Counted from the stretch's first letter, positions 1 through 64,000 are shown. The stretch: DNA of 64,000 nucleotides from an uncultured Holosporaceae bacterium (GCA_964532905.1 CAZHJM010000001.1:121593-185592); one strand, 5' to 3'. The notes: a model not told the origin generated them from the letters alone. Translations and numbers: made by a program.

Positions 1-106
1 AGGTAATTTTTCTTCATATGAAGAAGATAAACGTAAAAGATTGGGAATTACAGAAATAATTCCTCACCGTATTAAATATAAAAAATTAATACATTAAGGA
101 GAATAA

Positions 107-1117
107 ATGAATATTTATAATAATATAATAGATATTTCTGAGCAATATGATACGTTATTCGTTGATGTTTATGGTGTTCTATTTAATGGAATAAATTTAT
201 ATGAAGGAGTTGTAGAAACATTACTTGAATTAAAGAAATCAGGCAAAAAAATTGTTATTCTTTCTAACACCACCCAATTATCATCAGAAGCTATTATAGG
301 ATATTCCGAAAGAGGAATATTTGAAGGAATCCATTATGACTATTTTATAACATCTGGGGAGTTTTTACATAACACTTTACTCTCAAATAAAGTATATTTT
401 GAAAATATATTAGGACATAAACTTCTAACAGTAAAATGTTTGTTCATGGGAAATCCTAGTGTTTTTAGTAATGTTGGTTTAGTAAAAACAGATGATTGTA
501 CACAGGCTGATTTGATATATGTAGCAACTCCACGTGCGAGTTATGGTTCTGTTAGAGTAGATTGTCTCCGAGATGAGAATAATAATGCTGTTCCAATTTC
601 TGAATATATTGACTTCGACTGGTCCAAATTATCAGATGATAAAGGTAGAAGAGGTCTAACGGAATTTCATTTGTGTTTGTCAGAATTATCATCTTTAGGT
701 AGTACATTGTTGATAGCTAATCCTGATATTTTTGCAATGAGTGGTATAGATGGAGGTAGATATCCTATTATTACTCAAGGAAGTATTGGATTATATTATG
801 AGAAAAAATTTGGTGGTAAAGTTATCCGTTTTGGGAAACCTTATGCAGAAATTTTTGAATTTGCTAAAGAAACTACAAATTCTAATTCCGATAAAATTTT
901 AATGATAGGGGATACATTATGGACAGATATTCTTGGTGCTCATAACGCTGGAATAGATTCCGCTCTGGTTATGACTGGAGTTACATCACGAGTAATTCCA
1001 AGTATGACAGAAGAAAATAATGAAGAAGAATTAAAGAAATTGTGTTTAATTGGTCATAAAATGACGGGTAAAACAAACAAGTTTCCAACATATTTGCTAA
1101 GACATTTTTATAAATAA
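107..1117 (+). CDS. HAD-superfamily hydrolase, subfamily IIA
   Basis: 336-aa ORF. It has an N-terminal FVDVYGVLF nucleophile-loop motif, ILSNTT motif II, and the C-terminal GDTLWTDILGAHNAGIDSALVMTGV motif typical of HAD-IIA proteins. Confidence 0.7.
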   Translation: MNIYNNIIDISEQYDTLFVDVYGVLFNGINLYEGVVETLLELKKSGKKIVILSNTTQLSSEAIIGYSERGIFEGIHYDYFITSGEFLHNTLLSNKVYFENILGHKLLTVKCLFMGNPSVFSNVGLVKTDDCTQADLIYVATPRASYGSVRVDCLRDENNNAVPISEYIDFDWSKLSDDKGRRGLTEFHLCLSELSSLGSTLLIANPDIFAMSGIDGGRYPIITQGSIGLYYEKKFGGKVIRFGKPYAEIFEFAKETTNSNSDKILMIGDTLWTDILGAHNAGIDSALVMTGVTSRVIPSMTEENNEEELKKLCLIGHKMTGKTNKFPTYLLRHFYK

Positions 1118-1128
1118 AGTTTAATATT

Positions 1129-1554
1129 ATGGCATTTAAATTATTAGATACATTTAAAAAGAAAAGTTTGATTGCTGAGTTAGAATTATGTTCTGTAGTT
1201 ATGGAAAATAAAGAATTTCCATGGATTTTATTAATTCCTCGTGTAGAAAATGTTGTTCAAATTAATCAATTATCTATAGAACAACAAATACAATTAATGA
1301 AAGAAATTAATTTATGTTCTAATATTATGGAAGAATTATTTGACTGTGATAGATTAAATGTTGCTGCGATAGGAAATAAAACACCGCAATTACATATTCA
1401 TATTGTCTGTAGAACTATTAATGATTCTTTGTGGCCTGAAACAATTTGGGGTAGACAAATGAAAAAATTAACTGATAATGAAAATGACCAAAGAGCTCAA
1501 AAATTGAAATATGCTTTTGAATTAAACAGAACTACGAATAAAATATGGTTCTAA
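1129..1554 (+). CDS. HIT (histidine triad) family protein
   Basis: 141-aa ORF with the histidine-triad motif QLHIHIVCR (HxHxHxx). Confidence 0.7.
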   Translation: MAFKLLDTFKKKSLIAELELCSVVMENKEFPWILLIPRVENVVQINQLSIEQQIQLMKEINLCSNIMEELFDCDRLNVAAIGNKTPQLHIHIVCRTINDSLWPETIWGRQMKKLTDNENDQRAQKLKYAFELNRTTNKIWF

Positions 1555-1664
1555 ATTGCTTTAATTTGTGTTCTTAAATTTTTTCATCAATTGCTACTAC
1601 TTTTTATTCAATTTCTTATTCCAAAGATTGGATTTTAAAAAATTATGCTTTAAGAAAAAATGAT

Positions 1665-1994
1665 ATGCCTTTAGTTGAACAGAGTATTGAGTTATATATA
1701 AGAGGAAATAGAATTTATATATTTATAGATGAAAATCCAATAGAAAAATACACTTACGGTGCAATATATGGTAACGTTTGGCAATTTGATGTGTTTACTC
1801 ATTTTACAAATTTTCTATTAAAAGATAAAAAAATGTTCAATGCAAAAAATATATTAATACCGTTAAAAGAGTTTGAAAAAGCAAATGATCATTGTGTTAT
1901 TATGTGTCCATCTTTTACTAATAACAAGAATAAGCTTTATTTAATAAAAAATAGGTTCATTCTTATAGGAAGTGCTATTTATAAACACGAATAA
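1665..1994 (+). CDS. hypothetical protein
   Basis: 109-aa ORF in an otherwise empty interval. No recognisable motif. Confidence 0.3.
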   Translation: MPLVEQSIELYIRGNRIYIFIDENPIEKYTYGAIYGNVWQFDVFTHFTNFLLKDKKMFNAKNILIPLKEFEKANDHCVIMCPSFTNNKNKLYLIKNRFILIGSAIYKHE

Positions 1995-1999
1995 AAATA

Positions 2000-2310
2000 G
2001 ATTCTCAACACTCACTCCATTCGCTTAGAATGACGACAATGACGTGAAAAAAAGTGTACTCAGAATGACGATGAGACGTTGTAAGGACTCATGCCACTTA
2101 TAATTACAGGAAAATTGTAGCCCATGGCGCTACCATTGTCTAGTGTCACTGTAATGATTCTTTCTCTTTTTCGTCATTGCGAGGAGCGAAGTGACGTGGC
2201 AATCTATGATGATTTCAGAGCAATTTCAGAAAAGATAAGAGAAAGAATAATATATTCTCAACACTCACTCCGTTCGCTTAGAATGACGACAATGGTTAGA
2301 ATGAAGTAAG
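2000..2310. repeat. dispersed modular repeat cluster 1 (R-S-T-Q-R modules)
   Basis: A 42-bp direct repeat, gattctcaacactcactcc[a/g]ttcgcttagaatgacgacaatg, occurs at 2000-2044 and 2253-2295. It flanks cgtcattgcgaggagcgaagtgacgtggcaatctat (2172-2207). The same modules recur in 11 other intergenic sites. Confidence 0.85.
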
Positions 2311-2457
2311 GGGTGAATTGATAATTGTTTAGGATGATTATATTATTTAATAAATCAAGGTAAAAGTTTTTAAAAACAATAAAAAAATCGGTTAAAAGCA
2401 GGAATTTATGATAATTCGATGAAATAATATCAAAAAAATCTATAAATCGATTCTTTC

Positions 2458-3807
2458 CTATTGCAAAATTTTTGTTAATAATCGTATATCTTCTTCTAAA
2501 CTTGCATCATCTCGCATAGTTTCTGTTATTTTTCTAACAGCATGTAGTACTGTTGTATGATCTTTTCCTCCAAAATTTTTGCCTATCTCTGGTAAAGACA
2601 TAGTGGTAAGTTTTTTGGCTAAGTACATGGCAACTTGCCGTGGTAAAGCTATTTGTCGAGAGCGTTTTGATGAAAACATATCACTAAATTTTATTGAATA
2701 ATGAGCAGCTACTTTCTTTTGAATCTCTTCAATTGTTACACGTCTTTCACTTGAACGTAACAGATCTGATAATACCTCTCTGGCACTGTCGATAGTAACT
2801 TCTCTGCCAATAAATACCGCATTTGCAATAATCCGGTTTAATGCTCCTTCTAGTTCTCTTATATTAGATGTAACCTTATGTGCAATAAATTCTAAAACTT
2901 TATCTGGAATAATAACGGAGGTATTTGCAGCTTTTGATTGTAAAATTCCCAATCTTAATTCATATGTAGTCGGATGAATATCTGCAACTAGTCCCCAGCC
3001 TAGACGAGATTTCAATCGCTCTTCCATTCCATCTAAATCTGATGGTGATTTATCTGCGGATACTATTACTTGTCTATTATTATCTACTAATGCATTGAAA
3101 GTATGAAAAAATTCTTCTTGTGTAGAGTCTTTCCCACATATAAATTGAATATCATCTATCATTAAGACGTCAACAGATCTAAATTGCTCTTTAAAAGCCA
3201 TAGTATCTTTATATCTTACAGAACGAATAAATTGATACATAAATTTTTCTGCAGACATATAAGCAATTGTTCTTTTTGGATTTTTTGCTTTGATACTCCA
3301 AGCTATAGCATGCATCAGGTGTGTTTTACCTAAACCAACACCCCCATATAAAAATAAAGGATTAAAAACAACGTCATCAGATTCTGCAACTCTTAAGGCT
3401 GCGGCGTAAGCTAGTTCATTAGGTTTTCCAACAACAAATTTATCGAATGTTAAATTAGGATCTAGAGGTATACCAAATGTATCATCATCTGAAGTCGTAG
3501 TTTCTTCATTTATTGAATTAGTCTGTATATTAGATGGTTTGTTTGATTCTAACACCTTTAATTCTACAGATTTTACTTGCGGATATTTTTCAACGCATAT
3601 CTGTATAATTTGTGTGAGATAGTTATTTGTCACCCAATCTTTAAAAAAAACACTCGGAGCTATTAAATACAACGTATTTTCTTCTAACTTTTCGGGGTGC
3701 AACGGAGAAATTAAATTATTAATTACAGCATCCCCAAAAATATTACGAAGATCTTCACAAACTGAACTCCAAATATCATCTAATATCCGATGATCTACGT
3801 TTGCCAT
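2458..3807 (-). CDS. dnaA: chromosomal replication initiator DnaA
   Basis: 449 aa. Walker A GGVGLGKTHLMHAIA, the box VII/sensor region, and the C-terminal DNA-binding helix (GGKDHTTVLHAVRKI). Confidence 0.97.
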   Translation of the reverse strand: MANVDHRILDDIWSSVCEDLRNIFGDAVINNLISPLHPEKLEENTLYLIAPSVFFKDWVTNNYLTQIIQICVEKYPQVKSVELKVLESNKPSNIQTNSINEETTTSDDDTFGIPLDPNLTFDKFVVGKPNELAYAAALRVAESDDVVFNPLFLYGGVGLGKTHLMHAIAWSIKAKNPKRTIAYMSAEKFMYQFIRSVRYKDTMAFKEQFRSVDVLMIDDIQFICGKDSTQEEFFHTFNALVDNNRQVIVSADKSPSDLDGMEERLKSRLGWGLVADIHPTTYELRLGILQSKAANTSVIIPDKVLEFIAHKVTSNIRELEGALNRIIANAVFIGREVTIDSAREVLSDLLRSSERRVTIEEIQKKVAAHYSIKFSDMFSSKRSRQIALPRQVAMYLAKKLTTMSLPEIGKNFGGKDHTTVLHAVRKITETMRDDASLEEDIRLLTKILQ

Positions 3808-3810
3808 AAT

Positions 3811-4071
3811 CTATTTTGTTGTTGAAGCTTTCAATAACTTATTTAATCTAGAAATTTTCCTGCTAGCCGTATTTTTATTTAGTACTCCTCTAGAAACTCC
3901 TTTACTTAATTCTGATTGTGCAGCGATAAAATTCGTTTCAGCCTCTTTACTGCCAATAGAGGCAACAAATTTTTTAATAAAAGTTCTTATACGACTAATT
4001 CTGTCTTTATTTCTAATAGTTCTAACTTTTGTTTGCCTTATTCTTTTCAAAGCAGATTTATGATCAGCCAT
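3811..4071 (-). CDS. rpsT: 30S ribosomal protein S20
   Basis: 86 aa and basic. MADHKSALKRIRQTKVRTIRNK is a typical S20 N-terminus. It lies immediately upstream of dnaA, as in many alphaproteobacteria. Confidence 0.92.
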   Translation of the reverse strand: MADHKSALKRIRQTKVRTIRNKDRISRIRTFIKKFVASIGSKEAETNFIAAQSELSKGVSRGVLNKNTASRKISRLNKLLKASTTK

Positions 4072-4112
4072 TTTACTCCTATAATTTAATTTAATAATGC
4101 CAAAAAGATATA

Positions 4113-4817
4113 CTAACCTCTAATATAAAAATTATCAAAACATTTTGATATATTCTCTATTAAAAGTTTATCAGAAAATATCGGATGTTCAATAATATTT
4201 TCATTTTTATCTCTACATTTTTGTAAAGCCACGGTTTTAACACCCATGGAAGCGAGTTCTTTTAAGGTTTTTACAATAGATTCCTGCGGAATACTTTCGT
4301 GTAATGTCATTCTAACTTCAAATTGTACACCAGAAGCTATTACCATTTTTAAGCTTTCTAATGCTAATTCACCACTACCTTCAATATTTGTAATAAGTGC
4401 ATAATCTTTAAATTCATGCTTAATATCAAAACCTATCCAATCTAAAAGCGGTAAAATTTTTGCTAATTTATCAGGATAAGCTCCAGCTGTATGTATGCCA
4501 ATTTTATATCCAATATTTTTAACATCATTAATAGCTGAGAACAATGCATTTCCCTGAACTAATGGTTCTCCACCACTAAATACTACAGCTTCCACAAAAT
4601 TTTTTCTTGTATTCAGTAATCTTAAAACATCTTCCCAAGGTAATGATTCTGTAGGAGCCATTGTTTGCAAATGCGGATTATGACAATATATACATCGCCA
4701 AGGACAACCTTGAAGAAATATTACACTTGCAATATACCCTGGATAATCAACTGTTGTAAGTGAAACTATTCCTCCAATTAAAAGTTGATCAGTCATTCGA
4801 CTAATTACAACCTCCAC
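4113..4817 (-). CDS. nrdG: anaerobic ribonucleoside-triphosphate reductase activating protein (radical SAM)
   Basis: 234 aa. It has the CPWRCIYCHN (CxxxCxxC) radical-SAM cluster motif and GGEP, and sits downstream of nrdD. Confidence 0.88.
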   Translation of the reverse strand: MEVVISRMTDQLLIGGIVSLTTVDYPGYIASVIFLQGCPWRCIYCHNPHLQTMAPTESLPWEDVLRLLNTRKNFVEAVVFSGGEPLVQGNALFSAINDVKNIGYKIGIHTAGAYPDKLAKILPLLDWIGFDIKHEFKDYALITNIEGSGELALESLKMVIASGVQFEVRMTLHESIPQESIVKTLKELASMGVKTVALQKCRDKNENIIEHPIFSDKLLIENISKCFDNFYIRG

Positions 4818-4986
4818 AACAAGTTACACTTTCACTGAAATGTAATCTTTCCTCGTGTTCACCTTGTTTTCCGACATTAAAGAAAGAAGTAGGGCGATAA
4901 TAACCCATAACTCTTGTCCAGACTTCGCATTTTTGTCTTTCTTCTTCTTTAAGTTCAACTCCATCAATAGTAATATTTTGATTCAT
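4801..4986 (-). CDS. stand-alone glycyl-radical segment of class III RNR (NrdD C-terminal loop homolog)
   Basis: 61 aa. TRVMGYYRPTSFFNVGKQGEHEERLHF matches the NrdD glycyl-radical motif (RVxGY...N.GK..E...R). It has its own GAGGT Shine-Dalgarno sequence upstream of the ATG and overlaps the nrdG start by 17 nt. Confidence 0.7.
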   Translation of the reverse strand: MNQNITIDGVELKEEERQKCEVWTRVMGYYRPTSFFNVGKQGEHEERLHFSESVTCCGGCN

Positions 4987-5043
4987 ACTTACCTCTATTA
5001 TTATACATTCAGTCTAATCCATCTTAACTAAAAATCAAGAGAC

Positions 5044-7071
5044 TTATTTCATTTTAGCCTTCTTTTTTGCTGCAATTTCCATATCACATTTAGGACAGAA
5101 TTTTTGTTCTCCTGCTAAATATCCATGAACAGGACAAATTGAAAATGTTGGAGTAATCGAAAAATACGGTAATTTGAAATTTTCAACAACTTTTTTCACT
5201 AATTTTTTACATACTTCTGCACTTGAAATTTTTTCATTCATATACAAATGGAATACTGTCCCCCCTGTATATTTTCTTTGCAAATCATCCTGTAATTTTA
5301 GTGCTTCAAAAGCATCTTCACTAAAACCTACAGGCAATTGACTAGAGTTTGTATAATAAGGTTTTTGTGCTGTACCTGCATGTAAAATGCCAGGATATCT
5401 TTTAATATCTTCTTTTGCAAATCTATAAGTTGCCCCTTCTCCTGGAGTTGCTTCAAGATTATACATATTTCCCGTTTCACCTTGAAATTCAATTAATTTT
5501 TCACGAGCCTTATCTAAAATTCTCAGAGCCATATTTTGTCCATACTCTGTTGTAATATCATGTTGGTCATTGGTAAAATTCCGTATCATTTCATTTATTC
5601 CATTTACTCCTATTGTTGAGAAATGATTCTTTAGACGACCTAAATATCTTTTCGTAAATGGATATAATCCATTATCCATATACATTTGTATAACTTTTCG
5701 TTTTATTTCTAAGCTTTTTTTAGCATATTCCATTAATTCATATAAACGGGCTACTAAAGCATCCTCATTCCCTTTAAATAAATATCCTAAACGAGCACAA
5801 TTTATAGTTACAACCCCTATAGAACCCGTTTGTTCTGCCGAACCAAATAAACTATTCCCTCGTTTCAATAATTCTCTTAAATCTAACTGTAATCTACAAC
5901 ACATTGAACGAATTGATGCGGGATCTAAATCAGAATTTACGTAGTTTTGGAAATAAGGTAATCCATATTTAGCAGTCATCCCAAATAATAAGTTTGCATT
6001 TTCACTATCCCAAGGAAAACTTTTGGTAATATTATATGTTGGAATTGGAAATGTAAAAATACGTCCCTTACTATCTCCAGCTGACATAACCTCCATAAAA
6101 GCCTTATTTATCATGTCCATTTCTTTTTGGAGATCTCCATAAGAAAAATCTACTTCTTTTCCTCCAACTAAAGGAATTTTATCTTTTAAATCATCTGGAC
6201 AAACCCAATCAAAAGTTAAATTAGTAAATGGTGTTTGAGTTCCCCAACGTGAAGGTACATTAAGGTTATATATCATTTCTTGGATATTTTGTTTTACTTC
6301 TTTATAAGGCAAATTATCTATCTTAACAAAAGGTGCTAAATATGTATCGAATGAACTGAATGCTTGAGCTCCTGCCCATTCATTTTGTAATGTTCCAAGA
6401 AAGTTAACAATTTGCCCAACAGCACTACTTAAATGTTTAGGCGGACATGATTCAGCTTTACCTGGAACACCATTAAATCCTTCATTAAGGAGAGTACGTA
6501 ACGACCAACCGGCACAATATCCACTAAGCATATCCAAATCATGGATATGCATATCTCCATTACGATGAGCCATAGATATATATTCTGGATAAACTTTGTT
6601 TAGCCAATAATTAGCAATTACTTTACCTGAAATATTTAATATCATTCCACCAAGAGAATAACCTTGGTTAGCATTCGCATTAACTCTCCAATCAAGTTTA
6701 TCTAAATATTCATTTACAGCCATAACTACATCAATCATATTTTTTTTATCTTTTCGTAGTTCTCCCCGTTTTGATCTATATAGGATATATGCTCTAGCTG
6801 TTTTGAAATAATTTTCATTAATTAATACTTGTTCTACAATATCTTGAATTTTTTCTATATCTGGGATTTCTTGTTCAGAACGATGTTGTAAAACTTTTAC
6901 AACATTAAATGCTAAATGGCGAGCTTCTTTTTCATCAAATTCACCTGTTTCTATACCGGCAGCTTTGATAGCATTTACGATTTTCTCTTCATTAAATTTG
7001 ACCTTAGCACCGTTCCTTTTCAGAACAAAATTTAACTCATTTTTTGATAAATTATCTAATCCTGTAGTCAT
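5044..7071 (-). CDS. nrdD: anaerobic ribonucleoside-triphosphate reductase large protein (class III), lacking the glycyl-radical loop
   Basis: 675 aa with an ATP-cone-like N-terminus. The active-site region is SMCCRLQLDLRELLKRGNSLFGSAEQTGSIGVVTINCARLGY. The C-terminal Zn-site is CPVH...CPKC, followed directly by a stop. Confidence 0.92.
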   Translation of the reverse strand: MTTGLDNLSKNELNFVLKRNGAKVKFNEEKIVNAIKAAGIETGEFDEKEARHLAFNVVKVLQHRSEQEIPDIEKIQDIVEQVLINENYFKTARAYILYRSKRGELRKDKKNMIDVVMAVNEYLDKLDWRVNANANQGYSLGGMILNISGKVIANYWLNKVYPEYISMAHRNGDMHIHDLDMLSGYCAGWSLRTLLNEGFNGVPGKAESCPPKHLSSAVGQIVNFLGTLQNEWAGAQAFSSFDTYLAPFVKIDNLPYKEVKQNIQEMIYNLNVPSRWGTQTPFTNLTFDWVCPDDLKDKIPLVGGKEVDFSYGDLQKEMDMINKAFMEVMSAGDSKGRIFTFPIPTYNITKSFPWDSENANLLFGMTAKYGLPYFQNYVNSDLDPASIRSMCCRLQLDLRELLKRGNSLFGSAEQTGSIGVVTINCARLGYLFKGNEDALVARLYELMEYAKKSLEIKRKVIQMYMDNGLYPFTKRYLGRLKNHFSTIGVNGINEMIRNFTNDQHDITTEYGQNMALRILDKAREKLIEFQGETGNMYNLEATPGEGATYRFAKEDIKRYPGILHAGTAQKPYYTNSSQLPVGFSEDAFEALKLQDDLQRKYTGGTVFHLYMNEKISSAEVCKKLVKKVVENFKLPYFSITPTFSICPVHGYLAGEQKFCPKCDMEIAAKKKAKMK

Positions 7072-7482
7072 TATTGTTCTCCCAAATTTATATGATTTAT
7101 CTTTTATCAGGTATAATAATAGTTCAAAAAAAACTCAATATCATTTTATAAAATATAATTAATAATTTTACTTGACATATTGTTTTTAAAGGAAAATTTT
7201 TAAAATCCAAATTAAATAATTTAAATGAACTGATCTTCTGTCATTATTCTGAATATTATCTCTTATTATGAATTTTTTATTTGGAATGAATAAATATGCT
7301 TCGTTTTTGCTATTTTATTGCAATAATAAACTCTTTATATGAAGTAACTTAGGGTTTTTCATTTATTATTATGATATCCCTGTAACACCAAAAAATTTAA
7401 TGATTTTTTAAATTTGTATCTGACTGTTAAATAATCACTACAGAAAATTTTCTCATTCACTATTATTAAAGAAATTTTTCTT

Positions 7483-7687
7483 TTTCGCCATTGCAAGGTG
7501 TGGAGCAACGTGGCAATCTATTATATCTGTATTTGTGGGTGTCTATAGAAAAATGTTGAGTATTTAGTGAATTCTCACGCTCGCTGCACTCGCTCAGAAT
7601 GACGATAGAAGGAGTGTTTTCACTTAGAACACAGAGCCAACACTCCTTTTTCAATTCTCGTCATTACATGTAACCCTCAGAATAATG
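7483..7687. repeat. dispersed modular repeat cluster 2 (Q-R modules, + orientation)
   Basis: Contains cgccattgcaaggtgtggagcaacgtggcaatctat followed by gaattctcacgctcgctgcactcgctcagaatgacg. Confidence 0.8.
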
Positions 7688-7816
7688 ATATAAAATGAAA
7701 TTTTATTCAAAATAATAAAAAGCAGAGAAAATATCATAAATATGATAGACTAAGAATTCATTATTACTATGCATCTTGAAAAAAAGAAGATATTTTTGTA
7801 TATTTTTAATAGAATT

Positions 7817-7893
7817 GCGTCCTTAGCTCAGTTGGATAGAGCGTCGGCCTTCTAAGCCGCAGGTCGTGGGTTCGAATCCTACAGGGCGCACCA
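7817..7893 (+). tRNA. tRNA-Arg (anticodon TCT)
   Basis: Cloverleaf by hand. Acceptor gcgtcct/agggcgc, D-arm gctc..gagc, anticodon loop cTTCTaa, T-arm gtggg-ttcgaat-cctac, and an encoded CCA. Confidence 0.9.
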
Positions 7894-7991
7894 TATTTAA
7901 ATTTTACAGAATCCGATCCTAAAAAAATATAATTTTACTTTTTTATATTTTAATTATGATGGTAAGACTTTTATAAATCACTTATCAATTA

Positions 7992-8067
7992 TGGTGCCGG
8001 ACGACGGACTCGAACCATCGACCTACTGATTACAAATCAGTTGCTCTACCAACTGAGCTAGTCCGGC
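7992..8067 (-). tRNA. tRNA-Thr (anticodon TGT)
   Basis: The reverse complement folds as acceptor gccggac/gtccggc, anticodon stem actga/tcagt with loop ttTGTaa, and T-arm gatgg-ttcgagt-ccgtc. CCA is encoded. Confidence 0.9.
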
Positions 8068-8228
8068 AATGGTTAGAAGATAACAAAATTCAATATTTAT
8101 GTCTAGTATTTTATGACATCGAAAAATAACTGAAAAAAAATATAAATTCCTTCCAAATATTAAGAAAATAGTAATAAAAATATTGTTTACTATAGAAAGT
8201 AGATTATATATTTAGTCGGAGAGAACGA

Positions 8229-8426
8229 ATGTTGAAGCAATTAAGAAAGATATTAAAAAATTCTAAAGGGGCGACGGCTATAGAATACGCGCTTATTGCA
8301 AGTTTAATCGCTGTTGTAGCAATTACTGGAATGAAATCTATAGGAAGTAAGGTCAAAGATCAACTTAATAATATAGCAAATGCTATAAACGATCCATTAA
8401 ATGCAGGTAATGCAGTTAATAATTAA
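8229..8426 (+). CDS. flp: Flp family type IVb pilin
   Basis: 65 aa. It has the KGATAIEYALIASLIAVVAI Flp motif (G/xxxxEY prepilin-peptidase site plus hydrophobic helix) and a GGAG Shine-Dalgarno sequence upstream. Confidence 0.85.
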   Translation: MLKQLRKILKNSKGATAIEYALIASLIAVVAITGMKSIGSKVKDQLNNIANAINDPLNAGNAVNN

Positions 8427-8433
8427 TTTTTTG

Positions 8434-8460
8434 GGGCGAATTTTTCGCCCATTAGCCTTT
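8434..8460 (+). terminator. putative rho-independent terminator after flp
   Basis: Hairpin gggcgaa-ttt-ttcgccc lies 8 nt after the stop. The T-run is weak and interrupted. Confidence 0.45.
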
Positions 8461-8744
8461 TTAGTTGTTAATATTTTTGTTGTTTTAATATAATTTTATG
8501 AATTAATTTAAACTTTTCATTAGTTCTAAGCAATTATAAAGATATTGTTACTATGTTCTAAGTTAAATAGACAAATATAGAAACAGTCAAATGTTATCTA
8601 GAAATAGATATTATTATTTTATTAAAACAGATAAATAAAGTATTCATCTATTCTAATAGTTAATATTTTTTCTATTATCGTTACACAAATATTTCATTTA
8701 TTGCTTGGTAAACATGCATTGTATCATCGAAAAAAGCTTTCCCA

Positions 8745-9135
8745 TTTTTCGTCATCATGCTTCCCTATCCTAGCGTCATTGTACGAAGCTATACAGGTTT
8801 CGTCTCTTCTACTTTGTCATTAAGAGGAGCATCCCTCCTTTTTAGCGTAATTGTGATGATTCTTTCTCTTTTTCGTCATTGCGTCATTCTGAACGAACGT
8901 AGTGGATGTGAGAATCTCCTGACGTACTTTCATTATACTACACTCTGCATCATATTATAGATTGCATGTCACTTCGTTCCTCGCAATGACGACAAGCGGA
9001 AGAAGTAAACCTATATGGTTCCTCGCAATGATACTAGACACGACATATAATAAATACCAGATATCTTGCGTAACATTTTAAAATCTCTAATTATCAGAAT
9101 CTGAAAAACCAGGGATTTTACTTTCGCAAGAACTC
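8745..9135. repeat. dispersed modular repeat cluster 3 (P-T-R-Q-D modules, minus orientation)
   Basis: Contains agcgtcattgtacgaagctatacagg, tgatgattctttctctttttcgtcattgcg, cgtcattctgaacgaacgtagtggatgtgagaatc and attgcatgtcacttcgttcctcgcaatgacg. It also holds a 76-bp TIR-bounded mini-element at 9060-9135. Confidence 0.85.
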
Positions 9136-9138
9136 TTT

Positions 9139-10350
9139 TTATAATTTACTTTCAAGTTCACGTTTGTATATTTTTTGAGATAGTTTTTTTATTGTTCTCA
9201 TAATTTTTTGAAATATAACAACAAAAAAATTATTGGCTGCTACATTTCCTGATGTTGCAATTGGATCGAATATTCCATAAAACGCTATTATAAAAGCAAT
9301 CATAGAATCATCAAAACCTAAATAGTCTCTTAAAACAGGTAAAGTTACCATTATTGTTCCACTTGGTACCCCTCCACCTGCAAATTTATTTAATACAAAA
9401 AATATGGCAAACATCAAAAAATTATAAATATTTGGTAATGGTCTATTAAATGCTAACATTACAATCATTGCCATAATAGGAACAATAATTGTATCTCCTA
9501 CCATATGAAAATTTAATGTTAAAGGCATAACTGCATCTGATAAAGTTTTATCATGAGTATTTTTTCTTGCTGCATCAAGTGACATTGGCAATGCTGAAGC
9601 ACTCGACATTGTACTAAAAGCTGTAATAATTGCAGGTAAAGCATTTTTTAGTATTGTTATAGCTCTAGACAATCTGAAAGAGGAAGCAATTAGTAGCCAA
9701 ATTCCTAAATAACACCATAATATTCCACAAATTAAAACGCATATTAAAGCATTATGTTCTATAAATCCTGTCATACGACCTTCTGCAAATAATTTTAACA
9801 TAAACCCGCCGACAAAAATCGGAAGTAGAGGAATAAAGAATTTTTTCATAAATTTCATTACACAATCATGTATAAAATTAATTGACCAAGTAATATATTC
9901 ATTAGGCTTTAATGAATTATAAAATCCGATTATTATTCCAGCAATTAATGAATAGGTCGTTGGTAAAATTTTAGGTAAACTAAAATAAAAAAGTGGAAAA
10001 ATTTCTGAAAAATTAGTTGATGTTTCGCAAGCCTGAATATCAGATAATAAAAAAAAGCCAATAGCTCCAGATACTAATATGTTACAAAAATTAGATACTA
10101 ATACAGTTAACATCAAGCTTATAACGAAAATCATTCCTTGCTGTTGTATATTTGATAATGCAACGGCAACAAAGCTAAAAAGCAGAAATGGTAAAACAAA
10201 GACTAAGAGTTCACGCAAACAAGTACTAATTGTCAGTAAAAACCTAATAACATCTATAGATAGACTCTTATAGAATAGGCTTGATAATACAATAACTAAT
10301 ATTAGTTGTAGAAAAGAATTTAATAATAATTTTCTTAATATTTTAAACAT
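9139..10350 (-). CDS. dicarboxylate/amino acid:cation symporter (DAACS/GltP family)
   Basis: 403 aa and polytopic. Family-like motifs are FSTMSSASALPMSL, GGVPSGTIMVTLPVL and DPIATSGNVAANNF. Confidence 0.78.
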   Translation of the reverse strand: MFKILRKLLLNSFLQLILVIVLSSLFYKSLSIDVIRFLLTISTCLRELLVFVLPFLLFSFVAVALSNIQQQGMIFVISLMLTVLVSNFCNILVSGAIGFFLLSDIQACETSTNFSEIFPLFYFSLPKILPTTYSLIAGIIIGFYNSLKPNEYITWSINFIHDCVMKFMKKFFIPLLPIFVGGFMLKLFAEGRMTGFIEHNALICVLICGILWCYLGIWLLIASSFRLSRAITILKNALPAIITAFSTMSSASALPMSLDAARKNTHDKTLSDAVMPLTLNFHMVGDTIIVPIMAMIVMLAFNRPLPNIYNFLMFAIFFVLNKFAGGGVPSGTIMVTLPVLRDYLGFDDSMIAFIIAFYGIFDPIATSGNVAANNFFVVIFQKIMRTIKKLSQKIYKRELESKL

Positions 10351-10364
10351 ATTTTATGCTTTCG

Positions 10365-10985
10365 TTATAATAAAGAAGAAATTACATCAACACAGCATCT
10401 TAACGATTCTTCTATACTTTGTTTTGTTGTATCTATTAAATGATAGCTATTATCATAATGTAAAGGAGCGATATCCCGTTTAATATCTTGTTCATCTCGT
10501 CTTTTTATATCTGCTAAAATATCATTATATTTGATATGTTCATTAACTTTTTTCAAATCTTGGAAACGACGTTTTGCTCTCGTCTCTAAATCTGCTGTAA
10601 TAAATAATTTACAAAAAGCATCAGGGAAGACAACCGTTCCAATATCTCTTCCATCTAATACACAGAATTCTTTACTATGATAATTAACAAAATCTCGTTG
10701 CATTTTTAGCATTAATTCACGAATTTGTGGATCTTTTGCTAGATTTGATGTTCTGATTCCATTTTCTTCTGAACGTAAAACATTATTATTAAATTTTTGC
10801 GAAAATTTTATAACATCAAATACTGACAAATTGCACAATTCTTCTAAAGGCTTATTAAGGTATGCTATTGTCCTATATAGCATTCCTGTATCGAGATAAA
10901 TGAATTGAAAATGTTCAGAAATTTTTCGAGCTAAAGTACCTTTCCCGCTGCATGCGGGACCATCTATAGCTACAACAGAGTTCAT
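10365..10985 (-). CDS. cmk: (d)CMP kinase
   Basis: 206 aa. P-loop VVAIDGPACSGKGT and the typical Cmk layout. Confidence 0.88.
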   Translation of the reverse strand: MNSVVAIDGPACSGKGTLARKISEHFQFIYLDTGMLYRTIAYLNKPLEELCNLSVFDVIKFSQKFNNNVLRSEENGIRTSNLAKDPQIRELMLKMQRDFVNYHSKEFCVLDGRDIGTVVFPDAFCKLFITADLETRAKRRFQDLKKVNEHIKYNDILADIKRRDEQDIKRDIAPLHYDNSYHLIDTTKQSIEESLRCCVDVISSLL

Positions 10986-11911
10986 TTATCTAATCCCAAC
11001 TCTAAGTTCTTACCATCTACTTTAATTCCAGTAACAAGAAGTAGTGGAGCAGATAAACATATAGAAGAAAATGTTCCAAATATTAAGCCAAATAAAATAG
11101 GGAAACAAAAATCAAAAATCACTTTCCCACCAAAGAAACATAAAGCTAATAGCGATAATACTGTTGTGGTAGAAGTCAAAATAGTTCTAGACAATGTTTC
11201 ATTCATAGACTTATTTAGCAATTCTTTTATAGTTAAAGATTTGTATGATATTATATTTTCGCGGATGCGATCAAAAATAACAACGGTATCATGAATTGAA
11301 TAACTCGCTGTCATGAGCAATGCCACTATTGAATTAGCACTAAATTCAAAATAATGTACAACAGAATATAATCCCATAAGAGCTATACAATCATGAGCAA
11401 GCGAAATAACTCCACAAATAGCATATTCCCATTCAAATCTTGACCAAATATATATTAGAATAGCTATTAATGATATCAATACAGCAATAATAGCATCGTG
11501 CACTAATTCTGCTCCTACTTTAGGTCCTATTTTTTCTATTTTTCGATATTCTATATTGTCTCCTAATGCTTCTTTAACTTTTTCTATAGAAGCATTTTGA
11601 GATTCTTGAGTTTCATTAGTATTACTAGGAATCCTAATTAATACATCATTTTTGGAACCAAATTCTTGTAGATATACTTCACCTATATTCAATTTAGTTA
11701 GCTTATCTCTAAGTTCTCCAATATTTGCTTCTTGCTGCGTACGGATTTCCATCAAGAATCCACCACGGAAATCTATTCCAAAATTTAATCCATTAAAAAT
11801 AAATGCAAAAATACTAGTTAGTACAACAATTATTGAAAATAAATAAGTAAATTTACGAAATCCAACAAAATCAATTTTTGTATCATGGGGGATAAGTTTA
11901 TAAAATTCCAT
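10982..11911 (-). CDS. secF: protein translocase subunit SecF
   Basis: 309 aa with the SecF-type 6-TM layout. It follows secD, and its stop overlaps the cmk start. Confidence 0.92.
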   Translation of the reverse strand: MEFYKLIPHDTKIDFVGFRKFTYLFSIIVVLTSIFAFIFNGLNFGIDFRGGFLMEIRTQQEANIGELRDKLTKLNIGEVYLQEFGSKNDVLIRIPSNTNETQESQNASIEKVKEALGDNIEYRKIEKIGPKVGAELVHDAIIAVLISLIAILIYIWSRFEWEYAICGVISLAHDCIALMGLYSVVHYFEFSANSIVALLMTASYSIHDTVVIFDRIRENIISYKSLTIKELLNKSMNETLSRTILTSTTTVLSLLALCFFGGKVIFDFCFPILFGLIFGTFSSICLSAPLLLVTGIKVDGKNLELGLDK

Positions 11912-11926
11912 AATTATAATCCTTTC

Positions 11927-13498
11927 TTACATAGGAATCTTGATAGTATATTTCATTTTCAACAATGTAGAGACAATATATCTTGTCAATGTTGTTGATG
12001 TAAAGAATGATATAATTGTTCCTAATATTGTTGTAATTGCAAAACCTTTCACAGGGCCTGTTCCAAAATAATATAAACATGACATCCCTATAATAGTATT
12101 AAGATTTGTATCAATAATAGATGTCATAGCTAAATTATACCCTTGTTCAATAGCCTTTATTAGCTTATCACCTTTACGGATATATTCTTTAATACGTTCA
12201 TTAATTAGAACATTTGCATCAACAGCCATACCTACTGTTAAAGCAATACCGGCAATACCTGGTAAAGTTAAAGTGGCTTGCAAACATGATAACCCTGCTA
12301 GTAATAAAATCAAATTAACTACTACAGCAACATCTGCTATTAAACCAAAAGAAGAATACCATAAATACATAAACACTAACACGAATAGTCCAGAAACAAC
12401 TGTTGCCAAAATTCCTGAATGTATGGAATCTGCTCCTAAATCAGGACCTACTGTCTTTTCTTCAATAATATTTAAAGGAGCAGGTAAAGCTCCGGCTTTT
12501 AACAGAATAGATAAGTCACGTGCACTTTCTGTAGTAAAGTTTCCAGAAATGATACCACTTCCTCCTGTAATAGCACTTTTAATAGTTGGAGCGCTAATAA
12601 CTTTATTATCGAGAAGAATAGCAAATCTTTTATTTATATTAGCTTTTGTAGCATCACCAAATTTCTTTGCTCCAATTTTATTAAAAGAAAAAGATACAGC
12701 AGGATTGCCATACTCATCAGTTGTTACTCCAGCTGATAAAAGATTCTCTCCTCCAACTATTACATGTTTTTTTACAGCGATGTACCCGCCTGTATCTGAT
12801 TCTACATACATACTGCCAAGAGGAGCCACAGCGCTTTTTTTCTCATTTACTACAGGAACTGATTCATCAACCAAACGAAATGTTAATTTCGCAGTTTTAC
12901 CCAACAATTCTTTCACTTTGCTAGGATCTTGTAAGCCGGGAATCTGTAACAAAATGCGATCATCACCTTGTCTTTGTATATTTGGTTCCTTTGTTCCAGT
13001 ATCATCTACTCTTTTTCTTACGCTTTCTATTGATCTATCAACTGCATTAGCTTTCCTTAATTTCAATGCCTCCTCAGTAGGAGTCATTGTTACATGAGTT
13101 CCTGAAATAGTTACTTTAAAGTCTGGATCAATAGCTGCTAATACAGAGCGTGCTTTTCCTATCTTGGAAGTGTCTTTTAAATCAAATTCTACAGATTTTT
13201 GATCTTTTGCTATGGTTCTTGGGAAATTAGCGGCATAAGGTATGGATTCTTTTCTTAATGTTTGTCTTGCTGCGTCTAACTGCTGATTAAGATAATCATT
13301 TTCAACAGTAGCTAAATCCACTTCAAGCAACAAATGAGCACCGCCACTTAAATCCAAACCGAGATTAACTTTCTTATTAGGAAGAAAATCCGGTAAATTA
13401 TTTAAAACACTTTTCGGTAATATATTAGGTAAAGCAAATAAAACACCGAATATACAGACACATGCAATTAATATCTCTTTCCATTTTGGAAAATTCAT
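11927..13498 (-). CDS. secD: protein translocase subunit SecD
   Basis: 523 aa. It has an N-terminal TM, a large periplasmic domain (LGLDLSGGAHLLLEVD), and a C-terminal RND-like TM bundle. Confidence 0.93.
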   Translation of the reverse strand: MNFPKWKEILIACVCIFGVLFALPNILPKSVLNNLPDFLPNKKVNLGLDLSGGAHLLLEVDLATVENDYLNQQLDAARQTLRKESIPYAANFPRTIAKDQKSVEFDLKDTSKIGKARSVLAAIDPDFKVTISGTHVTMTPTEEALKLRKANAVDRSIESVRKRVDDTGTKEPNIQRQGDDRILLQIPGLQDPSKVKELLGKTAKLTFRLVDESVPVVNEKKSAVAPLGSMYVESDTGGYIAVKKHVIVGGENLLSAGVTTDEYGNPAVSFSFNKIGAKKFGDATKANINKRFAILLDNKVISAPTIKSAITGGSGIISGNFTTESARDLSILLKAGALPAPLNIIEEKTVGPDLGADSIHSGILATVVSGLFVLVFMYLWYSSFGLIADVAVVVNLILLLAGLSCLQATLTLPGIAGIALTVGMAVDANVLINERIKEYIRKGDKLIKAIEQGYNLAMTSIIDTNLNTIIGMSCLYYFGTGPVKGFAITTILGTIISFFTSTTLTRYIVSTLLKMKYTIKIPM

Positions 13499-13509
13499 AG
13501 CAAACTCCT

Positions 13510-13902
13510 TTATTTTTTACCGTCTTTTTTTGTTGTAGTTTTAGTAGCGGTGGTTTCTTGTTTGTCTGTAGATTTACTTTTTTCTAAAACATCTCCAATA
13601 GAGGTCTTTAAAACTCTAATACGGACACCTTCCGCTATTTCTAACGATATTTCATTATTATTTAAAACTTTATGAACAATTCCGATAATTCCTCCTAAAG
13701 TTACAATCTGATCTCCTTTTTTCAAATTAGAAATCATTTGTCTTTTTTTTGCTTCTCTTTTCTGCTGGGGTCTCATCATTAGAAAATAAAAGACTATCAT
13801 TATTAGAAAAATAGGTAACATACTATGCAACATAGAAGGCTGATGCGCCGTTGTCTGTTGCTCATTGGTAGTTTTTACTGTAGTTTGAGTATTATTTGCC
13901 AT
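13510..13902 (-). CDS. yajC: preprotein translocase subunit YajC
   Basis: 130 aa. Single TM followed by MRPQQKREAKKRQMISNLKKGDQIVTLGGIIG, the YajC signature. It lies upstream of secDF. Confidence 0.85.
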   Translation of the reverse strand: MANNTQTTVKTTNEQQTTAHQPSMLHSMLPIFLIMIVFYFLMMRPQQKREAKKRQMISNLKKGDQIVTLGGIIGIVHKVLNNNEISLEIAEGVRIRVLKTSIGDVLEKSKSTDKQETTATKTTTKKDGKK

Positions 13903-13918
13903 TATTTGCCTCCATATG

Positions 13919-14863
13919 TTATTTACCTAAATATTTTTCTGGATTTAAAGGAGTACTATCCTTCATAATTTCAAAGTGCAATTGAGGTGAAGTTACATTC
14001 CCTGTATTACCAACAGTACCAACAACTGCTCCTTGCTTTATTTTAGCTCCTTGTTTTGTTGTTATACTTCCCATATTTGCATATGATGAAATCAAACCAT
14101 CATTATGCTTGACAACAACCACATTACCAAATGACTCATCTAAATTATTCCCGGCATAGATGACATCTCCATCTGATACAGCACATACTTTTGTACCTGG
14201 TGCTGCTTTAATATTAATCCCGTCATTCGGTAAACCATCATTCATTTCACCAAACTTAGACACTATATCTCCCTTAACAGGCCATACCATTTTTTTTGCT
14301 GTAGAAACCTGTTTTTCAGTTTTATCTACAATATCAGCTCCTGTTGCTGTTTTTGTTACTTTAGGAGAAGATAATATCTTTTCTTGTTCATTGAAACTTG
14401 TTTCTTTCCCTGATGAAGAAGCATTGTAATACGCAGGGGATTCTTTTTTATTTTCTTTCTTGCGTTCTTTATGTTCGTTTGTCATTAACTTATCAAAACG
14501 CTCATCCAAGTTATCTTTTTCAGATGATTTTTGTTTGTTTTCATCGATTTGTACAGGAGTATACAAAGTATTTTCTGAAGGTTTAACATCTTCTTCTGAT
14601 GGTAATTTCAATATCTGACCATTTCTAACGTTATAAGGTGCTTTAATATTATTTAATGCAGCTAAATTCATTGGATCAATATTAAACTTATTTGCTACAT
14701 CAAATAATGTTTCATTATTTTTAACGGTATAAGTATTATTCACCTCAGCAACAGGCAGATATCCGCCTAATCCATCGTCTATTTTAATTTCAACAGGAGA
14801 TAACGAAGTTCTTTCGCATCCCACCATTAAAATAGCACCTAATATTAATAAGTTTTTACACAT
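13919..14863 (-). CDS. nlpD: LysM-domain M23 peptidase lipoprotein (NlpD-like)
   Basis: Lipobox LMVGC. LysM segment YTVKNNETLFDVANKFNIDPMNLAALNNI. M23 motifs GINIKAAPGTKV, VVVKHNDGLISSYANM and GNTGNVTSPQLHFEI. Confidence 0.85.
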   Translation of the reverse strand: MCKNLLILGAILMVGCERTSLSPVEIKIDDGLGGYLPVAEVNNTYTVKNNETLFDVANKFNIDPMNLAALNNIKAPYNVRNGQILKLPSEEDVKPSENTLYTPVQIDENKQKSSEKDNLDERFDKLMTNEHKERKKENKKESPAYYNASSSGKETSFNEQEKILSSPKVTKTATGADIVDKTEKQVSTAKKMVWPVKGDIVSKFGEMNDGLPNDGINIKAAPGTKVCAVSDGDVIYAGNNLDESFGNVVVVKHNDGLISSYANMGSITTKQGAKIKQGAVVGTVGNTGNVTSPQLHFEIMKDSTPLNPEKYLGK

Positions 14864-15647
14864 TTGGTTTAAACAACTCCTCTAACTTATCTATACATTG
14901 TACATATTCATATCTATTTAGCATAGGAGTAATGGTTACAAATTTTTCTTTTTCTAAAAGCGTTAGATCAGAATTTGATTCTTCTTCTTTTGCTTTATAA
15001 GTTGCTCGAAGCCAATAGTATGGATGTTCTACTGGATCTAGTCTTTTATACACATGCCAAGTTATATCCATCTTTCCTTGAGTAGCTATTCTAATTCCTT
15101 TTACATCTCTTAATGCTACATCAGGGAAATTAATATTCATACATACTCCATCTGGCCAGCTAAATGACATTAATTTTTTTATAATATCATGCAAGTAATG
15201 TTCTATAACCGGAAATTTAATGGGGGCTACTACACCTGAAAAATCCTGGCTGACGGCTATCGCCTTAATATTTTGAGAACTTGCGGCAAAAGTAGCGCCC
15301 AAAGTACCAGATAGTCCAATAAAATCTCCTATATTAGAACCATGATTAATTCCTGATAAAACTAAATCTGGTTTTTTATCTTTTAGAATTTCCCCTAAAG
15401 CTACAAATACACAATCAGCTGGTGTACCTGAAACAGAAAATTTACGAGGAGAAATTTCTTTTACTCTTAAAATATCATCAAAAGTAACAGAATATCCTTT
15501 ACCACTTTGTCCGACTTCTGGCGCTACAACCCAAACATCCGGTGTTATTGCATTAGCTATACGCTCTAATGCCTTGATACCATTTGCGTTAATGCTATCA
15601 TCATTTGTAATTAATATTCTCATTTTCGATAAAGTAGAATTAGCCAT
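14856..15647 (-). CDS. surE: 5'/3'-nucleotidase SurE
   Basis: 263 aa. MRILITNDDSINANGIKALE is the SurE N-terminal signature. Confidence 0.92.
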   Translation of the reverse strand: MANSTLSKMRILITNDDSINANGIKALERIANAITPDVWVVAPEVGQSGKGYSVTFDDILRVKEISPRKFSVSGTPADCVFVALGEILKDKKPDLVLSGINHGSNIGDFIGLSGTLGATFAASSQNIKAIAVSQDFSGVVAPIKFPVIEHYLHDIIKKLMSFSWPDGVCMNINFPDVALRDVKGIRIATQGKMDITWHVYKRLDPVEHPYYWLRATYKAKEEESNSDLTLLEKEKFVTITPMLNRYEYVQCIDKLEELFKPNV

Positions 15648-16911
15648 TTGTTTTTATCTCCCTTAATCCTCCCATATAGGGAACTAGCGCATCAGGAATC
15701 CTAATACTTCCATCTTCCCTTTGATAATTTTCCATAATAGCGACTATAGTTCTACCAATAGCGAGACCTGAGCCATTAAGTGTCGCAACAAAGCCTTTAT
15801 CATTTTTACCCTTATAACGAGCATTCATACGTCTCGCCTGGAATTGTCCACATAGGGAACAGCTCGAAATTTCACGGTATGTATTCTCTCCAGGTAGCCA
15901 TACTTCCAAATCATACGTTTTACTGGCAGAAAAACCCATATCTCCTGTGGATAATAACATAACACGATAAGATAAACCTAATTTTTTGAGAATATTTTCC
16001 GCAACATTAGTCATTCGTTCAAGTTCTTTTTCTCCATCATCAGGATGAACTATACTAACTAACTCTACCTTAGAAAATTGGTGATTTCTTATCATACCTC
16101 TTGTATCGCGTCCTGCTGCCCCAGCTTCAGACCTAAAACAGGCAGAATAAGCCGTAACTCTAATAGGTAAATTTTCTACAGTAACAATACTGTCTCTTAC
16201 CAAATTCGTTAAAGGAACCTCTGCGGTAGGTATTAACCATCTATTATCAGTCGTTTGAAATGAATCTTCCGCAAATTTTGGTAATTGTCCTGTACCAAAC
16301 ATAGAATCTGACTTTACTAAGAAAGGTACAGATACTTCTTGATAACCGAACCCTTTAGTATGATTGTCTAACATAAAATTCTTTAAAGCTCTCTCCATGA
16401 GGGCTATAGCACCTTTAAGAATAGTAAAACGACTACCCGAAATTTTTGCTGCTGATTGAAAATCAATTAAACCTAGGTTTTCTCCTAATTCATAATGCCT
16501 CTTTGGTTTAAAATTAAATACAGGAATATCTCCTACGACTCTTATGCACTTATTAAATGTTTCATCTTTTCCGATAGGAACATCTTGTAATGGTATATTT
16601 GGTAATGAACAAAGTATGTTATTTAATTCTGTATTTGAAGTTATTTCATCTTTTTCCAATCTAATAAGTTTGTCTTTTATTTCGGATGATTGCGTTTCTA
16701 AATCTGAAGTATCTTGATTATTGCTTTTCATAAAACCAATTTTTGACGCCAATTCATTACGTTTGGACTGTAATTGCTGTAATTCAGCCATCACATCTCT
16801 TCTTCTTCCGTCAATTTGTAATATTTTATCAGCAATAGGCGGTAATCCTCTGTTAGATAATACATTATCAAATAATGAAGAATGTTCTCTAATCCATTTT
16901 ATGTCATGCAT
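15640..16911 (-). CDS. serS: serine--tRNA ligase
   Basis: Class II aaRS motifs (FRSEAGAAGRDTRGMIRNHQF, GSGLAIGRT) and an N-terminal coiled-coil arm. I trimmed the start to MHDIKWIREH; the ORF extends 8 codons further, to 16935. Confidence 0.94.
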   Translation of the reverse strand: MHDIKWIREHSSLFDNVLSNRGLPPIADKILQIDGRRRDVMAELQQLQSKRNELASKIGFMKSNNQDTSDLETQSSEIKDKLIRLEKDEITSNTELNNILCSLPNIPLQDVPIGKDETFNKCIRVVGDIPVFNFKPKRHYELGENLGLIDFQSAAKISGSRFTILKGAIALMERALKNFMLDNHTKGFGYQEVSVPFLVKSDSMFGTGQLPKFAEDSFQTTDNRWLIPTAEVPLTNLVRDSIVTVENLPIRVTAYSACFRSEAGAAGRDTRGMIRNHQFSKVELVSIVHPDDGEKELERMTNVAENILKKLGLSYRVMLLSTGDMGFSASKTYDLEVWLPGENTYREISSCSLCGQFQARRMNARYKGKNDKGFVATLNGSGLAIGRTIVAIMENYQREDGSIRIPDALVPYMGGLREIKTNG

Positions 16912-17149
16912 AATCATTACCAAAACAAATATCATGAAACATTATCACATTTTAGGTAATAAGACAAATTTTTTCATTAAATTTACAGGTTATGAGAATA
17001 TTTTAATTTTTTATTGTAATGAACTATTCTATCATTTTGTTATTGTAAAAATGTTTACTAAACAAAGGCTTCACAACGAAAATTGGTAAAAATTATATAA
17101 AATAAAGAGTAAAATAATTTATATCCCTCCTCTTCTTTAAAGATAATTA

Positions 17150-17419
17150 TTAATTATCATCATAGTGTCCCCAAAGAGAAATTATTTTAACTATTTTTTC
17201 TTTTTTAAGAACTTCATATACCAATCTATGTTCTATATTAATTCTTCGACTATATACATTCTTTAATCCTATTAATTTTTTAAATTTAGGCGATGTTGTA
17301 TATAGATCATTTTCAATAATTTTTAGCAGTTTAACTGTTTTATCCTTTAAACCCGCCCTTTTTAATTTCAAAGAATCTGCAACTGTTCTTTTTGTATATT
17401 TGATTTTCCAAATCACCAT
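17150..17419 (-). CDS. yoeB: YoeB/Txe family toxin (RelE superfamily mRNA interferase)
   Basis: 89 aa. YSRRINIEHRLVYEV...SLWGHY matches the YoeB signature. It overlaps the antitoxin stop by 7 nt. Confidence 0.88.
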   Translation of the reverse strand: MVIWKIKYTKRTVADSLKLKRAGLKDKTVKLLKIIENDLYTTSPKFKKLIGLKNVYSRRINIEHRLVYEVLKKEKIVKIISLWGHYDDN

Positions 17420-17652
17420 AATAATTTATCCTGACACTCAGATATAGGTGTGTGTATTCCATTAATTATATCTTCTCTGGTTTTAGGATTTGACATTAAA
17501 TAATTTGTTTCTTGTATAGAATTCCATTCTTCTTCTGATACAAGTACGCAATTCCCCGCATTTGAAGTGATTAACACAGGTTCTCCAATAGATGTACTAG
17601 CTAATAACCCAAAAATCTTTTGTCTTGCATTTGAGGCGCTTATAATTTCCAT
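17413..17652 (-). CDS. yefM: Phd/YefM family antitoxin
   Basis: 79 aa with a YefM-like N-terminus (SASNARQKIFGLL...PVLITSNAGNCVLVSEEEWNSIQET). It lies directly upstream of yoeB. Confidence 0.85.
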   Translation of the reverse strand: MEIISASNARQKIFGLLASTSIGEPVLITSNAGNCVLVSEEEWNSIQETNYLMSNPKTREDIINGIHTPISECQDKLLW

Positions 17653-17667
17653 TCTTAATCTCCATTA

Positions 17668-17685
17668 TGTACAATATATTGTACA
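17668..17685. promoter_or_regulatory. perfect 18-bp palindrome TGTACAATATATTGTACA, putative YefM-YoeB operator
   Basis: Lies 16 bp upstream of the yefM start. TGTACA core hexamers are the recognised operator half-sites of E. coli yefM-yoeB. Confidence 0.6.
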
Positions 17686-17709
17686 ATAGTTTGAAGATTG
17701 TGTCAACTA

Positions 17710-17988
17710 TTAATACCCTTCACCATTTTTCATAGCAATGAGGCTTATAAATTCTGATTGCACTGATTTGCATCTAGGGTCATGAGGATTCGTTAGAATT
17801 CTTTGTGTTTCCGGATCTGCTTTCATTTGTTCTAGACGCAGTGATGCATCAATTGGCGTTAAATTATTATATCCTCTGGAATCACTATCCATAGAAAGTT
17901 CTTCTATCGTCGCTAACAAATTCATCAAAGGCGGTGACATACATATAACATATAACTCTTGCTTAATTTGGTCTGCTATTCTTCGCAA
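17710..17988 (-). CDS. hypothetical protein
   Basis: 92-aa ORF with a TTG start (an internal ATG is possible). No motif recognised. It is co-directional with yefM-yoeB. Confidence 0.3.
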   Translation of the reverse strand: MRRIADQIKQELYVICMSPPLMNLLATIEELSMDSDSRGYNNLTPIDASLRLEQMKADPETQRILTNPHDPRCKSVQSEFISLIAMKNGEGY

Positions 17989-18039
17989 TTATAATCAATC
18001 TTCTTGCATCGTTCTGAGCCCCTTTTCTTCTACATACTT

Positions 18040-18178
18040 CGTCATTCTGAACAGAAACATTCCATATCTTTGTTATTCTCTCCTTTTGGTCATTCTGAGA
18101 GAGAATACCAATAATTTTTTATTCTGAGTGTTCTACACCTCTCCGTCATTCTGAGTGAACAAAGTGAGCGTGAGAATC
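18040..18178. repeat. repeat cluster 4: left inverted arm flanking the OMP gene (S/R modules, minus orientation)
   Basis: Runs from cgtcattctgaacagaaacattccat to ccgtcattctgagtgaacaaagtgagcgtgagaatc. It aligns to the reverse complement of 19150-19439. Confidence 0.85.
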
Positions 18179-18336
18179 CATTCATTTTTACGCAATCATA
18201 TTCTTATAATTCATTGTGATAAAAAAGTAACATTTATTTAAAATTTTAAATAAATTACAAATACTTTCTTCCAAAGATGTTATATATAATAACGTATTGT
18301 ACATGTTGTATAATGTTTTTTAGTAAGGAGAATAAT

Positions 18337-19086
18337 ATGAAAAAATTAGTATTATCAGCTTGTGCTGCAGCTTTTGTATTTGGAGCGGCAGATATTAAAG
18401 CAGAAGACACAACGGCAGTCGTTTCAGAAGGTCAATCCTGTGCTCAGGACGGTTTTTATGCCGGCTTAGGACTTGGCGTTAATTATACTGAAGTTTTATT
18501 GGATGATTATGAAATCGCATATAACGATCATAATTATGAAAACCATAATAAAGGATCAAACCCAATGTTATCAGTTGTATTGGGATACATGTGGCATGTG
18601 AAAGAGCGTTTTCATATAGGTCTTGAAGCATCAGTAGATCTAGGGAAAGCATGCATATATCATCAAGAGAATCAAACGTCTGGCGGCGCAGGTCAATATT
18701 TTGATGCAACAACAAGCTTAAATGGTATTACTCCATTTTTGGGTTTAAAATTTGGTTTTGTTGACTGTGAAAGTAAAATTATGCCTTATCTAACTTTAGG
18801 AGCTTCTTATACAGTAGCTAAGTCTATTTACAAAGATTGGGAAGATCCGAATAATCCTATTACATATCATCAAAAAGTATGTAAAATAGCCCCAACTGTA
18901 AAAATTGGTTTTACAAAACCTGTTCGTAACAATTGGATGTTAAGTGCTGAGGCAAGCTGGAGAGCCGCAACTGACAAGTCAAAAGATTATACTAAAGATG
19001 GTTTAACAGATACAGTTAAACTAAAGAATAAGGATTCTTTTGCATTTAGATTGTTAATGACACATTCTTTTAAGTTTGGTCGCTAA
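18337..19086 (+). CDS. outer-membrane beta-barrel protein (OmpA-like/porin-family surface antigen)
   Basis: Start set at the ATG preceded by AAGGAG. Signal peptide MKKLVLSACAAAFVFGAADIKA. Alternating-hydrophobic beta-strand pattern rich in G/Y, with an aromatic-rich C-terminus (SFKFGR). Confidence 0.75.
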   Translation: MKKLVLSACAAAFVFGAADIKAEDTTAVVSEGQSCAQDGFYAGLGLGVNYTEVLLDDYEIAYNDHNYENHNKGSNPMLSVVLGYMWHVKERFHIGLEASVDLGKACIYHQENQTSGGAGQYFDATTSLNGITPFLGLKFGFVDCESKIMPYLTLGASYTVAKSIYKDWEDPNNPITYHQKVCKIAPTVKIGFTKPVRNNWMLSAEASWRAATDKSKDYTKDGLTDTVKLKNKDSFAFRLLMTHSFKFGR

Positions 19087-19106
19087 TTTTTGATTCTGTA
19101 CAAATG

Positions 19107-19145
19107 AAGGACTCATATTGTTTATGAGTCCTTTTTTGTTTTTAT
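19107..19145 (+). terminator. rho-independent terminator of the OMP gene
   Basis: 10-bp stem aaggactcat / atgagtcctt with a 7-nt loop, followed by a T-run. Confidence 0.75.
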
Positions 19146-19149
19146 TGTA

Positions 19150-19439
19150 GATTCTCACGCTCGTTGCATTCACTCAGAATGACGGAGAGAGAACACCCAG
19201 AATGACGCAAGTAGGGAGTGTGTTCGCTCAGAATGACGCAAGGAGGGAACGTGTTCGCTAGAATGACGCAAATGGGGGATGTTTTCGCTCAGAATGACGA
19301 AAGGAGGTAGGGCGCTCAGAATGACGGAAAAGCGTAGAGCCACTCAGAAGAAAATTATTAGTATTTTCTCCTAGAATGACCAAAAAGTGAAAAATAACAA
19401 AGACATGGAGTGTTTCTGTTCAGAATGAAAATAAGAAAA
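19150..19439. repeat. repeat cluster 5: right inverted arm flanking the OMP gene, with an internal tandem array
   Basis: Starts with gattctcacgctcgttgcattcactcagaatgacg. About 8 units carrying (c)agaatgac(g) follow at 23-31-bp spacing, then a further (c)agaatga copy 59 bp on. The outer part is the reverse complement of 18040-18178. Confidence 0.85.
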
Positions 19440-19485
19440 GTGATACTATATAAAAACTATTTTCATATTTTAACAAAATATAAAT

Positions 19486-19559
19486 TGGCTGGGAAACCTG
19501 GATTCGAACCAAGGTTGCCCGGTCCAGAGCCGGGAGTTCTACCGCTAAACTATTTCCCA
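19486..19559 (-). tRNA. tRNA-Gln (anticodon CTG)
   Basis: The reverse complement folds with a U1:A72 acceptor (tgggaaa/tttccca), anticodon stem cccgg/ccggg with loop ctCTGga, T-arm cttgg-ttcgaat-ccagg, discriminator G, and an encoded CCA. Confidence 0.82.
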
Positions 19560-19900
19560 AATTTCATAAAGGATAGCATTATATTAGTAAGATTTCTAGA
19601 TTAAATATTTTTAAAAAAGTAAATAATACCCCTCTTTAATTAGAGATAACTTAAAGAATTTTTGTTTACACATACTAGAGCATTATATATAATAATTCCT
19701 ATGGCATGTATGCCAAAAAAGTTTTTTTAATAACGATTTTATATTTAGGAACGTTTTAAAAGTGTTATTATCTGGTACATATTATTTTTCTATTTTTATT
19801 ATGTCGCTGATTTTTTTGTATCAAATAAAGCGATATAGAATTTTTTTAAAATTAAAACAGTGTCTTTTGAACGTTCTGACTAGAAACTATGGGGATCACT

Positions 19901-21976
19901 ATGTCAAAAGATATATTAATAGATGCATTGCATCCGGAAGAAGTCAGAATTGCAGTAGTATGCGATGGAAAATTAGATAAATTCGATTTTGAAATCTCTT
20001 CAAAAGCTCAAATAAAAGGTAATATATATCTAGCTAAGGTCATAAAAGTAGAGCCGTCCTTACAGGCTGCTTTCGTTGATTATGGTGGAAATAAACATGG
20101 GTTTTTAAGTTTTAGTGAAATTCATCATGATTATTTTCAAATTCCTGTAGGAGATCGTGAGGAATTGGAGGCTCATATTCAAAATGCTATTAATGCTCAT
20201 GCTATAGAAAATGATAAAACCGTTGAAGAAATAGATCCTAAAGATATTGTTAGATTAAGGTATCAATTTTATAGAAGGTATAAGATCCAAGAGGTTATAA
20301 AAAAACGTCAGATAATGCTTGTGCAGGTGACAAAAGAAGAAAGAGGCAATAAAGGAGCAGCAATTACAACATATATATCACTAGCTGGTAGATATTGTGT
20401 ATTGATGCCGAATACAGAAAAAGGTAGTGGAATTTCAAGAAAAATTACAGGTATTTCAGATAGAACAAAGTTAAAAAAGATAGTATCTGATTTAAAAATT
20501 GAAAACGGTAGTGTGGTCATTAGGACAGCAGGCGTTGGTCATACAAAATCAGAAATAAAAAAAGATTTTGATTACTTAGTAAACATGTGGAATGAAATTC
20601 GAAGAGATACTTATAAGTCTAATGCCCCATGCTTAATACATGAAGAATCTAGTATCATAAAAAGGTCTCTTAGAGATATGTATACTAAAGATATTGATGA
20701 GATCATTGTTGAAGGCGAAGAAAGTTATAAAGTTGCAAGATCTTTTATGAAAAAGCTTATACCTAGCCATGTAAAAAAAGTAAAACTTTATGAAGATAAA
20801 AGTATTCCTCTTTTCAGTAAATATAAAGTAAATGAACAAACAGAACAAATCTATTCTACTAGAGTGGAACTGCCTTCAGGTGGTTACTTAGTAATAAATA
20901 ATACTGAAGCATTAATAGCGATAGATGTTAATTCTGGAAAATCTACCAAAGAAAGAAATATTTCTGGTACAGCTCTAAAAACTAATCTTGAAGCCGCGGT
21001 AGAGATTGCTCGTCAGTGTCGTTTGCGGGACTTAGCAGGATTAGTTGTAGTAGATTTTATTGATATGGAAGGGAAACATAGTAATATTCAAGTTGAAAGA
21101 TGTATAAAAGAAGCATTTCGCAATGACAAGGCAAAAATTCAACTTGGAAGTATCAGTAATTTTGGATTATTAGAGTTTTCTCGACAACGTTTAAGATCAA
21201 GTATTGCTGATGCAAATATGGTTGTATGTCCATATTGCCAAGGTACAGGTTTTATGTGGTCTGATGAGGCATTAGCAGTAAGAATTCTAAGACAAGTAGA
21301 AGAATCATGTATAGAACAAAATATACAAGAGGTTATAGTAACTTTATCGCCTAGTATTGCTCTTTATTTGTTAAATAATAAACGTTCGTTTATATCAATG
21401 ATTGAGTCAAGAGGTGATTTAAAAATAACATTTAAAGCAGATCCTAATATTACTTCAGTTAATTTTCATATTGGAAAAATCTTTAAGACATCATTGATAG
21501 AAGAAGATAATGGTGATGAAATCTTTGAAACAAACTTGACTGAAGTTACGAGTGTAAATAAAAGGAATTATAAAAAAATTAGAACCGATAAACAAAATAG
21601 CAAGCCTGATGAAGAAGAAATTAATACAAGAAGCACTTCAATTAGGAAAAATTTAAGAAGAAATAGAACAAGAAGGAATGATAATAAAGTAATTTCTGAT
21701 TTTGAGGAAAAAGAACAATTATCTGATGATATGAATCAGAATCCCATTATGAAAGAAGAAATTAAAGAAGGACAGGAACCTATTGCTAAAGAAGATAAAG
21801 TCGATCTTAATTTTTCTGCAATAATGGATGAGTATCAACAAGATATTGCTAGCAAGGTTGTAGAGTCATATAGAAAAGAGATAAATGAAATGTCAAATAT
21901 TCAAAAAGGTATGAATATTACGCCACCAAAAAGAATTGGTTGGTGGCAGAAATTGTTACAGAAACCAAAAAAATAG
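19901..21976 (+). CDS. rne: ribonuclease E/G family endoribonuclease (RNase E-like)
   Basis: S1 domain (GNIYLAKVIKVEPSLQAAFVDYG). Catalytic core ALIAIDVNSGK and GLVVVDFIDM. Zn-link CPYCQGTG. Charged low-complexity C-terminal tail. Start set at MSKDILIDA. Confidence 0.9.
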   Translation: MSKDILIDALHPEEVRIAVVCDGKLDKFDFEISSKAQIKGNIYLAKVIKVEPSLQAAFVDYGGNKHGFLSFSEIHHDYFQIPVGDREELEAHIQNAINAHAIENDKTVEEIDPKDIVRLRYQFYRRYKIQEVIKKRQIMLVQVTKEERGNKGAAITTYISLAGRYCVLMPNTEKGSGISRKITGISDRTKLKKIVSDLKIENGSVVIRTAGVGHTKSEIKKDFDYLVNMWNEIRRDTYKSNAPCLIHEESSIIKRSLRDMYTKDIDEIIVEGEESYKVARSFMKKLIPSHVKKVKLYEDKSIPLFSKYKVNEQTEQIYSTRVELPSGGYLVINNTEALIAIDVNSGKSTKERNISGTALKTNLEAAVEIARQCRLRDLAGLVVVDFIDMEGKHSNIQVERCIKEAFRNDKAKIQLGSISNFGLLEFSRQRLRSSIADANMVVCPYCQGTGFMWSDEALAVRILRQVEESCIEQNIQEVIVTLSPSIALYLLNNKRSFISMIESRGDLKITFKADPNITSVNFHIGKIFKTSLIEEDNGDEIFETNLTEVTSVNKRNYKKIRTDKQNSKPDEEEINTRSTSIRKNLRRNRTRRNDNKVISDFEEKEQLSDDMNQNPIMKEEIKEGQEPIAKEDKVDLNFSAIMDEYQQDIASKVVESYRKEINEMSNIQKGMNITPPKRIGWWQKLLQKPKK

Positions 21977-21985
21977 GAAAATACA

Positions 21986-23320
21986 ATGACAGTAAAAGTT
22001 AGGTTTGCTCCTTCTCCGACAGGATTATTACATGTAGGTAACGTTCGGATAGCAGTACTTAATTATTTATTTGCTAAAAGTAATCATGGGAAATTTGTTC
22101 TTCGTATAGATGATACCGATAAAGAAAGATCTAAGACAGAATTTGAAAAATCAATTATAGAAGACCTAAAATGGATAGATATTCAATGGGATGAGTTTTA
22201 TAAACAATCAGAAAATCTTGCACAGTATGATAAAGCAATTGAGCATTTAAAGAAAATAGGTCGAGTCTATCCTTGTTATGAAACAAAGGAAGAATTATCT
22301 CTCAAACGTAAGATACAAAGTTCTCATGGGAAACCACCGGTTTATGATAGAGCATCACTTTACTTATCCGATGAAGATAAAAAAACTTTTGAATCAAAAG
22401 GAATAAAAAAATATTGGCGTTTCAAATTAAAAGAAGATTCAGTTATTGAATGGAATGATTTAGTTCATGGAAAAATTTCAATTCCTTTAAGTAGTGTTAG
22501 TGATCCAATAGTAATAAAACCTGATGGTTCTTATGTTTATACTTTTGCATCTGTTGTTGATGATATAAATATAGGTATTACTCATATTATTAGGGGAGAT
22601 GATCATATTACAAATACAGCGGCTCAAATAGATATATTTAGAGCAATAAGTGAGTCAAATCCTGAGTTTGCGCATGTTCCTTTGCTGTCTTCTATTGATG
22701 GACAAGAAGTATCCAAGAGAACAAATTCGTCTTTAACTATAATTAATTTGCGTAAAAATGGAATGGAACCGCAAGCTATTGTTAATTTACTCGCAACTTT
22801 AGGTACCTCTAATAATGTAAATTACAAAGATAATTATAATGATTTAATTCAAAAATTTTCTTTTAAAAAAATGAGTTTATCATCTCCAAAATTTAATACA
22901 GAGGATGTAAGGCAATTAACTAAAAAAATTATATCTGAAAAAAACTTCAATGAAGTTCAATCTAAACTAGAACATTTAAATTTAAAAAATAAAGCTGAAA
23001 TTTTCTGGGAAACAATTAAAGGAAATGTTAATACAATAAATGATATCGATTTTTGGTACAATGTGTTTTTTAATCCGATACAGCCATGCTGTGAAGATAA
23101 GCAATATATATCTCAAATGTTAACAACTTTATCTATATCTACTGATTACGATACGTGGCTGAAAAACTTAATAAAAAAGACTAACCGGAAAGGAAAGGAT
23201 TTGTTTCACCCAATACGTTTAGCTTTAACCGCTCAGGAAAAAGGACCAGAATTAAAAAAAATATTCATGTTATTGGGATATGATGAAGTTAAAAATAGAT
23301 TAGAAAATAATTTAAAATGA
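21986..23320 (+). CDS. gltX: glutamate--tRNA ligase
   Basis: RFAPSPTGLLHVGN (HIGH region) and VSKR (KMSKS-like); 444 aa. Confidence 0.92.
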   Translation: MTVKVRFAPSPTGLLHVGNVRIAVLNYLFAKSNHGKFVLRIDDTDKERSKTEFEKSIIEDLKWIDIQWDEFYKQSENLAQYDKAIEHLKKIGRVYPCYETKEELSLKRKIQSSHGKPPVYDRASLYLSDEDKKTFESKGIKKYWRFKLKEDSVIEWNDLVHGKISIPLSSVSDPIVIKPDGSYVYTFASVVDDINIGITHIIRGDDHITNTAAQIDIFRAISESNPEFAHVPLLSSIDGQEVSKRTNSSLTIINLRKNGMEPQAIVNLLATLGTSNNVNYKDNYNDLIQKFSFKKMSLSSPKFNTEDVRQLTKKIISEKNFNEVQSKLEHLNLKNKAEIFWETIKGNVNTINDIDFWYNVFFNPIQPCCEDKQYISQMLTTLSISTDYDTWLKNLIKKTNRKGKDLFHPIRLALTAQEKGPELKKIFMLLGYDEVKNRLENNLK

Positions 23321-24675
23321 AAACATTACATTTATATAATTCTCTTTCTAACAAATTAGAGGATTTTGTTCCTATAGATAAAAATAATGTAAGAATGTAT
23401 GCATGTGGACCTACTGTATATTCTAGTCCTCATATTGGTAATGCCCGTCCTTTAGTTGTTTTTGATGTACTTTTTCGTCTTTTACGAGAATTATATGAAA
23501 ATGTGACTTATATACGAAATATTACGGATGTTGACGATAAAATTAATAAAAGAGCACATGAACGTGACATTAGTATTCAAGAATTGACAAATGAAGTTAT
23601 AGAAGAATTTCATAAGAATCTATCTTTTCTTAATATTTTGCCAGTTACATTTGAGCCTAGAGCGACTTTTCATATTCTAGAAATGTTAGACATAATTCAA
23701 AAATTAATTGATAAGGGCTATGCATATCAGGCTAATAATCATGTTTTATTTCGTGTAAAAGCTTTGAAAAACTATGGGATATTATCTAAACGAACATTAG
23801 AAGAGATGATTCCTGGCAGTCGGGTGGAAATTGCTACATATAAAGAAGATCCGCTAGATTTTGTACTATGGAAACCATCGAAAGAAAATGAGCCGTTTTG
23901 GGATAGTCCTTTTGGTAAAGGTCGTCCAGGCTGGCATATAGAATGTTCAGCTATGAGTTATAAATACCTTGGGGCACAATTTGATATTCACGCTGGTGGA
24001 CAAGATTTAATTTTTCCTCATCATGAAAATGAAATAGCGCAAAATTATGGTGCTTTCGATACTCTAATGGCGAATTATTGGATACATAATGGATTATTGT
24101 TAGTTAATAATCAAAAAATGTCTAAGTCATTAGGAAATATTATATCTCTTAATGAAATTTTACAAAAATATGATGGTGAAATTATTAGATATGTTTTACT
24201 ATCCACACATTATCAAAAAACCTTGAATTGGACAGAACAAATAGTGCATCAGGCAAAACAATCATTGGATAGGATGTATGGAGCTTTAAATTTAGCATCA
24301 GAAATATTTGATATTAGTAATATTAGTAAAAATACTTTAGATGCATTGTGTTCAAATTTAAACACTCCTTTAGCATTACATGAATTAAATTCAATTACTA
24401 ATAAGATTTATAAATCAGCTGAAAAAAAAGAAATAAATTATCTTTGTTCTGTTTTAAAAAAAGATGCGAATGTATTAGGATTATTGCAAAGAGAAAATTG
24501 GTTTCAACAACAAAATATAATTTCACAAAAGGAGATAGAAGCATTAATTAAAGAACGTAACCTTGCAAAATCTCAAAAGGACTATGTAAAAGCAGATCAA
24601 ATTAGAGATTATCTTTTATCAAAAAATATAAAAATAGAAGATACAAAAAATGGAGTAAATTGGAAAACTTTATAA
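23317..24675 (+). CDS. cysS: cysteine--tRNA ligase
   Basis: CGPTVYSSPHIGNARP (HIGH) and KMSKSLGN; 452 aa. It shares an ATGA overlap with gltX. Confidence 0.95.
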   Translation: MKTLHLYNSLSNKLEDFVPIDKNNVRMYACGPTVYSSPHIGNARPLVVFDVLFRLLRELYENVTYIRNITDVDDKINKRAHERDISIQELTNEVIEEFHKNLSFLNILPVTFEPRATFHILEMLDIIQKLIDKGYAYQANNHVLFRVKALKNYGILSKRTLEEMIPGSRVEIATYKEDPLDFVLWKPSKENEPFWDSPFGKGRPGWHIECSAMSYKYLGAQFDIHAGGQDLIFPHHENEIAQNYGAFDTLMANYWIHNGLLLVNNQKMSKSLGNIISLNEILQKYDGEIIRYVLLSTHYQKTLNWTEQIVHQAKQSLDRMYGALNLASEIFDISNISKNTLDALCSNLNTPLALHELNSITNKIYKSAEKKEINYLCSVLKKDANVLGLLQRENWFQQQNIISQKEIEALIKERNLAKSQKDYVKADQIRDYLLSKNIKIEDTKNGVNWKTL

Positions 24676-24695
24676 TTTAAAACTATAAAATATTA

Positions 24696-25038
24696 GAGTT
24701 CTTGCAAAGTTATTTTTTGTTTTTTGGATTCTGATAATTAGAGGTTCTAAGACGTCATTTTCTGTGTCTGTAAGATATTATTATATACTACCTCTAGCGT
24801 TATTACACGAAGTCATATAGTCTTCGCCTCTTCCATTTATTACGTGTTGATCCGTAGCAATTTTGAAATATAGATGACGCTACTCTTGTCTGGCGTCACT
24901 GCAAGGAGCTGGCAACGTGGCAATCTATAATATGATGGGAACAGAGTAGCACGATGAAAATACAAAAATGGATTCTTACGCTTGTCACACCCGCTCAGAA
25001 ATGACTTAAAGCGAAGAATTTGACTTTCACAAGATATC
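24696..25038 (+). repeat. repeat cluster 6: composite element D[P-Q-R] with terminal inverted repeats
   Basis: Starts gagttcttgcaaagttatttt...gattctgataattagagg and ends gaatttgactttcacaagatatc, which is an inverted match to the start. The interior holds agcgttattacacgaagtcatatag, ggcaacgtggcaatctataatatgatgg and gattcttacgcttgtcacacccgctcagaaatgac. Confidence 0.85.
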
Positions 25039-26088
25039 TTCTTCCATTAACTCAATATCCTGTTTTTCTCCATTATTAATTGTAAAGATATGTAAATTTC
25101 TATTGAGACCTTTATCTTTTTTTAATTCAAAATTACCTAATAAACCTTCAAATTCTATATATTTTGTAAGAAAATTTTCATTTGGTCTAGCATTTATTAA
25201 TTTTATTATATCAGCAGTTATCAAACTAATAACAGTAGGTTGTTCTTTGAATATATGAAAATACTTCTCTACAAAATTACGTTTTTCTTTGCTATCTGTG
25301 TAAGCAAATTTTACTCCATTCCATTTATAAGGATGAGATAAAACTATTGAACTTAATGAAAATACTGGAATATTTATGTTACTAATATTTATTATAGGTT
25401 CACATATAAATATTGATTTTTTTCCGCAATTTTCTATAAGTTCAGAAATCTCGTCTTCGGAGATATTATTATATCGTACTAGATTAATACTATCTTCATC
25501 AAATCCATATTTTTCTCCAATCTGTTGAATTATATTCGCTATATTATCGTAATATATCCCTTTAGGGAGTAATAATTCCATAGAATTTATTTTATTTTGT
25601 TTGCAATAACTAAAGATAGTTCGTAATTCCTCTTGGGGGGATAATCCACAAGCATATATATGTCCATTGTTTAAATTTTCATTATTAGAAAGTGAAAAAA
25701 TTGGAACTGATTGAAAAATTGTTGCAAAACGATGCGCTTCTGAAAAAAATACAGGTCCAATTACAGCTTTTAGATTTGGGAAATTATCAATATTTATTTC
25801 TTCTGAAAAATCGTTGGTATTAATAGGATAAATATCTAAATTTGGATCCTGATTTGCTATTATCGCGGCCTGTAAAATATTTTGACCAAGTTTGGCGTTT
25901 GTTCCTGTAAGAGGTAATAATAAAACAACTGATTGCTTCATTTTTCGCTTACCGAGAATTTCTAAATATTGATCATAAGAATAATTTGTACGTTCTTGTT
26001 GTTTTCTGGTAATTTCTGTTTCTGGTATTTTATCGGTAGAACAAGCAGTAATAATAAATAATAAAACTAATTTAAATATATAATCCAT
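25027..26088 (-). CDS. lipoprotein with periplasmic-binding-protein-like fold (LppC/LpoA-like)
   Basis: Lipobox FIITAC. VVLLLPLTGTNAKLGQNILQAAIIA resembles the LpoA/LppC-type PBP N-terminal motif. The assignment is tentative. Confidence 0.45.
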   Translation of the reverse strand: MDYIFKLVLLFIITACSTDKIPETEITRKQQERTNYSYDQYLEILGKRKMKQSVVLLLPLTGTNAKLGQNILQAAIIANQDPNLDIYPINTNDFSEEINIDNFPNLKAVIGPVFFSEAHRFATIFQSVPIFSLSNNENLNNGHIYACGLSPQEELRTIFSYCKQNKINSMELLLPKGIYYDNIANIIQQIGEKYGFDEDSINLVRYNNISEDEISELIENCGKKSIFICEPIINISNINIPVFSLSSIVLSHPYKWNGVKFAYTDSKEKRNFVEKYFHIFKEQPTVISLITADIIKLINARPNENFLTKYIEFEGLLGNFELKKDKGLNRNLHIFTINNGEKQDIELMEEDIL

Positions 26089-26173
26089 ATTTTATCTACA
26101 ATTTATTTTTAATATTTATAAAGAATTTTATAATATAAGTAAACTAGAATACTATATTAGCAATATCATAATA

Positions 26174-26436
26174 GAGTTCTTGCAGAAGTAATTTTCTTGG
26201 CTTTTCAAATTCTGATAATCAGAGGCTCTGAAATTCTGATATTTATTTAGCGTCATTACACGGAGCCATATAGGCTTCGCCTCTTCCACTTGTTACGTGG
26301 TAATCTATAATACAATACAAGTAGTAGTTCACGCAATGGATTCTCACGCTCGTCATACTCGCTCAGAATGACGAGGATGAAGTGTGTTCTCTCTCAGAAT
26401 AACGCAAAGTGGGAAATTCGACTTTCCCAAGATATC
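26174..26436 (+). repeat. repeat cluster 7: second direct copy of the composite element D[P-Q-R]
   Basis: Starts gagttcttgcagaagtaatttt...aattctgataatcagagg and ends ggaaattcgactttcccaagatatc. The interior holds agcgtcattacacggagccatataggcttcgcctcttccacttgttacgtggtaatctataata and ggattctcacgctcgtcatactcgctcagaatgacg. Confidence 0.85.
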
Positions 26437-26525
26437 TAATAAAAGAATACTATTTACTATAGTTATTTCAATATAAAATTTATTATAATAAGTATTAATA
26501 TTAATTGGGAGGGTAAGTAATTAAT

Positions 26526-27104
26526 ATGTTGAATTTAGTTAGAGTTACAATGATTTTTTTGTTTATTATAAATGGTCTTTCTTATTCATTAGATAAGCAT
26601 TTTAATGAAGTTATGAAAAGAGCGGAAAATTTAAATCCTACACAATTTTTAGATGAATTAAGGAGTATAAAAAAGGATTCTATTACTGCAAAGGCATTCT
26701 TGAGTTGTTATGGAGGTGCTGATTTTCATGAGGAGGAAGACTTTGCTGATAAGCAATTCCCGTCAGAAGTTTATAGAAATATTTCTAATATATCCGGAAT
26801 TCTAGGAAAAATTTATTATAATAGAGGAGCTCAAAGTTGGGATGATGACAGTTCTTTAAAATTTGCAAGTGTTTTATTGAATAACAATGGAATAGATGTT
26901 CTTGTTCGTGATTTTAATAGCAGTCTTAGGCTGTCATATAGATTGTTTGATATGCAACAGAATAGGCAGAGATTGAGTGAAGCCTTAAAAAATATGCGAC
27001 TTCATGCTGAAGAACTTCAAAAAAGTGAAAAGTTTAAAACGAACCCTAAAGATGAAGAACTTGAAAAAGCTCTTGCTGAAATAAAAGGTCAAATGAATCT
27101 TTAA
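26526..27104 (+). CDS. hypothetical secreted or membrane-anchored protein
   Basis: 192-aa ORF with an N-terminal hydrophobic segment (VTMIFLFIINGLSYS). It is followed by a strong terminator. No family recognised. Confidence 0.5.
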   Translation: MLNLVRVTMIFLFIINGLSYSLDKHFNEVMKRAENLNPTQFLDELRSIKKDSITAKAFLSCYGGADFHEEEDFADKQFPSEVYRNISNISGILGKIYYNRGAQSWDDDSSLKFASVLLNNNGIDVLVRDFNSSLRLSYRLFDMQQNRQRLSEALKNMRLHAEELQKSEKFKTNPKDEELEKALAEIKGQMNL

Positions 27105-27109
27105 ATTTT

Positions 27110-27149
27110 AATCCAGTTATCTTCTTTAAAGAGGATAACTGGATTTTTA
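27110..27149 (+). terminator. rho-independent terminator
   Basis: 12-bp stem aatccagttatc / gataactggatt followed by ttttt. Confidence 0.78.
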
Positions 27150-27221
27150 CATTGTTATTTATATTTTAAAATTAAATAGATTTATATACTATAATATAGC
27201 TCAAAGAATGAGGCTTATAGT

Positions 27222-28109
27222 TTGTGTAATTTGTTTTTATCATCAGCGCTTATAGATAATATTTCACGAAAAATTTACTTACAACAGGAAAAGCCGGGAT
27301 TATATGTTGTTGCAACTCCAATTGGAAATATTTTCGATATTTCATTAAGGGCGTTATACATTTTAAAAAAAGTAAAATTAATTTTTGCAGAAGATACTCG
27401 CAATTCGAAAAAATTATTAAATTTTTTTGAAATAAATACCCCTTTAATAGCATGTCATGAATATAATGAAATTTTATCTCAGGTAACAAATAAAATTCAT
27501 AAAGGAGAAAGTTACGCATTAATTTCTGACGCAGGAACACCAACGATTTCTGATCCAGGATATCGTTTGGTAAATTGGTGCATTCAACATGGAATAGATG
27601 TATTCCCTATTCCTGGAGCTTGCGCATTTATTGCTGGACTAAGCGCATCAGGAATGCCTACCGATAGTTTTACATTTTTTGGATTTCTACCGGTAAAAGA
27701 GCAAGCCAGATTAAAATTTTTACAAGATATAAAAAATAATGAAGAAACCTTAATTTTTTTAGAATCTCCTAATAGAATTTTAAATACGTTAAATAATATG
27801 TTAACAATTTTAGGAAATCGATTTTGCTGTATATGTCGTGAAATTACTAAAGTTTTTGAGGAATTTATAAGAGGAGATTTTGATGAAATTATACATCTAT
27901 TAGAAGGAGAAAAAATACAAGGGGAATTTGTTATAATTGTCAGAGGAAGGAAAACAAATAAAAATGATAATATAATTGTTGCAATTTCAGAACTGGCTAA
28001 TTTATTAAATAAATATTCTTTAAAAGAAGCTGTTTCTATGACTTCTAAAAAATATCAGATTAATAAAAACATAATTTATCAAAAAGCTTTAGAGTTGAAA
28101 AATGAATAA
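27222..28109 (+). CDS. rsmI: 16S rRNA (cytidine1402-2'-O)-methyltransferase
   Basis: GLYVVATPIGNIFDISLRALYILKKVKLIFAEDTR and SDAGTPTISDPG are the RsmI tetrapyrrole-methylase-fold signature. The TTG start is uncertain. Confidence 0.88.
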   Translation: MCNLFLSSALIDNISRKIYLQQEKPGLYVVATPIGNIFDISLRALYILKKVKLIFAEDTRNSKKLLNFFEINTPLIACHEYNEILSQVTNKIHKGESYALISDAGTPTISDPGYRLVNWCIQHGIDVFPIPGACAFIAGLSASGMPTDSFTFFGFLPVKEQARLKFLQDIKNNEETLIFLESPNRILNTLNNMLTILGNRFCCICREITKVFEEFIRGDFDEIIHLLEGEKIQGEFVIIVRGRKTNKNDNIIVAISELANLLNKYSLKEAVSMTSKKYQINKNIIYQKALELKNE

Positions 28110-28446
28110 AACAGAACTAAAGGGATATTGGGGAGAATTTTTTTCTATTTTACTATTAAAAATTAAGGGATATAAGATTTTAGCTCATAGATATAAAACA
28201 GTTTGCGGTGAAATAGATATTATTGCTTGCAAAAGAAGTACAATTGTGTTTGTAGAGGTAAAAGTAAGAAAAAATGAAGAAAAATGTTTTACAGCTATTA
28301 CAAAACATCAATTAAAAAGAATACAAAAAGCATCTCTACTGTTTTTAAAATATCATCCGGATTTCCAAAACTACTTTTCTAGATATGATGTAATACTTAT
28401 ATCTAATTGGAAATTTCCTTTACATATAGAAAATATAACTATGTAA
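28102..28446 (+). CDS. yraN: YraN family endonuclease-like protein (UPF0102)
   Basis: 114 aa. GYWGEFFSILLLKIKGYKILAHRYKTVCGEIDIIA...VFVEVKVR is the YraN signature. Conserved rsmI-yraN adjacency. Confidence 0.85.
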   Translation: MNKTELKGYWGEFFSILLLKIKGYKILAHRYKTVCGEIDIIACKRSTIVFVEVKVRKNEEKCFTAITKHQLKRIQKASLLFLKYHPDFQNYFSRYDVILISNWKFPLHIENITM

Positions 28447-28448
28447 AT

Positions 28449-29519
28449 TTATCTTGATTTCAGTAATGCTCTATCCTTTTTATACTTTTCTAGAGCAAGT
28501 GTAATAAGATTATCTATGATTTGAGAATAATTAAATCCACTATGTTTTAGAAGCATAGGATACATACTTATATTAGTAAATCCAGGAATAGTGTTTATTT
28601 CATTTAATATAGGTTGTTTGTCTTTTGTTAGAAGAAAATCTATACGAGCCATTCCCTCGCAACCAATTATCTTGTAAGCTTTTATAGCCAAACTTTTTAT
28701 CTGTTCTGTAACGCTTGAATCAATATTCGCAGGTATTTGTAGTTTAGTGGCTGTATTATCTAAATACTTTGCTTCGTATGAATAAAACTTATCTTTTACA
28801 ATAATTTCACCGCATATATCAGAAACTTGAGGGAATTCATTACCAATAACACTACATTCTAATTCCTGTCCATCAATTGCTTCTTCTATTATCAATTTTT
28901 TATCATATTTAAATGCATCTTTTATAGCATCATCAAATTCTTGTTTATTTCTAGCTCTATATACTCCTACAGATGAACCAGAATTAGCAGATTTTACAAA
29001 TAATGTTTTTCCTAAAGATGAGGAGACATTTTCATAAGAAATATTAGTATTTGATTTATAAACGGTTATGCTTCTAGTTACAGGAATATTTTCAGATTTT
29101 AATATTCTTTTTGTTATATCTTTATCCATACAAACGGAAGAACTCATAATATCGCATCCAACGAATGGAATATTGAATATTTTTAATAATCCTTGAATTG
29201 CTCCATCTTCACCTAAATAACCATGTAAAATTGGAAATGCAACATCTATATATTCAGATAATTTATCATTGATGCAATCAGGAAAAGCACATAATTCTAA
29301 CCCATTAATTGCGGTCATTAGATTTGAATCATCTATTCTTAAATTATTTTTTATTTTTTCAATACCAAGATGGAATTTTTCTTTTTTATCAATTCCAATA
29401 GGTAATAAAGAATATTTGTTTCTATCTAAATGTTGAATAATATTCATAGCAGATATAATAGAAACCTCATGTTCTGTTGAACATCCGCCAAACAAAACAC
29501 CAATTCTGATTTTTTGCAT
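28449..29519 (-). CDS. ddl: D-alanine--D-alanine ligase
   Basis: 356 aa. IGVLFGGCSTEHEVSIISA, ATP-grasp motifs, and the C-terminal EINTIPGFT. Confidence 0.92.
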   Translation of the reverse strand: MQKIRIGVLFGGCSTEHEVSIISAMNIIQHLDRNKYSLLPIGIDKKEKFHLGIEKIKNNLRIDDSNLMTAINGLELCAFPDCINDKLSEYIDVAFPILHGYLGEDGAIQGLLKIFNIPFVGCDIMSSSVCMDKDITKRILKSENIPVTRSITVYKSNTNISYENVSSSLGKTLFVKSANSGSSVGVYRARNKQEFDDAIKDAFKYDKKLIIEEAIDGQELECSVIGNEFPQVSDICGEIIVKDKFYSYEAKYLDNTATKLQIPANIDSSVTEQIKSLAIKAYKIIGCEGMARIDFLLTKDKQPILNEINTIPGFTNISMYPMLLKHSGFNYSQIIDNLITLALEKYKKDRALLKSR

Positions 29520-29664
29520 TATATTTTCTCATTATTATTTCATCTGATTATAGTAATTTACTGTAAATATACAATAGCCTATTAATATTTATAATTTTAT
29601 TTAATTTGATTTTTTTTCTATATATGTGATACATTCATAAAAATATGTTGGAGGAGAAGGTTAA

Positions 29665-31767
29665 ATGTTTTCTGTAGATAAATTGTGTTATGGAGAACTA
29701 TTTGTCATTGGGTTAAGTATTCTAGCCTTAGCATATGGGCTATTAAATGCAGTAAATATGCTTAAACTTAATAAAGGAAATACTAAAATGCAAGAAATTG
29801 CAGGTGCTATTCAAAATGGAGCTTCTGCATACTTGAATAGACAGTATTCTACCATTGCAATAGTTGGAATAGTTGTAACTTTACTGGTATTTTATTTTAT
29901 GGGATTTTATTCAGCTCTTGGATTCGTACTTGGAGCGGTTTTATCTGGAGTTGCTGGATATATTGGAATGAATATTTCTGTAAGAGCAAACGTAAGAACG
30001 ACTGAGGCAGCTAAAAAAGGCGTAGAGTATGCTTTGTCTGTTGCATATAAGTCGGGAGCTGTAACCGGATTTCTCGTAGTTGGTTTAGGTTTAATTGGTA
30101 TTGCAGGTTATTATTTTTATCTTATGCATTATGTAACCAATACAAGATTGATATCCGAAGCTTTAATTGCAATGGGATTCGGTGCATCATTAATTTCAAT
30201 TTTTGCTCGACTTGGTGGCGGTATTTTTACAAAAGGAGCGGATGTTGGAGCTGACTTAGTAGGAAAAGTTGAAGCAGGTATTCCAGAAGACGATCCTAGA
30301 AACCCCGCTGTGATTGCCGATAATGTAGGAGATAATGTCGGTGACTGTGCAGGTATGGCAGCAGATTTATTTGAGACTTATGTCGTTACTATTGCAGCAA
30401 CTATAGTTTTAGCTCAAATTTCGTTTCCGAAATTTTTAAGTATTAGTTTTTACCCTTTAATAATTTCTGCAGTTTGCATTTTTGGTTCTATTTTAGGAAC
30501 TTACTTTGTAAAACTTGGGAAAAGTGGAAATGTAATGCATGCTTTGTATAAAGGATTATTTGCAACAATTATATTTTCTATGCTTCTCATTTGGGGAGCA
30601 ACTAATTTTATGTTTGGTAACTTAGAATTTGCTAATGATGGACTTACATTTACAGCAAATAATCTTTTAATATGTGCTATAAGTGGATTGATAGTTACCT
30701 TATTTTTAGTATTTATTACCGAATATTATACTTCTTATTCCTATAGACCAGTAATTAGTATTGCAAAAGCATCTACTACAGGACATGGTACTAATATTAT
30801 TCAAGGGCTTGCTATATCTATGGAAGCTACAGCTTTACCTATATTGGTAATTTGTGTCGGTATTTTGGTTTCTTATCTTAATGCTGGACTTTATGGTATA
30901 GCCATTTCCGCTACAACTATGTTAGCTCTTGCTGGAATTATAGTAACTTTGGATGCATATGGTCCAGTTACCGATAATGCAGGTGGAATTGCGGAAATGT
31001 CTGGATTACCTGAAACAGTGAGAAATGTTACTGATAAATTAGACGCCGTTGGGAATACAACAAAAGCTGTAACAAAAGGATATGCAATAGGATCTGCTGG
31101 ACTGGCTTCATTAGTTTTATTTTCAGCTTATACTCAAGATATTTCATTTTATTTTCCTGATTTAAATGTAAAGTTTGAGTTAGGAAATCCATATGTAGTG
31201 ATTGGTTTAATTATCGGTGGTTTATTACCATATTTATTTGGTGCTTGCGGTATGATGGCTGTTGGTAGAGCCGGGGGAGCAATCGTGGTCGAAGTAAGAC
31301 GTCAATTTAAAACCATAAAAGGCATTATGGAAGGTAAAGGTAAAGCTAAACCTGACTATAAAACTGCTGTTGATATTCTCACAAAAGAGGCTATCAAGGA
31401 GATGTTATTACCTTCATTATTACCGGTATTAACGCCTATAGTCTTATATTTTGTAATTGCTGAAGTAGCAGGGAATAAATCTGGATTAATTAGTGTCGGA
31501 GCAATGTTATTAGGAACTATTTTAACAGGATTATTTTTAGCTATATCCATGACATCAGGTGGAGGAGCTTGGGACAATGCTAAAAAATATATAGAAAATG
31601 GAAATTTTGGTGGAAAAGGTTCTGAAGCTCATAAAGCTGCGGTAACTGGTGATACTGTCGGAGATCCATATAAAGATACAGCAGGACCAGCAATTAATCC
31701 TATGATTAAAATTACAAATATCGTTGCTATATTACTTTTAGCATCTTTATCTAAAATTATCCTATAA
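29665..31767 (+). CDS. hppA: membrane-bound proton-translocating pyrophosphatase
   Basis: 700 aa with about 16 TM segments. Signature motifs are [41 protein letters not shown] and [14 protein letters not shown]. Confidence 0.95.
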
Positions 31768-31792
31768 CTTTATATAAAATTATAAATATTTT

Positions 31793-31815
31793 AGCCTCCT
31801 TATGGAGGCTTTTTT
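31793..31815 (+). terminator. rho-independent terminator of hppA
   Basis: Stem agcctcc / ggaggct with a 4-nt loop, followed by tttttg. Confidence 0.75.
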
Positions 31816-31904
31816 GTTAAATGAATTATTAGGATTCTTTTGGAATGAAAAATTCAGTTATTATGTCCTTTGATTTTTAGAATAAAAGGATCAAGATTTA
31901 TGAA

Positions 31905-32212
31905 GATTACCACTTCGCGCAATGGCGATAGAAGCACTTTCCTCACGCCACTTGCGTCATTCTGAGCGAGAGTAGCGAGCGTGAGAATCCACTTCTACAT
32001 TTAACATCCATGCCTGCTACAGTATTGTTATGGATCACCACGTCGCTTCGCTCCTCGTTATGACGAAAGGAGAAAAAGTCCCTTGCAATGACGAAAAGTA
32101 GAAGAGGCGGAAAATATATGTCTCCGTATTCTGAGTGAACGAAGTAGCATGAGAATTATTTTAGTACTCTCATTATGTTACGGATTGCCATGTCACTTCA
32201 TTCCTCGTAATT
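31905..32212. repeat. repeat cluster 8 (Q-R-Q-P-R-Q modules, minus orientation)
   Basis: Contains gcgtcattctgagcgagagtagcgagcgtgagaatcc, ttatggatcaccacgtcgcttcgctcctcgttatgacg and ggattgccatgtcacttcattcctcgtaa. Confidence 0.82.
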
Positions 32213-32242
32213 TAGTACCTTACAGTGAATTTTAGTCCTTTT

Positions 32243-32653
32243 TTAATAAATTTGCTCGATTATTCGTTGGTCTTTATTTTTAGAAAACCGTACTTTAATT
32301 GTATTTTTAGGAAGAAAATTCTCTATAATTTCGGGCCATTCAATAATAGTAATATACAATGGAAATGCTTCATCTATACCTAATTCATAAAATTCCTCTT
32401 TAGATTTCATACGGTAACAATCGATATGCCAAATTTCTGCTATATTAGATTGATAAGTTTGAATAATATTGAAAGTAGGACTACCGATATCAATAATATT
32501 TTGATTTAATGATTTGATAAAATATTTTGTAAAAGTAGTCTTTCCAAAACCTAAATTACCATATAAAGCAAAACACTGCCCAGGTGTTGCAAATTGCGAA
32601 AAATATTCAGCAACCACTTTAGTTTGGTCAAGAGAATTACAAATAAATTTCAT
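32243..32653 (-). CDS. tsaE: tRNA t6A37 biosynthesis ATPase TsaE
   Basis: 136 aa. P-loop YGNLGFGKTTFTK and the HIDCYR motif. Confidence 0.87.
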   Translation of the reverse strand: MKFICNSLDQTKVVAEYFSQFATPGQCFALYGNLGFGKTTFTKYFIKSLNQNIIDIGSPTFNIIQTYQSNIAEIWHIDCYRMKSKEEFYELGIDEAFPLYITIIEWPEIIENFLPKNTIKVRFSKNKDQRIIEQIY

Positions 32654-33231
32654 TATAAGTTAATTAACTGCTCTAATTTTTTATTATCTTTTGATAACAA
32701 TATTGATAGATTGCTTTTAATAATATCCGAAATAGAGTCTACTTGTTTTAATTGCTCATCTGTAAAATTTCCTAAAACATAAGAAACGACCATAGATTTT
32801 TCTGTAGGTCGACCAACCCCTATTCTAATTCGCCAGTAATCAATCCCGGCTAATCCATCAATACTTTTTAAACCATTGTGACCACCATTACCCCCTCCAA
32901 TTTTTATTTTTACACGACCAAAAGGTAAATCTATATCATCATGGAATACATATACTTGATTAATAGGAATTTTATAAAAATCTATAAGAAAACGTACAGC
33001 TCTTCCTGATAAATTCATAAATGTTAGAGGCTTTGCTAAAATAATTTTCAATCTATTTAGAGAAAATAAACTAATTTCAGCAACTCCACCTATTTTTTTT
33101 AAAAAATTAGAAGCAAATGAACTCGCAATTGCTTCTATTATTTTAAAACCAACATTATGTCTATTATAACAATATTTCGAACCCGGATTACCAAGCCCAA
33201 CTAATAAAAAGCTGTCATTATTCATAAACAA
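32653..33231 (-). CDS. pth: peptidyl-tRNA hydrolase
   Basis: LLVGLGNPGSKYCYNRHNVGF and GGHNGLKS signatures. Confidence 0.93.
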   Translation of the reverse strand: MFMNNDSFLLVGLGNPGSKYCYNRHNVGFKIIEAIASSFASNFLKKIGGVAEISLFSLNRLKIILAKPLTFMNLSGRAVRFLIDFYKIPINQVYVFHDDIDLPFGRVKIKIGGGNGGHNGLKSIDGLAGIDYWRIRIGVGRPTEKSMVVSYVLGNFTDEQLKQVDSISDIIKSNLSILLSKDNKKLEQLINL

Positions 33232-33232
33232 C

Positions 33233-33871
33233 TTATGCTTTTGCTTCTGTATTTTCTGTTGAAGTTGTTTCTGCTGACGCTTCTGTTTGTGTATCAGATT
33301 TCATTACAGTTGGAGCTACAACCGTAGCAATAGTCGAAATCTTAGCACTTACAGGTAAAGAAACCCCTTCAGGAAGTTTTAAATTATTAGAATGTACAGT
33401 TTGATGAAATTCAAAACCTGTTAAATCAACTTCAATATTCTCTGGAATTTTTTCTGGATCACATAAAACATCTATTTCGTGGGTTAACACATTTAACACT
33501 CCTCCGAGTTTTAACCCAGGTGAAGCATCTTCATGTGAAAAAATAATAGGAACACGTACAGTAACTTTGCTACCTTTACCTACTCTCATAAAATCAACAT
33601 GTAAAACTTGATCTGTCACAGGATGAATTTGAGCTTCTTTTGCTATAAATTTCTGTCCTTTCTTTCCAATTCCATGAATTTCAAATACTGTGGAGAAAAA
33701 ATTTGATTTATAAACATAACGATTTAATAAATCTCTAGAAATACAAATACTTTCTGGTTTTGATTTATCTCCATACACGATGCAAGGAACGAAACCATTT
33801 TTTCTATCTATTCTTGCAGCACTAGTTCCAAGGCTTTCTCTATTTTTTGCTTCTAAAACAACAGTAGCCAT
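33233..33871 (-). CDS. rplY: 50S ribosomal protein L25/general stress protein Ctc
   Basis: 212 aa. L25/Ctc N-domain (RKNGFVPCIVYG), a beta-barrel C-domain, and an acidic tail. Conserved rplY-pth order. Confidence 0.88.
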   Translation of the reverse strand: MATVVLEAKNRESLGTSAARIDRKNGFVPCIVYGDKSKPESICISRDLLNRYVYKSNFFSTVFEIHGIGKKGQKFIAKEAQIHPVTDQVLHVDFMRVGKGSKVTVRVPIIFSHEDASPGLKLGGVLNVLTHEIDVLCDPEKIPENIEVDLTGFEFHQTVHSNNLKLPEGVSLPVSAKISTIATVVAPTVMKSDTQTEASAETTSTENTEAKA

Positions 33872-33909
33872 TACAAAATCCCTTTTAATTTATTATCTAT
33901 ATCAACTTA

Positions 33910-34782
33910 CTATAATATAGCTTGAATTGTTTTAACTATCAATGAAACTATTGATAATTTTTCAAACTTGTTAGGATATTTTAATTTTTTTTGTATGCTA
34001 TCGGTTATTACAATTCTAGTAATATTAGATTGACTTAATAATTTTTCTGTTTTTTCATTAAAGACGGCATGAGTAGCATATGTCACAATTTCTTTAGTTC
34101 CCATTTTAAATAATTGGTCAGCAGAAAATAATAAAGTTTTTCCTGTATCAATAATATCATCGCATAAAATACATAACTTATTATCAAGATTGCAATTGAA
34201 AGAAATATGTACAATTTTTCCATTATCATCTCTGATTTTTTCTCCATTAATAGACGTGCATCCAAGTATTTTTGCTATACTATTAGAAATATGAGCCCTT
34301 CCTTTATCTGGCGAAACAATAATAACACCTTTGTTTTTGTAATGTTTTTGTATATCCTGAATAAATAATTCTTGTGTAGATAAATGTATCATTGGAATTT
34401 TTATATAAGGTTTATTATGACAATCCACAAAAATACAATAAAAAATATTTTTAAATGTTTCTAAAAAAGTTAAAAATAAAGTATCTGCCTTTGATGAAAA
34501 AGGAATATCTTTATCTTGTCGCGAATATCCGAGATATGTAATACATAATATTATTTTTTTCACATTCCTTAAAACGTTAAGGGTTAGAAAGAGTTCTATC
34601 CATGCTTCATTGGATGAAGTTTGAGTAATTATTATAACTTCTTCAGTATTAAAAGGATAAATTAGTACTTTTAATTCTCCACAATTAAATTTTTCAACAT
34701 AAGTTTTTCTACAAGGAACATCCAAATCATGTGCTATAAGTTTAGCTAAATGTTCTGAATTTGAAGTATATATAATATTCAT
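33910..34782 (-). CDS. prs: ribose-phosphate pyrophosphokinase
   Basis: 290 aa. GYSRQDK, VSPDKGRA, and the PRPP-binding loop CILCDDIIDTGKTL. Confidence 0.8.
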   Translation of the reverse strand: MNIIYTSNSEHLAKLIAHDLDVPCRKTYVEKFNCGELKVLIYPFNTEEVIIITQTSSNEAWIELFLTLNVLRNVKKIILCITYLGYSRQDKDIPFSSKADTLFLTFLETFKNIFYCIFVDCHNKPYIKIPMIHLSTQELFIQDIQKHYKNKGVIIVSPDKGRAHISNSIAKILGCTSINGEKIRDDNGKIVHISFNCNLDNKLCILCDDIIDTGKTLLFSADQLFKMGTKEIVTYATHAVFNEKTEKLLSQSNITRIVITDSIQKKLKYPNKFEKLSIVSLIVKTIQAIL

Positions 34783-35511
34783 TTACTTTAAACATATAAG
34801 TGAGATATTACGTCCGCATATTCCATTAGTATGATTTTTTGCATAGCGATAGCTAAAGTATTTGTCATGCTGTTTATATGTATCAATGTCTACTAAATTA
34901 ATATTATTAGATTTAATTCCTATTTTACGAAGAACCAAAGTACAAAATTTTGGTAAATCAAAATAATTACGATTCTTTACTGAAGAAAAGCAGCTATAAT
35001 ATTTAGAAAAATTCTTTATAAAATCATTATGCACTTCATAGCTATTACAATGAATGCATGGACCTATTATTGCTTGAATATCTGAAGGTTTACTACCTAA
35101 ATATTGCATTTTTTCTATAGTATTTTCTAATATTCCTGCGTAAGCTCCTTTCCATCCAGCATGAGCTGCACCTATAATTTTTTCGTTTTTATCAAAAAAT
35201 AATACCGGTGCACAATCCGCAGTTAAAATACCAATAGCAATATTTGTAACATTTGTAACCATTGCATCAAAATTCGAATCACTTTTTGAATCCTTATTAA
35301 CTATTAAACAGTCTGCCCCATGTACCTGATTTAAAGTTATTAATAAATCTGCATCTATAAATTGCTTAGCATAATTTAAATTTCGGTTTACATTTTCTAA
35401 TTCATCTCCAACGAACTTACTACAATTAAGTGAAGAGTATAAACCTCTACTATAGCCTCCACTTCTTCCAAAAAATGAATAAGAAATACAATCGATTTTT
35501 TTATTTAACAA
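34783..35511 (-). CDS. pgeF: peptidoglycan editing factor PgeF (YfiH/DUF152 laccase-domain protein)
   Basis: LNQVHGADCL, TADCAPVLFFD and AAHAGWKG motifs. Confidence 0.85.
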   Translation of the reverse strand: MLNKKIDCISYSFFGRSGGYSRGLYSSLNCSKFVGDELENVNRNLNYAKQFIDADLLITLNQVHGADCLIVNKDSKSDSNFDAMVTNVTNIAIGILTADCAPVLFFDKNEKIIGAAHAGWKGAYAGILENTIEKMQYLGSKPSDIQAIIGPCIHCNSYEVHNDFIKNFSKYYSCFSSVKNRNYFDLPKFCTLVLRKIGIKSNNINLVDIDTYKQHDKYFSYRYAKNHTNGICGRNISLICLK

Positions 35512-35517
35512 AATAAA

Positions 35518-35784
35518 TTAACTTTCTATAGAATTTGATTCATTTGATGGAGCCAATCCTAGTGCAACCATATATGTATCTAACAAAAGATCTTCATTTT
35601 CACGGTCTTCGGTCTTCATTTTTTTTAATTTGATAATTTTTTTCATAGTTTTTACATCAAACCCATCAGCTTTTGCTTGTTTGAAAACATCTGCAATATT
35701 TTCTTGAATTTCTACGCGTTCAACTTCTAAATTTTCAATTTTTTCAATATAAAGTTTTAATTTGTTAACATCGCTTGAATGCAT
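35518..35784 (-). CDS. gapR: GapR/DUF2312 nucleoid-associated protein
   Basis: 88 aa. LKLYIEKIENLEVERVEIQENIADVFKQAKADGFDVKTMKKIIKLKK...LLDTYMVALG matches the alphaproteobacterial DUF2312 pattern. Confidence 0.8.
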   Translation of the reverse strand: MHSSDVNKLKLYIEKIENLEVERVEIQENIADVFKQAKADGFDVKTMKKIIKLKKMKTEDRENEDLLLDTYMVALGLAPSNESNSIES

Positions 35785-35893
35785 GTCTATCCTCCATTAG
35801 TAACAAATAATTTTAATTGGAGATATTATATTCCTAGATTGATAAAAAGCAACTCATACAATATTATATACTATATTCCATTTGAGGCTTAAT

Positions 35894-36739
35894 ATGTTAC
35901 AAGCAACTTTAAAAGAACCCTTTACATTAAAAGGATTAGGTGTACATTCAGGAAAAGAATGTAGCGTAACTGTATATCCAACAGAAGAAGATAAAGGAAT
36001 AATATTTAAACTTAAAAATTCTCAATCAATAATTAGAGGCAATTTTGCTAATGTATCTGATACAAGAATGTGTACACAAATTTCTAATACTGAAGGACAA
36101 TCTTTAAAAACTATAGAACATTTAGTTGCTACTTTGTATGGTTTAAAAATTTCTAATGCTTTTATTGAAGTAGAAGGAGAAGAAATACCTATATTGGACG
36201 GCAGCGCAAAACCATTTGCTTCTGAAATAAATAAAGTAGGAGTAGAACTACAGTCGAAAAATCGTAAAATTATTAAAATTATAAAAAAAGTAAAAGTAAC
36301 TGATAATGAAAAATATGAAGAATTATCATCGGGCAATTCATTCACATTTAATATAAAATGTGATTTTGTAAAAAAAGGTTTACTTACTTCTGAGATAAAT
36401 TTTGATTTAAATAAAGATAATTTTTATGAAAATATAGCTCCTGCAAGGACATTTGGATTTATATCGGATGTAGAAATTTTAAGAAAAAACAATCTAGCGT
36501 TAGGAGCATCTTTAGAAAATACTGTTGTATATGATAATTATGGAAAACCTATGAATGCTGAAGGATTGAGATTCGAAAACGAATCCGTAAAACATAAATT
36601 ACTCGATGTTATTGGAGATTTGTCTTTATCAGGTTATTGGATTCAAGGGCATTTTTCTGCATTTTGTCCTAGTCATAAATTAAATAATATTTTATTGAAA
36701 TTATTGTTTAGCAATCCAGAAAATTATGAAATTTTATAA
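35894..36739 (+). CDS. lpxC: UDP-3-O-acyl-N-acetylglucosamine deacetylase
   Basis: LKGLGVHSGKE, TIEHLVATLYGL and HKLLDVIGDLSL motifs. Start set at the ATG (MLQATLKEP), 4 codons inside the TTG-initiated ORF. Confidence 0.93.
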   Translation: MLQATLKEPFTLKGLGVHSGKECSVTVYPTEEDKGIIFKLKNSQSIIRGNFANVSDTRMCTQISNTEGQSLKTIEHLVATLYGLKISNAFIEVEGEEIPILDGSAKPFASEINKVGVELQSKNRKIIKIIKKVKVTDNEKYEELSSGNSFTFNIKCDFVKKGLLTSEINFDLNKDNFYENIAPARTFGFISDVEILRKNNLALGASLENTVVYDNYGKPMNAEGLRFENESVKHKLLDVIGDLSLSGYWIQGHFSAFCPSHKLNNILLKLLFSNPENYEIL

Positions 36740-37755
36740 TGAATTATGTACTAGGAATAGAGTCGAGTTGTGATGAAACTTCAGCAGCTATAGTTTCTGA
36801 TTCTAAAGAAGTTTTATCGAATATTGTATATTCACAAATAGAAGAACATAAACCTTACGGTGGAGTCGTGCCTGAAATAGCAGCCCGTTCCCATTTAGAA
36901 AAAATTGATATAGTTGTAAAAAACACTTTAGAAAAGGCTAATTTACAATTATCTGAAATAAGCGCTATTGCTGCGGCTTGTGGCCCTGGATTAATCGGAG
37001 GATTAATTGTAGGTGCAACATTTGCAAAAACATTATCTTTGGCTACTAATATTCCATTTATTGCAATAAACCATATAGAAGCTCATGCATTATCTGTTCG
37101 TATTACTGAAAATGTAGATTTCCCTTATTTGTTAATGCTTGTCTCAGGCGGGCATTGTCAGATTTGCATTGTACATGATATTGATAAATTTGAAATTCTA
37201 GGAAAAACAATAGACGATTCAGTTGGAGAATCGTTTGATAAAGTTTCTAAAATACTAGGTTTTGGATATCCAGGAGGGCCAGCTATTGAAAAAATATATT
37301 TTGAAGCTAATCCAAATAATTTTAAATTACCCCATCCAATCTGCATAAAAGGTAATTGTGATTTTTCTTTCTCAGGCTTAAAAACAGCAGTATTAACAGC
37401 AAGTGAGAAATGTTACTCCTTACAAGAAAAAAAGGATTTAGCAGCAAGTTTTCAAAAAACTGTAACAGAAATATTATCATTTAAAATGAAACAAGCTTTA
37501 TTATTATGTCTTGCGAAAGGTATTAAAATTACATCTGCAGTTATAAGTGGAGGTGTAGCAGCAAATGTTATTATTCGTAATGCTTTAAATTCAGTTTGTA
37601 ATAAGTTTAACATTCCATTCTGTGCTCCTCCTATTAAATTTTGTACAGATAACGGAGCTATGATTGCTTGGGCTGGTATAGAAAAATTTCGAAAAAATAA
37701 ATTTAATGATTTAAATTTTAAACCTCGCCCTAGATGGGCATTAGGTGAATCATAA
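36739..37755 (+). CDS. tsaD: tRNA N6-adenosine threonylcarbamoyltransferase TsaD
   Basis: LGIESSCDETSAAIV, NHIEAHAL and SGGHCQI motifs. Confidence 0.95.
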   Translation: MNYVLGIESSCDETSAAIVSDSKEVLSNIVYSQIEEHKPYGGVVPEIAARSHLEKIDIVVKNTLEKANLQLSEISAIAAACGPGLIGGLIVGATFAKTLSLATNIPFIAINHIEAHALSVRITENVDFPYLLMLVSGGHCQICIVHDIDKFEILGKTIDDSVGESFDKVSKILGFGYPGGPAIEKIYFEANPNNFKLPHPICIKGNCDFSFSGLKTAVLTASEKCYSLQEKKDLAASFQKTVTEILSFKMKQALLLCLAKGIKITSAVISGGVAANVIIRNALNSVCNKFNIPFCAPPIKFCTDNGAMIAWAGIEKFRKNKFNDLNFKPRPRWALGES

Positions 37756-37795
37756 TTACGGATTATAATCTTTAAAAGGATTACACTAACTCATA

Positions 37796-38340
37796 GTCAT
37801 TCTGAGTGTTCCACTTGTTGCGAGGCAATCCATTGTGATTACATCTCTAGCGTCATTGCATGAAGTCATATAAGCTCTGCTTCTTCCGCTTGTCGTTATT
37901 GCGATTAGTACCCCCCTTTAGCGTCATCACTCGGAGACAATATTCTCTGCCTCTTCCGTTTGTCGTTACTACGATGAGTTTCTCCCTTTAGCGTCATTGC
38001 GAGGAGCAGAGCGACGTGGCAATCTATAATATGATGGAAACAGAAAAACACTTTAGAGAATGTTTGGATTCTCACGTTCACTTCATTCTCTCAGAATGAC
38101 GCTAGGGGCGTGGTGTGTTTTTACTCAGAATGTTCGAGGTACGGAAGAATAATCGCTTAGAATTACGGGAGTTGTAATGTAAGCAAGGCACCTATTCTGG
38201 CGTTATTATAAGGAGTCTTCTATCTATCGTCATTGCACAAAGCCATATGGGTTCCACCTCTTCCACCAGCGTCTATCTAGTCGTTGCAGCAGTTTGGAAA
38301 TATTAACTCCATGGTAATCTATGACGGAACAATCCATAAT
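37796..38340. repeat. repeat cluster 9 (largest; S-P-P-Q-R-S-P modules, + orientation)
   Basis: Three consecutive agcgtcat-initiated units of about 70 bp start at 37849, 37920 and 37990. They are followed by gacgtggcaatctataatatgatgg, ggattctcacgttcacttcattctctcagaatgacg and a further P copy near 38230. Confidence 0.85.
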
Positions 38341-38520
38341 ATTTACTCGTTTTAGGGGAATCCGTATTACATTCTGTATAAATAAAGGTTATTTTTAAGA
38401 AAAATCTACAAAATAGCTCATAAAATTTAATTATATTTAATAATTTATTAAATACTTTGCATAAATATATAATTTATATAAAATACAAAATATATTTGCG
38501 TAAATACGCCAGGAAATGAA

Positions 38521-41500
38521 ATGAAAATAAAGGTAAAATCTTTAATAAAGAAGTTTTTTTCTAAAGAAAAAAGAGGTTTTGCTCTTATTTTAGTTGCTAT
38601 TTTTATTCCCGTAGCGTTAATTGGAATACAATACGGTATAAAGCTCGCACAAAAATCTGATAAGGATGTAAGTACATTTGAGACACCGTATGCGGTTGTC
38701 CAAAAAATTGCAAATAATTTCAATCCAGGACGTTCTTGGGATGAACAATATGAATGTTTATATTCACTGGGCGCACAAGAATATAATAATCGCTACTATA
38801 ATGTTAGTAAAAGTATGGTATTTACACCAAAATTGAATCATTTATTAACGAAACAAACTAGTTCTTATTCAGCTAAAAATTATGTTGAATTTTATAACAC
38901 TCATAGCAGATTAGGATCTCTTTATTATGGAAGTTATGAAAAATTAAATTTTTTATTTACTTCATCACTATTTTTTGATGCAATGACATATTGTACTCCA
39001 ACATATCAAAATGTATCAGGAGAAAATATTCAAAAAACCGATAATATTTCACCAAATACAAAAGAGAAAACATATACAATATATAGTGAAAGATATCAAG
39101 ATAATATCGCTGAAGAAACATCATCAGGTAATTACATTCCTGAATATAATGAAAAAGCAACTGAAATGCAAGTGAAAATAAATTCAACAAATAATCAGAT
39201 AATTGGTACATTTCCTAGACTAAAAAGAAAAGCTACAGCTACGTTACCAAAATGTAATGTTGATATAATTTTAGCAATACCAACAAACCATGCAGCATGT
39301 ACAGAAGACAACTCAAATGATTCAGAAATAGCAGATACATCTGATTCAAACAGTATTGAAGAAACACCTATTCGTCAAATAGCATCAGCCTGTCAGGATT
39401 TTTTAAGGAATAATTTCCTTCACACGGTTGGAGTGGCTGTAGGAGTTATTCCTTATTCAGGAAAAATATCTTTACCACCGGATAGAAGCGCTTGGACGAC
39501 GCGTTATAAAATGTCTCCTATTGATCCAGAAGAAACATTAGTCAAATATCCTTATATTATTCAAACAATGTTTTATGGATCTGATGGTCAATTTGGAGGG
39601 GAGTTAATAGACGATTCAAATGGGAAAAGTAATGACAATTATGGAATATATAAAGATTGGGGAACTTCAGATATAGGTCTCCCGATTATGAGTAGAAGAG
39701 GAAAGGAGACTACATATAGAGGCATACGTATATATAATATGGATAAAATAATTAATTTTGATGAACCCGCAACAGATGAAAGTAAATTTATACAAATGAA
39801 TCCTAATCCTTGTTATTTAGGATATTGTAATGCTTTAGCAATGTTATGTGAGAGAAATTGTCCAACATATTGGGCAAATCCTTATTATATTACCGAACTT
39901 ACTGCTGATATACAGAGTGTAATACATGATTTAGAGCTATTTATACCTTTTGATGATCCACACAATAAGTCTAACTTTTTATTTTTACCTGTTGTTTGGG
40001 CAGGAAATCTTTTAAGCTCTTGGACTAAACACCCTTCAGATGCAGATCAGACTGCGAGTGTTATGGAACCAAAACGAAATGAGAAAAATCAGGTTATAAT
40101 TATAATAGCGAATGCTCCTGACAATTTTGAACCTGTCGAATTGACTTATTTGGGCTTTAATAATGATGCTTCAGAAGTGCCAATGTTTGAGAGTGATACA
40201 GCACAATTTAGTAATGGCGGATATGTATATAAAGATGGAGGATATCAAGGAGTAAAAGGAGCGATAAAGTGTAGTATTAACAGTGCACATATTACAGAAA
40301 ATATAGGATTAATTTCCGAAGGAAAACAAACTATGAAAATTTCATTTCCTCATAAAAGTATAGTAAAGATAGTAGCATCTCGTGGAGATCCTGCTACGGT
40401 TACATTTTTTGAAGATAATGGAGTAGAGGATAATGTAATGACAGACCCTGCGACGGGAGAAGATTATTCTTTGATAGAAACATTCGAAAAAGAAGACACA
40501 AATAATAAGGGAAATAATGTTATTCTTTCAGAAAGTACATCTAAAAAATCTAGAACTCATAGAGTTATTGGAACTACCAATTTCTTCTTTAATGGAGATA
40601 CTAATATCAGAAATATGATTAATAATAAAGTTGCTTTACAGGACAGTTCGACAACTGGAGGGAAAAATTTCGGACATAATTTGTCTGTAAAAAAATTGAA
40701 ATATAGAGCTAAAAGATGTGCTTTAAATCGTTCAACTTTATCGAATCAAGTTTTACGTTTCTATGGATATTATAATAGGAATGAATTAAATAAGGATTTA
40801 ATAGAAAATACAGATTGTCATTCAGACAATCAAAATATAACTAGAATGGATCCTGGAATTGATTGTTCAGATAATGCAAGGAGTGATTCTGGAGGAAATA
40901 ACGGTTCTAGTAAAAAATGGGGATATTCAACAAGTTCTACAGGATATTATATTAATTCTTACAATTTTCAGCCTAAATTCAAAGGAGTACGAAATCCAAA
41001 TAGAATAGTATATGCTACTGATAATTTCCCAAATAATAATGTATTGTATAGTGAAGGGGATGATTATTTAATGACTATTAAAAAGAATAATACATGGGAA
41101 AGAAAGGATTCTGTTCAATCTGAAATAAATTCAAATAAAGTATTATACAGAGTTACTGAATTTGGCAGTTATGATACAGGAACAGACTATTCTCAGATAT
41201 TTTTTGGTAGATATCAATATTATAGTAAACTAGCTTATTATGATGATTTTATTTCTAAAAAAACAAGGACACGCAATATATATCAAACGATTAAAACAAC
41301 CCGTAATTATGTAAATCAGTGTAAACAACCAAATTCAGTACAACTTACAACAACTTCAGGAAACAACACGAATACGTCATATACATGTGATTATGAAAAT
41401 ACAAATGCCGGTGTATGTTGTTTTGATCATGGACAATTTTCAGGTAAAGCATCACCATATACTTTTAATGAAAATGATAATAATTCTTTTGCATGTAATA

Positions 41501-44500
41501 CCATAAATTGGAATGATAAATATCCGGATTCTCATAATAATTGGGAATATTATGATACTTCTTATGCCCCATACCAAGATAGAAAATTACAATATCAATG
41601 TAATTCAATTGGGAAACGGACGGAAGATAAACAAACATGTGATCATCCTAATTGTCAGCCAAAAGTAGAATTCAAAACACAATTTAAACAAGTGCAGAAA
41701 CAAAGTGTTGATTGTACTTATGATAGTTGCCATGAATTTAGTAATCCCACAACAACTTTTATTCCATATTCAGAATATGAATGTACTAATTGTAATTATA
41801 ATGGGAATAAGACATCATGTAATGCTTGTAATGGAAAAGATACACAATATTCAGGTGCAAAAACTGATGATGCTGTAAAATCAGATGATAAAATACAAAT
41901 AGAAAAATGGGTAGAAAGTGAAGAAATAAAAAGGCAATATGTGTTTGAAAGTGTGGATTCGACAGGTAAGGTATTATCTACAGCTTATAAGATATGTAAT
42001 ATAGATGGAAATAACTGTCAAAATTCAACTAAACCAAATACAGAATTAAAAAATAAAATATCTGATTTTTCTTCAGGAAAATATGAATTATCTCCATATA
42101 GATATAATCTATATAATTTTTTTCTCTTAAATGCTAATACTGTTGAGCAAACTAACTTTTATACATATGATCAATGTACTAATAAGTGTACTAAGGTAAG
42201 TACAGCCCCTTTTATTTCAAGTAAAAATAATAATAAATTAAAAAACAATCAAGGTATATGTTTATTAGCAGAATCAGGAGCTGAAAGAGATCCTAATCTT
42301 AATATCGATGAAACAAATTGGATATGTTTTTGTGGAGATGCAGATTTAAATTTGGAGTTTATTGCTAGAGATTCTCCAACTCTGAATTTATTACATATTA
42401 AAAATGATGTATATCGTGTATCTTTTGATAATCAAGCTGTTACTAATACTACAGGAACAGAAATACATACATTTTCAGATGATGCAGATACTCAAACATT
42501 TTATATTATTCCAGAACAAATAATGGATGAAAAAGACAAAGACGATAACTATTATATAAAATTAGAAATGGGGGACAATGTTAGTATTGTCTCAATAGAA
42601 ATAAATAATCGACCTTATAAAATTGAAAAATCAGGTGATATAATGTTCAATGGGAAAAGTATGAAAAATATAACAGAAAAGATATCATCAAAAGAAACAT
42701 TAGAATTTGTTACAAATCTTAAAGAATCTTTTAAATGTGACGTTGTTGTACCATATTTTTGGATAGGTAAAACCGATTTTAGACAGGAAGAAGGTAATAC
42801 GTATATCTATTGTAATACAACAGGATTTTCAACAGAAGTAACAGTTAAAGTTCCATCTGCAGGAAAGCAAGATTTTTATAAAAAATCTTCGACACAATGT
42901 GATATATCTTCTAGTAGAAAGCTTAAATCTGTAACTTTTAATGGTTATACAATTCCTAGAGCTAGTATAAATAATATAGTAATGTCAGGTAATAATAAAA
43001 AATTTAATGCAAATAATCCTATAGTTACAACTTGGAATGAGAAAGAAATAGATCCAAAATATATTTTATCGAATTCGAAACACTTTTCATTTTCTGGAAG
43101 TTCAACAGATTCTGGGTTTAATGTGAATGCGGGCTGTGAATTTCAGTCATTAAATTTTAGTAATATTTCACAAAACGGAGGTAGTAAGCAAGCAGGAACA
43201 AGTAATGGGAATAGTAGTGTTGAAATTTCCTTTAAAGAAACTTATAAATTTTATAATGGGGAAAGAGACATCAATGTAAGTGGGAATAGCCCTATTGAAA
43301 TATATGGGAAAGGAACCAAGCCAGGAGGTGATAATTGTACAAATGCTGTTCTTTATTATGGTGATAGTGGTGGACAGTTTATGACAGGTAACAAAGAAAA
43401 AAGTGAATCAGGTACAGCTTATTGTACAAAATTGAATAATGCAAGAGTTCTTTTCAATGGATGTGGCAGAATTGATGGATCAGAATATAAACAAACATCA
43501 GCTTCACCGGATGTAGATCAAATAAATGCAAAGACAAATGGTAATAAAGCAAGTTTCCCAGGTACAGCTACAGTAAAATGTTCAATAAAAGGAATACAGC
43601 ATGAGGACCATGAAACAAAATCATTAAGTAATCCTGTCGGCAGTTTTTCTGACAGTAGTTTGGGATATAGATATAACAATATAACTGTATCAAATATATA
43701 TATTCATGAAAACAATCCTGGTTCCTGTGTAGAATTATACAGTAATGGACAATTTGGTAGTTCAAATATAGGTCTTGGAGGGAAAACCATAACTACAATA
43801 TCAAATTTTAGTATTAAATCAGGTACGAATTATCGTTCACCATCTTATAAAGTTAGAAATGCTATTCTATCATTAGAAAATTCTGGTGGACAAATAGGAC
43901 ATAAATACATAAATAGTAGTAATAACAATTACATAACAGTTGAAATTTCCCCTGATGAATATGATTTTGAATTACAGAGTGATGGGAAATATCATGTGAA
44001 GCTTGATTGTAGAAATGTTCAACTTTCTAATTTTAGATTTTCTAATACTGATGAAAATGTTAAAGTTTATGATCATCCGGACATTAAAAAATCTAATGAA
44101 AAAGGTGAAGCTATTCAAAATATTCGTCTTTTTGATGGTGGTGGGATTAATGGAGCTAATAATAAGGATACTTCTAAAATTTATGGTGATATGGAAGTTA
44201 ATTTAGGTAATTATAAATGGTCACCAGTTCAAAAACTGTTCTATTATGTTAAGCAAAATGGCAGTGAAGATGAATTTTCTCCAAATAATACAATAGGAGA
44301 CTTTTTCGTAAATATTTGGGATCAAAATGACGATATTCCTCCTATTAAATGGAAATTAAAGGGCAAAATACAAAATAATATATATAATGATCCGGATTTT
44401 GGTGAATTTAAAAATAATTACGGCTTTTCAGGATTACATCGTATGTTTATTCCTTATGGAGTGTATGATTCAGGTGAAGATATTACTGCTGGATTCTCGG

Positions 44501-44883
44501 AAGCTAATAATTCTGCCCTTGTTTTTGCTGGATTTACAATTCCTGCAAACTTTATGTTAATTAACAATGGATATCAACAAATATCTAGCTCTGATGGTAT
44601 AGCTACAAAGGTTACAGAACCAAATACAGTATTACCTAAAGTTGCTTCAGATGCGTGTAGTAAATTAAAATCTTTCGCAACAGGAAATAGCGCGCCTGAT
44701 ATCTATTTAATAAAGTATAGAACAAGTGGGCCTTTATCATTAGAATCTTGTGTTGGCGGAGGTAAAGTTCTAAGTGCTTCATCAGAAGATGATTTAAAGA
44801 AAGTTCTATCCGATTTAGCTGTAACAATAAAACAAGCTAATTTGAAAAATGATTTAATAATAGAAATGGAAGATGTGAAGTAG
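38521..44883 (+). CDS. giant (2120 aa) TadG-like pseudopilin/vWA-domain surface protein with a large Cys/Asn-rich insertion
   Basis: Uninterrupted 6.4-kb ORF with AGGAAA upstream of the ATG. The N-terminal KRGFALILVAIFIPVALIGIQYG is TadE/G-like. vWA-like strands and helices occupy residues ~245-540 and ~2035-2105. The ORF itself is very likely real. The family call is inference. Confidence 0.6.
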   Translation: MKIKVKSLIKKFFSKEKRGFALILVAIFIPVALIGIQYGIKLAQKSDKDVSTFETPYAVVQKIANNFNPGRSWDEQYECLYSLGAQEYNNRYYNVSKSMVFTPKLNHLLTKQTSSYSAKNYVEFYNTHSRLGSLYYGSYEKLNFLFTSSLFFDAMTYCTPTYQNVSGENIQKTDNISPNTKEKTYTIYSERYQDNIAEETSSGNYIPEYNEKATEMQVKINSTNNQIIGTFPRLKRKATATLPKCNVDIILAIPTNHAACTEDNSNDSEIADTSDSNSIEETPIRQIASACQDFLRNNFLHTVGVAVGVIPYSGKISLPPDRSAWTTRYKMSPIDPEETLVKYPYIIQTMFYGSDGQFGGELIDDSNGKSNDNYGIYKDWGTSDIGLPIMSRRGKETTYRGIRIYNMDKIINFDEPATDESKFIQMNPNPCYLGYCNALAMLCERNCPTYWANPYYITELTADIQSVIHDLELFIPFDDPHNKSNFLFLPVVWAGNLLSSWTKHPSDADQTASVMEPKRNEKNQVIIIIANAPDNFEPVELTYLGFNNDASEVPMFESDTAQFSNGGYVYKDGGYQGVKGAIKCSINSAHITENIGLISEGKQTMKISFPHKSIVKIVASRGDPATVTFFEDNGVEDNVMTDPATGEDYSLIETFEKEDTNNKGNNVILSESTSKKSRTHRVIGTTNFFFNGDTNIRNMINNKVALQDSSTTGGKNFGHNLSVKKLKYRAKRCALNRSTLSNQVLRFYGYYNRNELNKDLIENTDCHSDNQNITRMDPGIDCSDNARSDSGGNNGSSKKWGYSTSSTGYYINSYNFQPKFKGVRNPNRIVYATDNFPNNNVLYSEGDDYLMTIKKNNTWERKDSVQSEINSNKVLYRVTEFGSYDTGTDYSQIFFGRYQYYSKLAYYDDFISKKTRTRNIYQTIKTTRNYVNQCKQPNSVQLTTTSGNNTNTSYTCDYENTNAGVCCFDHGQFSGKASPYTFNENDNNSFACNTINWNDKYPDSHNNWEYYDTSYAPYQDRKLQYQCNSIGKRTEDKQTCDHPNCQPKVEFKTQFKQVQKQSVDCTYDSCHEFSNPTTTFIPYSEYECTNCNYNGNKTSCNACNGKDTQYSGAKTDDAVKSDDKIQIEKWVESEEIKRQYVFESVDSTGKVLSTAYKICNIDGNNCQNSTKPNTELKNKISDFSSGKYELSPYRYNLYNFFLLNANTVEQTNFYTYDQCTNKCTKVSTAPFISSKNNNKLKNNQGICLLAESGAERDPNLNIDETNWICFCGDADLNLEFIARDSPTLNLLHIKNDVYRVSFDNQAVTNTTGTEIHTFSDDADTQTFYIIPEQIMDEKDKDDNYYIKLEMGDNVSIVSIEINNRPYKIEKSGDIMFNGKSMKNITEKISSKETLEFVTNLKESFKCDVVVPYFWIGKTDFRQEEGNTYIYCNTTGFSTEVTVKVPSAGKQDFYKKSSTQCDISSSRKLKSVTFNGYTIPRASINNIVMSGNNKKFNANNPIVTTWNEKEIDPKYILSNSKHFSFSGSSTDSGFNVNAGCEFQSLNFSNISQNGGSKQAGTSNGNSSVEISFKETYKFYNGERDINVSGNSPIEIYGKGTKPGGDNCTNAVLYYGDSGGQFMTGNKEKSESGTAYCTKLNNARVLFNGCGRIDGSEYKQTSASPDVDQINAKTNGNKASFPGTATVKCSIKGIQHEDHETKSLSNPVGSFSDSSLGYRYNNITVSNIYIHENNPGSCVELYSNGQFGSSNIGLGGKTITTISNFSIKSGTNYRSPSYKVRNAILSLENSGGQIGHKYINSSNNNYITVEISPDEYDFELQSDGKYHVKLDCRNVQLSNFRFSNTDENVKVYDHPDIKKSNEKGEAIQNIRLFDGGGINGANNKDTSKIYGDMEVNLGNYKWSPVQKLFYYVKQNGSEDEFSPNNTIGDFFVNIWDQNDDIPPIKWKLKGKIQNNIYNDPDFGEFKNNYGFSGLHRMFIPYGVYDSGEDITAGFSEANNSALVFAGFTIPANFMLINNGYQQISSSDGIATKVTEPNTVLPKVASDACSKLKSFATGNSAPDIYLIKYRTSGPLSLESCVGGGKVLSASSEDDLKKVLSDLAVTIKQANLKNDLIIEMEDVK

Positions 44884-44990
44884 ATTATAGAAGTTTTTAT
44901 GTGCTACAATTTATTAATATGGAATAAGAGGGAAATGCAGAACTTATACTGTGCAATGGTTTGACGTGAACACCTTTTTTACAACTCATT

Positions 44991-45128
44991 ATCATTCTGA
45001 GCGAACAGAGTGAGCGTGAGAATCTATTCTTTATCATGGAATACTATCAGTATTGTGTTATGGATCACCCCATAGCTCCGCTCCCCTTGACTTGATGACG
45101 TAAGGAGAGAGTTCCACGCAATAACGCC
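44991..45128. repeat. repeat cluster 10 (R-Q modules, minus orientation)
   Basis: Contains atcattctgagcgaacagagtgagcgtgagaatc and ttatggatcaccccatagctccgctcccc, inverted relative to cluster 9. Confidence 0.8.
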
Positions 45129-45245
45129 CCCTCCCATAACTACAAACAAAGAGAAAAATTCCTATATGATGCTAAATAAAAATAACCCTATACATTTAAA
45201 TAACAAATAAAAAACATAGATCAACAATAGAAAATAGTTAAATTA

Positions 45246-46094
45246 TTATGATATTGATTTATAAAGAATTAAAGTTGTCCATCCTCTATAGTTATAACGA
45301 TATTTTAAAGACAACCCCAAAGACAAAAATTTGCTTTCTACGGATTTATCATCTGTATTAAATCCAGATAGTATCACAAGTCCTTCATTATTAATGGAAT
45401 TTACTATAGCTTCACTCATATTAATTAATGGTTCAGACAAAATATTTGCAATAATAAAATCATATTTTTGCCATTCAAACTCACAATTTTCATTCTGATA
45501 TACAGAAATACGATGAGATACTTTATTTATTGTTACATTTTCTCTAGTAATTCTCACAGCTTCCGGATCATTGTCATAAGCTATTACATTAGTTGCGCCC
45601 AATTTTGCTAATGCAATACTTAAAATACCGGAACCACAGCCAATATCTAAAACTTTTTTATGTTTTTTGTAATCAAAATATGCCAAACAAGCGACTAGAC
45701 ATCTATTAGTAGTTGCGTGTTCACCTGTACCAAAAGCTGTAGCGGCCGCAATTTCAATAATAATTTTATTCGACGGATGATTTATGTTTCGCAAATGCGG
45801 TCCATAAATATAGAAATCATCTACTATTATAGGTTTAAAATTCTCAAAACATTTCTGAAGCCAATTAACATTTTCTAAAGCTTCATTTTCTAAGATATTA
45901 AATGAATGTCCAATTAATATATCGTGTAATAATAAATTATCTATGGGAGAATCACTAAGTATTTCTATTATCCAATCATTATGTTTTTGAACACATGAAA
46001 CAGCAGGAAATTCATGTTCATGTAAAACATCTATAAGTTCAAATGCTTCGTTAATATTAAAAAAACCAATAACACATTTGAAAATTTGATTCAT
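45246..46094 (-). CDS. prmA: ribosomal protein L11 methyltransferase
   Basis: 282 aa. GTGEHATT and the SAM motif VLDIGCGSGILSIALAKLGA. Confidence 0.87.
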   Translation of the reverse strand: MNQIFKCVIGFFNINEAFELIDVLHEHEFPAVSCVQKHNDWIIEILSDSPIDNLLLHDILIGHSFNILENEALENVNWLQKCFENFKPIIVDDFYIYGPHLRNINHPSNKIIIEIAAATAFGTGEHATTNRCLVACLAYFDYKKHKKVLDIGCGSGILSIALAKLGATNVIAYDNDPEAVRITRENVTINKVSHRISVYQNENCEFEWQKYDFIIANILSEPLINMSEAIVNSINNEGLVILSGFNTDDKSVESKFLSLGLSLKYRYNYRGWTTLILYKSIS

Positions 46095-46624
46095 TTTGTC
46101 ACCACTGGAGATATAATCATTAACATTTGGCGTCCATCTAATTGAGGGTTGCCTTCACATTTTGCAATATCTTTTACATCTTCTAAAAGTTTATGCAATA
46201 AATTTTCCCCTATTTCTTTATGAGAAAGCTCTCTTCCTCTAAATCTCAAAGTTATCTTTACTTTATTACCATCTCCAATAAATCTTTTTATATTATTGAG
46301 TTTAACATTATAATCATGTCCTCCTATTGTTGGAGTTAATTTGACTTCTTTAACTGATATAATTTTTTGTTTTTTCTTTGCTTCTGATTTCTTTTTTTGA
46401 AGCTCATATTTTAATTTTCCATAATTAATAATTTTACATACAGGAGGTTTTGCTTGAGGAGCGACTTCTACTAAATCTAATCCCGCTTCTCTCGCTTTAA
46501 TTGCTGCCTCTTTTATACTCACTATACCTATTGCTTCACCATTTTGATCTATAAGCCTAACCTGGGGGGAAGTAATTGCTCTATTAACCCTATATTTTGC
46601 CTCTGATTTTTTATTTTCTTCCAA
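46091..46624 (-). CDS. infC: translation initiation factor IF-3
   Basis: RVNRAITSPQVRLIDQNGEAIG, LDLVEV and VKEVKLTPTIGGHDY motifs. TTG start preceded by GGAG. Confidence 0.92.
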   Translation of the reverse strand: MEENKKSEAKYRVNRAITSPQVRLIDQNGEAIGIVSIKEAAIKAREAGLDLVEVAPQAKPPVCKIINYGKLKYELQKKKSEAKKKQKIISVKEVKLTPTIGGHDYNVKLNNIKRFIGDGNKVKITLRFRGRELSHKEIGENLLHKLLEDVKDIAKCEGNPQLDGRQMLMIISPVVTK

Positions 46625-46711
46625 ACTTTAACTCCAAATATACAATATCTTATCAGACTAATGATTTCCTAATAAAAATCAAGAGGAAATTAGACTAAAG
46701 ATTCAAACATA

Positions 46712-46882
46712 TTACCTTCTTTTTTTATCTTCTTTCTGTTTTTCCATAAGAGAAGATTTAAGCAATTTCCCATATCTTATCGACTTCATTTTTGTTTTTA
46801 AGGAACTACTTTTTTTTATCATTCTCGTTTTTTCTCCTGCTCTTGCTAATAAAACGTCTTTTAGATATATAATCTCCGCCAT
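46712..46882 (-). CDS. possible small basic protein (56 aa), hand-translated
   Basis: ATG preceded by GGAG. The product is MAEIIYLKDVLLARAGEKTRMIKKSSSLKTKMKSIRYGKLLKSSLMEKQKEDKKRR. It is below the ORF-track cutoff and has no family. Confidence 0.2.
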   Translation of the reverse strand: MAEIIYLKDVLLARAGEKTRMIKKSSSLKTKMKSIRYGKLLKSSLMEKQKEDKKRR

Positions 46883-47037
46883 ATCTCCAATCCTTTTTTC
46901 CTAAATCTATAATAAAGACTATTAGTTAATATAAAGTTAAGATTTTAAATGAATATACGAATATTATGTTTATAAAAAATTAACTATTGATATATAATCT
47001 ATATTGATAATAGTTGCTGTATTTGGAGTATTGTATT

Positions 47038-48972
47038 ATGTTCAAAAGCTTGGCAAATGCTGTTCGTTTTTTATCTATAGACCAAGTTGGAAACGCAAAT
47101 AGTGGGCATCTTGGAATGCCTTTAGGAATGTCTGATTGTTTGACAGTACTTTTTAAGAATATTTTACGTTTTGACCCCAAAGTACCAATATGGCCAAATA
47201 GAGACAGATTCGTAATGTCAGGAGGTCATGGCTCAGCTGCGCTTTATGCTTTACTTCATCTCTGCGGATATGAAAAATACTCTATTAATGAATTAAAAAA
47301 TTTTAGAAAACTTGGTTCAATCACAACTGGACATCCTGAATATAATCCTGAATTAGGTGTGGAAACAACAACAGGTCCTCTAGGTCAAGGTATTGCAAAT
47401 GCCGTTGGTATTGCCTTGGGAGAACGCATTCTAAATGCACGTTTAGGAAACGATTGCATTAATCACTATACATACGTCATTGCAGGAGAAGGCGATTTGA
47501 TGGAAGGTTTGTCACATGAAGCTTGTTCATTTGCAGGTCATCTATCACTTGGTCGCTTAATAATTCTTTTTGATAAAAATAACGTTACTATAGATGGTAA
47601 TATAAATATATGTGATAATGAAAATACAAAAAAAAGATTTGAAGCTTATGGATGGCATGTACAGGAAATCAATGGGCATGATGAAGAGCAAATTAATCAA
47701 TCTATTGTAACGGCTCAAAATGATAAACGTCCTTCAATTATAATATGTAATACAAAAATAGGGTACGGTACACCAAGAGAAGGAAAATCTAATGCGCATA
47801 GCGGCGCTTTATCACCTGAAGAAAGAAATTTTGCATGTAAATATTTTGGATGGGAATATAGTGAATTTGAAATTCCTGAATATATTGAAAAAGCCTGGAA
47901 AGTCATAGGAGCTCGTAACCACGAAATTTGCAAAATGTGGATGAAAACACAAAATCAAAAATATCAATCTCTTGATACAGATATAAACAAAACTCTTAAT
48001 AATGTATTTAAGAAATTGAAAAAAGAATATTTTATATCAAGACCTTTTGAAGCAACTAGAATTTCTTCTCAAACAGTAATCAATGAAATTGCTGAAAAAC
48101 TTCCTTTATTTATTTCTGGATCATGTGATTTAGGAAAATCAACAGGTTGTAAATCAAAAAATATGAAAGATATTACAAAAGAAGATTTTTCTGGGAATTA
48201 TATCAATTATGGTATTCGCGAACATGCAATGGGAGCAATTATAAATGGAATGGTTGCTAGTCATAAAATAAAATGTTGTGGAGGAACATTTCTCACGTTT
48301 AGCGATTATATGCGCCCTGCTATCCGCATGAGTGCACTTATGAATATTCCTTCTATATTCGTCTTTTCTCATGATTCTATAGGTGTAGGTGAAGACGGAC
48401 CTACTCATCAACCTATAGAGCATTTAGCATCATTGCGAGCTATTCCAAACCTGAATGTATTACGTCCCGCCGATGCTTTAGAAACCACAGAATGTTGGGA
48501 AATAGCTTTAAAAAGCAAATGTCCATCTGCTTTAATTTTAAGTAGACAAGGAGTATTAAGTGCAAGATTTAGTGGACGTAGCAACCTATGTTTAAATGGA
48601 GCTTATTTACTAAATTATGATGATAATGCAGAAATTACGCTTATAGCTTCAGGTTCGGAGGTAGGAATCGCTTTAGAATTAAAGAAATTCCTAAATGATA
48701 AATCTATTAGTGTAAATATCGTAAGTATGCCATGTTGTGAATTATTTGAAAAACAATCTAGTGAATATAAATCTCAAATCTTGGGGAAAAAATTAAGAGT
48801 CTTTATAGAAGCTTCCAACGGTTTTGGTCTAGAAAAGTATTTAGGAGAATCTGGAATATTTTTTGGTGTTAAAAGTTTTGGTTTATCTTATTCTGCAAAA
48901 GATGCATTTGAACATTTTCAGCTGACCGCAAAACACATATATACAAAAATATTGAAAAAATTAGGAGTATAA
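47038..48972 (+). CDS. tkt: transketolase
   Basis: ANSGHLGMPLG, the ThDP motif GEGDLMEGLSHEA and GEDGPTHQPIEHL. Start set at MFKSLANAVR. Confidence 0.95.
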   Translation: MFKSLANAVRFLSIDQVGNANSGHLGMPLGMSDCLTVLFKNILRFDPKVPIWPNRDRFVMSGGHGSAALYALLHLCGYEKYSINELKNFRKLGSITTGHPEYNPELGVETTTGPLGQGIANAVGIALGERILNARLGNDCINHYTYVIAGEGDLMEGLSHEACSFAGHLSLGRLIILFDKNNVTIDGNINICDNENTKKRFEAYGWHVQEINGHDEEQINQSIVTAQNDKRPSIIICNTKIGYGTPREGKSNAHSGALSPEERNFACKYFGWEYSEFEIPEYIEKAWKVIGARNHEICKMWMKTQNQKYQSLDTDINKTLNNVFKKLKKEYFISRPFEATRISSQTVINEIAEKLPLFISGSCDLGKSTGCKSKNMKDITKEDFSGNYINYGIREHAMGAIINGMVASHKIKCCGGTFLTFSDYMRPAIRMSALMNIPSIFVFSHDSIGVGEDGPTHQPIEHLASLRAIPNLNVLRPADALETTECWEIALKSKCPSALILSRQGVLSARFSGRSNLCLNGAYLLNYDDNAEITLIASGSEVGIALELKKFLNDKSISVNIVSMPCCELFEKQSSEYKSQILGKKLRVFIEASNGFGLEKYLGESGIFFGVKSFGLSYSAKDAFEHFQLTAKHIYTKILKKLGV

Positions 48973-49968
48973 ATGAGAATTGCTATTAATGGATTTGGAC
49001 GAATCGGGAAAATGATATTTAGAGCTGCTATTGAGCAACACTATAATAATATCGAAATTGTAGCTATAAACGATTTACAAAATTTAGATACTGCTTTACA
49101 TTTGCTTAGGTATGATTCTATTCATGGACGTTCCAATATACAATTAGAAAAAATATCTCCTCAAATATTTTCAGCAAATAATAAAAAAATTCATTATTTT
49201 TCTGAAAAAAATCCAATTAATCTACCCTGGAAAGAATTAAATATAGATTTAGTTATGGAATGTACTGGATTATTAAAAACATATGATAAATGTAACTTAC
49301 ATATTCAAGCCGGTGCAAAAAAGGTTTTATTATCTTGTCCAGGAAATGATATTGAAAAAACTATTATTTTTGGAGTCAATAATGAGGAATTAAAAAAAGA
49401 CAAAGATATAATTATTTCATGTGGTTCATGTACTACTAATTGTATCGCTCCGATAATAAAAATACTACATTCAGAATTTGGTATTCAATGTGGAAGTATT
49501 TCTACTATACATTCATATACTAATGATCAAAGACTAACTGATTCTGAACATAAAGACTTAAGAAGGGCAAGAGCAGCAGGATTAAATATTATCCCTACTT
49601 CAACTGGAGCGGCAAAAGCTATTACAAAAATATTCCCTGACTTAAAAAATAAGCTATCTAGTATTGCTTTTAGAGTGCCTACACCAAATGTTTCATTAAT
49701 AGATTGTAATTTTTATTTAAAATCTAAAGTTAATACTTCTGATACTAATAATTTAATAAAAAAATGGAGTAATAAATTACCAAAAATTTTATGGTACACT
49801 GAAGAAAAACTTGTATCGTCAGATTTTTGTCATTTATCATATAGTTCTATTGTTGATTTATCTTTAACAGAAGTTACACAAGAGTCTGTTGTACATTTGG
49901 TTTCTTGGTATGACAATGAATGGGGATTTTCATGTCGAATGTTAGACAATACTCTCTTGATGTTTTAA
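48973..49968 (+). CDS. gap: glyceraldehyde-3-phosphate dehydrogenase
   Basis: INGFGRIGK, the active site SCTTNC and WYDNEWGF. Confidence 0.95.
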   Translation: MRIAINGFGRIGKMIFRAAIEQHYNNIEIVAINDLQNLDTALHLLRYDSIHGRSNIQLEKISPQIFSANNKKIHYFSEKNPINLPWKELNIDLVMECTGLLKTYDKCNLHIQAGAKKVLLSCPGNDIEKTIIFGVNNEELKKDKDIIISCGSCTTNCIAPIIKILHSEFGIQCGSISTIHSYTNDQRLTDSEHKDLRRARAAGLNIIPTSTGAAKAITKIFPDLKNKLSSIAFRVPTPNVSLIDCNFYLKSKVNTSDTNNLIKKWSNKLPKILWYTEEKLVSSDFCHLSYSSIVDLSLTEVTQESVVHLVSWYDNEWGFSCRMLDNTLLMF

Positions 49969-50008
49969 TCGTTTATGTTCTATTATCAGATCAGCAAATG
50001 GGCTTGAT

Positions 50009-50251
50009 ATGAAAAAAGATATTTGTAAAATGGAGTTTGAAGAGGCATTAGAGGAATTAGAGAGGATTTCTAATCTAATGAATGAAGGAAATTTGCCCCT
50101 TAAAGAAGCTGCAAAACTTTATGAAACAGGAGTTCAACTAAAAGAACATTGTTCTAAAATTTTAGAATCTATTGAACTAAAAGTTCAACAGATTTCAATG
50201 AAAAATGATGGCAGTGTCGACATTATTAGAAGGAAAGATATGGAGTTATGA
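50009..50251 (+). CDS. xseB: exodeoxyribonuclease VII small subunit
   Basis: 80 aa. FEEALEELERISNLMNEGNLPLKEAAKLYETGVQL is the XseB signature. Confidence 0.85.
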   Translation: MKKDICKMEFEEALEELERISNLMNEGNLPLKEAAKLYETGVQLKEHCSKILESIELKVQQISMKNDGSVDIIRRKDMEL

Positions 50252-50553
50252 TGGATATACTAGTAGTTCCCTTTTTATTACTTTTAAAGGCTATATTAGG
50301 TCTAGCTATTTGGGTAGTAATCGCAGATGTAATAATGAATTGGTTATTGATAGCCAATGTAATTAATCCAAATAACAGATTTGTGATGTATATAATAGAA
50401 ACATTATCTAGAATATCTTCAATAATGCTAAACCCTATCCGTAGATACATACCTATGACTATGGGAACGATAGATCTTTCACCTGTAGTATTAATTTTAA
50501 TTCTTACATTTTTAGAAAATGTATTTACAAGAATTTTAATAAAGTTTATGTAG
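50248..50553 (+). CDS. YggT family membrane protein
   Basis: 101 aa with 2-3 TM segments. The IADVIMNWL...NP..RF pattern and PIRRYIP...IDLSP motif are typical of YggT. Confidence 0.72.
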   Translation: MMDILVVPFLLLLKAILGLAIWVVIADVIMNWLLIANVINPNNRFVMYIIETLSRISSIMLNPIRRYIPMTMGTIDLSPVVLILILTFLENVFTRILIKFM

Positions 50554-50560
50554 GATTTCC

Positions 50561-51415
50561 ATGGTAAGAATAATTAATGGTAAAGAAATAGCAGATGAAT
50601 TTAGTCAGACTATTAAATTACGTGTTGATGAAGTTAAATCTAGAGGAGTGTTCCCTAAACTAGCGATGATAAGAGTTGGGGAAGATGAAAATACTGCAAT
50701 ATATACAATAAAAAAAGAAAAATTAGCACAACAAATTGGTATAGAAACCGTAAATTACCATTTTGATAATAAAGTAAAAAGTATAGATTTACTAAAATTA
50801 ATTAATGAATTAAATATTGATAAAAAAATACATGCAATTTTATTACAGTCTCCTCTACCAAAAAGACTGAGTTTTAGAAATATTGTTAATGCTATCAATC
50901 CTGAAAAAGATGTAGACGGATTAACAACATTAAATCAGGGAAGACTATTTTCAGGAGAGCCTGGGATTATTCCTTGCGCCCCCCTAGGCGTATTACATAT
51001 ATTAAGAATAATTCATGAAGATATAGCAGGAATGCATGCAGTAGTAATTGGTAGATCATCAACAGTTGGACGTCCTTTATCTCAATTACTATTAAACGCT
51101 AATTGTACTGTAACATTACTACATTCTTACTCTAGAAATTTAGAAGAAATTTGTAAAACAGCAGATATATTAGTCAGTGCTGTAGGGAAACCAAAGTTTG
51201 TTGATAGTAATTTTGTAAAGAAAGGGGCAACAGTTATTGATATTGGTCTAAATAAAATTAAAAATAATAATGGAGATATAAGTTTCGTTGGTGATGTTGA
51301 TTTTGACAACGTAATATCTGTAGCTGGTGCAATTACGCCTGTTCCAAATGGCATTGGTCCTATGACTGCAGCATATTTAATGCACAATACTTTAAAATTA
51401 GCTTGCTGTTATTGA
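50561..51415 (+). CDS. folD: bifunctional methylenetetrahydrofolate dehydrogenase/cyclohydrolase
   Basis: ILLQSPLP, PEKDVDGL, VIGRSSTVGRPL and TPVPNGIGPMT motifs. Confidence 0.95.
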   Translation: MVRIINGKEIADEFSQTIKLRVDEVKSRGVFPKLAMIRVGEDENTAIYTIKKEKLAQQIGIETVNYHFDNKVKSIDLLKLINELNIDKKIHAILLQSPLPKRLSFRNIVNAINPEKDVDGLTTLNQGRLFSGEPGIIPCAPLGVLHILRIIHEDIAGMHAVVIGRSSTVGRPLSQLLLNANCTVTLLHSYSRNLEEICKTADILVSAVGKPKFVDSNFVKKGATVIDIGLNKIKNNNGDISFVGDVDFDNVISVAGAITPVPNGIGPMTAAYLMHNTLKLACCY

Positions 51416-51457
51416 CACAATGTGTTATTATTTATGATTAAATATTTGGAGGATTTT

Positions 51458-52045
51458 ATGAAGAAAGTATGCTATCTATCTATATTTTTTCTTTCCTGTG
51501 TATATGGTTCAGACGAAGATATGCAACGTGAATATTATGGAAAAATTGAAGTACTGGAACACAAAGTAGAAAAAATTGAAAAAGATTTAAATGAAATAAA
51601 AGAAATAATTAGCGAAAAAGCAAGCATAGAAAGAACTGAAAGCGAACAAGCAGAACTATTAAAAGGTAAAAATGAACAACAGATTGTTGAAGAAATAAAA
51701 TCCCTAATCAAACATGAAGAATTCAATAAAGCTGTAAATTTAGTAAATACATTCTTGAAGCATAATGAAAAAAGCATTTATCGTGGAATGATGTTATATT
51801 ATGTAGGAAAAAGTTATCTAAAACAAAATAATTATAATAAAGCCGCAGAATATTATATGGATAGTTATAGTGCTAATAAAAATGGTGCTAAAACCGCTAA
51901 GGCGCTATATAAATTGGCTTTTTGTTTTGAAAAATTAAATAAAATCGAACATGCAAAGGATACTTTAAAAATAATTGAAAGTGAATATTCTCACACTAAA
52001 TACGCTAAAAAAGCCAATAAAGAATTAAAACAGCTTAGCAAATAG
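51458..52045 (+). CDS. signal-peptide coiled-coil/TPR protein (CpoB/YbgF-like)
   Basis: Signal peptide MKKVCYLSIFFLSCVYG, then a coiled-coil segment followed by TPR-like repeats (YYVGKSYLKQNNYNKAAEYY; ALYKLAFCFEKLNKIEHAKDTL). The call is tentative. Confidence 0.45.
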   Translation: MKKVCYLSIFFLSCVYGSDEDMQREYYGKIEVLEHKVEKIEKDLNEIKEIISEKASIERTESEQAELLKGKNEQQIVEEIKSLIKHEEFNKAVNLVNTFLKHNEKSIYRGMMLYYVGKSYLKQNNYNKAAEYYMDSYSANKNGAKTAKALYKLAFCFEKLNKIEHAKDTLKIIESEYSHTKYAKKANKELKQLSK

Positions 52046-52048
52046 CTA

Positions 52049-53359
52049 ATGTATTTTGATTTTCAAAGTGCAAAACAAACTGTGTTTTTGTTTTTGCAAG
52101 AGATGGAGAGATTATTACTATATTACAGTTCTTATTATCATGAATTAGATTGCAAGTCGATTTGTGTTGCAGTTTCTGGGGGTTCAGATAGCTTAGCGTT
52201 ACTTTTCCTTTTATCTGAATTTGCAAGATTAAAGCAGTGGTATTTATATTGTGTTACTGTTGACCATAAACTAAGAGCAAAATCCACAGAAGAAGCTCTT
52301 TTTGTAAAGGATATATGTTCTAAACTAAATGTCGAGCACCATATTTTAACATGGGAACATGATTTAGTAATAGAGGAAGGGAAATTAGAAAATTTAGCTC
52401 GTCAGGCACGTTATAAATTATTAGAGCAATTCTGTTTAGATAAAAAAATACAATTTATAGCGACAGGGCATAATTGGAATGATCAAATTGAAACACATGA
52501 ACTCAGAAAAATCAAAGGTAGTTCCAATTTAGGTCTTGCGGGAATGAGTCAAATAAGATCTTTATCTGAAAATGTAAAAATTTTAAGACCTTTGCTTATT
52601 TTTTCTAAAGAATATTTAAAAGATTTCTTAATAAGTCAAAATATAGATTGGAAAACAGATCCAATGAATTTTAATGATCATTTTCAAAGAGTTACAATTA
52701 GAAAAAATATAGAAACATATAGCAAAGACAAATTAAACGAAATTTCTAGAATAATTCAAAAATTAGGACAGAAAAGAGCAACTATAGAGAAAAAAGCTGT
52801 AGATTTTCTGCTAACTTATGTCAGTATCAATAATGTTGGTTATGCAATTGTAGGAGATTTTTCTAAATTTATCAATTACAAATCCGAAATACAAATGGAA
52901 ATTCTAAGAAGAGTAATTTGGCAAATTGGAGGGAAAGAATATCCTGTATCTATTAATGAAAATATTGCAAAAAATATTATTAATCGAAAAATAAATACCA
53001 TAGGAAGGTGTTTAATTAAAATAAAACAAAATCATATTTTAGTTTTTAGAGAAAATAGAAATATTCCTTCTATGCAGGTAAAAAAACATAAAATACTATG
53101 GGATAATCGATTTATAATTGATTTATCAGCATTAAATATAACATCTTTTTATAATTTAATGGTTACTAGTTATATTAGAAATATAAGGGAAGAAGATCTT
53201 TCGTCAAATTTGTATATTCCTAAAGAAGCATTTCCAGGTTTCCCTTGTTTATATCAAAATCATAAAGTAAAATATAATCTCGAAAAATGGGAAAAGAGTA
53301 TAGATTTTCTATATAAAGCTAATTTTTTCGATACATTTTGTGGAGTGAACTGTGAATAA
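52049..53359 (+). CDS. tilS: tRNA(Ile)-lysidine synthase
   Basis: PP-loop [15 protein letters not shown] and [12 protein letters not shown]. The exact start is uncertain. Confidence 0.87.
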
Positions 53360-55313
53360 AAATAAAAATTATAACTATAAAAATCTCACAATTTGGATCG
53401 CTATTGGTTGTTTTTTCTTCCTGGTGGTTCAGACATTAGTAAATATAAAAGATAATGAAAATATTATTCCGTATTCTGAATTTATATCAGAAGTTGATGC
53501 GGGAAAAGTTTCTAATGTAACAATAAAAGGATTAACAGTTGAAGGTGTATTCTCTAATGGCAAAGCATTTACAACTTATAATCCAGCTGATCATGATATG
53601 GTAAAAAAATTATTAGAAAGTCATGTAAAAATTACAGCCGCACCAGTAGATGACAGATATTCTTTTCTCCATTTGTTTTTTAGTTGGTTACCGCTGTTAA
53701 TATTGTGTGGCATGTGGTTTTTTGCTTTGAGACAAATGCAGAGTGGGGGAAATCGGGCTTTTGGATTTGGAAAATCAAAAGCAAAACTATTAGCAAAAGG
53801 AGGGAAAGTTACTTTTGATGATGTCGCCGGCATCGATGAAGCAAAAAATGAATTAGAAGAAATAGTAGATTTTCTGAGAGATCCTAATAAATTCAAAAGA
53901 TTGGGCGGAAAAATTCCAAGAGGTGTTCTTCTCGTAGGTCCTCCGGGAACAGGAAAAACTCTTTTAGCAAGAGCTATTGCAGGTGAAGCGAATGTTCCTT
54001 TTTTCAGCATTTCTGGTTCTGAATTTGTAGAAATGTTCGTGGGTGTTGGGGCAAGCCGGGTAAGAGATATGTTCGAACAAGGCAAAAAAAATGCTCCATG
54101 TATCATTTTTATAGATGAAATTGATGCAGTCGGCAGACATCGTGGATTCGGTTTAGGTGGAGGGAATGACGAACGTGAACAAACTCTTAATCAGTTATTA
54201 GTAGAAATGGATGGTTTTGAAGAAAATAATGGCGTTATTGTAATTTCTGCAACTAATAGACCTGATGTATTGGATCCAGCGTTATTAAGACCAGGGCGTT
54301 TCGATAGACAAGTTGTAGTGCCCGCACCAGATGTTAATGGACGTGAAAAAATCCTGCAAGTACACATTAAAAAAGTTCAAGCTGCACCAGATGTTGATCT
54401 CAAAGTGATAGCTCGTGGAACTCCCGGGTTCTCAGGTGCCGATTTAGCAAACTTAATTAATGAAGCTGCACTTCTTGCTGCTCGTTTTGGGAAACGTCTA
54501 GTTGGCATGGAAGAAATGGAAGAAGCAAAAGATAAGGTCATGATGGGAAGTGAAAGACGTTCCATGGTAATGACTGAAAATGAAAGAAAAATTACAGCAT
54601 ATCATGAGGCGGGGCATACAGTTGTTGCTTTAAATATTCCAGAATCTGATCCAGTACATAAAGTAACAATTATACCTAGAGGTAGAGCTTTAGGACTCAC
54701 TATGAGATTGCCGGAAAATGACCGCATATCTGTTTCTAAAATAAAATTGGAGACAGATTTAGCTGTAGCAGCAGGAGGACGTATTGCCGAAGAAATGATT
54801 TTTGGAAGTGAACATATCACCACAGGTGCTTCTTCAGACATCGAACAAGCTACTCGTATAGCAAAACGTATGGTTATTGAATGGGGCATGAGTGAAAAAC
54901 TAGGATTTCTTTCTTATGCTGGAGAAGGCGCACAAGAAGTCTTTTTAGGACATGCGTCATCTTCTGCAAAAAATATATCTGCAGAGACAGCAAAAATCAT
55001 AGATGAAGAAGTAAGGGCAATTATAGATCGAGCATACGACAGAAGTCGTCAAATTCTCAAAGATAACCGCAAAGCTTTAGACTTACTTGCAGAAGGATTG
55101 CTAGAATATGAAACACTAAGTGGAGAAGAAATTCAGAAAATCTTAGAAGGTCAGAAAATCATAAAAAAGCAAAAGGCAACAGCTATTAAAACTACTAAAA
55201 AATCAAAAATGCCTACCTCACAAGATATAGTAGATGAAAAATCACAGAAAATATCTGAAAAACCAAAAAAAAGCAGAAGCAAAAAAGGAGAGGCAAAATC
55301 AGATTTACCGTAA
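53352..55313 (+). CDS. ftsH: ATP-dependent zinc metalloprotease FtsH
   Basis: Walker [12 protein letters not shown] region, Zn motif HEAGH, and a Lys-rich C-terminal tail. Confidence 0.97.
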
Positions 55314-55348
55314 ACATTGATATTGATAAAATTCGTATTGATAAATTT

Positions 55349-56254
55349 TTGACACAAAATCTAGAAAATTTTTCTAGGTCTAAGATTCAGTCTTGGATAA
55401 AAAGTGGAGCAGTCTCTGTTAATAACAAAATGATAGAAACATATAATCATTATATAAAATCAGGAGATAATATATATATTCAAATTCCAAATACTAAAGA
55501 AAATCATGAAATATCTCCTGATAAGAATGTTTCTTTTCAAATATTATTCGAAGATAGCGATATATTAGTTATAAATAAACCTGCAGGTGTTGTTGTTCAT
55601 CCTGGAGCAGGCAATTATGAACACACTTTAGTGAATGGTTTAGTTTATCATTGTAAAGAAAACTTATCAAAACTTAACACAAACCTGCGTCCTGGAATAG
55701 TTCACCGCATCGATAAAGATACAAGCGGAATTCTAGTTATAGCAAAAAATGATTACACACATTTGAATTTAGCAAAACAATTTGAGTGTCATTCAATAAA
55801 AAGAAAATATATCTGTTTTATTTATGGCATTTTACAGCCTAACAATGGCAAAATCGAAACATTATTACAGAGAGATTCTAGAAACCGTCTAAGAATGGCT
55901 ATTTCACAATATTCAGGGAAAAAAGCAATTACTATCTATAAAAGTTTAAAAATGTTTGAAACTTTTGCTTCTAAAGTAGAATGCGAGTTAAAAACGGGAC
56001 GTACTCATCAAATACGAGCGCATTTATCAAATATTGGTCATTCATTAATAGGAGATAAATTATATAAATTAAAAAATTATGCATTACCGAAAAAAATAAA
56101 CAATGAAATAAATAATTTTCAAAGACAAGCTCTTCATGCATATATGTTAGAATTTATACATCCATTATCAGAAAAAATAATGCATTTTGAAAGTGAATTA
56201 CCTGACGATATGCAAAAACTTGAAAAAATTTTAGGAAATGGAGTAACAACTTGA
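55349..56254 (+). CDS. rluD: RluA-family 23S rRNA pseudouridine synthase (RluD-like)
   Basis: S4-like N-terminus, catalytic HRIDKDTSG, and GRTHQIRAH. The true start is probably upstream of the first canonical start codon (see findings). Confidence 0.87.
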   Translation: MTQNLENFSRSKIQSWIKSGAVSVNNKMIETYNHYIKSGDNIYIQIPNTKENHEISPDKNVSFQILFEDSDILVINKPAGVVVHPGAGNYEHTLVNGLVYHCKENLSKLNTNLRPGIVHRIDKDTSGILVIAKNDYTHLNLAKQFECHSIKRKYICFIYGILQPNNGKIETLLQRDSRNRLRMAISQYSGKKAITIYKSLKMFETFASKVECELKTGRTHQIRAHLSNIGHSLIGDKLYKLKNYALPKKINNEINNFQRQALHAYMLEFIHPLSEKIMHFESELPDDMQKLEKILGNGVTT

Positions 56255-56979
56255 TTAATAAACTAATCAAATTAAAAGAAATCACAAGCACACATAAATT
56301 GGCTTTGCAAATAATAGAAAGTAATAAAGCCTCTGAATGTGTAATTCTAGCAGAAAAACAAACTGCAGGAATAGGTCGCTATAATAGAAAATGGATTTCA
56401 TCAAACGGTAATTTGTTTGCATCAATTATTCGGCAAATTAATCTCGAAAAAAACATTAGTAAAATTTCATTAGCTGTAGCTTGTGCTATACATAAAACAT
56501 TATGTAGATATATTCAAAAAAAAAATAAGTTGAAATTACATTGGCCAAATGATATTTATTATGAAGATAAAAAAATTAGCGGAATATTAATAGCAGTTAT
56601 TGAAAAATGGATAGTGATTAGTATAGGTGTAAATATTCATACTGTACCAACTCCATTAGCAATAAGTTTAGAAGATATTTCTGTTGAAATATGTATTTCT
56701 GCTGAACAATTATTAAAAAACATATTACATGAATTAGATAATTGGATATGTTTACCAAATATTAACGATTTTTTGTGTATACAACAATATTGGCTAAAAA
56801 ATATGTATGGAATTAACAATTTGGCAACCATAAAAAACAATAAAGAATCCCTCATTGGAATAATAAGAGGAATAGACAATTTAGGAAGACTAATTCTAGA
56901 AAAAGATAATAGAAATTTATATGTTTCAAGTGGTGATATATTTATAAACGAAAACAAACTAATGGTGAACTATGAGTAA
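56251..56979 (+). CDS. birA: biotin--[acetyl-CoA-carboxylase] ligase (no HTH domain)
   Basis: AEKQTAGIGRYNRKWISSNGNLFASI matches the BPL GRGRxGRxW motif. It is 242 aa with a TTG start. Confidence 0.85.
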   Translation: MINKLIKLKEITSTHKLALQIIESNKASECVILAEKQTAGIGRYNRKWISSNGNLFASIIRQINLEKNISKISLAVACAIHKTLCRYIQKKNKLKLHWPNDIYYEDKKISGILIAVIEKWIVISIGVNIHTVPTPLAISLEDISVEICISAEQLLKNILHELDNWICLPNINDFLCIQQYWLKNMYGINNLATIKNNKESLIGIIRGIDNLGRLILEKDNRNLYVSSGDIFINENKLMVNYE

Positions 56980-58630
56980 AAACTATAAAAATTTATCTGG
57001 ATTAAATTTCATTTCTATTGGTGGATGTTCTGAAATAGGTATGAATTTATATGCTTATATATTTGATGATCAATGGATTTTAGTTGATATGGGCATGGGA
57101 TTTGATAATTCCTTAGGAAGAGAATTGATTGTACCATCTCCTAGCGAATTAATAAAAAATAAATCAAAAATTAAAGCATTATTTATTACACATTCACATG
57201 AGGATCATATAGGAGCTATTCCTTATCTATGGCCAATGATTGAATGTCCTATATATGCCCGTCAATTTGCAATTGAAATGATAAAAGATAAGTTATCTCA
57301 ATTTGATTTAGAAAAAAGTGTTCCACTAATTAAAGTTGCACTAAATCAACAAATTAAAGTAGGTAAATTTTCTATAGAGTTTATAGCAATGGCACATTCA
57401 ACACCTGAATCAAGTGCTTTAGCAATTCAAACTGAAGCAGGAACAGTAATTCACTCTGGAGATTGGCGTATCGATAGTGACCCAGTGCTTGGATATAAAA
57501 CAGATGAAGAAAAATTAAAACAATATGGAGATAAAGGTGTCTTAGCTCTTGTTTGTGACTCAACCAATGCTTTTAGAGAGGAACATTATGGAACTGAAAG
57601 AGAAGTTCGACAAAATTTGATAAAACTCGTTGAACAATACAAAGGTAACAGAGTTTTAATTACTTGTTTCGCATCTAATCTTGCTAGATTGGAATCTTGC
57701 TATTATGCAGCAAAAGAAAACGATAGAAGAATTATAGTCGTTGGTCGTTCTATGAAAAAAATAGAAAAAGTTGCTAGAGCTGCAGGATATTTGACAGATG
57801 TGCCAGCTTTTATGGATGAATGGTCAGTAAAAGATATAGATCCGGCTCATTCTTTATTAGTCTGTACAGGCAGTCAGGGAGAATTAAATTCTGCTTTAAA
57901 TAAAATATCCCATGATGAACACAAACATATAAAACTAGATAAAGGTGATGTTGTAATATTCTCTTCTAGAACCATTCCTGGTAATGAAAAATCCGTTTTG
58001 GAAGTACAAAATGCTCTCATTGAAAAAGGCGTTAAAATTATCACTGATTTGGACTATGAAATTCATGCTTCTGGCCACCCAAGTCAAGAAGAATTAAAGA
58101 TTTTATATAAACTAATACATCCGAAAATTCTAATTCCTATCCATGGAGAAAGAATTCATTTACATAAACAAGCTGATATTGCGCGTGAATACGGCATAAA
58201 AGAAACATTAATTCCATATGATGGAAATGTAATTAATATAAACAAGGATGGCGCAACAGTTATTGATAACATACATAATGAACTTCTTGCTGTTGATGGA
58301 ACAAAATTAATTCCACTTAATGGAAATGTTTATAAAGCAAGGGCAAAGCTCGCAAATGATGGGCTTGTAAGTTTATGTGTTAAATATGCAGGTGAACTAA
58401 TAAAATTATTCGACTTTGAATGCATAGGAATTTTTGAAGATTCTGAAAATGAAGAAATACAAGGAATAAAAAAAGCAGTAGAAAATGAAATTCAATTATC
58501 TTTTAATAATATATCAAGAGAAAAGTTAACTAATCAAAAAATAAAAGAATCTATCAAAAAAATTGTAAAAACAGTATTTTTAGAAAATATAGGGAAAAAA
58601 CCATTAGTAATAACTCATGTTATAGCATAA
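56972..58630 (+). CDS. rnj: ribonuclease J
   Basis: Metallo-beta-lactamase HSHEDHIGA, beta-CASP region, HASGH; 552 aa. Confidence 0.9.
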   Translation: MSKNYKNLSGLNFISIGGCSEIGMNLYAYIFDDQWILVDMGMGFDNSLGRELIVPSPSELIKNKSKIKALFITHSHEDHIGAIPYLWPMIECPIYARQFAIEMIKDKLSQFDLEKSVPLIKVALNQQIKVGKFSIEFIAMAHSTPESSALAIQTEAGTVIHSGDWRIDSDPVLGYKTDEEKLKQYGDKGVLALVCDSTNAFREEHYGTEREVRQNLIKLVEQYKGNRVLITCFASNLARLESCYYAAKENDRRIIVVGRSMKKIEKVARAAGYLTDVPAFMDEWSVKDIDPAHSLLVCTGSQGELNSALNKISHDEHKHIKLDKGDVVIFSSRTIPGNEKSVLEVQNALIEKGVKIITDLDYEIHASGHPSQEELKILYKLIHPKILIPIHGERIHLHKQADIAREYGIKETLIPYDGNVININKDGATVIDNIHNELLAVDGTKLIPLNGNVYKARAKLANDGLVSLCVKYAGELIKLFDFECIGIFEDSENEEIQGIKKAVENEIQLSFNNISREKLTNQKIKESIKKIVKTVFLENIGKKPLVITHVIA

Positions 58631-58932
58631 TTAAGGTTTTCACTTTTGTAATGTTTTTAAATTTAGATGCTACAAGGATTGATTTTTGAAATTCGACTCT
58701 TTTATATAAATCTATTATAGATTAAAACACTAGCAAAGTGAAACTTTACATAATTTGTAATAATTCGTATTGCAAAATTTCTTAATAAAAGTATTTGATT
58801 ATTTTGTATAACTATAATATGAAGCTTAAATGATTTCGCATGTTAGATTAGTTTTATCATAAAGACTCTTTTCATTGCTATTTCAAACAAATGTGTTTCC
58901 TTTTTTCGAATTATATTATTTTTTTCAACTCA

Positions 58933-59275
58933 CGCGTCATTTTAATCATTTCTTTTTCAGGTTCTAGTATAATTCTGAGTAACCATATTGCAAACTTTGA
59001 GTCATTCTGAACGATTATTCTTCCACTCTCGCGTCATTCTGAGCGAGTGTAATAAGTGTGAGAATCTATTATTCTTTCTCAACCTTATTCTACAACAAAT
59101 ATTCTGAAATTACTGTAGATTGCCACGTCACTCCGTTCCTCGCAATGACGCCAGAAGAAAATGATATACTTCTGCGCCTAGGCGTCATTCTGAGCGAGTG
59201 CAACGAGCGTGAGAATCCATATGTGTACTTTCATTATCAAATGGATTACCAAGTCGCTCTGCTTCTCATAATGAT
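58933..59275. repeat. repeat cluster 11 (S-R-Q-R-Q modules, minus orientation)
   Basis: Contains gcgtcattctgagcgagtgtaataagtgtgagaatc, gattgccacgtcactccgttcctcgcaatgacg and ggcgtcattctgagcgagtgcaacgagcgtgagaatcc. Confidence 0.85.
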
Positions 59276-59352
59276 GGAAAATAGAAATAATACTCGTAAT
59301 GATAATAGAAAAAATCCCCAGTATCTAAACTATTTTTTTAATTTATAAAAAC

Positions 59353-59859
59353 TTACAATTGGGATATTAATGCAAGAGCTTGTCCTTTTAAAAACTGATT
59401 ATTTATTACAGTTTGCAAAGACACTGAGTCAGTAGTATCCCCCTTTGTAAAAATAAAAGCATTTCCTCCACCGGCACGTTGACGACATAAAGAACAATGG
59501 ATATTATCAAGGGTTCCTTTAATCAGTTTAATTTTAGGTTGACAGTCAAAATCTGTTTTTTCTATTGCTATATAACATAAGATTTTTTTATGTTCAAAAT
59601 CTTCTATTTTTACAGACTGTTGTTCAAATGTTTCTTTATTAAGTATAACTGTAAACACACCATCCTTAGTTAAAGATATGCTATTGCTTCCACTACGATT
59701 TTCTAATGTATTCCTTAATGAAATAACAGGATTATTTGTTTCAATAACCTGAGCGATAAATTGCCTACCATTAATACCTTGAACATTAATAGAGATACTA
59801 TTCATGCTTATCACTTCAAAACAAAAAACTATACAAAAAAGAAAAATATTTTTTATCAT
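59353..59859 (-). CDS. hypothetical secreted protein
   Basis: 168 aa with signal-like MIKNIFLFCIVFCFEVISM. No family recognised. Confidence 0.45.
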   Translation of the reverse strand: MIKNIFLFCIVFCFEVISMNSISINVQGINGRQFIAQVIETNNPVISLRNTLENRSGSNSISLTKDGVFTVILNKETFEQQSVKIEDFEHKKILCYIAIEKTDFDCQPKIKLIKGTLDNIHCSLCRQRAGGGNAFIFTKGDTTDSVSLQTVINNQFLKGQALALISQL

Positions 59860-59930
59860 ATCTTCACCTCAAATAAAATTATTACAAAAATATTATAACT
59901 AGAATAATGGAAATACACCATAGTGGAACT

Positions 59931-61169
59931 CTAAATCAAAAATGCCACAGGATCATTTTCAATATTAATTTTAGAAAAAAATAAATCCGTCATTGCCCAT
60001 ACCATGGCATCTAATCTATCAGGTGATTTTTGACCTGGTTCATAAGTAACCATTTGCATTTCTAACTCACGAAATTGATAGGCATGAAAAATCATCTTTT
60101 TTTGATATAAAATAGCAATTGGTGAAGCTCTTTCTATTTTAGATTTATGTGCATATACAGGCTTTAAAATAATATTATTGTCTATTGATTTAAGTAAATT
60201 CGTCAATAACTCTCCTCCTGCATTCGTTTCTATTACAACTTTTTTAGCTCGATATTTTCTATAAAGTTCTACAATACGATATGCCCATTTATCAGGAGGC
60301 AAATTAGCACTAGCATCCTCTAAAACATAAGCTTTACCAAATCCATCTTTCCCAGCTACAATAATTCCTGTTTCATCGCTACTTTCTTTACTAGTAATTG
60401 CTGGATCAACCGCTATTATAATATTATCCAAATAATGAGGAGGTGATTTATAACAATTTTCGATATCTGACCATCCCCATAATGTATTTTGTCTATCTTC
60501 AACAATTTCTGCATAAATTTCTTGTGCTTCTAGACGCGTACCTTTTAAATATTCTAATTGTTGTAAAAATGTTGGAGATAAATTTTCTTTATTCTCCAAA
60601 GAAGACCCTCTTACCGTTATAACATCTTTACGAGCAATTAAATCTTTTAAAAATTGCAATGGTCTAGGAGTAGTTGTTAAAATCATCTTGGGATCTTTCC
60701 CTAATCTTAATGACAATGATAATTGGTCAAAAGTTTCCCTAGGATATGCAAACTTCGCAAATTCATCTACCCAGGCGGCATCAAATTGTGGTCCCCTTAG
60801 TTGTTCATAATTTTCTGCCCCATATAAAGTAGCAATAGCGCCATTTCCCCATGTTAATAATCTCTTAGTATGGTTATAAACTAATTTATCATTTTTATTA
60901 TTTATAGATAAAATTCCACTTTCACCTTCCACCATAACTTGTTTTGCTTCTTGAATAGTATTAGCAATTAAAGCAATACGTTTATATTTTCCTGATATTA
61001 TTAATTTACGAATACCTTCGGCGGCTGCTCGAGTTTTTCCAAAACCTCTACCGGCTAAAATTAACCAAATTCGCCAATCACCTTGTGGCATTAGTTGATT
61101 AGGACGCGCTATTTCTTCCCAGGGGGGATTTTGAAATTCTTGAAAATCATTTTGAACAGAATAATTCAT
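59931..61169 (-). CDS. phage/GTA-type terminase large subunit
   Basis: 412 aa. It has the Walker A-like LILAGRGFGKTRAAAEG and the Walker B-like FDAAWVDEF, which end in the catalytic Glu. The nuclease half has IIAVDPA and DRLDAMVWAMTDL. The protein resembles alphaproteobacterial GTA g2 proteins. Confidence 0.85.
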   Translation of the reverse strand: MNYSVQNDFQEFQNPPWEEIARPNQLMPQGDWRIWLILAGRGFGKTRAAAEGIRKLIISGKYKRIALIANTIQEAKQVMVEGESGILSINNKNDKLVYNHTKRLLTWGNGAIATLYGAENYEQLRGPQFDAAWVDEFAKFAYPRETFDQLSLSLRLGKDPKMILTTTPRPLQFLKDLIARKDVITVRGSSLENKENLSPTFLQQLEYLKGTRLEAQEIYAEIVEDRQNTLWGWSDIENCYKSPPHYLDNIIIAVDPAITSKESSDETGIIVAGKDGFGKAYVLEDASANLPPDKWAYRIVELYRKYRAKKVVIETNAGGELLTNLLKSIDNNIILKPVYAHKSKIERASPIAILYQKKMIFHAYQFRELEMQMVTYEPGQKSPDRLDAMVWAMTDLFFSKINIENDPVAFLI

Positions 61170-61256
61170 ATTGCAATCTCCAAAAAATATAAAATCTTTG
61201 CGAATAATTAACTTTTATCTGTCATAAATATAAAGAGAATATGTACGGTGCTAATA

Positions 61257-61418
61257 ATGAATGTTAATGCAAAAAAAGCTATCAAGAAATATGAAAAAGA
61301 GCCAAAAATGAAAGAAACTGAAATAGAAAAAGCAATCAAAAAAAATGATGAAGAATGGGTAAAAAGAATGTTGTTACTAACATTAACAATGATTCTTGCC
61401 CTTCTTGGTTTAGATTAA
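61257..61418 (+). CDS. possible small tail-anchored membrane protein (53 aa), hand-translated
   Basis: MNVNAKKAIKKYEKEPKMKETEIEKAIKKNDEEWVKRMLLLTLTMILALLGLD. It is below the ORF-track cutoff and is followed by a 9-bp hairpin. Confidence 0.2.
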   Translation: MNVNAKKAIKKYEKEPKMKETEIEKAIKKNDEEWVKRMLLLTLTMILALLGLD

Positions 61419-61427
61419 CAAATTGCT

Positions 61428-61450
61428 GGGTGTGTAATTTCTACACACCC
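61428..61450. terminator. perfect 9-bp hairpin between the small ORF and tRNA-Lys
   Basis: gggtgtgta-atttc-tacacaccc with no T-run on either side. Its function is uncertain. Confidence 0.3.
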
Positions 61451-61480
61451 AATCAATAAAGGAGGCAATTTTGTATGAGA

Positions 61481-61556
<76 letters not shown>

Positions 61557-61920
61557 TAACCATTTAAACATATATCATTAGTGAGTTTTTTGTCTAGATG
61601 CTTTTATAATTATTAACATTTTCTTAATTTTTCAATTTAGTCTATGAATTAATAATTACTATGAAATTAAAGATTCTCATTTTAATAAAATTTAAAATGT
61701 TTAAAATTAATTTTCATAGTGTTTTCAAATAATTAGCCCATAAATTAACAAGAATTCCAGAATTTAAGCTTTCTATTTCAATAAATATAGCCTTTAATCA
61801 GGAGTTAAAAGTACTTTTTCACAAAATTAAGTTCTATAAACCTTAATTCTTAAAATTGAAAATATAATCAAGCAATAGCTTAATTTAAGACTTTAAAACT
61901 GCTATTTATTACATACTTTT

Positions 61921-62440
61921 CGTCATTGTGGAGAGCATTTTCCTTTTCCAGCGTCATTGTGAGGATTTTCTCTATTTCATAATCACACGGAGACATATAG
62001 TCTCCGCCTTTCCCACTTATTATGTGGCAATCCATAACAATACTGAAATGTAGGCAGAAGTATTAAGTAAAGGTAAATTCTTACGTTCGTTACTCTCTCT
62101 CAGAATGACGCCAATGGCGTGTTGATACGAATGGTTACACTAAGTATGCTGCTATAGATGTTTCCTTACGTCATTACATGGAGCGTTTTTCCATTCCGTC
62201 ATTACGAGGAATGAAGTGACGTGGTAATCCATTATCAGCTTAAAGAATATAGAGTACACAAACAGATTCTCACACTCACTACGTTCGTTCAGAATGACGC
62301 AAGTAGCGTGAGGACAGTGCTTATAGCGTCGTTATGAGAGTTCTTCTCATTTTCGTCATTGAGGAAAACATTCTCCCTCTTAGCATCATTACACGAAGCT
62401 ATATAGGCTTCGCCTCTTACACTTTTCGTCATTATAAAGT
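61921..62440. repeat. repeat cluster 12 (mixed modules, + orientation)
   Basis: Contains cacggagacatatagtctccgcctttcccacttattatgtggcaatccataa, cgtcattacgaggaatgaagtgacgtggtaatcc, agattctcacactcactacgttcgttcagaatgacg and agcatcattacacgaagctatataggcttcgcctcttacac. Confidence 0.85.
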
Positions 62441-62588
62441 ATGGAAAGAATAACCGTAAAAGAATGAAAGTCTATTCAAATGATGCTAAATAATCATGCT
62501 TCAAACAAATAAGTTTCTATTCTTGCATAATCAATAGTAATATCATATCCTAATTATTTATACAGAATCAAATTCGCAAAATACATAA

Positions 62589-62984
62589 CTAATACTTCAA
62601 TTTTTCAGTAATAGTTTGCTGAACATCTTTTTTTCTAGTCGAACTAAATTCACAACTATAAGCATCTTTTAAACAAGCTCCAAAAATTCCAGCAACTGTA
62701 GAAACTATCCCAACGACTTCGCCAGGAAGATCATTTTTATAAGTAGTTAATATTAAAAGACAGAATATCAAGCCAGATGCCGCTCCAACAACCATAATCG
62801 TTAGCCTTTTATTTCTAATAACCGAATTAATTACATTGACATTTCCTGAGTTTTTTTCATCGTATTCTTCGATATTTTTATCAATATTGCTACATTCAGG
62901 TAATCCATTTGTTTTTTTAAAAACACCTCCAATATTATTTTTTACTTGATTTATTGAATCTAAAACTATTTTATCTATTGTCAT
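62589..62984 (-). CDS. small membrane protein, 2 predicted TM segments (holin-like position)
   Basis: 131 aa. Hydrophobic segments are LTIMVVGAASGLIFCLLILTTY and VVGIVSTVAGIFGACL. It lies immediately downstream of the SleB-like hydrolase. Confidence 0.4.
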   Translation of the reverse strand: MTIDKIVLDSINQVKNNIGGVFKKTNGLPECSNIDKNIEEYDEKNSGNVNVINSVIRNKRLTIMVVGAASGLIFCLLILTTYKNDLPGEVVGIVSTVAGIFGACLKDAYSCEFSSTRKKDVQQTITEKLKY

Positions 62985-62985
62985 A

Positions 62986-63405
62986 CTAATCTCCTTTTTT
63001 TAAGCTGTAAAAATAATGATTACCAAATATTCGTTTTGGTGAAATATATGCTGCCCAATATGGTTTTATTGTTTTTTCATGATAATGATCACAACCATCT
63101 GTTAAATCTGGCCAAACTTCATATAAAACCTTATTTGCAACTAAATTACATGTTTTATATATTTCAGAATTTGTATTAACTTCTTTAATTTTTTTATAAT
63201 TTATATCATTATGATTCCAGCAGGAAAATTGATATGGAGCTAAACAAACTTCTGAAATACTTTTAGCAAAATGTTTTTTAAAACGATTGAATATAACGTT
63301 TGCCACCGCTATTAAAGAAGAGAGCCCAAAAAGAGATAATTCTCCGCGAGCTTCTCCATAAATAGTTTTTGTGGCTATGTCTAAATCATAATCTGAATAA
63401 TTCAT
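62986..63405 (-). CDS. cell wall hydrolase, SleB/Hydrolase_2 family
   Basis: 139 aa. TIYGEARGE, VANVIFNR and YQFSCWN are hallmark motifs of the family. Confidence 0.85.
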   Translation of the reverse strand: MNYSDYDLDIATKTIYGEARGELSLFGLSSLIAVANVIFNRFKKHFAKSISEVCLAPYQFSCWNHNDINYKKIKEVNTNSEIYKTCNLVANKVLYEVWPDLTDGCDHYHEKTIKPYWAAYISPKRIFGNHYFYSLKKGD

Positions 63406-63435
63406 AATTTAATTCCTTCTATTAAATAAATTCTA

Positions 63436-64000
63436 TTATTCTTTTTTTAATGTTTCGAATTTTATTACAACTAAATTCGTCCCAATAATCTGATAGACTG
63501 CACAACTTTTATAAGTTATAGTTTCTTCATTTTTTATCAATTGAATTTCACAACCTCCACCTCTTATTTTATCATATAAATTAAGAGATGGAGGAAATGA
63601 AAAATTCACTTTTTTATAATTTCTAGTATCTTTTCTAACATCAATATTTTTATTCAATAACGATGAAATAGTATATGATTTTATTTTTAAATCTGTCTTG
63701 TCAAATACGCTTCTACATACACAAGGTTCGATTTGTTTTAGATGGCATCCGTAAAAATAGAATCCTCCATACGGATAAAATTGACAAGATACTTTACTGC
63801 CATCATCATAAATAATTTCCTGATTAATGGATTGTTCTAACAAACCAGATGCACCACAAATATCAAAATCCAATTGTAATAAATTATCTGAAAAATCTAA
63901 TTTAAAATTTTCTGTCTCTTTTCCTGTTAAATCTTCTTTTTTTCCGTCATGTATGTAATATCCACTATCTTCATATTTTAAATAAACAGCTTTGCAAAAA
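63436..64000 (-). CDS. hypothetical protein, 5' end outside the window
   Basis: The reading frame stays open upstream of the TTG listed at 63873, all the way to the window edge (...FCKAVYLKYEDSGYYIHDGKKEDLTGKETENFKLDFSDNLLQLDFDICGAS...). It is co-directional with the hydrolase. Confidence 0.5.
   Translation of the reverse strand, partial: FCKAVYLKYEDSGYYIHDGKKEDLTGKETENFKLDFSDNLLQLDFDICGASGLLEQSINQEIIYDDGSKVSCQFYPYGGFYFYGCHLKQIEPCVCRSVFDKTDLKIKSYTISSLLNKNIDVRKDTRNYKKVNFSFPPSLNLYDKIRGGGCEIQLIKNEETITYKSCAVYQIIGTNLVVIKFETLKKE

Follow-up and report, generated by a model that had tools for sequence, protein, structure and literature searches.

In a 64,000-nucleotide stretch of DNA (hereafter the window) from an uncultured gut alphaproteobacterium, whose relatives are labelled Holosporaceae, we propose, with a probability of about 0.5, that the product of the ORF at positions 38521-44883 is a minor pilin of the TadG/CpaL type, modular and of giant size. 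This protein would most likely be an adhesin at the tip of an Flp (Tad) pilus or, failing that, a protein held in the inner membrane. The ORF starts with ATG and comprises 2120 codons and a stop codon; like all features given below, it is on the plus strand. A preliminary description of the window had singled it out as the largest ORF, which it is, the next one encoding 700 aa. The reading given there, a TadG-like protein with a von Willebrand A (vWA) domain split by a large insertion and devoid of its metal-binding MIDAS motif, is supported by the present analysis. The term TadG-like itself draws on the architecture, the predicted fold, and two weak colinear hhalign matches, and not on any significant match to the family.

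The ORF, preceded by AGGA 8 nt 5' of its ATG, is intact, conserved, and under purifying selection, with a fast-evolving distal region. Its closest relative, L001, is an intact protein of 2117 aa with 79% identity (BLASTP), at whose locus the upstream synteny is kept, so the concern that the gene might be disrupted in relatives is not borne out by the closest one. Because of its homologs, this intact relative, the synteny, and an overall dN/dS of 0.28 against L001, the ORF is no chance reading frame. A word search returned 42 homologs, none of them with a precomputed Pfam domain, and an exhaustive phmmer search of 1.84 billion representatives yielded about 135 clusters at 50% identity. The phmmer matches were either long family members or short ones consistent with fragments, and nothing else; no member without the giant insertion was recognisable among these representatives. 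The family is unannotated, and all its members come from Holosporaceae-like MAGs of rumen and termite gut, many of which have two to three loci with a match to the giant protein (fragments or copies). Holosporaceae are a family of protist endosymbionts.

The structural models suggest that residues 242-325, 455-530, and 2034-2110 together form one vWA domain. The first segment (aa 242-325, 39244-39495), delimited from AlphaFold2 (AF2) models and Foldseek vWA matches, exhibits β1 (244-254, with VDIILAIP at 247-254), α1 (283-298, IRQIASACQDFLRNNF at 283-298), β2 (303-312), and β3 (316-318), with VGVAVGVIPYSGKI at 303-316. The second segment (aa 455-530, 39883-40110), for which family counts were also used, comprises a strand at 458-461, in which E459 and T461 are invariant, two helices at 464-471 and 488-498, and β4 at 523-530; ELTADIQSVIHDL lies at 459-471 and QVIIIIANAPDN at 523-534. 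The third segment (aa 2034-2120, 44620-44880), modelled in both constructs with pLDDT up to 98, starts with α4 (2034-2051, with C2046, and ACSKLK at 2045-2050) and β5 (2060-2066, DIYLIKY), continues with β6 (2083-2086, C2077 lying just before it) and α7 (2089-2107, LESCV...LAVTI at 2074-2103), and ends with a strand at 2113-2118. The predicted structure thereby follows the vWA order β1-α-β2-β3-α-α-β4-α-β5-α-β6-α. Every peptide quoted in the preliminary description was found at its place, and the elements assigned there by eye (β1, α1, β2, β4, β5, and β6/α7) coincide with the predicted ones.

Two AF2 constructs were used, model 1 being a deletion construct of residues 215-640 and 1880-2120, and model 2 another, comprising the native residues 1-325, 455-535, and 2030-2120. 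Model 1 reached a pLDDT of 78 and a pTM of 0.82, with most of the β5-β6-α7 segment at pLDDT 86-98, and model 2 a pLDDT of 82 and a pTM of 0.82; both are confident predictions. In a Foldseek search of model 2 against the PDB, 63 matches were obtained at E<=1e-3, the best 50 of which were all vWA domains. When measured against isolated vWA domains of about 190-210 residues, the TM-scores were 0.73 for the CD11b I domain, 0.62-0.73 for vWF A1, 0.63-0.71 for Rpn10, and 0.73 for TFIIH p44; ITIH1 and C2a/factor B were also among the vWA matches listed. The alignments spanned 238-391 columns, mostly about 240-265, which covers more or less all 256 vWA residues of the construct. Together with pTM and pLDDT, this coverage points to a packing of the three segments into one domain.

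It is very improbable that the vWA assignment is a splicing artefact, the protein being an unrelated giant β-rich surface protein or secreted effector with ends that merely look Rossmann-like. Such an artefact would fit the result for model 1, which gave no significant Foldseek match. It would also fit the 15 misaligned columns in the input alignment of model 2 and the fact that no sequence model detects a vWA domain. Indeed, no Pfam or NCBIfam model gave a match at E<=10, either with the whole protein or with the pieces 1-100, 215-640, and 1880-2120, and therefore there is no sequence-model signal at either end. The Tad, TadE, and VWA models matched none of the relatives either. Neither vWA sequence profiles (PF00092, PF13519, PF13768, etc.) nor PDB sequence profiles gave a significant match to the giant protein. 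Nevertheless, the two independent constructs agree on strand and helix order with a core pLDDT above 90, the best model 2 matches are uniformly vWA domains, conservation across the family is highest at the two ends of the protein, and the C-terminal motif aligns with the C-terminus of TadG.

The MIDAS motif, DxSxS ... T ... D, is present in many vWA domains, not all. The equivalent positions were read against the end of β1 and the other strand ends and by comparison with the DIAFLIDGSGS stretch of CD11b. DxSxS corresponds to P254-T255-N256-H257-A258 (39280-39294), and the following Thr and Asp to T461 and N531. Among the 40 aligned members, P254 and N256 are found in 40/40, T255 in 39, and A258 in 35, and both N531 and P533 are invariant (40/40). 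As judged from these alignments, the MIDAS residues are replaced across the whole family, and the non-canonical reading of AIPTNHA made earlier thus extends well beyond this one protein.

The invariant N531, which takes the place of the MIDAS Asp, is also the residue at which the giant insertion emerges from the β4-α4 loop. With boundaries drawn from the AF2 secondary structure, this insertion covers aa 531-2033 (1503 aa, 40111-44619), in line with the earlier estimate of about 1500 residues, and it is present in all 40 aligned members with a length of 909-1728 aa. Its two proximal necks are conserved. The N-terminal neck (aa 531-790, 40111-40890), recognised from the conservation profile and model 1, carries the motif NAPDNFEPxELTYLGFNND and is rich in β-strands in the model. 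The C-terminal neck (aa 1801-2033, 43921-44619), defined by conservation, model 1, and dN/dS, contains a β-sandwich predicted in model 1 at aa 1891-2005 (44191-44535). In Foldseek, model 1 taken as a whole resembles jelly rolls of the CBM6/35/36 and APC10 types weakly (E ~1e-2). Against L001, dN/dS is 0.09 for the vWA core, 0.11 and 0.15 for the N- and C-terminal necks, and 0.34 for aa 791-1290. This last part bears out the richness in N, S, T, Y, and C reported for the middle of the protein (N 12.6%, S 8.8%, T 9.2%, Y 7.8%, C 4.2%) and includes a Cys-rich stretch with 24 Cys (aa 934-1271, 41320-42333). The fastest-evolving distal part, at aa 1291-1800 (42391-43920), was delimited by its identity of 62.7%, its dN/dS of 0.55, and its conservation in the family, which is lowest here. 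A second, shorter insertion, which had escaped the preliminary description, separates the first two vWA segments (aa 326-454, 39496-39882); its length in the family ranges from 117 to 178 aa. This shorter insertion is conserved and carries a four-Cys motif, NPNPCYLGxCNxLAMxCExxCP, and the model shows part of it as disordered.

[quoted passage not shown] A basic stretch and G19 are followed by a hydrophobic segment within a 47-residue helix (aa 20-66), a helix at 73-96, and a β-sheet spanning aa 103-241; KRGFALILVAIFIPVALIGIQYG lies at aa 17-39. The pLDDT of this fold (aa 20-241) is mostly 60-95; the Foldseek list is dominated by vWA matches and for that reason yielded no structural match to a pilin. 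The helix and β-sheet would fit the TadE/TadG-like N-terminus proposed earlier. None of 17 family N-termini matched PF13400 or PF07811 at E<=10. With the Rhizobium TadG profile, the two best hhalign matches are colinear: the N-termini align in register (E 0.0031, probability 10%), and the C-terminal motif LxxC...AsSe.eL aligns with the TadG C-terminus (E 0.04, probability 1.3%). No hhalign match was found with Ralstonia TadG. G19 is conserved in 38 of the 40 aligned members, within the family consensus K-G-[FY]-[AV]-A-I-L, and the Glu at +5 is absent, as is a canonical G/xxxxE(Y/F) processing motif.

This absence is one reason to consider that a protein of the same fold is never incorporated into a pilus and serves, through an uncleaved signal-anchor, as an inner-membrane envelope-spanning scaffold or as a periplasmic protein, which we regard as rather unlikely. 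TadG of A. actinomycetemcomitans is reported to have been described originally as membrane-anchored. The genomic setting would also suit such a function. The gene is solitary among housekeeping genes (LpxC, TsaD, PrmA, and IF3 in the window), as are the giant genes on two JGI contigs, also flanked by housekeeping genes, and no neighbour gene conserved across the family loci was found. It does not lie in a tad/cpa locus, which counts against the TadG/CpaL-type assignment, and the 64-kb window, part of a 189-kb contig, shows no tadV/cpaA, cpaF, or secretin genes, nor any tad gene other than a solitary flp gene, which counts against a Tad pilus. Moreover, a folded protein of about 240 kDa would be very large for passage through a secretin, which argues against a location at the pilus tip.

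On the other hand, rapid evolution and variation between paralogs, as in the distal module, are commoner among proteins exposed at the surface than among periplasmic scaffolds. The flp gene itself (8229-8426, 65 aa), found by a regex scan and as an ORF, encodes an Flp/Fap major pilin with the motif G/ATAIEYALI (PF04964, E 2.2e-15, 56.6 bits vs. a cutoff of 32.2) and provides, 30 kb upstream of and outside the giant ORF, a Tad-pilus context. Furthermore, genes for TadE/TadF-like proteins of about 270 aa with a G/AILIEFA motif, which score below the Pfam thresholds, are found no more than 10 kb from giant paralogs at 7 of about 60 related loci. Proteins of the TadG/CpaL type are now modelled at pilus tips. 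CpaL, the TadG ortholog, combines a pilin-like module with a vWA domain into which a β-rich insertion is built, and it has been modelled at the tip of the pilus (PMC12607857). TadG has been found in pilus fibre preparations, as noted by the same paper (PMC12607857), and interchangeable tip complexes of Tad pili have TadG as their backbone (PMC12075869).

The protein could instead belong to a type IVa pilus, as a modular pilin or an adhesin at its tip, like S. sanguinis PilB or, functionally, PilY1/PilC, which seems unlikely. Related Holosporaceae loci encode a PilB/GspE-like ATPase and type IV pilin-like proteins whose N-termini read KGFSLIE (N_methyl, PF07963), type IV pili, though incomplete, are reported for most Holosporales (PMC9992710), and the N-terminal consensus resembles G/F-T-L-I-E, except for the Glu. 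Against this, the pilin of the window is an Flp pilin and not a type IVa pilin, the best, albeit weak, profile matches at both termini are to TadG, and the nearby pseudopilin-like genes carry TadE/TadF-type motifs.

Under the preferred reading, a TadG/CpaL-type minor pilin, the protein would most likely be a giant, variable adhesin of the pilus tip or cell surface; its tip location, its adhesive function, and its host target are what we infer from the features above. A prepilin-like N-terminus and a pilin-like head would carry a vWA domain without MIDAS, and a module of 900-1700 residues, β-rich and partly Cys-rich, would grow from a loop on the former MIDAS face. A rigid socket could then be formed by the vWA domain together with both conserved necks, and the distal part of the insertion, fast-evolving and variable between paralogs and species, could be the exposed binding surface. 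The N-terminal helix would build the protein into the tip of the Flp (Tad) pilus or, failing that, hold it in the inner membrane. The structures contacted may be those of the host in which the bacteria live, be it a gut protist or an animal, and the paralogs of each genome could supply alternative tips. A more far-reaching scenario is possible, but we advance it only tentatively: in this lineage related to endosymbionts, the vWA domain would have turned from a metal-dependent ligand binder into a structural socket, with an invariant P-T-N/N set in place of the MIDAS residues and a hypervariable host-binding module grafted on the same face. Each reduced genome would thus have several giant, interchangeable Flp-pilus tips for attachment to, or entry into, the protist host. 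If so, the family would be the main host-contact determinant of this lineage and would represent a class of pilus adhesins not described before.

Several known adhesins offer points of comparison. PilY1/PilC and S. sanguinis PilB are type IVa vWA adhesins, and in the latter a vWA module is fused to a pilin. SpaC and Mfa5, which are among the weak Foldseek matches of model 1, are tip adhesins with a vWA domain, found on sortase and type V pili. All share with the giant protein a vWA domain at the pilus tip, as presumed here, in a large multidomain adhesin. They differ in their secretion and assembly signals, and several adhere in a MIDAS-dependent manner, as does Kingella PilC1 (cited in PMC12607857), whereas the giant family has no MIDAS.

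In CpaL, as predicted for the giant protein, a hydrophobic, pilin-like N-terminus precedes a vWA domain that contains a β-rich insertion. The insertion at aa 326-454 appears to correspond to CpaL residues 204-384, and the genome likewise encodes an Flp pilin. In contrast, CpaL exhibits a canonical MIDAS (D160, T162, S164, T470, D515) at the positions where the giant family exhibits P-T-N-x-A and N. The giant family adds 900-1700 aa in the β4-α4 loop, which results in a protein about four times larger than CpaL, its gene lies outside a tad operon, and it has no significant match to PF13400 or to Rhizobium or Ralstonia TadG.

The Rhizobium/Sinorhizobium TadE/TadG family (PF13400; L070:4956-6317, 453 aa) shows the same element order: an RG-hydrophobic N-terminus followed, some 19-23 residues on, by a Tyr, then β1, β4, a 'C..vK' helix, a 'lYtEY'-like β5, and a C-terminal 'C.s....sAsS..ei...L' motif, the Cys-containing 'C....A.S..eL' ending being shared. 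The top hhalign matches of the giant protein, at its two termini, are to this family, with a probability of 1-10%. These TadGs, however, keep DxSxS (DTSPS) and TDG, and their β4-α4 link is a few dozen residues long. The KilN/TadG tips of Myxococcus xanthus and other bacteria (PMC12075869) likewise combine, at the end of the pilus, a large TadG-type minor pilin with an extra domain of unknown fold, and several paralogous tips with different specificities are encoded per genome. There, kilL-M-N (TadE/F/G-like) genes adjoin as triplets, whereas the giant genes are mostly solitary and the TadE/F-like genes loosely linked to them. The Flp pilin gene of the window had not been noticed in the preliminary description.

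The giant ORF (38521-44883, +), which encodes 2120 aa, is the largest in the window, as the preliminary description had stated, the next ORF comprising 700 aa; all the peptide strings quoted in that description were found in place in its product. An AGGA lies 8 nt 5' of its ATG, and a promoter and terminator scan at the gene gave signals at chance level in this AT-rich window (GC content of approximately 30%). The surroundings are of a housekeeping nature, with the genes for PRPP synthetase, a Cu-oxidase_4 protein (CuOx4), LpxC and TsaD on the 5' side, those for PrmA, IF3, transketolase and GAPDH on the 3' side, and dnaA, nrdD/nrdG-like genes, secDF, tRNA synthetases, RNase E, ftsH, and others in the remainder. 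No tad or cpa machinery genes are present within the 64-kb window and, among the 59 loci compared, no neighbour gene conserved beside the giant genes is common to more than five.

With regard to sequence profiles, Pfam and NCBIfam contain nothing relevant for the full protein or for pieces 1-100, 215-640, 641-1160, 1161-1879, and 1880-2120, the sole entries being DM13 and a GLAA-B barrel at E>0.07. PF13400 or PF07811 matches 0 of 17 family N-termini, and a Tad or VWA signal, on which the preliminary description had made its reading depend, is absent from both ends of the protein at the HMM level. A comparison of the family profile with PDB sequences yielded nothing real; a match of the last helix to Top7 was spurious.

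Profile-based annotation thus misses the whole family, whereas the family is recovered once structures are predicted for constructs with the insertions deleted. For these AF2 predictions, the spliced window sequence was the first row of the alignment and full-length homologs were the other rows. Model 1 (residues 215-640 and 1880-2120, 667 aa; pLDDT 78.3, pTM 0.82) exhibits, in order, beta1 (244-254), alpha1 (283-298), beta2 (303-312), beta3 (316-318), a partly disordered insertion (326-457), a strand (458-461), two helices (464-471 and 488-498), beta4 (523-530), beta-rich segments (552-608 and 1891-2005), alpha4 (2034-2051), beta5 (2060-2066), beta6 (2083-2086) and alpha7 (2089-2107), which in the model is the vWA order. 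Foldseek gave no match at E<=1e-3 for this construct, which retains the neck domains of the insertion, likely because other domains, amounting to about 500 residues, still interrupt the fold. Its weak top matches were to jelly rolls of the CBM6/35/36 and APC10 types, and the pilus adhesins SpaC and Mfa5 ranked 16th and 19th; the jelly-roll/CBM similarity may reflect a predicted beta-sandwich at 1891-2005, the aligned region of these matches not being reported. A trimmed construct, model 2 (residues 1-325, 455-535 and 2030-2120, 497 aa), was therefore made and reached a pLDDT of 82.0 and a pTM of 0.82, with 15 alignment columns misaligned at the second junction. Foldseek retrieved 63 PDB matches at E<=1e-3 for model 2, and the best 50 of these 63 are all vWA domains. 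They include vWF A1 (TM on target 0.62-0.73), Rpn10 (0.63-0.71), TFIIH p44 (0.73), and the CD11b I domain (0.73, rmsd 4.7 over 255 columns), as well as ITIH1, complement C2a, factor B, collagen VI, and NorD. As the aligned lengths of about 250 columns span the whole 256-residue vWA part, including the C-terminal piece, we conclude that residues 242-325, 455-530, and 2034-2110 are predicted to assemble into a single vWA domain, the packing being judged from pTM, pLDDT, and coverage. The silent profile searches could be read as a sign that the vWA assignment is a modelling artefact; given this coverage, we consider such an artefact very improbable. The models therefore favour the proposed vWA domain split by a giant insertion, and we put the probability of the architecture as read here at roughly 0.85.

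The metal site of this domain is altered. At its end, beta1 reads D248-I-I-L-A-I-P254-T255-N256-H257-A258. Compared with CD11b DIAFLIDGSGS, which we take as the canonical D-x-x-x-x-x-D-x-S-x-S reference for placing the MIDAS positions, P, N, and A take the place of the three MIDAS residues at the beta1 end. Following beta4, the protein exhibits A530-N531-A-P533-D534 at the position of T-D-G in canonical domains. In an alignment of 40 members, P254, N256, N531, P533, and E459 are conserved in 40/40, T255 in 39/40, and A258 and T461 in 35/40. The canonical MIDAS, described earlier as lost, is indeed absent throughout this alignment. As a site without a canonical MIDAS is nevertheless under the strongest constraint anywhere in the giant protein, the pattern argues for a new, conserved role of the former MIDAS site rather than decay, and we suggest that the site docks the base of the giant insertion.

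Two insertions interrupt the domain. Insertion 1 (residues 326-454; 117-178 aa in the family) carries the invariant Cys-rich motif NPNPCYLGxCNxLAMxCExxCP. The giant insertion, anticipated at about 1500 aa, comprises residues 531-2033 and varies from 909 to 1728 aa across the 40-member alignment. It starts right after N531, in the beta4-alpha4 loop. In vWA/I domains, this loop contributes the last MIDAS Asp and is located on the ligand-binding face, so that the variable module would emerge from the old ligand-binding face. With about 1500 residues within one loop of a fold of approximately 200 residues, the family represents an extreme natural domain insertion. Both proximal stretches of the insertion (531-790 and 1801-2033) are conserved, with a beta-rich structure predicted for each. 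N, S, T, and Y are abundant in the central region, as previously described, and Cys at residues 934-1271 (24 Cys); self-BLAST detected no internal repeats in the protein.

The closest relative (BLASTP) is a 2117-aa protein with 79% identity in locus L001, which has the same upstream PRPPs-CuOx4-LpxC-TsaD synteny, these neighbours being 90-95% identical. Relative to it, dN/dS is 0.20 for residues 1-240, 0.09 for the vWA residues 241-530, 0.11 for 531-790, 0.34 for 791-1290, 0.55 for 1291-1800 (62.7% identity), 0.15 for 1801-2033, and 0.20 for 2034-2120. In this comparison, the distal insertion evolves several-fold faster than the core, and also faster than the neighbouring genes. Judged from its sequence, the giant gene is functional; dN/dS and conservation rule out a pseudogene or a chance ORF. 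In the more distant relative SIG54 (L002), the giant gene occupies 10001-16438 and, unlike in the window, the PRPPs-CuOx4-LpxC-TsaD block lies downstream of it (20822-24668); either the region has undergone rearrangement, or TsaD is followed by a second paralog past the end of the locus.

A word-indexed search retrieved 42 homologs of 1288-2445 aa, all annotated as hypothetical and lacking a precomputed Pfam domain, the named ones belonging to Holosporaceae or Alphaproteobacteria MAGs. When one genome was scanned for each species, 62 loci were obtained, essentially all from Holosporaceae-like MAGs of the rumen (buffalo, yak, deer) and the termite gut. Many MAGs contain 2-3 matching loci, some of which may be fragments of one gene. 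These genomes, although small, keep 1-3 giant-family genes of 5-7 kb each. Conservation in the family is high at residues 1-790, with a peak at 240-640, and at 1800-2120, and low in between. An exhaustive phmmer search of 1.84 billion representatives, with a query spliced from residues 1-535 and 2030-2120, returned 135 proteins at E<=1e-3, all of them long family members or short matches that could be fragments; neither a relative without the insertion (about 600 aa) nor a bridge to ordinary TadG proteins was recognisable among them. The trimmed protein had no tblastn match on plasmids. Beside paralog P0008, a 1217-aa hypothetical protein without a Pfam match is encoded directly downstream and convergently (L063:16692-20345, -). 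A VgrG-like gene (Phage_GPD, Phage_base_V, Gp5 C-terminal; L064:17699-19921, -) lies 2 kb downstream of paralog P0019, together with a small DUF4280 ORF (L064:16738-16869, -), an arrangement met once.

With regard to the N-terminus, model 2 predicts a pilin-like layout: a 47-residue helix (20-66) opening with the hydrophobic segment, another helix after it, and a beta-sheet (103-241). G19 is found ahead of the hydrophobic segment in 38/40 members, and the Glu at +5 is absent. The tip-most minor pilin of the T2SS, the pseudopilin GspK, typically lacks this Glu, and its absence here may by analogy mark a tip-most minor pilin. In hhalign comparisons, the family did not match a TadG of a Ralstonia tad locus (L068:25488-27104; PF09977 above cutoff, PF13400 weakly). 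Against a 16-sequence Rhizobium/Sinorhizobium TadG profile, represented by a Rhizobium plasmid protein (L070:4956-6317) whose homologs carry PF13400 and are named TadG, only the N-terminal segment and the extreme C-terminal motif matched. The former is in register, G19 corresponding to the Gly of RGGN and Y38 to the Tyr of DY (E 0.0031, probability 10%), and the latter pairs LESCVGGGKVLS-ASSEDDLKKVLSDL with ALSDCASSKSLFLSASSSAEITAGLSAL (E 0.04, probability 1.3%). The resemblance to TadG was thus found colinearly at both termini, exactly where it had been noted, but it is not statistically significant by hhalign. Rhizobium TadG differs in that it keeps DTSPS and TDG and joins beta4 to the 'C..vK' helix by a link of just a few dozen residues. 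Among described systems, CpaL and the Myxococcus Kil tips come closest. The vWA domain of CpaL holds a beta-rich insertion at residues 204-384, of which insertion 1 appears to be the counterpart (PMC12607857). In contrast to CpaL and the Kil tips, the giant family has lost the MIDAS, has a second insertion of about 1500 aa, is encoded by a solitary gene, and has diverged in sequence past current profiles. The protein probably works like TadG/CpaL and probably descends from them; sequence comparison does not place it in that family.

A regex scan revealed one pilus gene in the window, encoding a typical Flp/Fap pilin of 65 aa (8229-8426, +; MLKQLRKILKNSKG/ATAIEYALIASL...; PF04964, E 2.2e-15, 56.6 bits vs cutoff 32.2). 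It occupies part of a 2-kb gap that separates nrdD from a dicarboxylate symporter gene, just after tRNA-Arg (7817-7893) and tRNA-Thr (7992-8067), and is solitary, with no other tad genes nearby. Solitary flp genes also occur on Sphingomonas and Phyllobacterium plasmids (L066, L067). In related MAGs, a family of proteins of about 270 aa exhibits a canonical TadE/F-type prepilin N-terminus (...RG/AILIEFAxxIPxL..., Glu at +5), its top matches PF07811 (TadE) and PF16964 (TadF) being below threshold (E about 1e-3). The window contains no such gene; about 7 of 60 loci have one at a distance of at most 10 kb from a giant paralog (L009:15699-16502, L034:6314-7168, L060:7938-8798, L064:2709-3536 in L064/65, L061:6102-6827 (-), L028 at ~19856-20513 (-), and the contig start of L013), a frequency that we judge to be well above that expected from random placement in such genomes. 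Type IVa pilin-like ORFs (KGFSLIE) or a PilB/GspE-like ATPase (GPTGSGKTT) were found at L014:2240-2878, L039:7531-8199, and L021:21611-22957, all (-), the L014 ORF matching N_methyl PF07963. As both gene sets are found, Tad-type and type IVa-type pilus parts both occur in related MAGs. Most Holosporales have been described as having incomplete type IV pili, and some families as having Tad pili (PMC9992710). An association of the giant protein with type IVa pili, for which these ORFs would speak, is improbable beside the Flp pilin gene and the TadE/F-like linkage. A membrane anchor unrelated to pili would suit the absence of tad machinery from the window and is less improbable, though still unlikely.

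The overall reading of a TadG-like protein with a split vWA domain and a lost MIDAS is supported, and the best-supported interpretation is that of a giant modular minor pilin of the TadG/CpaL type. Its vWA domain would have become the socket of a very large, variable, and probably surface-exposed module, and the protein would sit at the tip of Flp pili or, if not there, be anchored in the inner membrane. For this pilus-tip adhesin mechanism as a whole, the odds appear about even. Recognition of these proteins as pilin-anchored, MIDAS-less vWA proteins provides a concrete candidate for host attachment in rumen and termite-gut communities, where the host-contact factors of uncultured Holosporaceae-like symbionts are almost undescribed. 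It also extends the emerging picture of TadG/CpaL proteins as customisable tips of Tad pili.

Elsewhere in the window, a phage terminase large subunit gene (59931-61169, -; Terminase_6N/6C, E 5e-25) adjoins the gene for tRNA-Lys (61481-61556). A cell-wall hydrolase gene (62986-63405, -) is grouped with them, and the adjoining ORFs at 59353-59859, 62589-62984, and 63436-63873 have no Pfam match. The terminase gene may be part of a gene-transfer agent or a prophage remnant amid the housekeeping region. Three ORFs of 192-353 aa (18277-19086, +; 25027-26088, -; 26526-27104, +) have no significant Pfam/NCBIfam match, the 353-aa one showing a weak LppC-like match (E 5e-4). At 2458-3807 (-) and 4113-7071 (-), dnaA adjoins the anaerobic ribonucleotide reductase gene nrdD and a radical-SAM gene, which probably encodes the NrdD activase; the latter two genes suggest an anaerobic organism. 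Cumulative GC skew reaches its minimum near 16-18 kb. As skew sign and gene orientation flip near 18 kb, the replication origin may be situated at this point and not next to dnaA, which is approximately 15 kb away.
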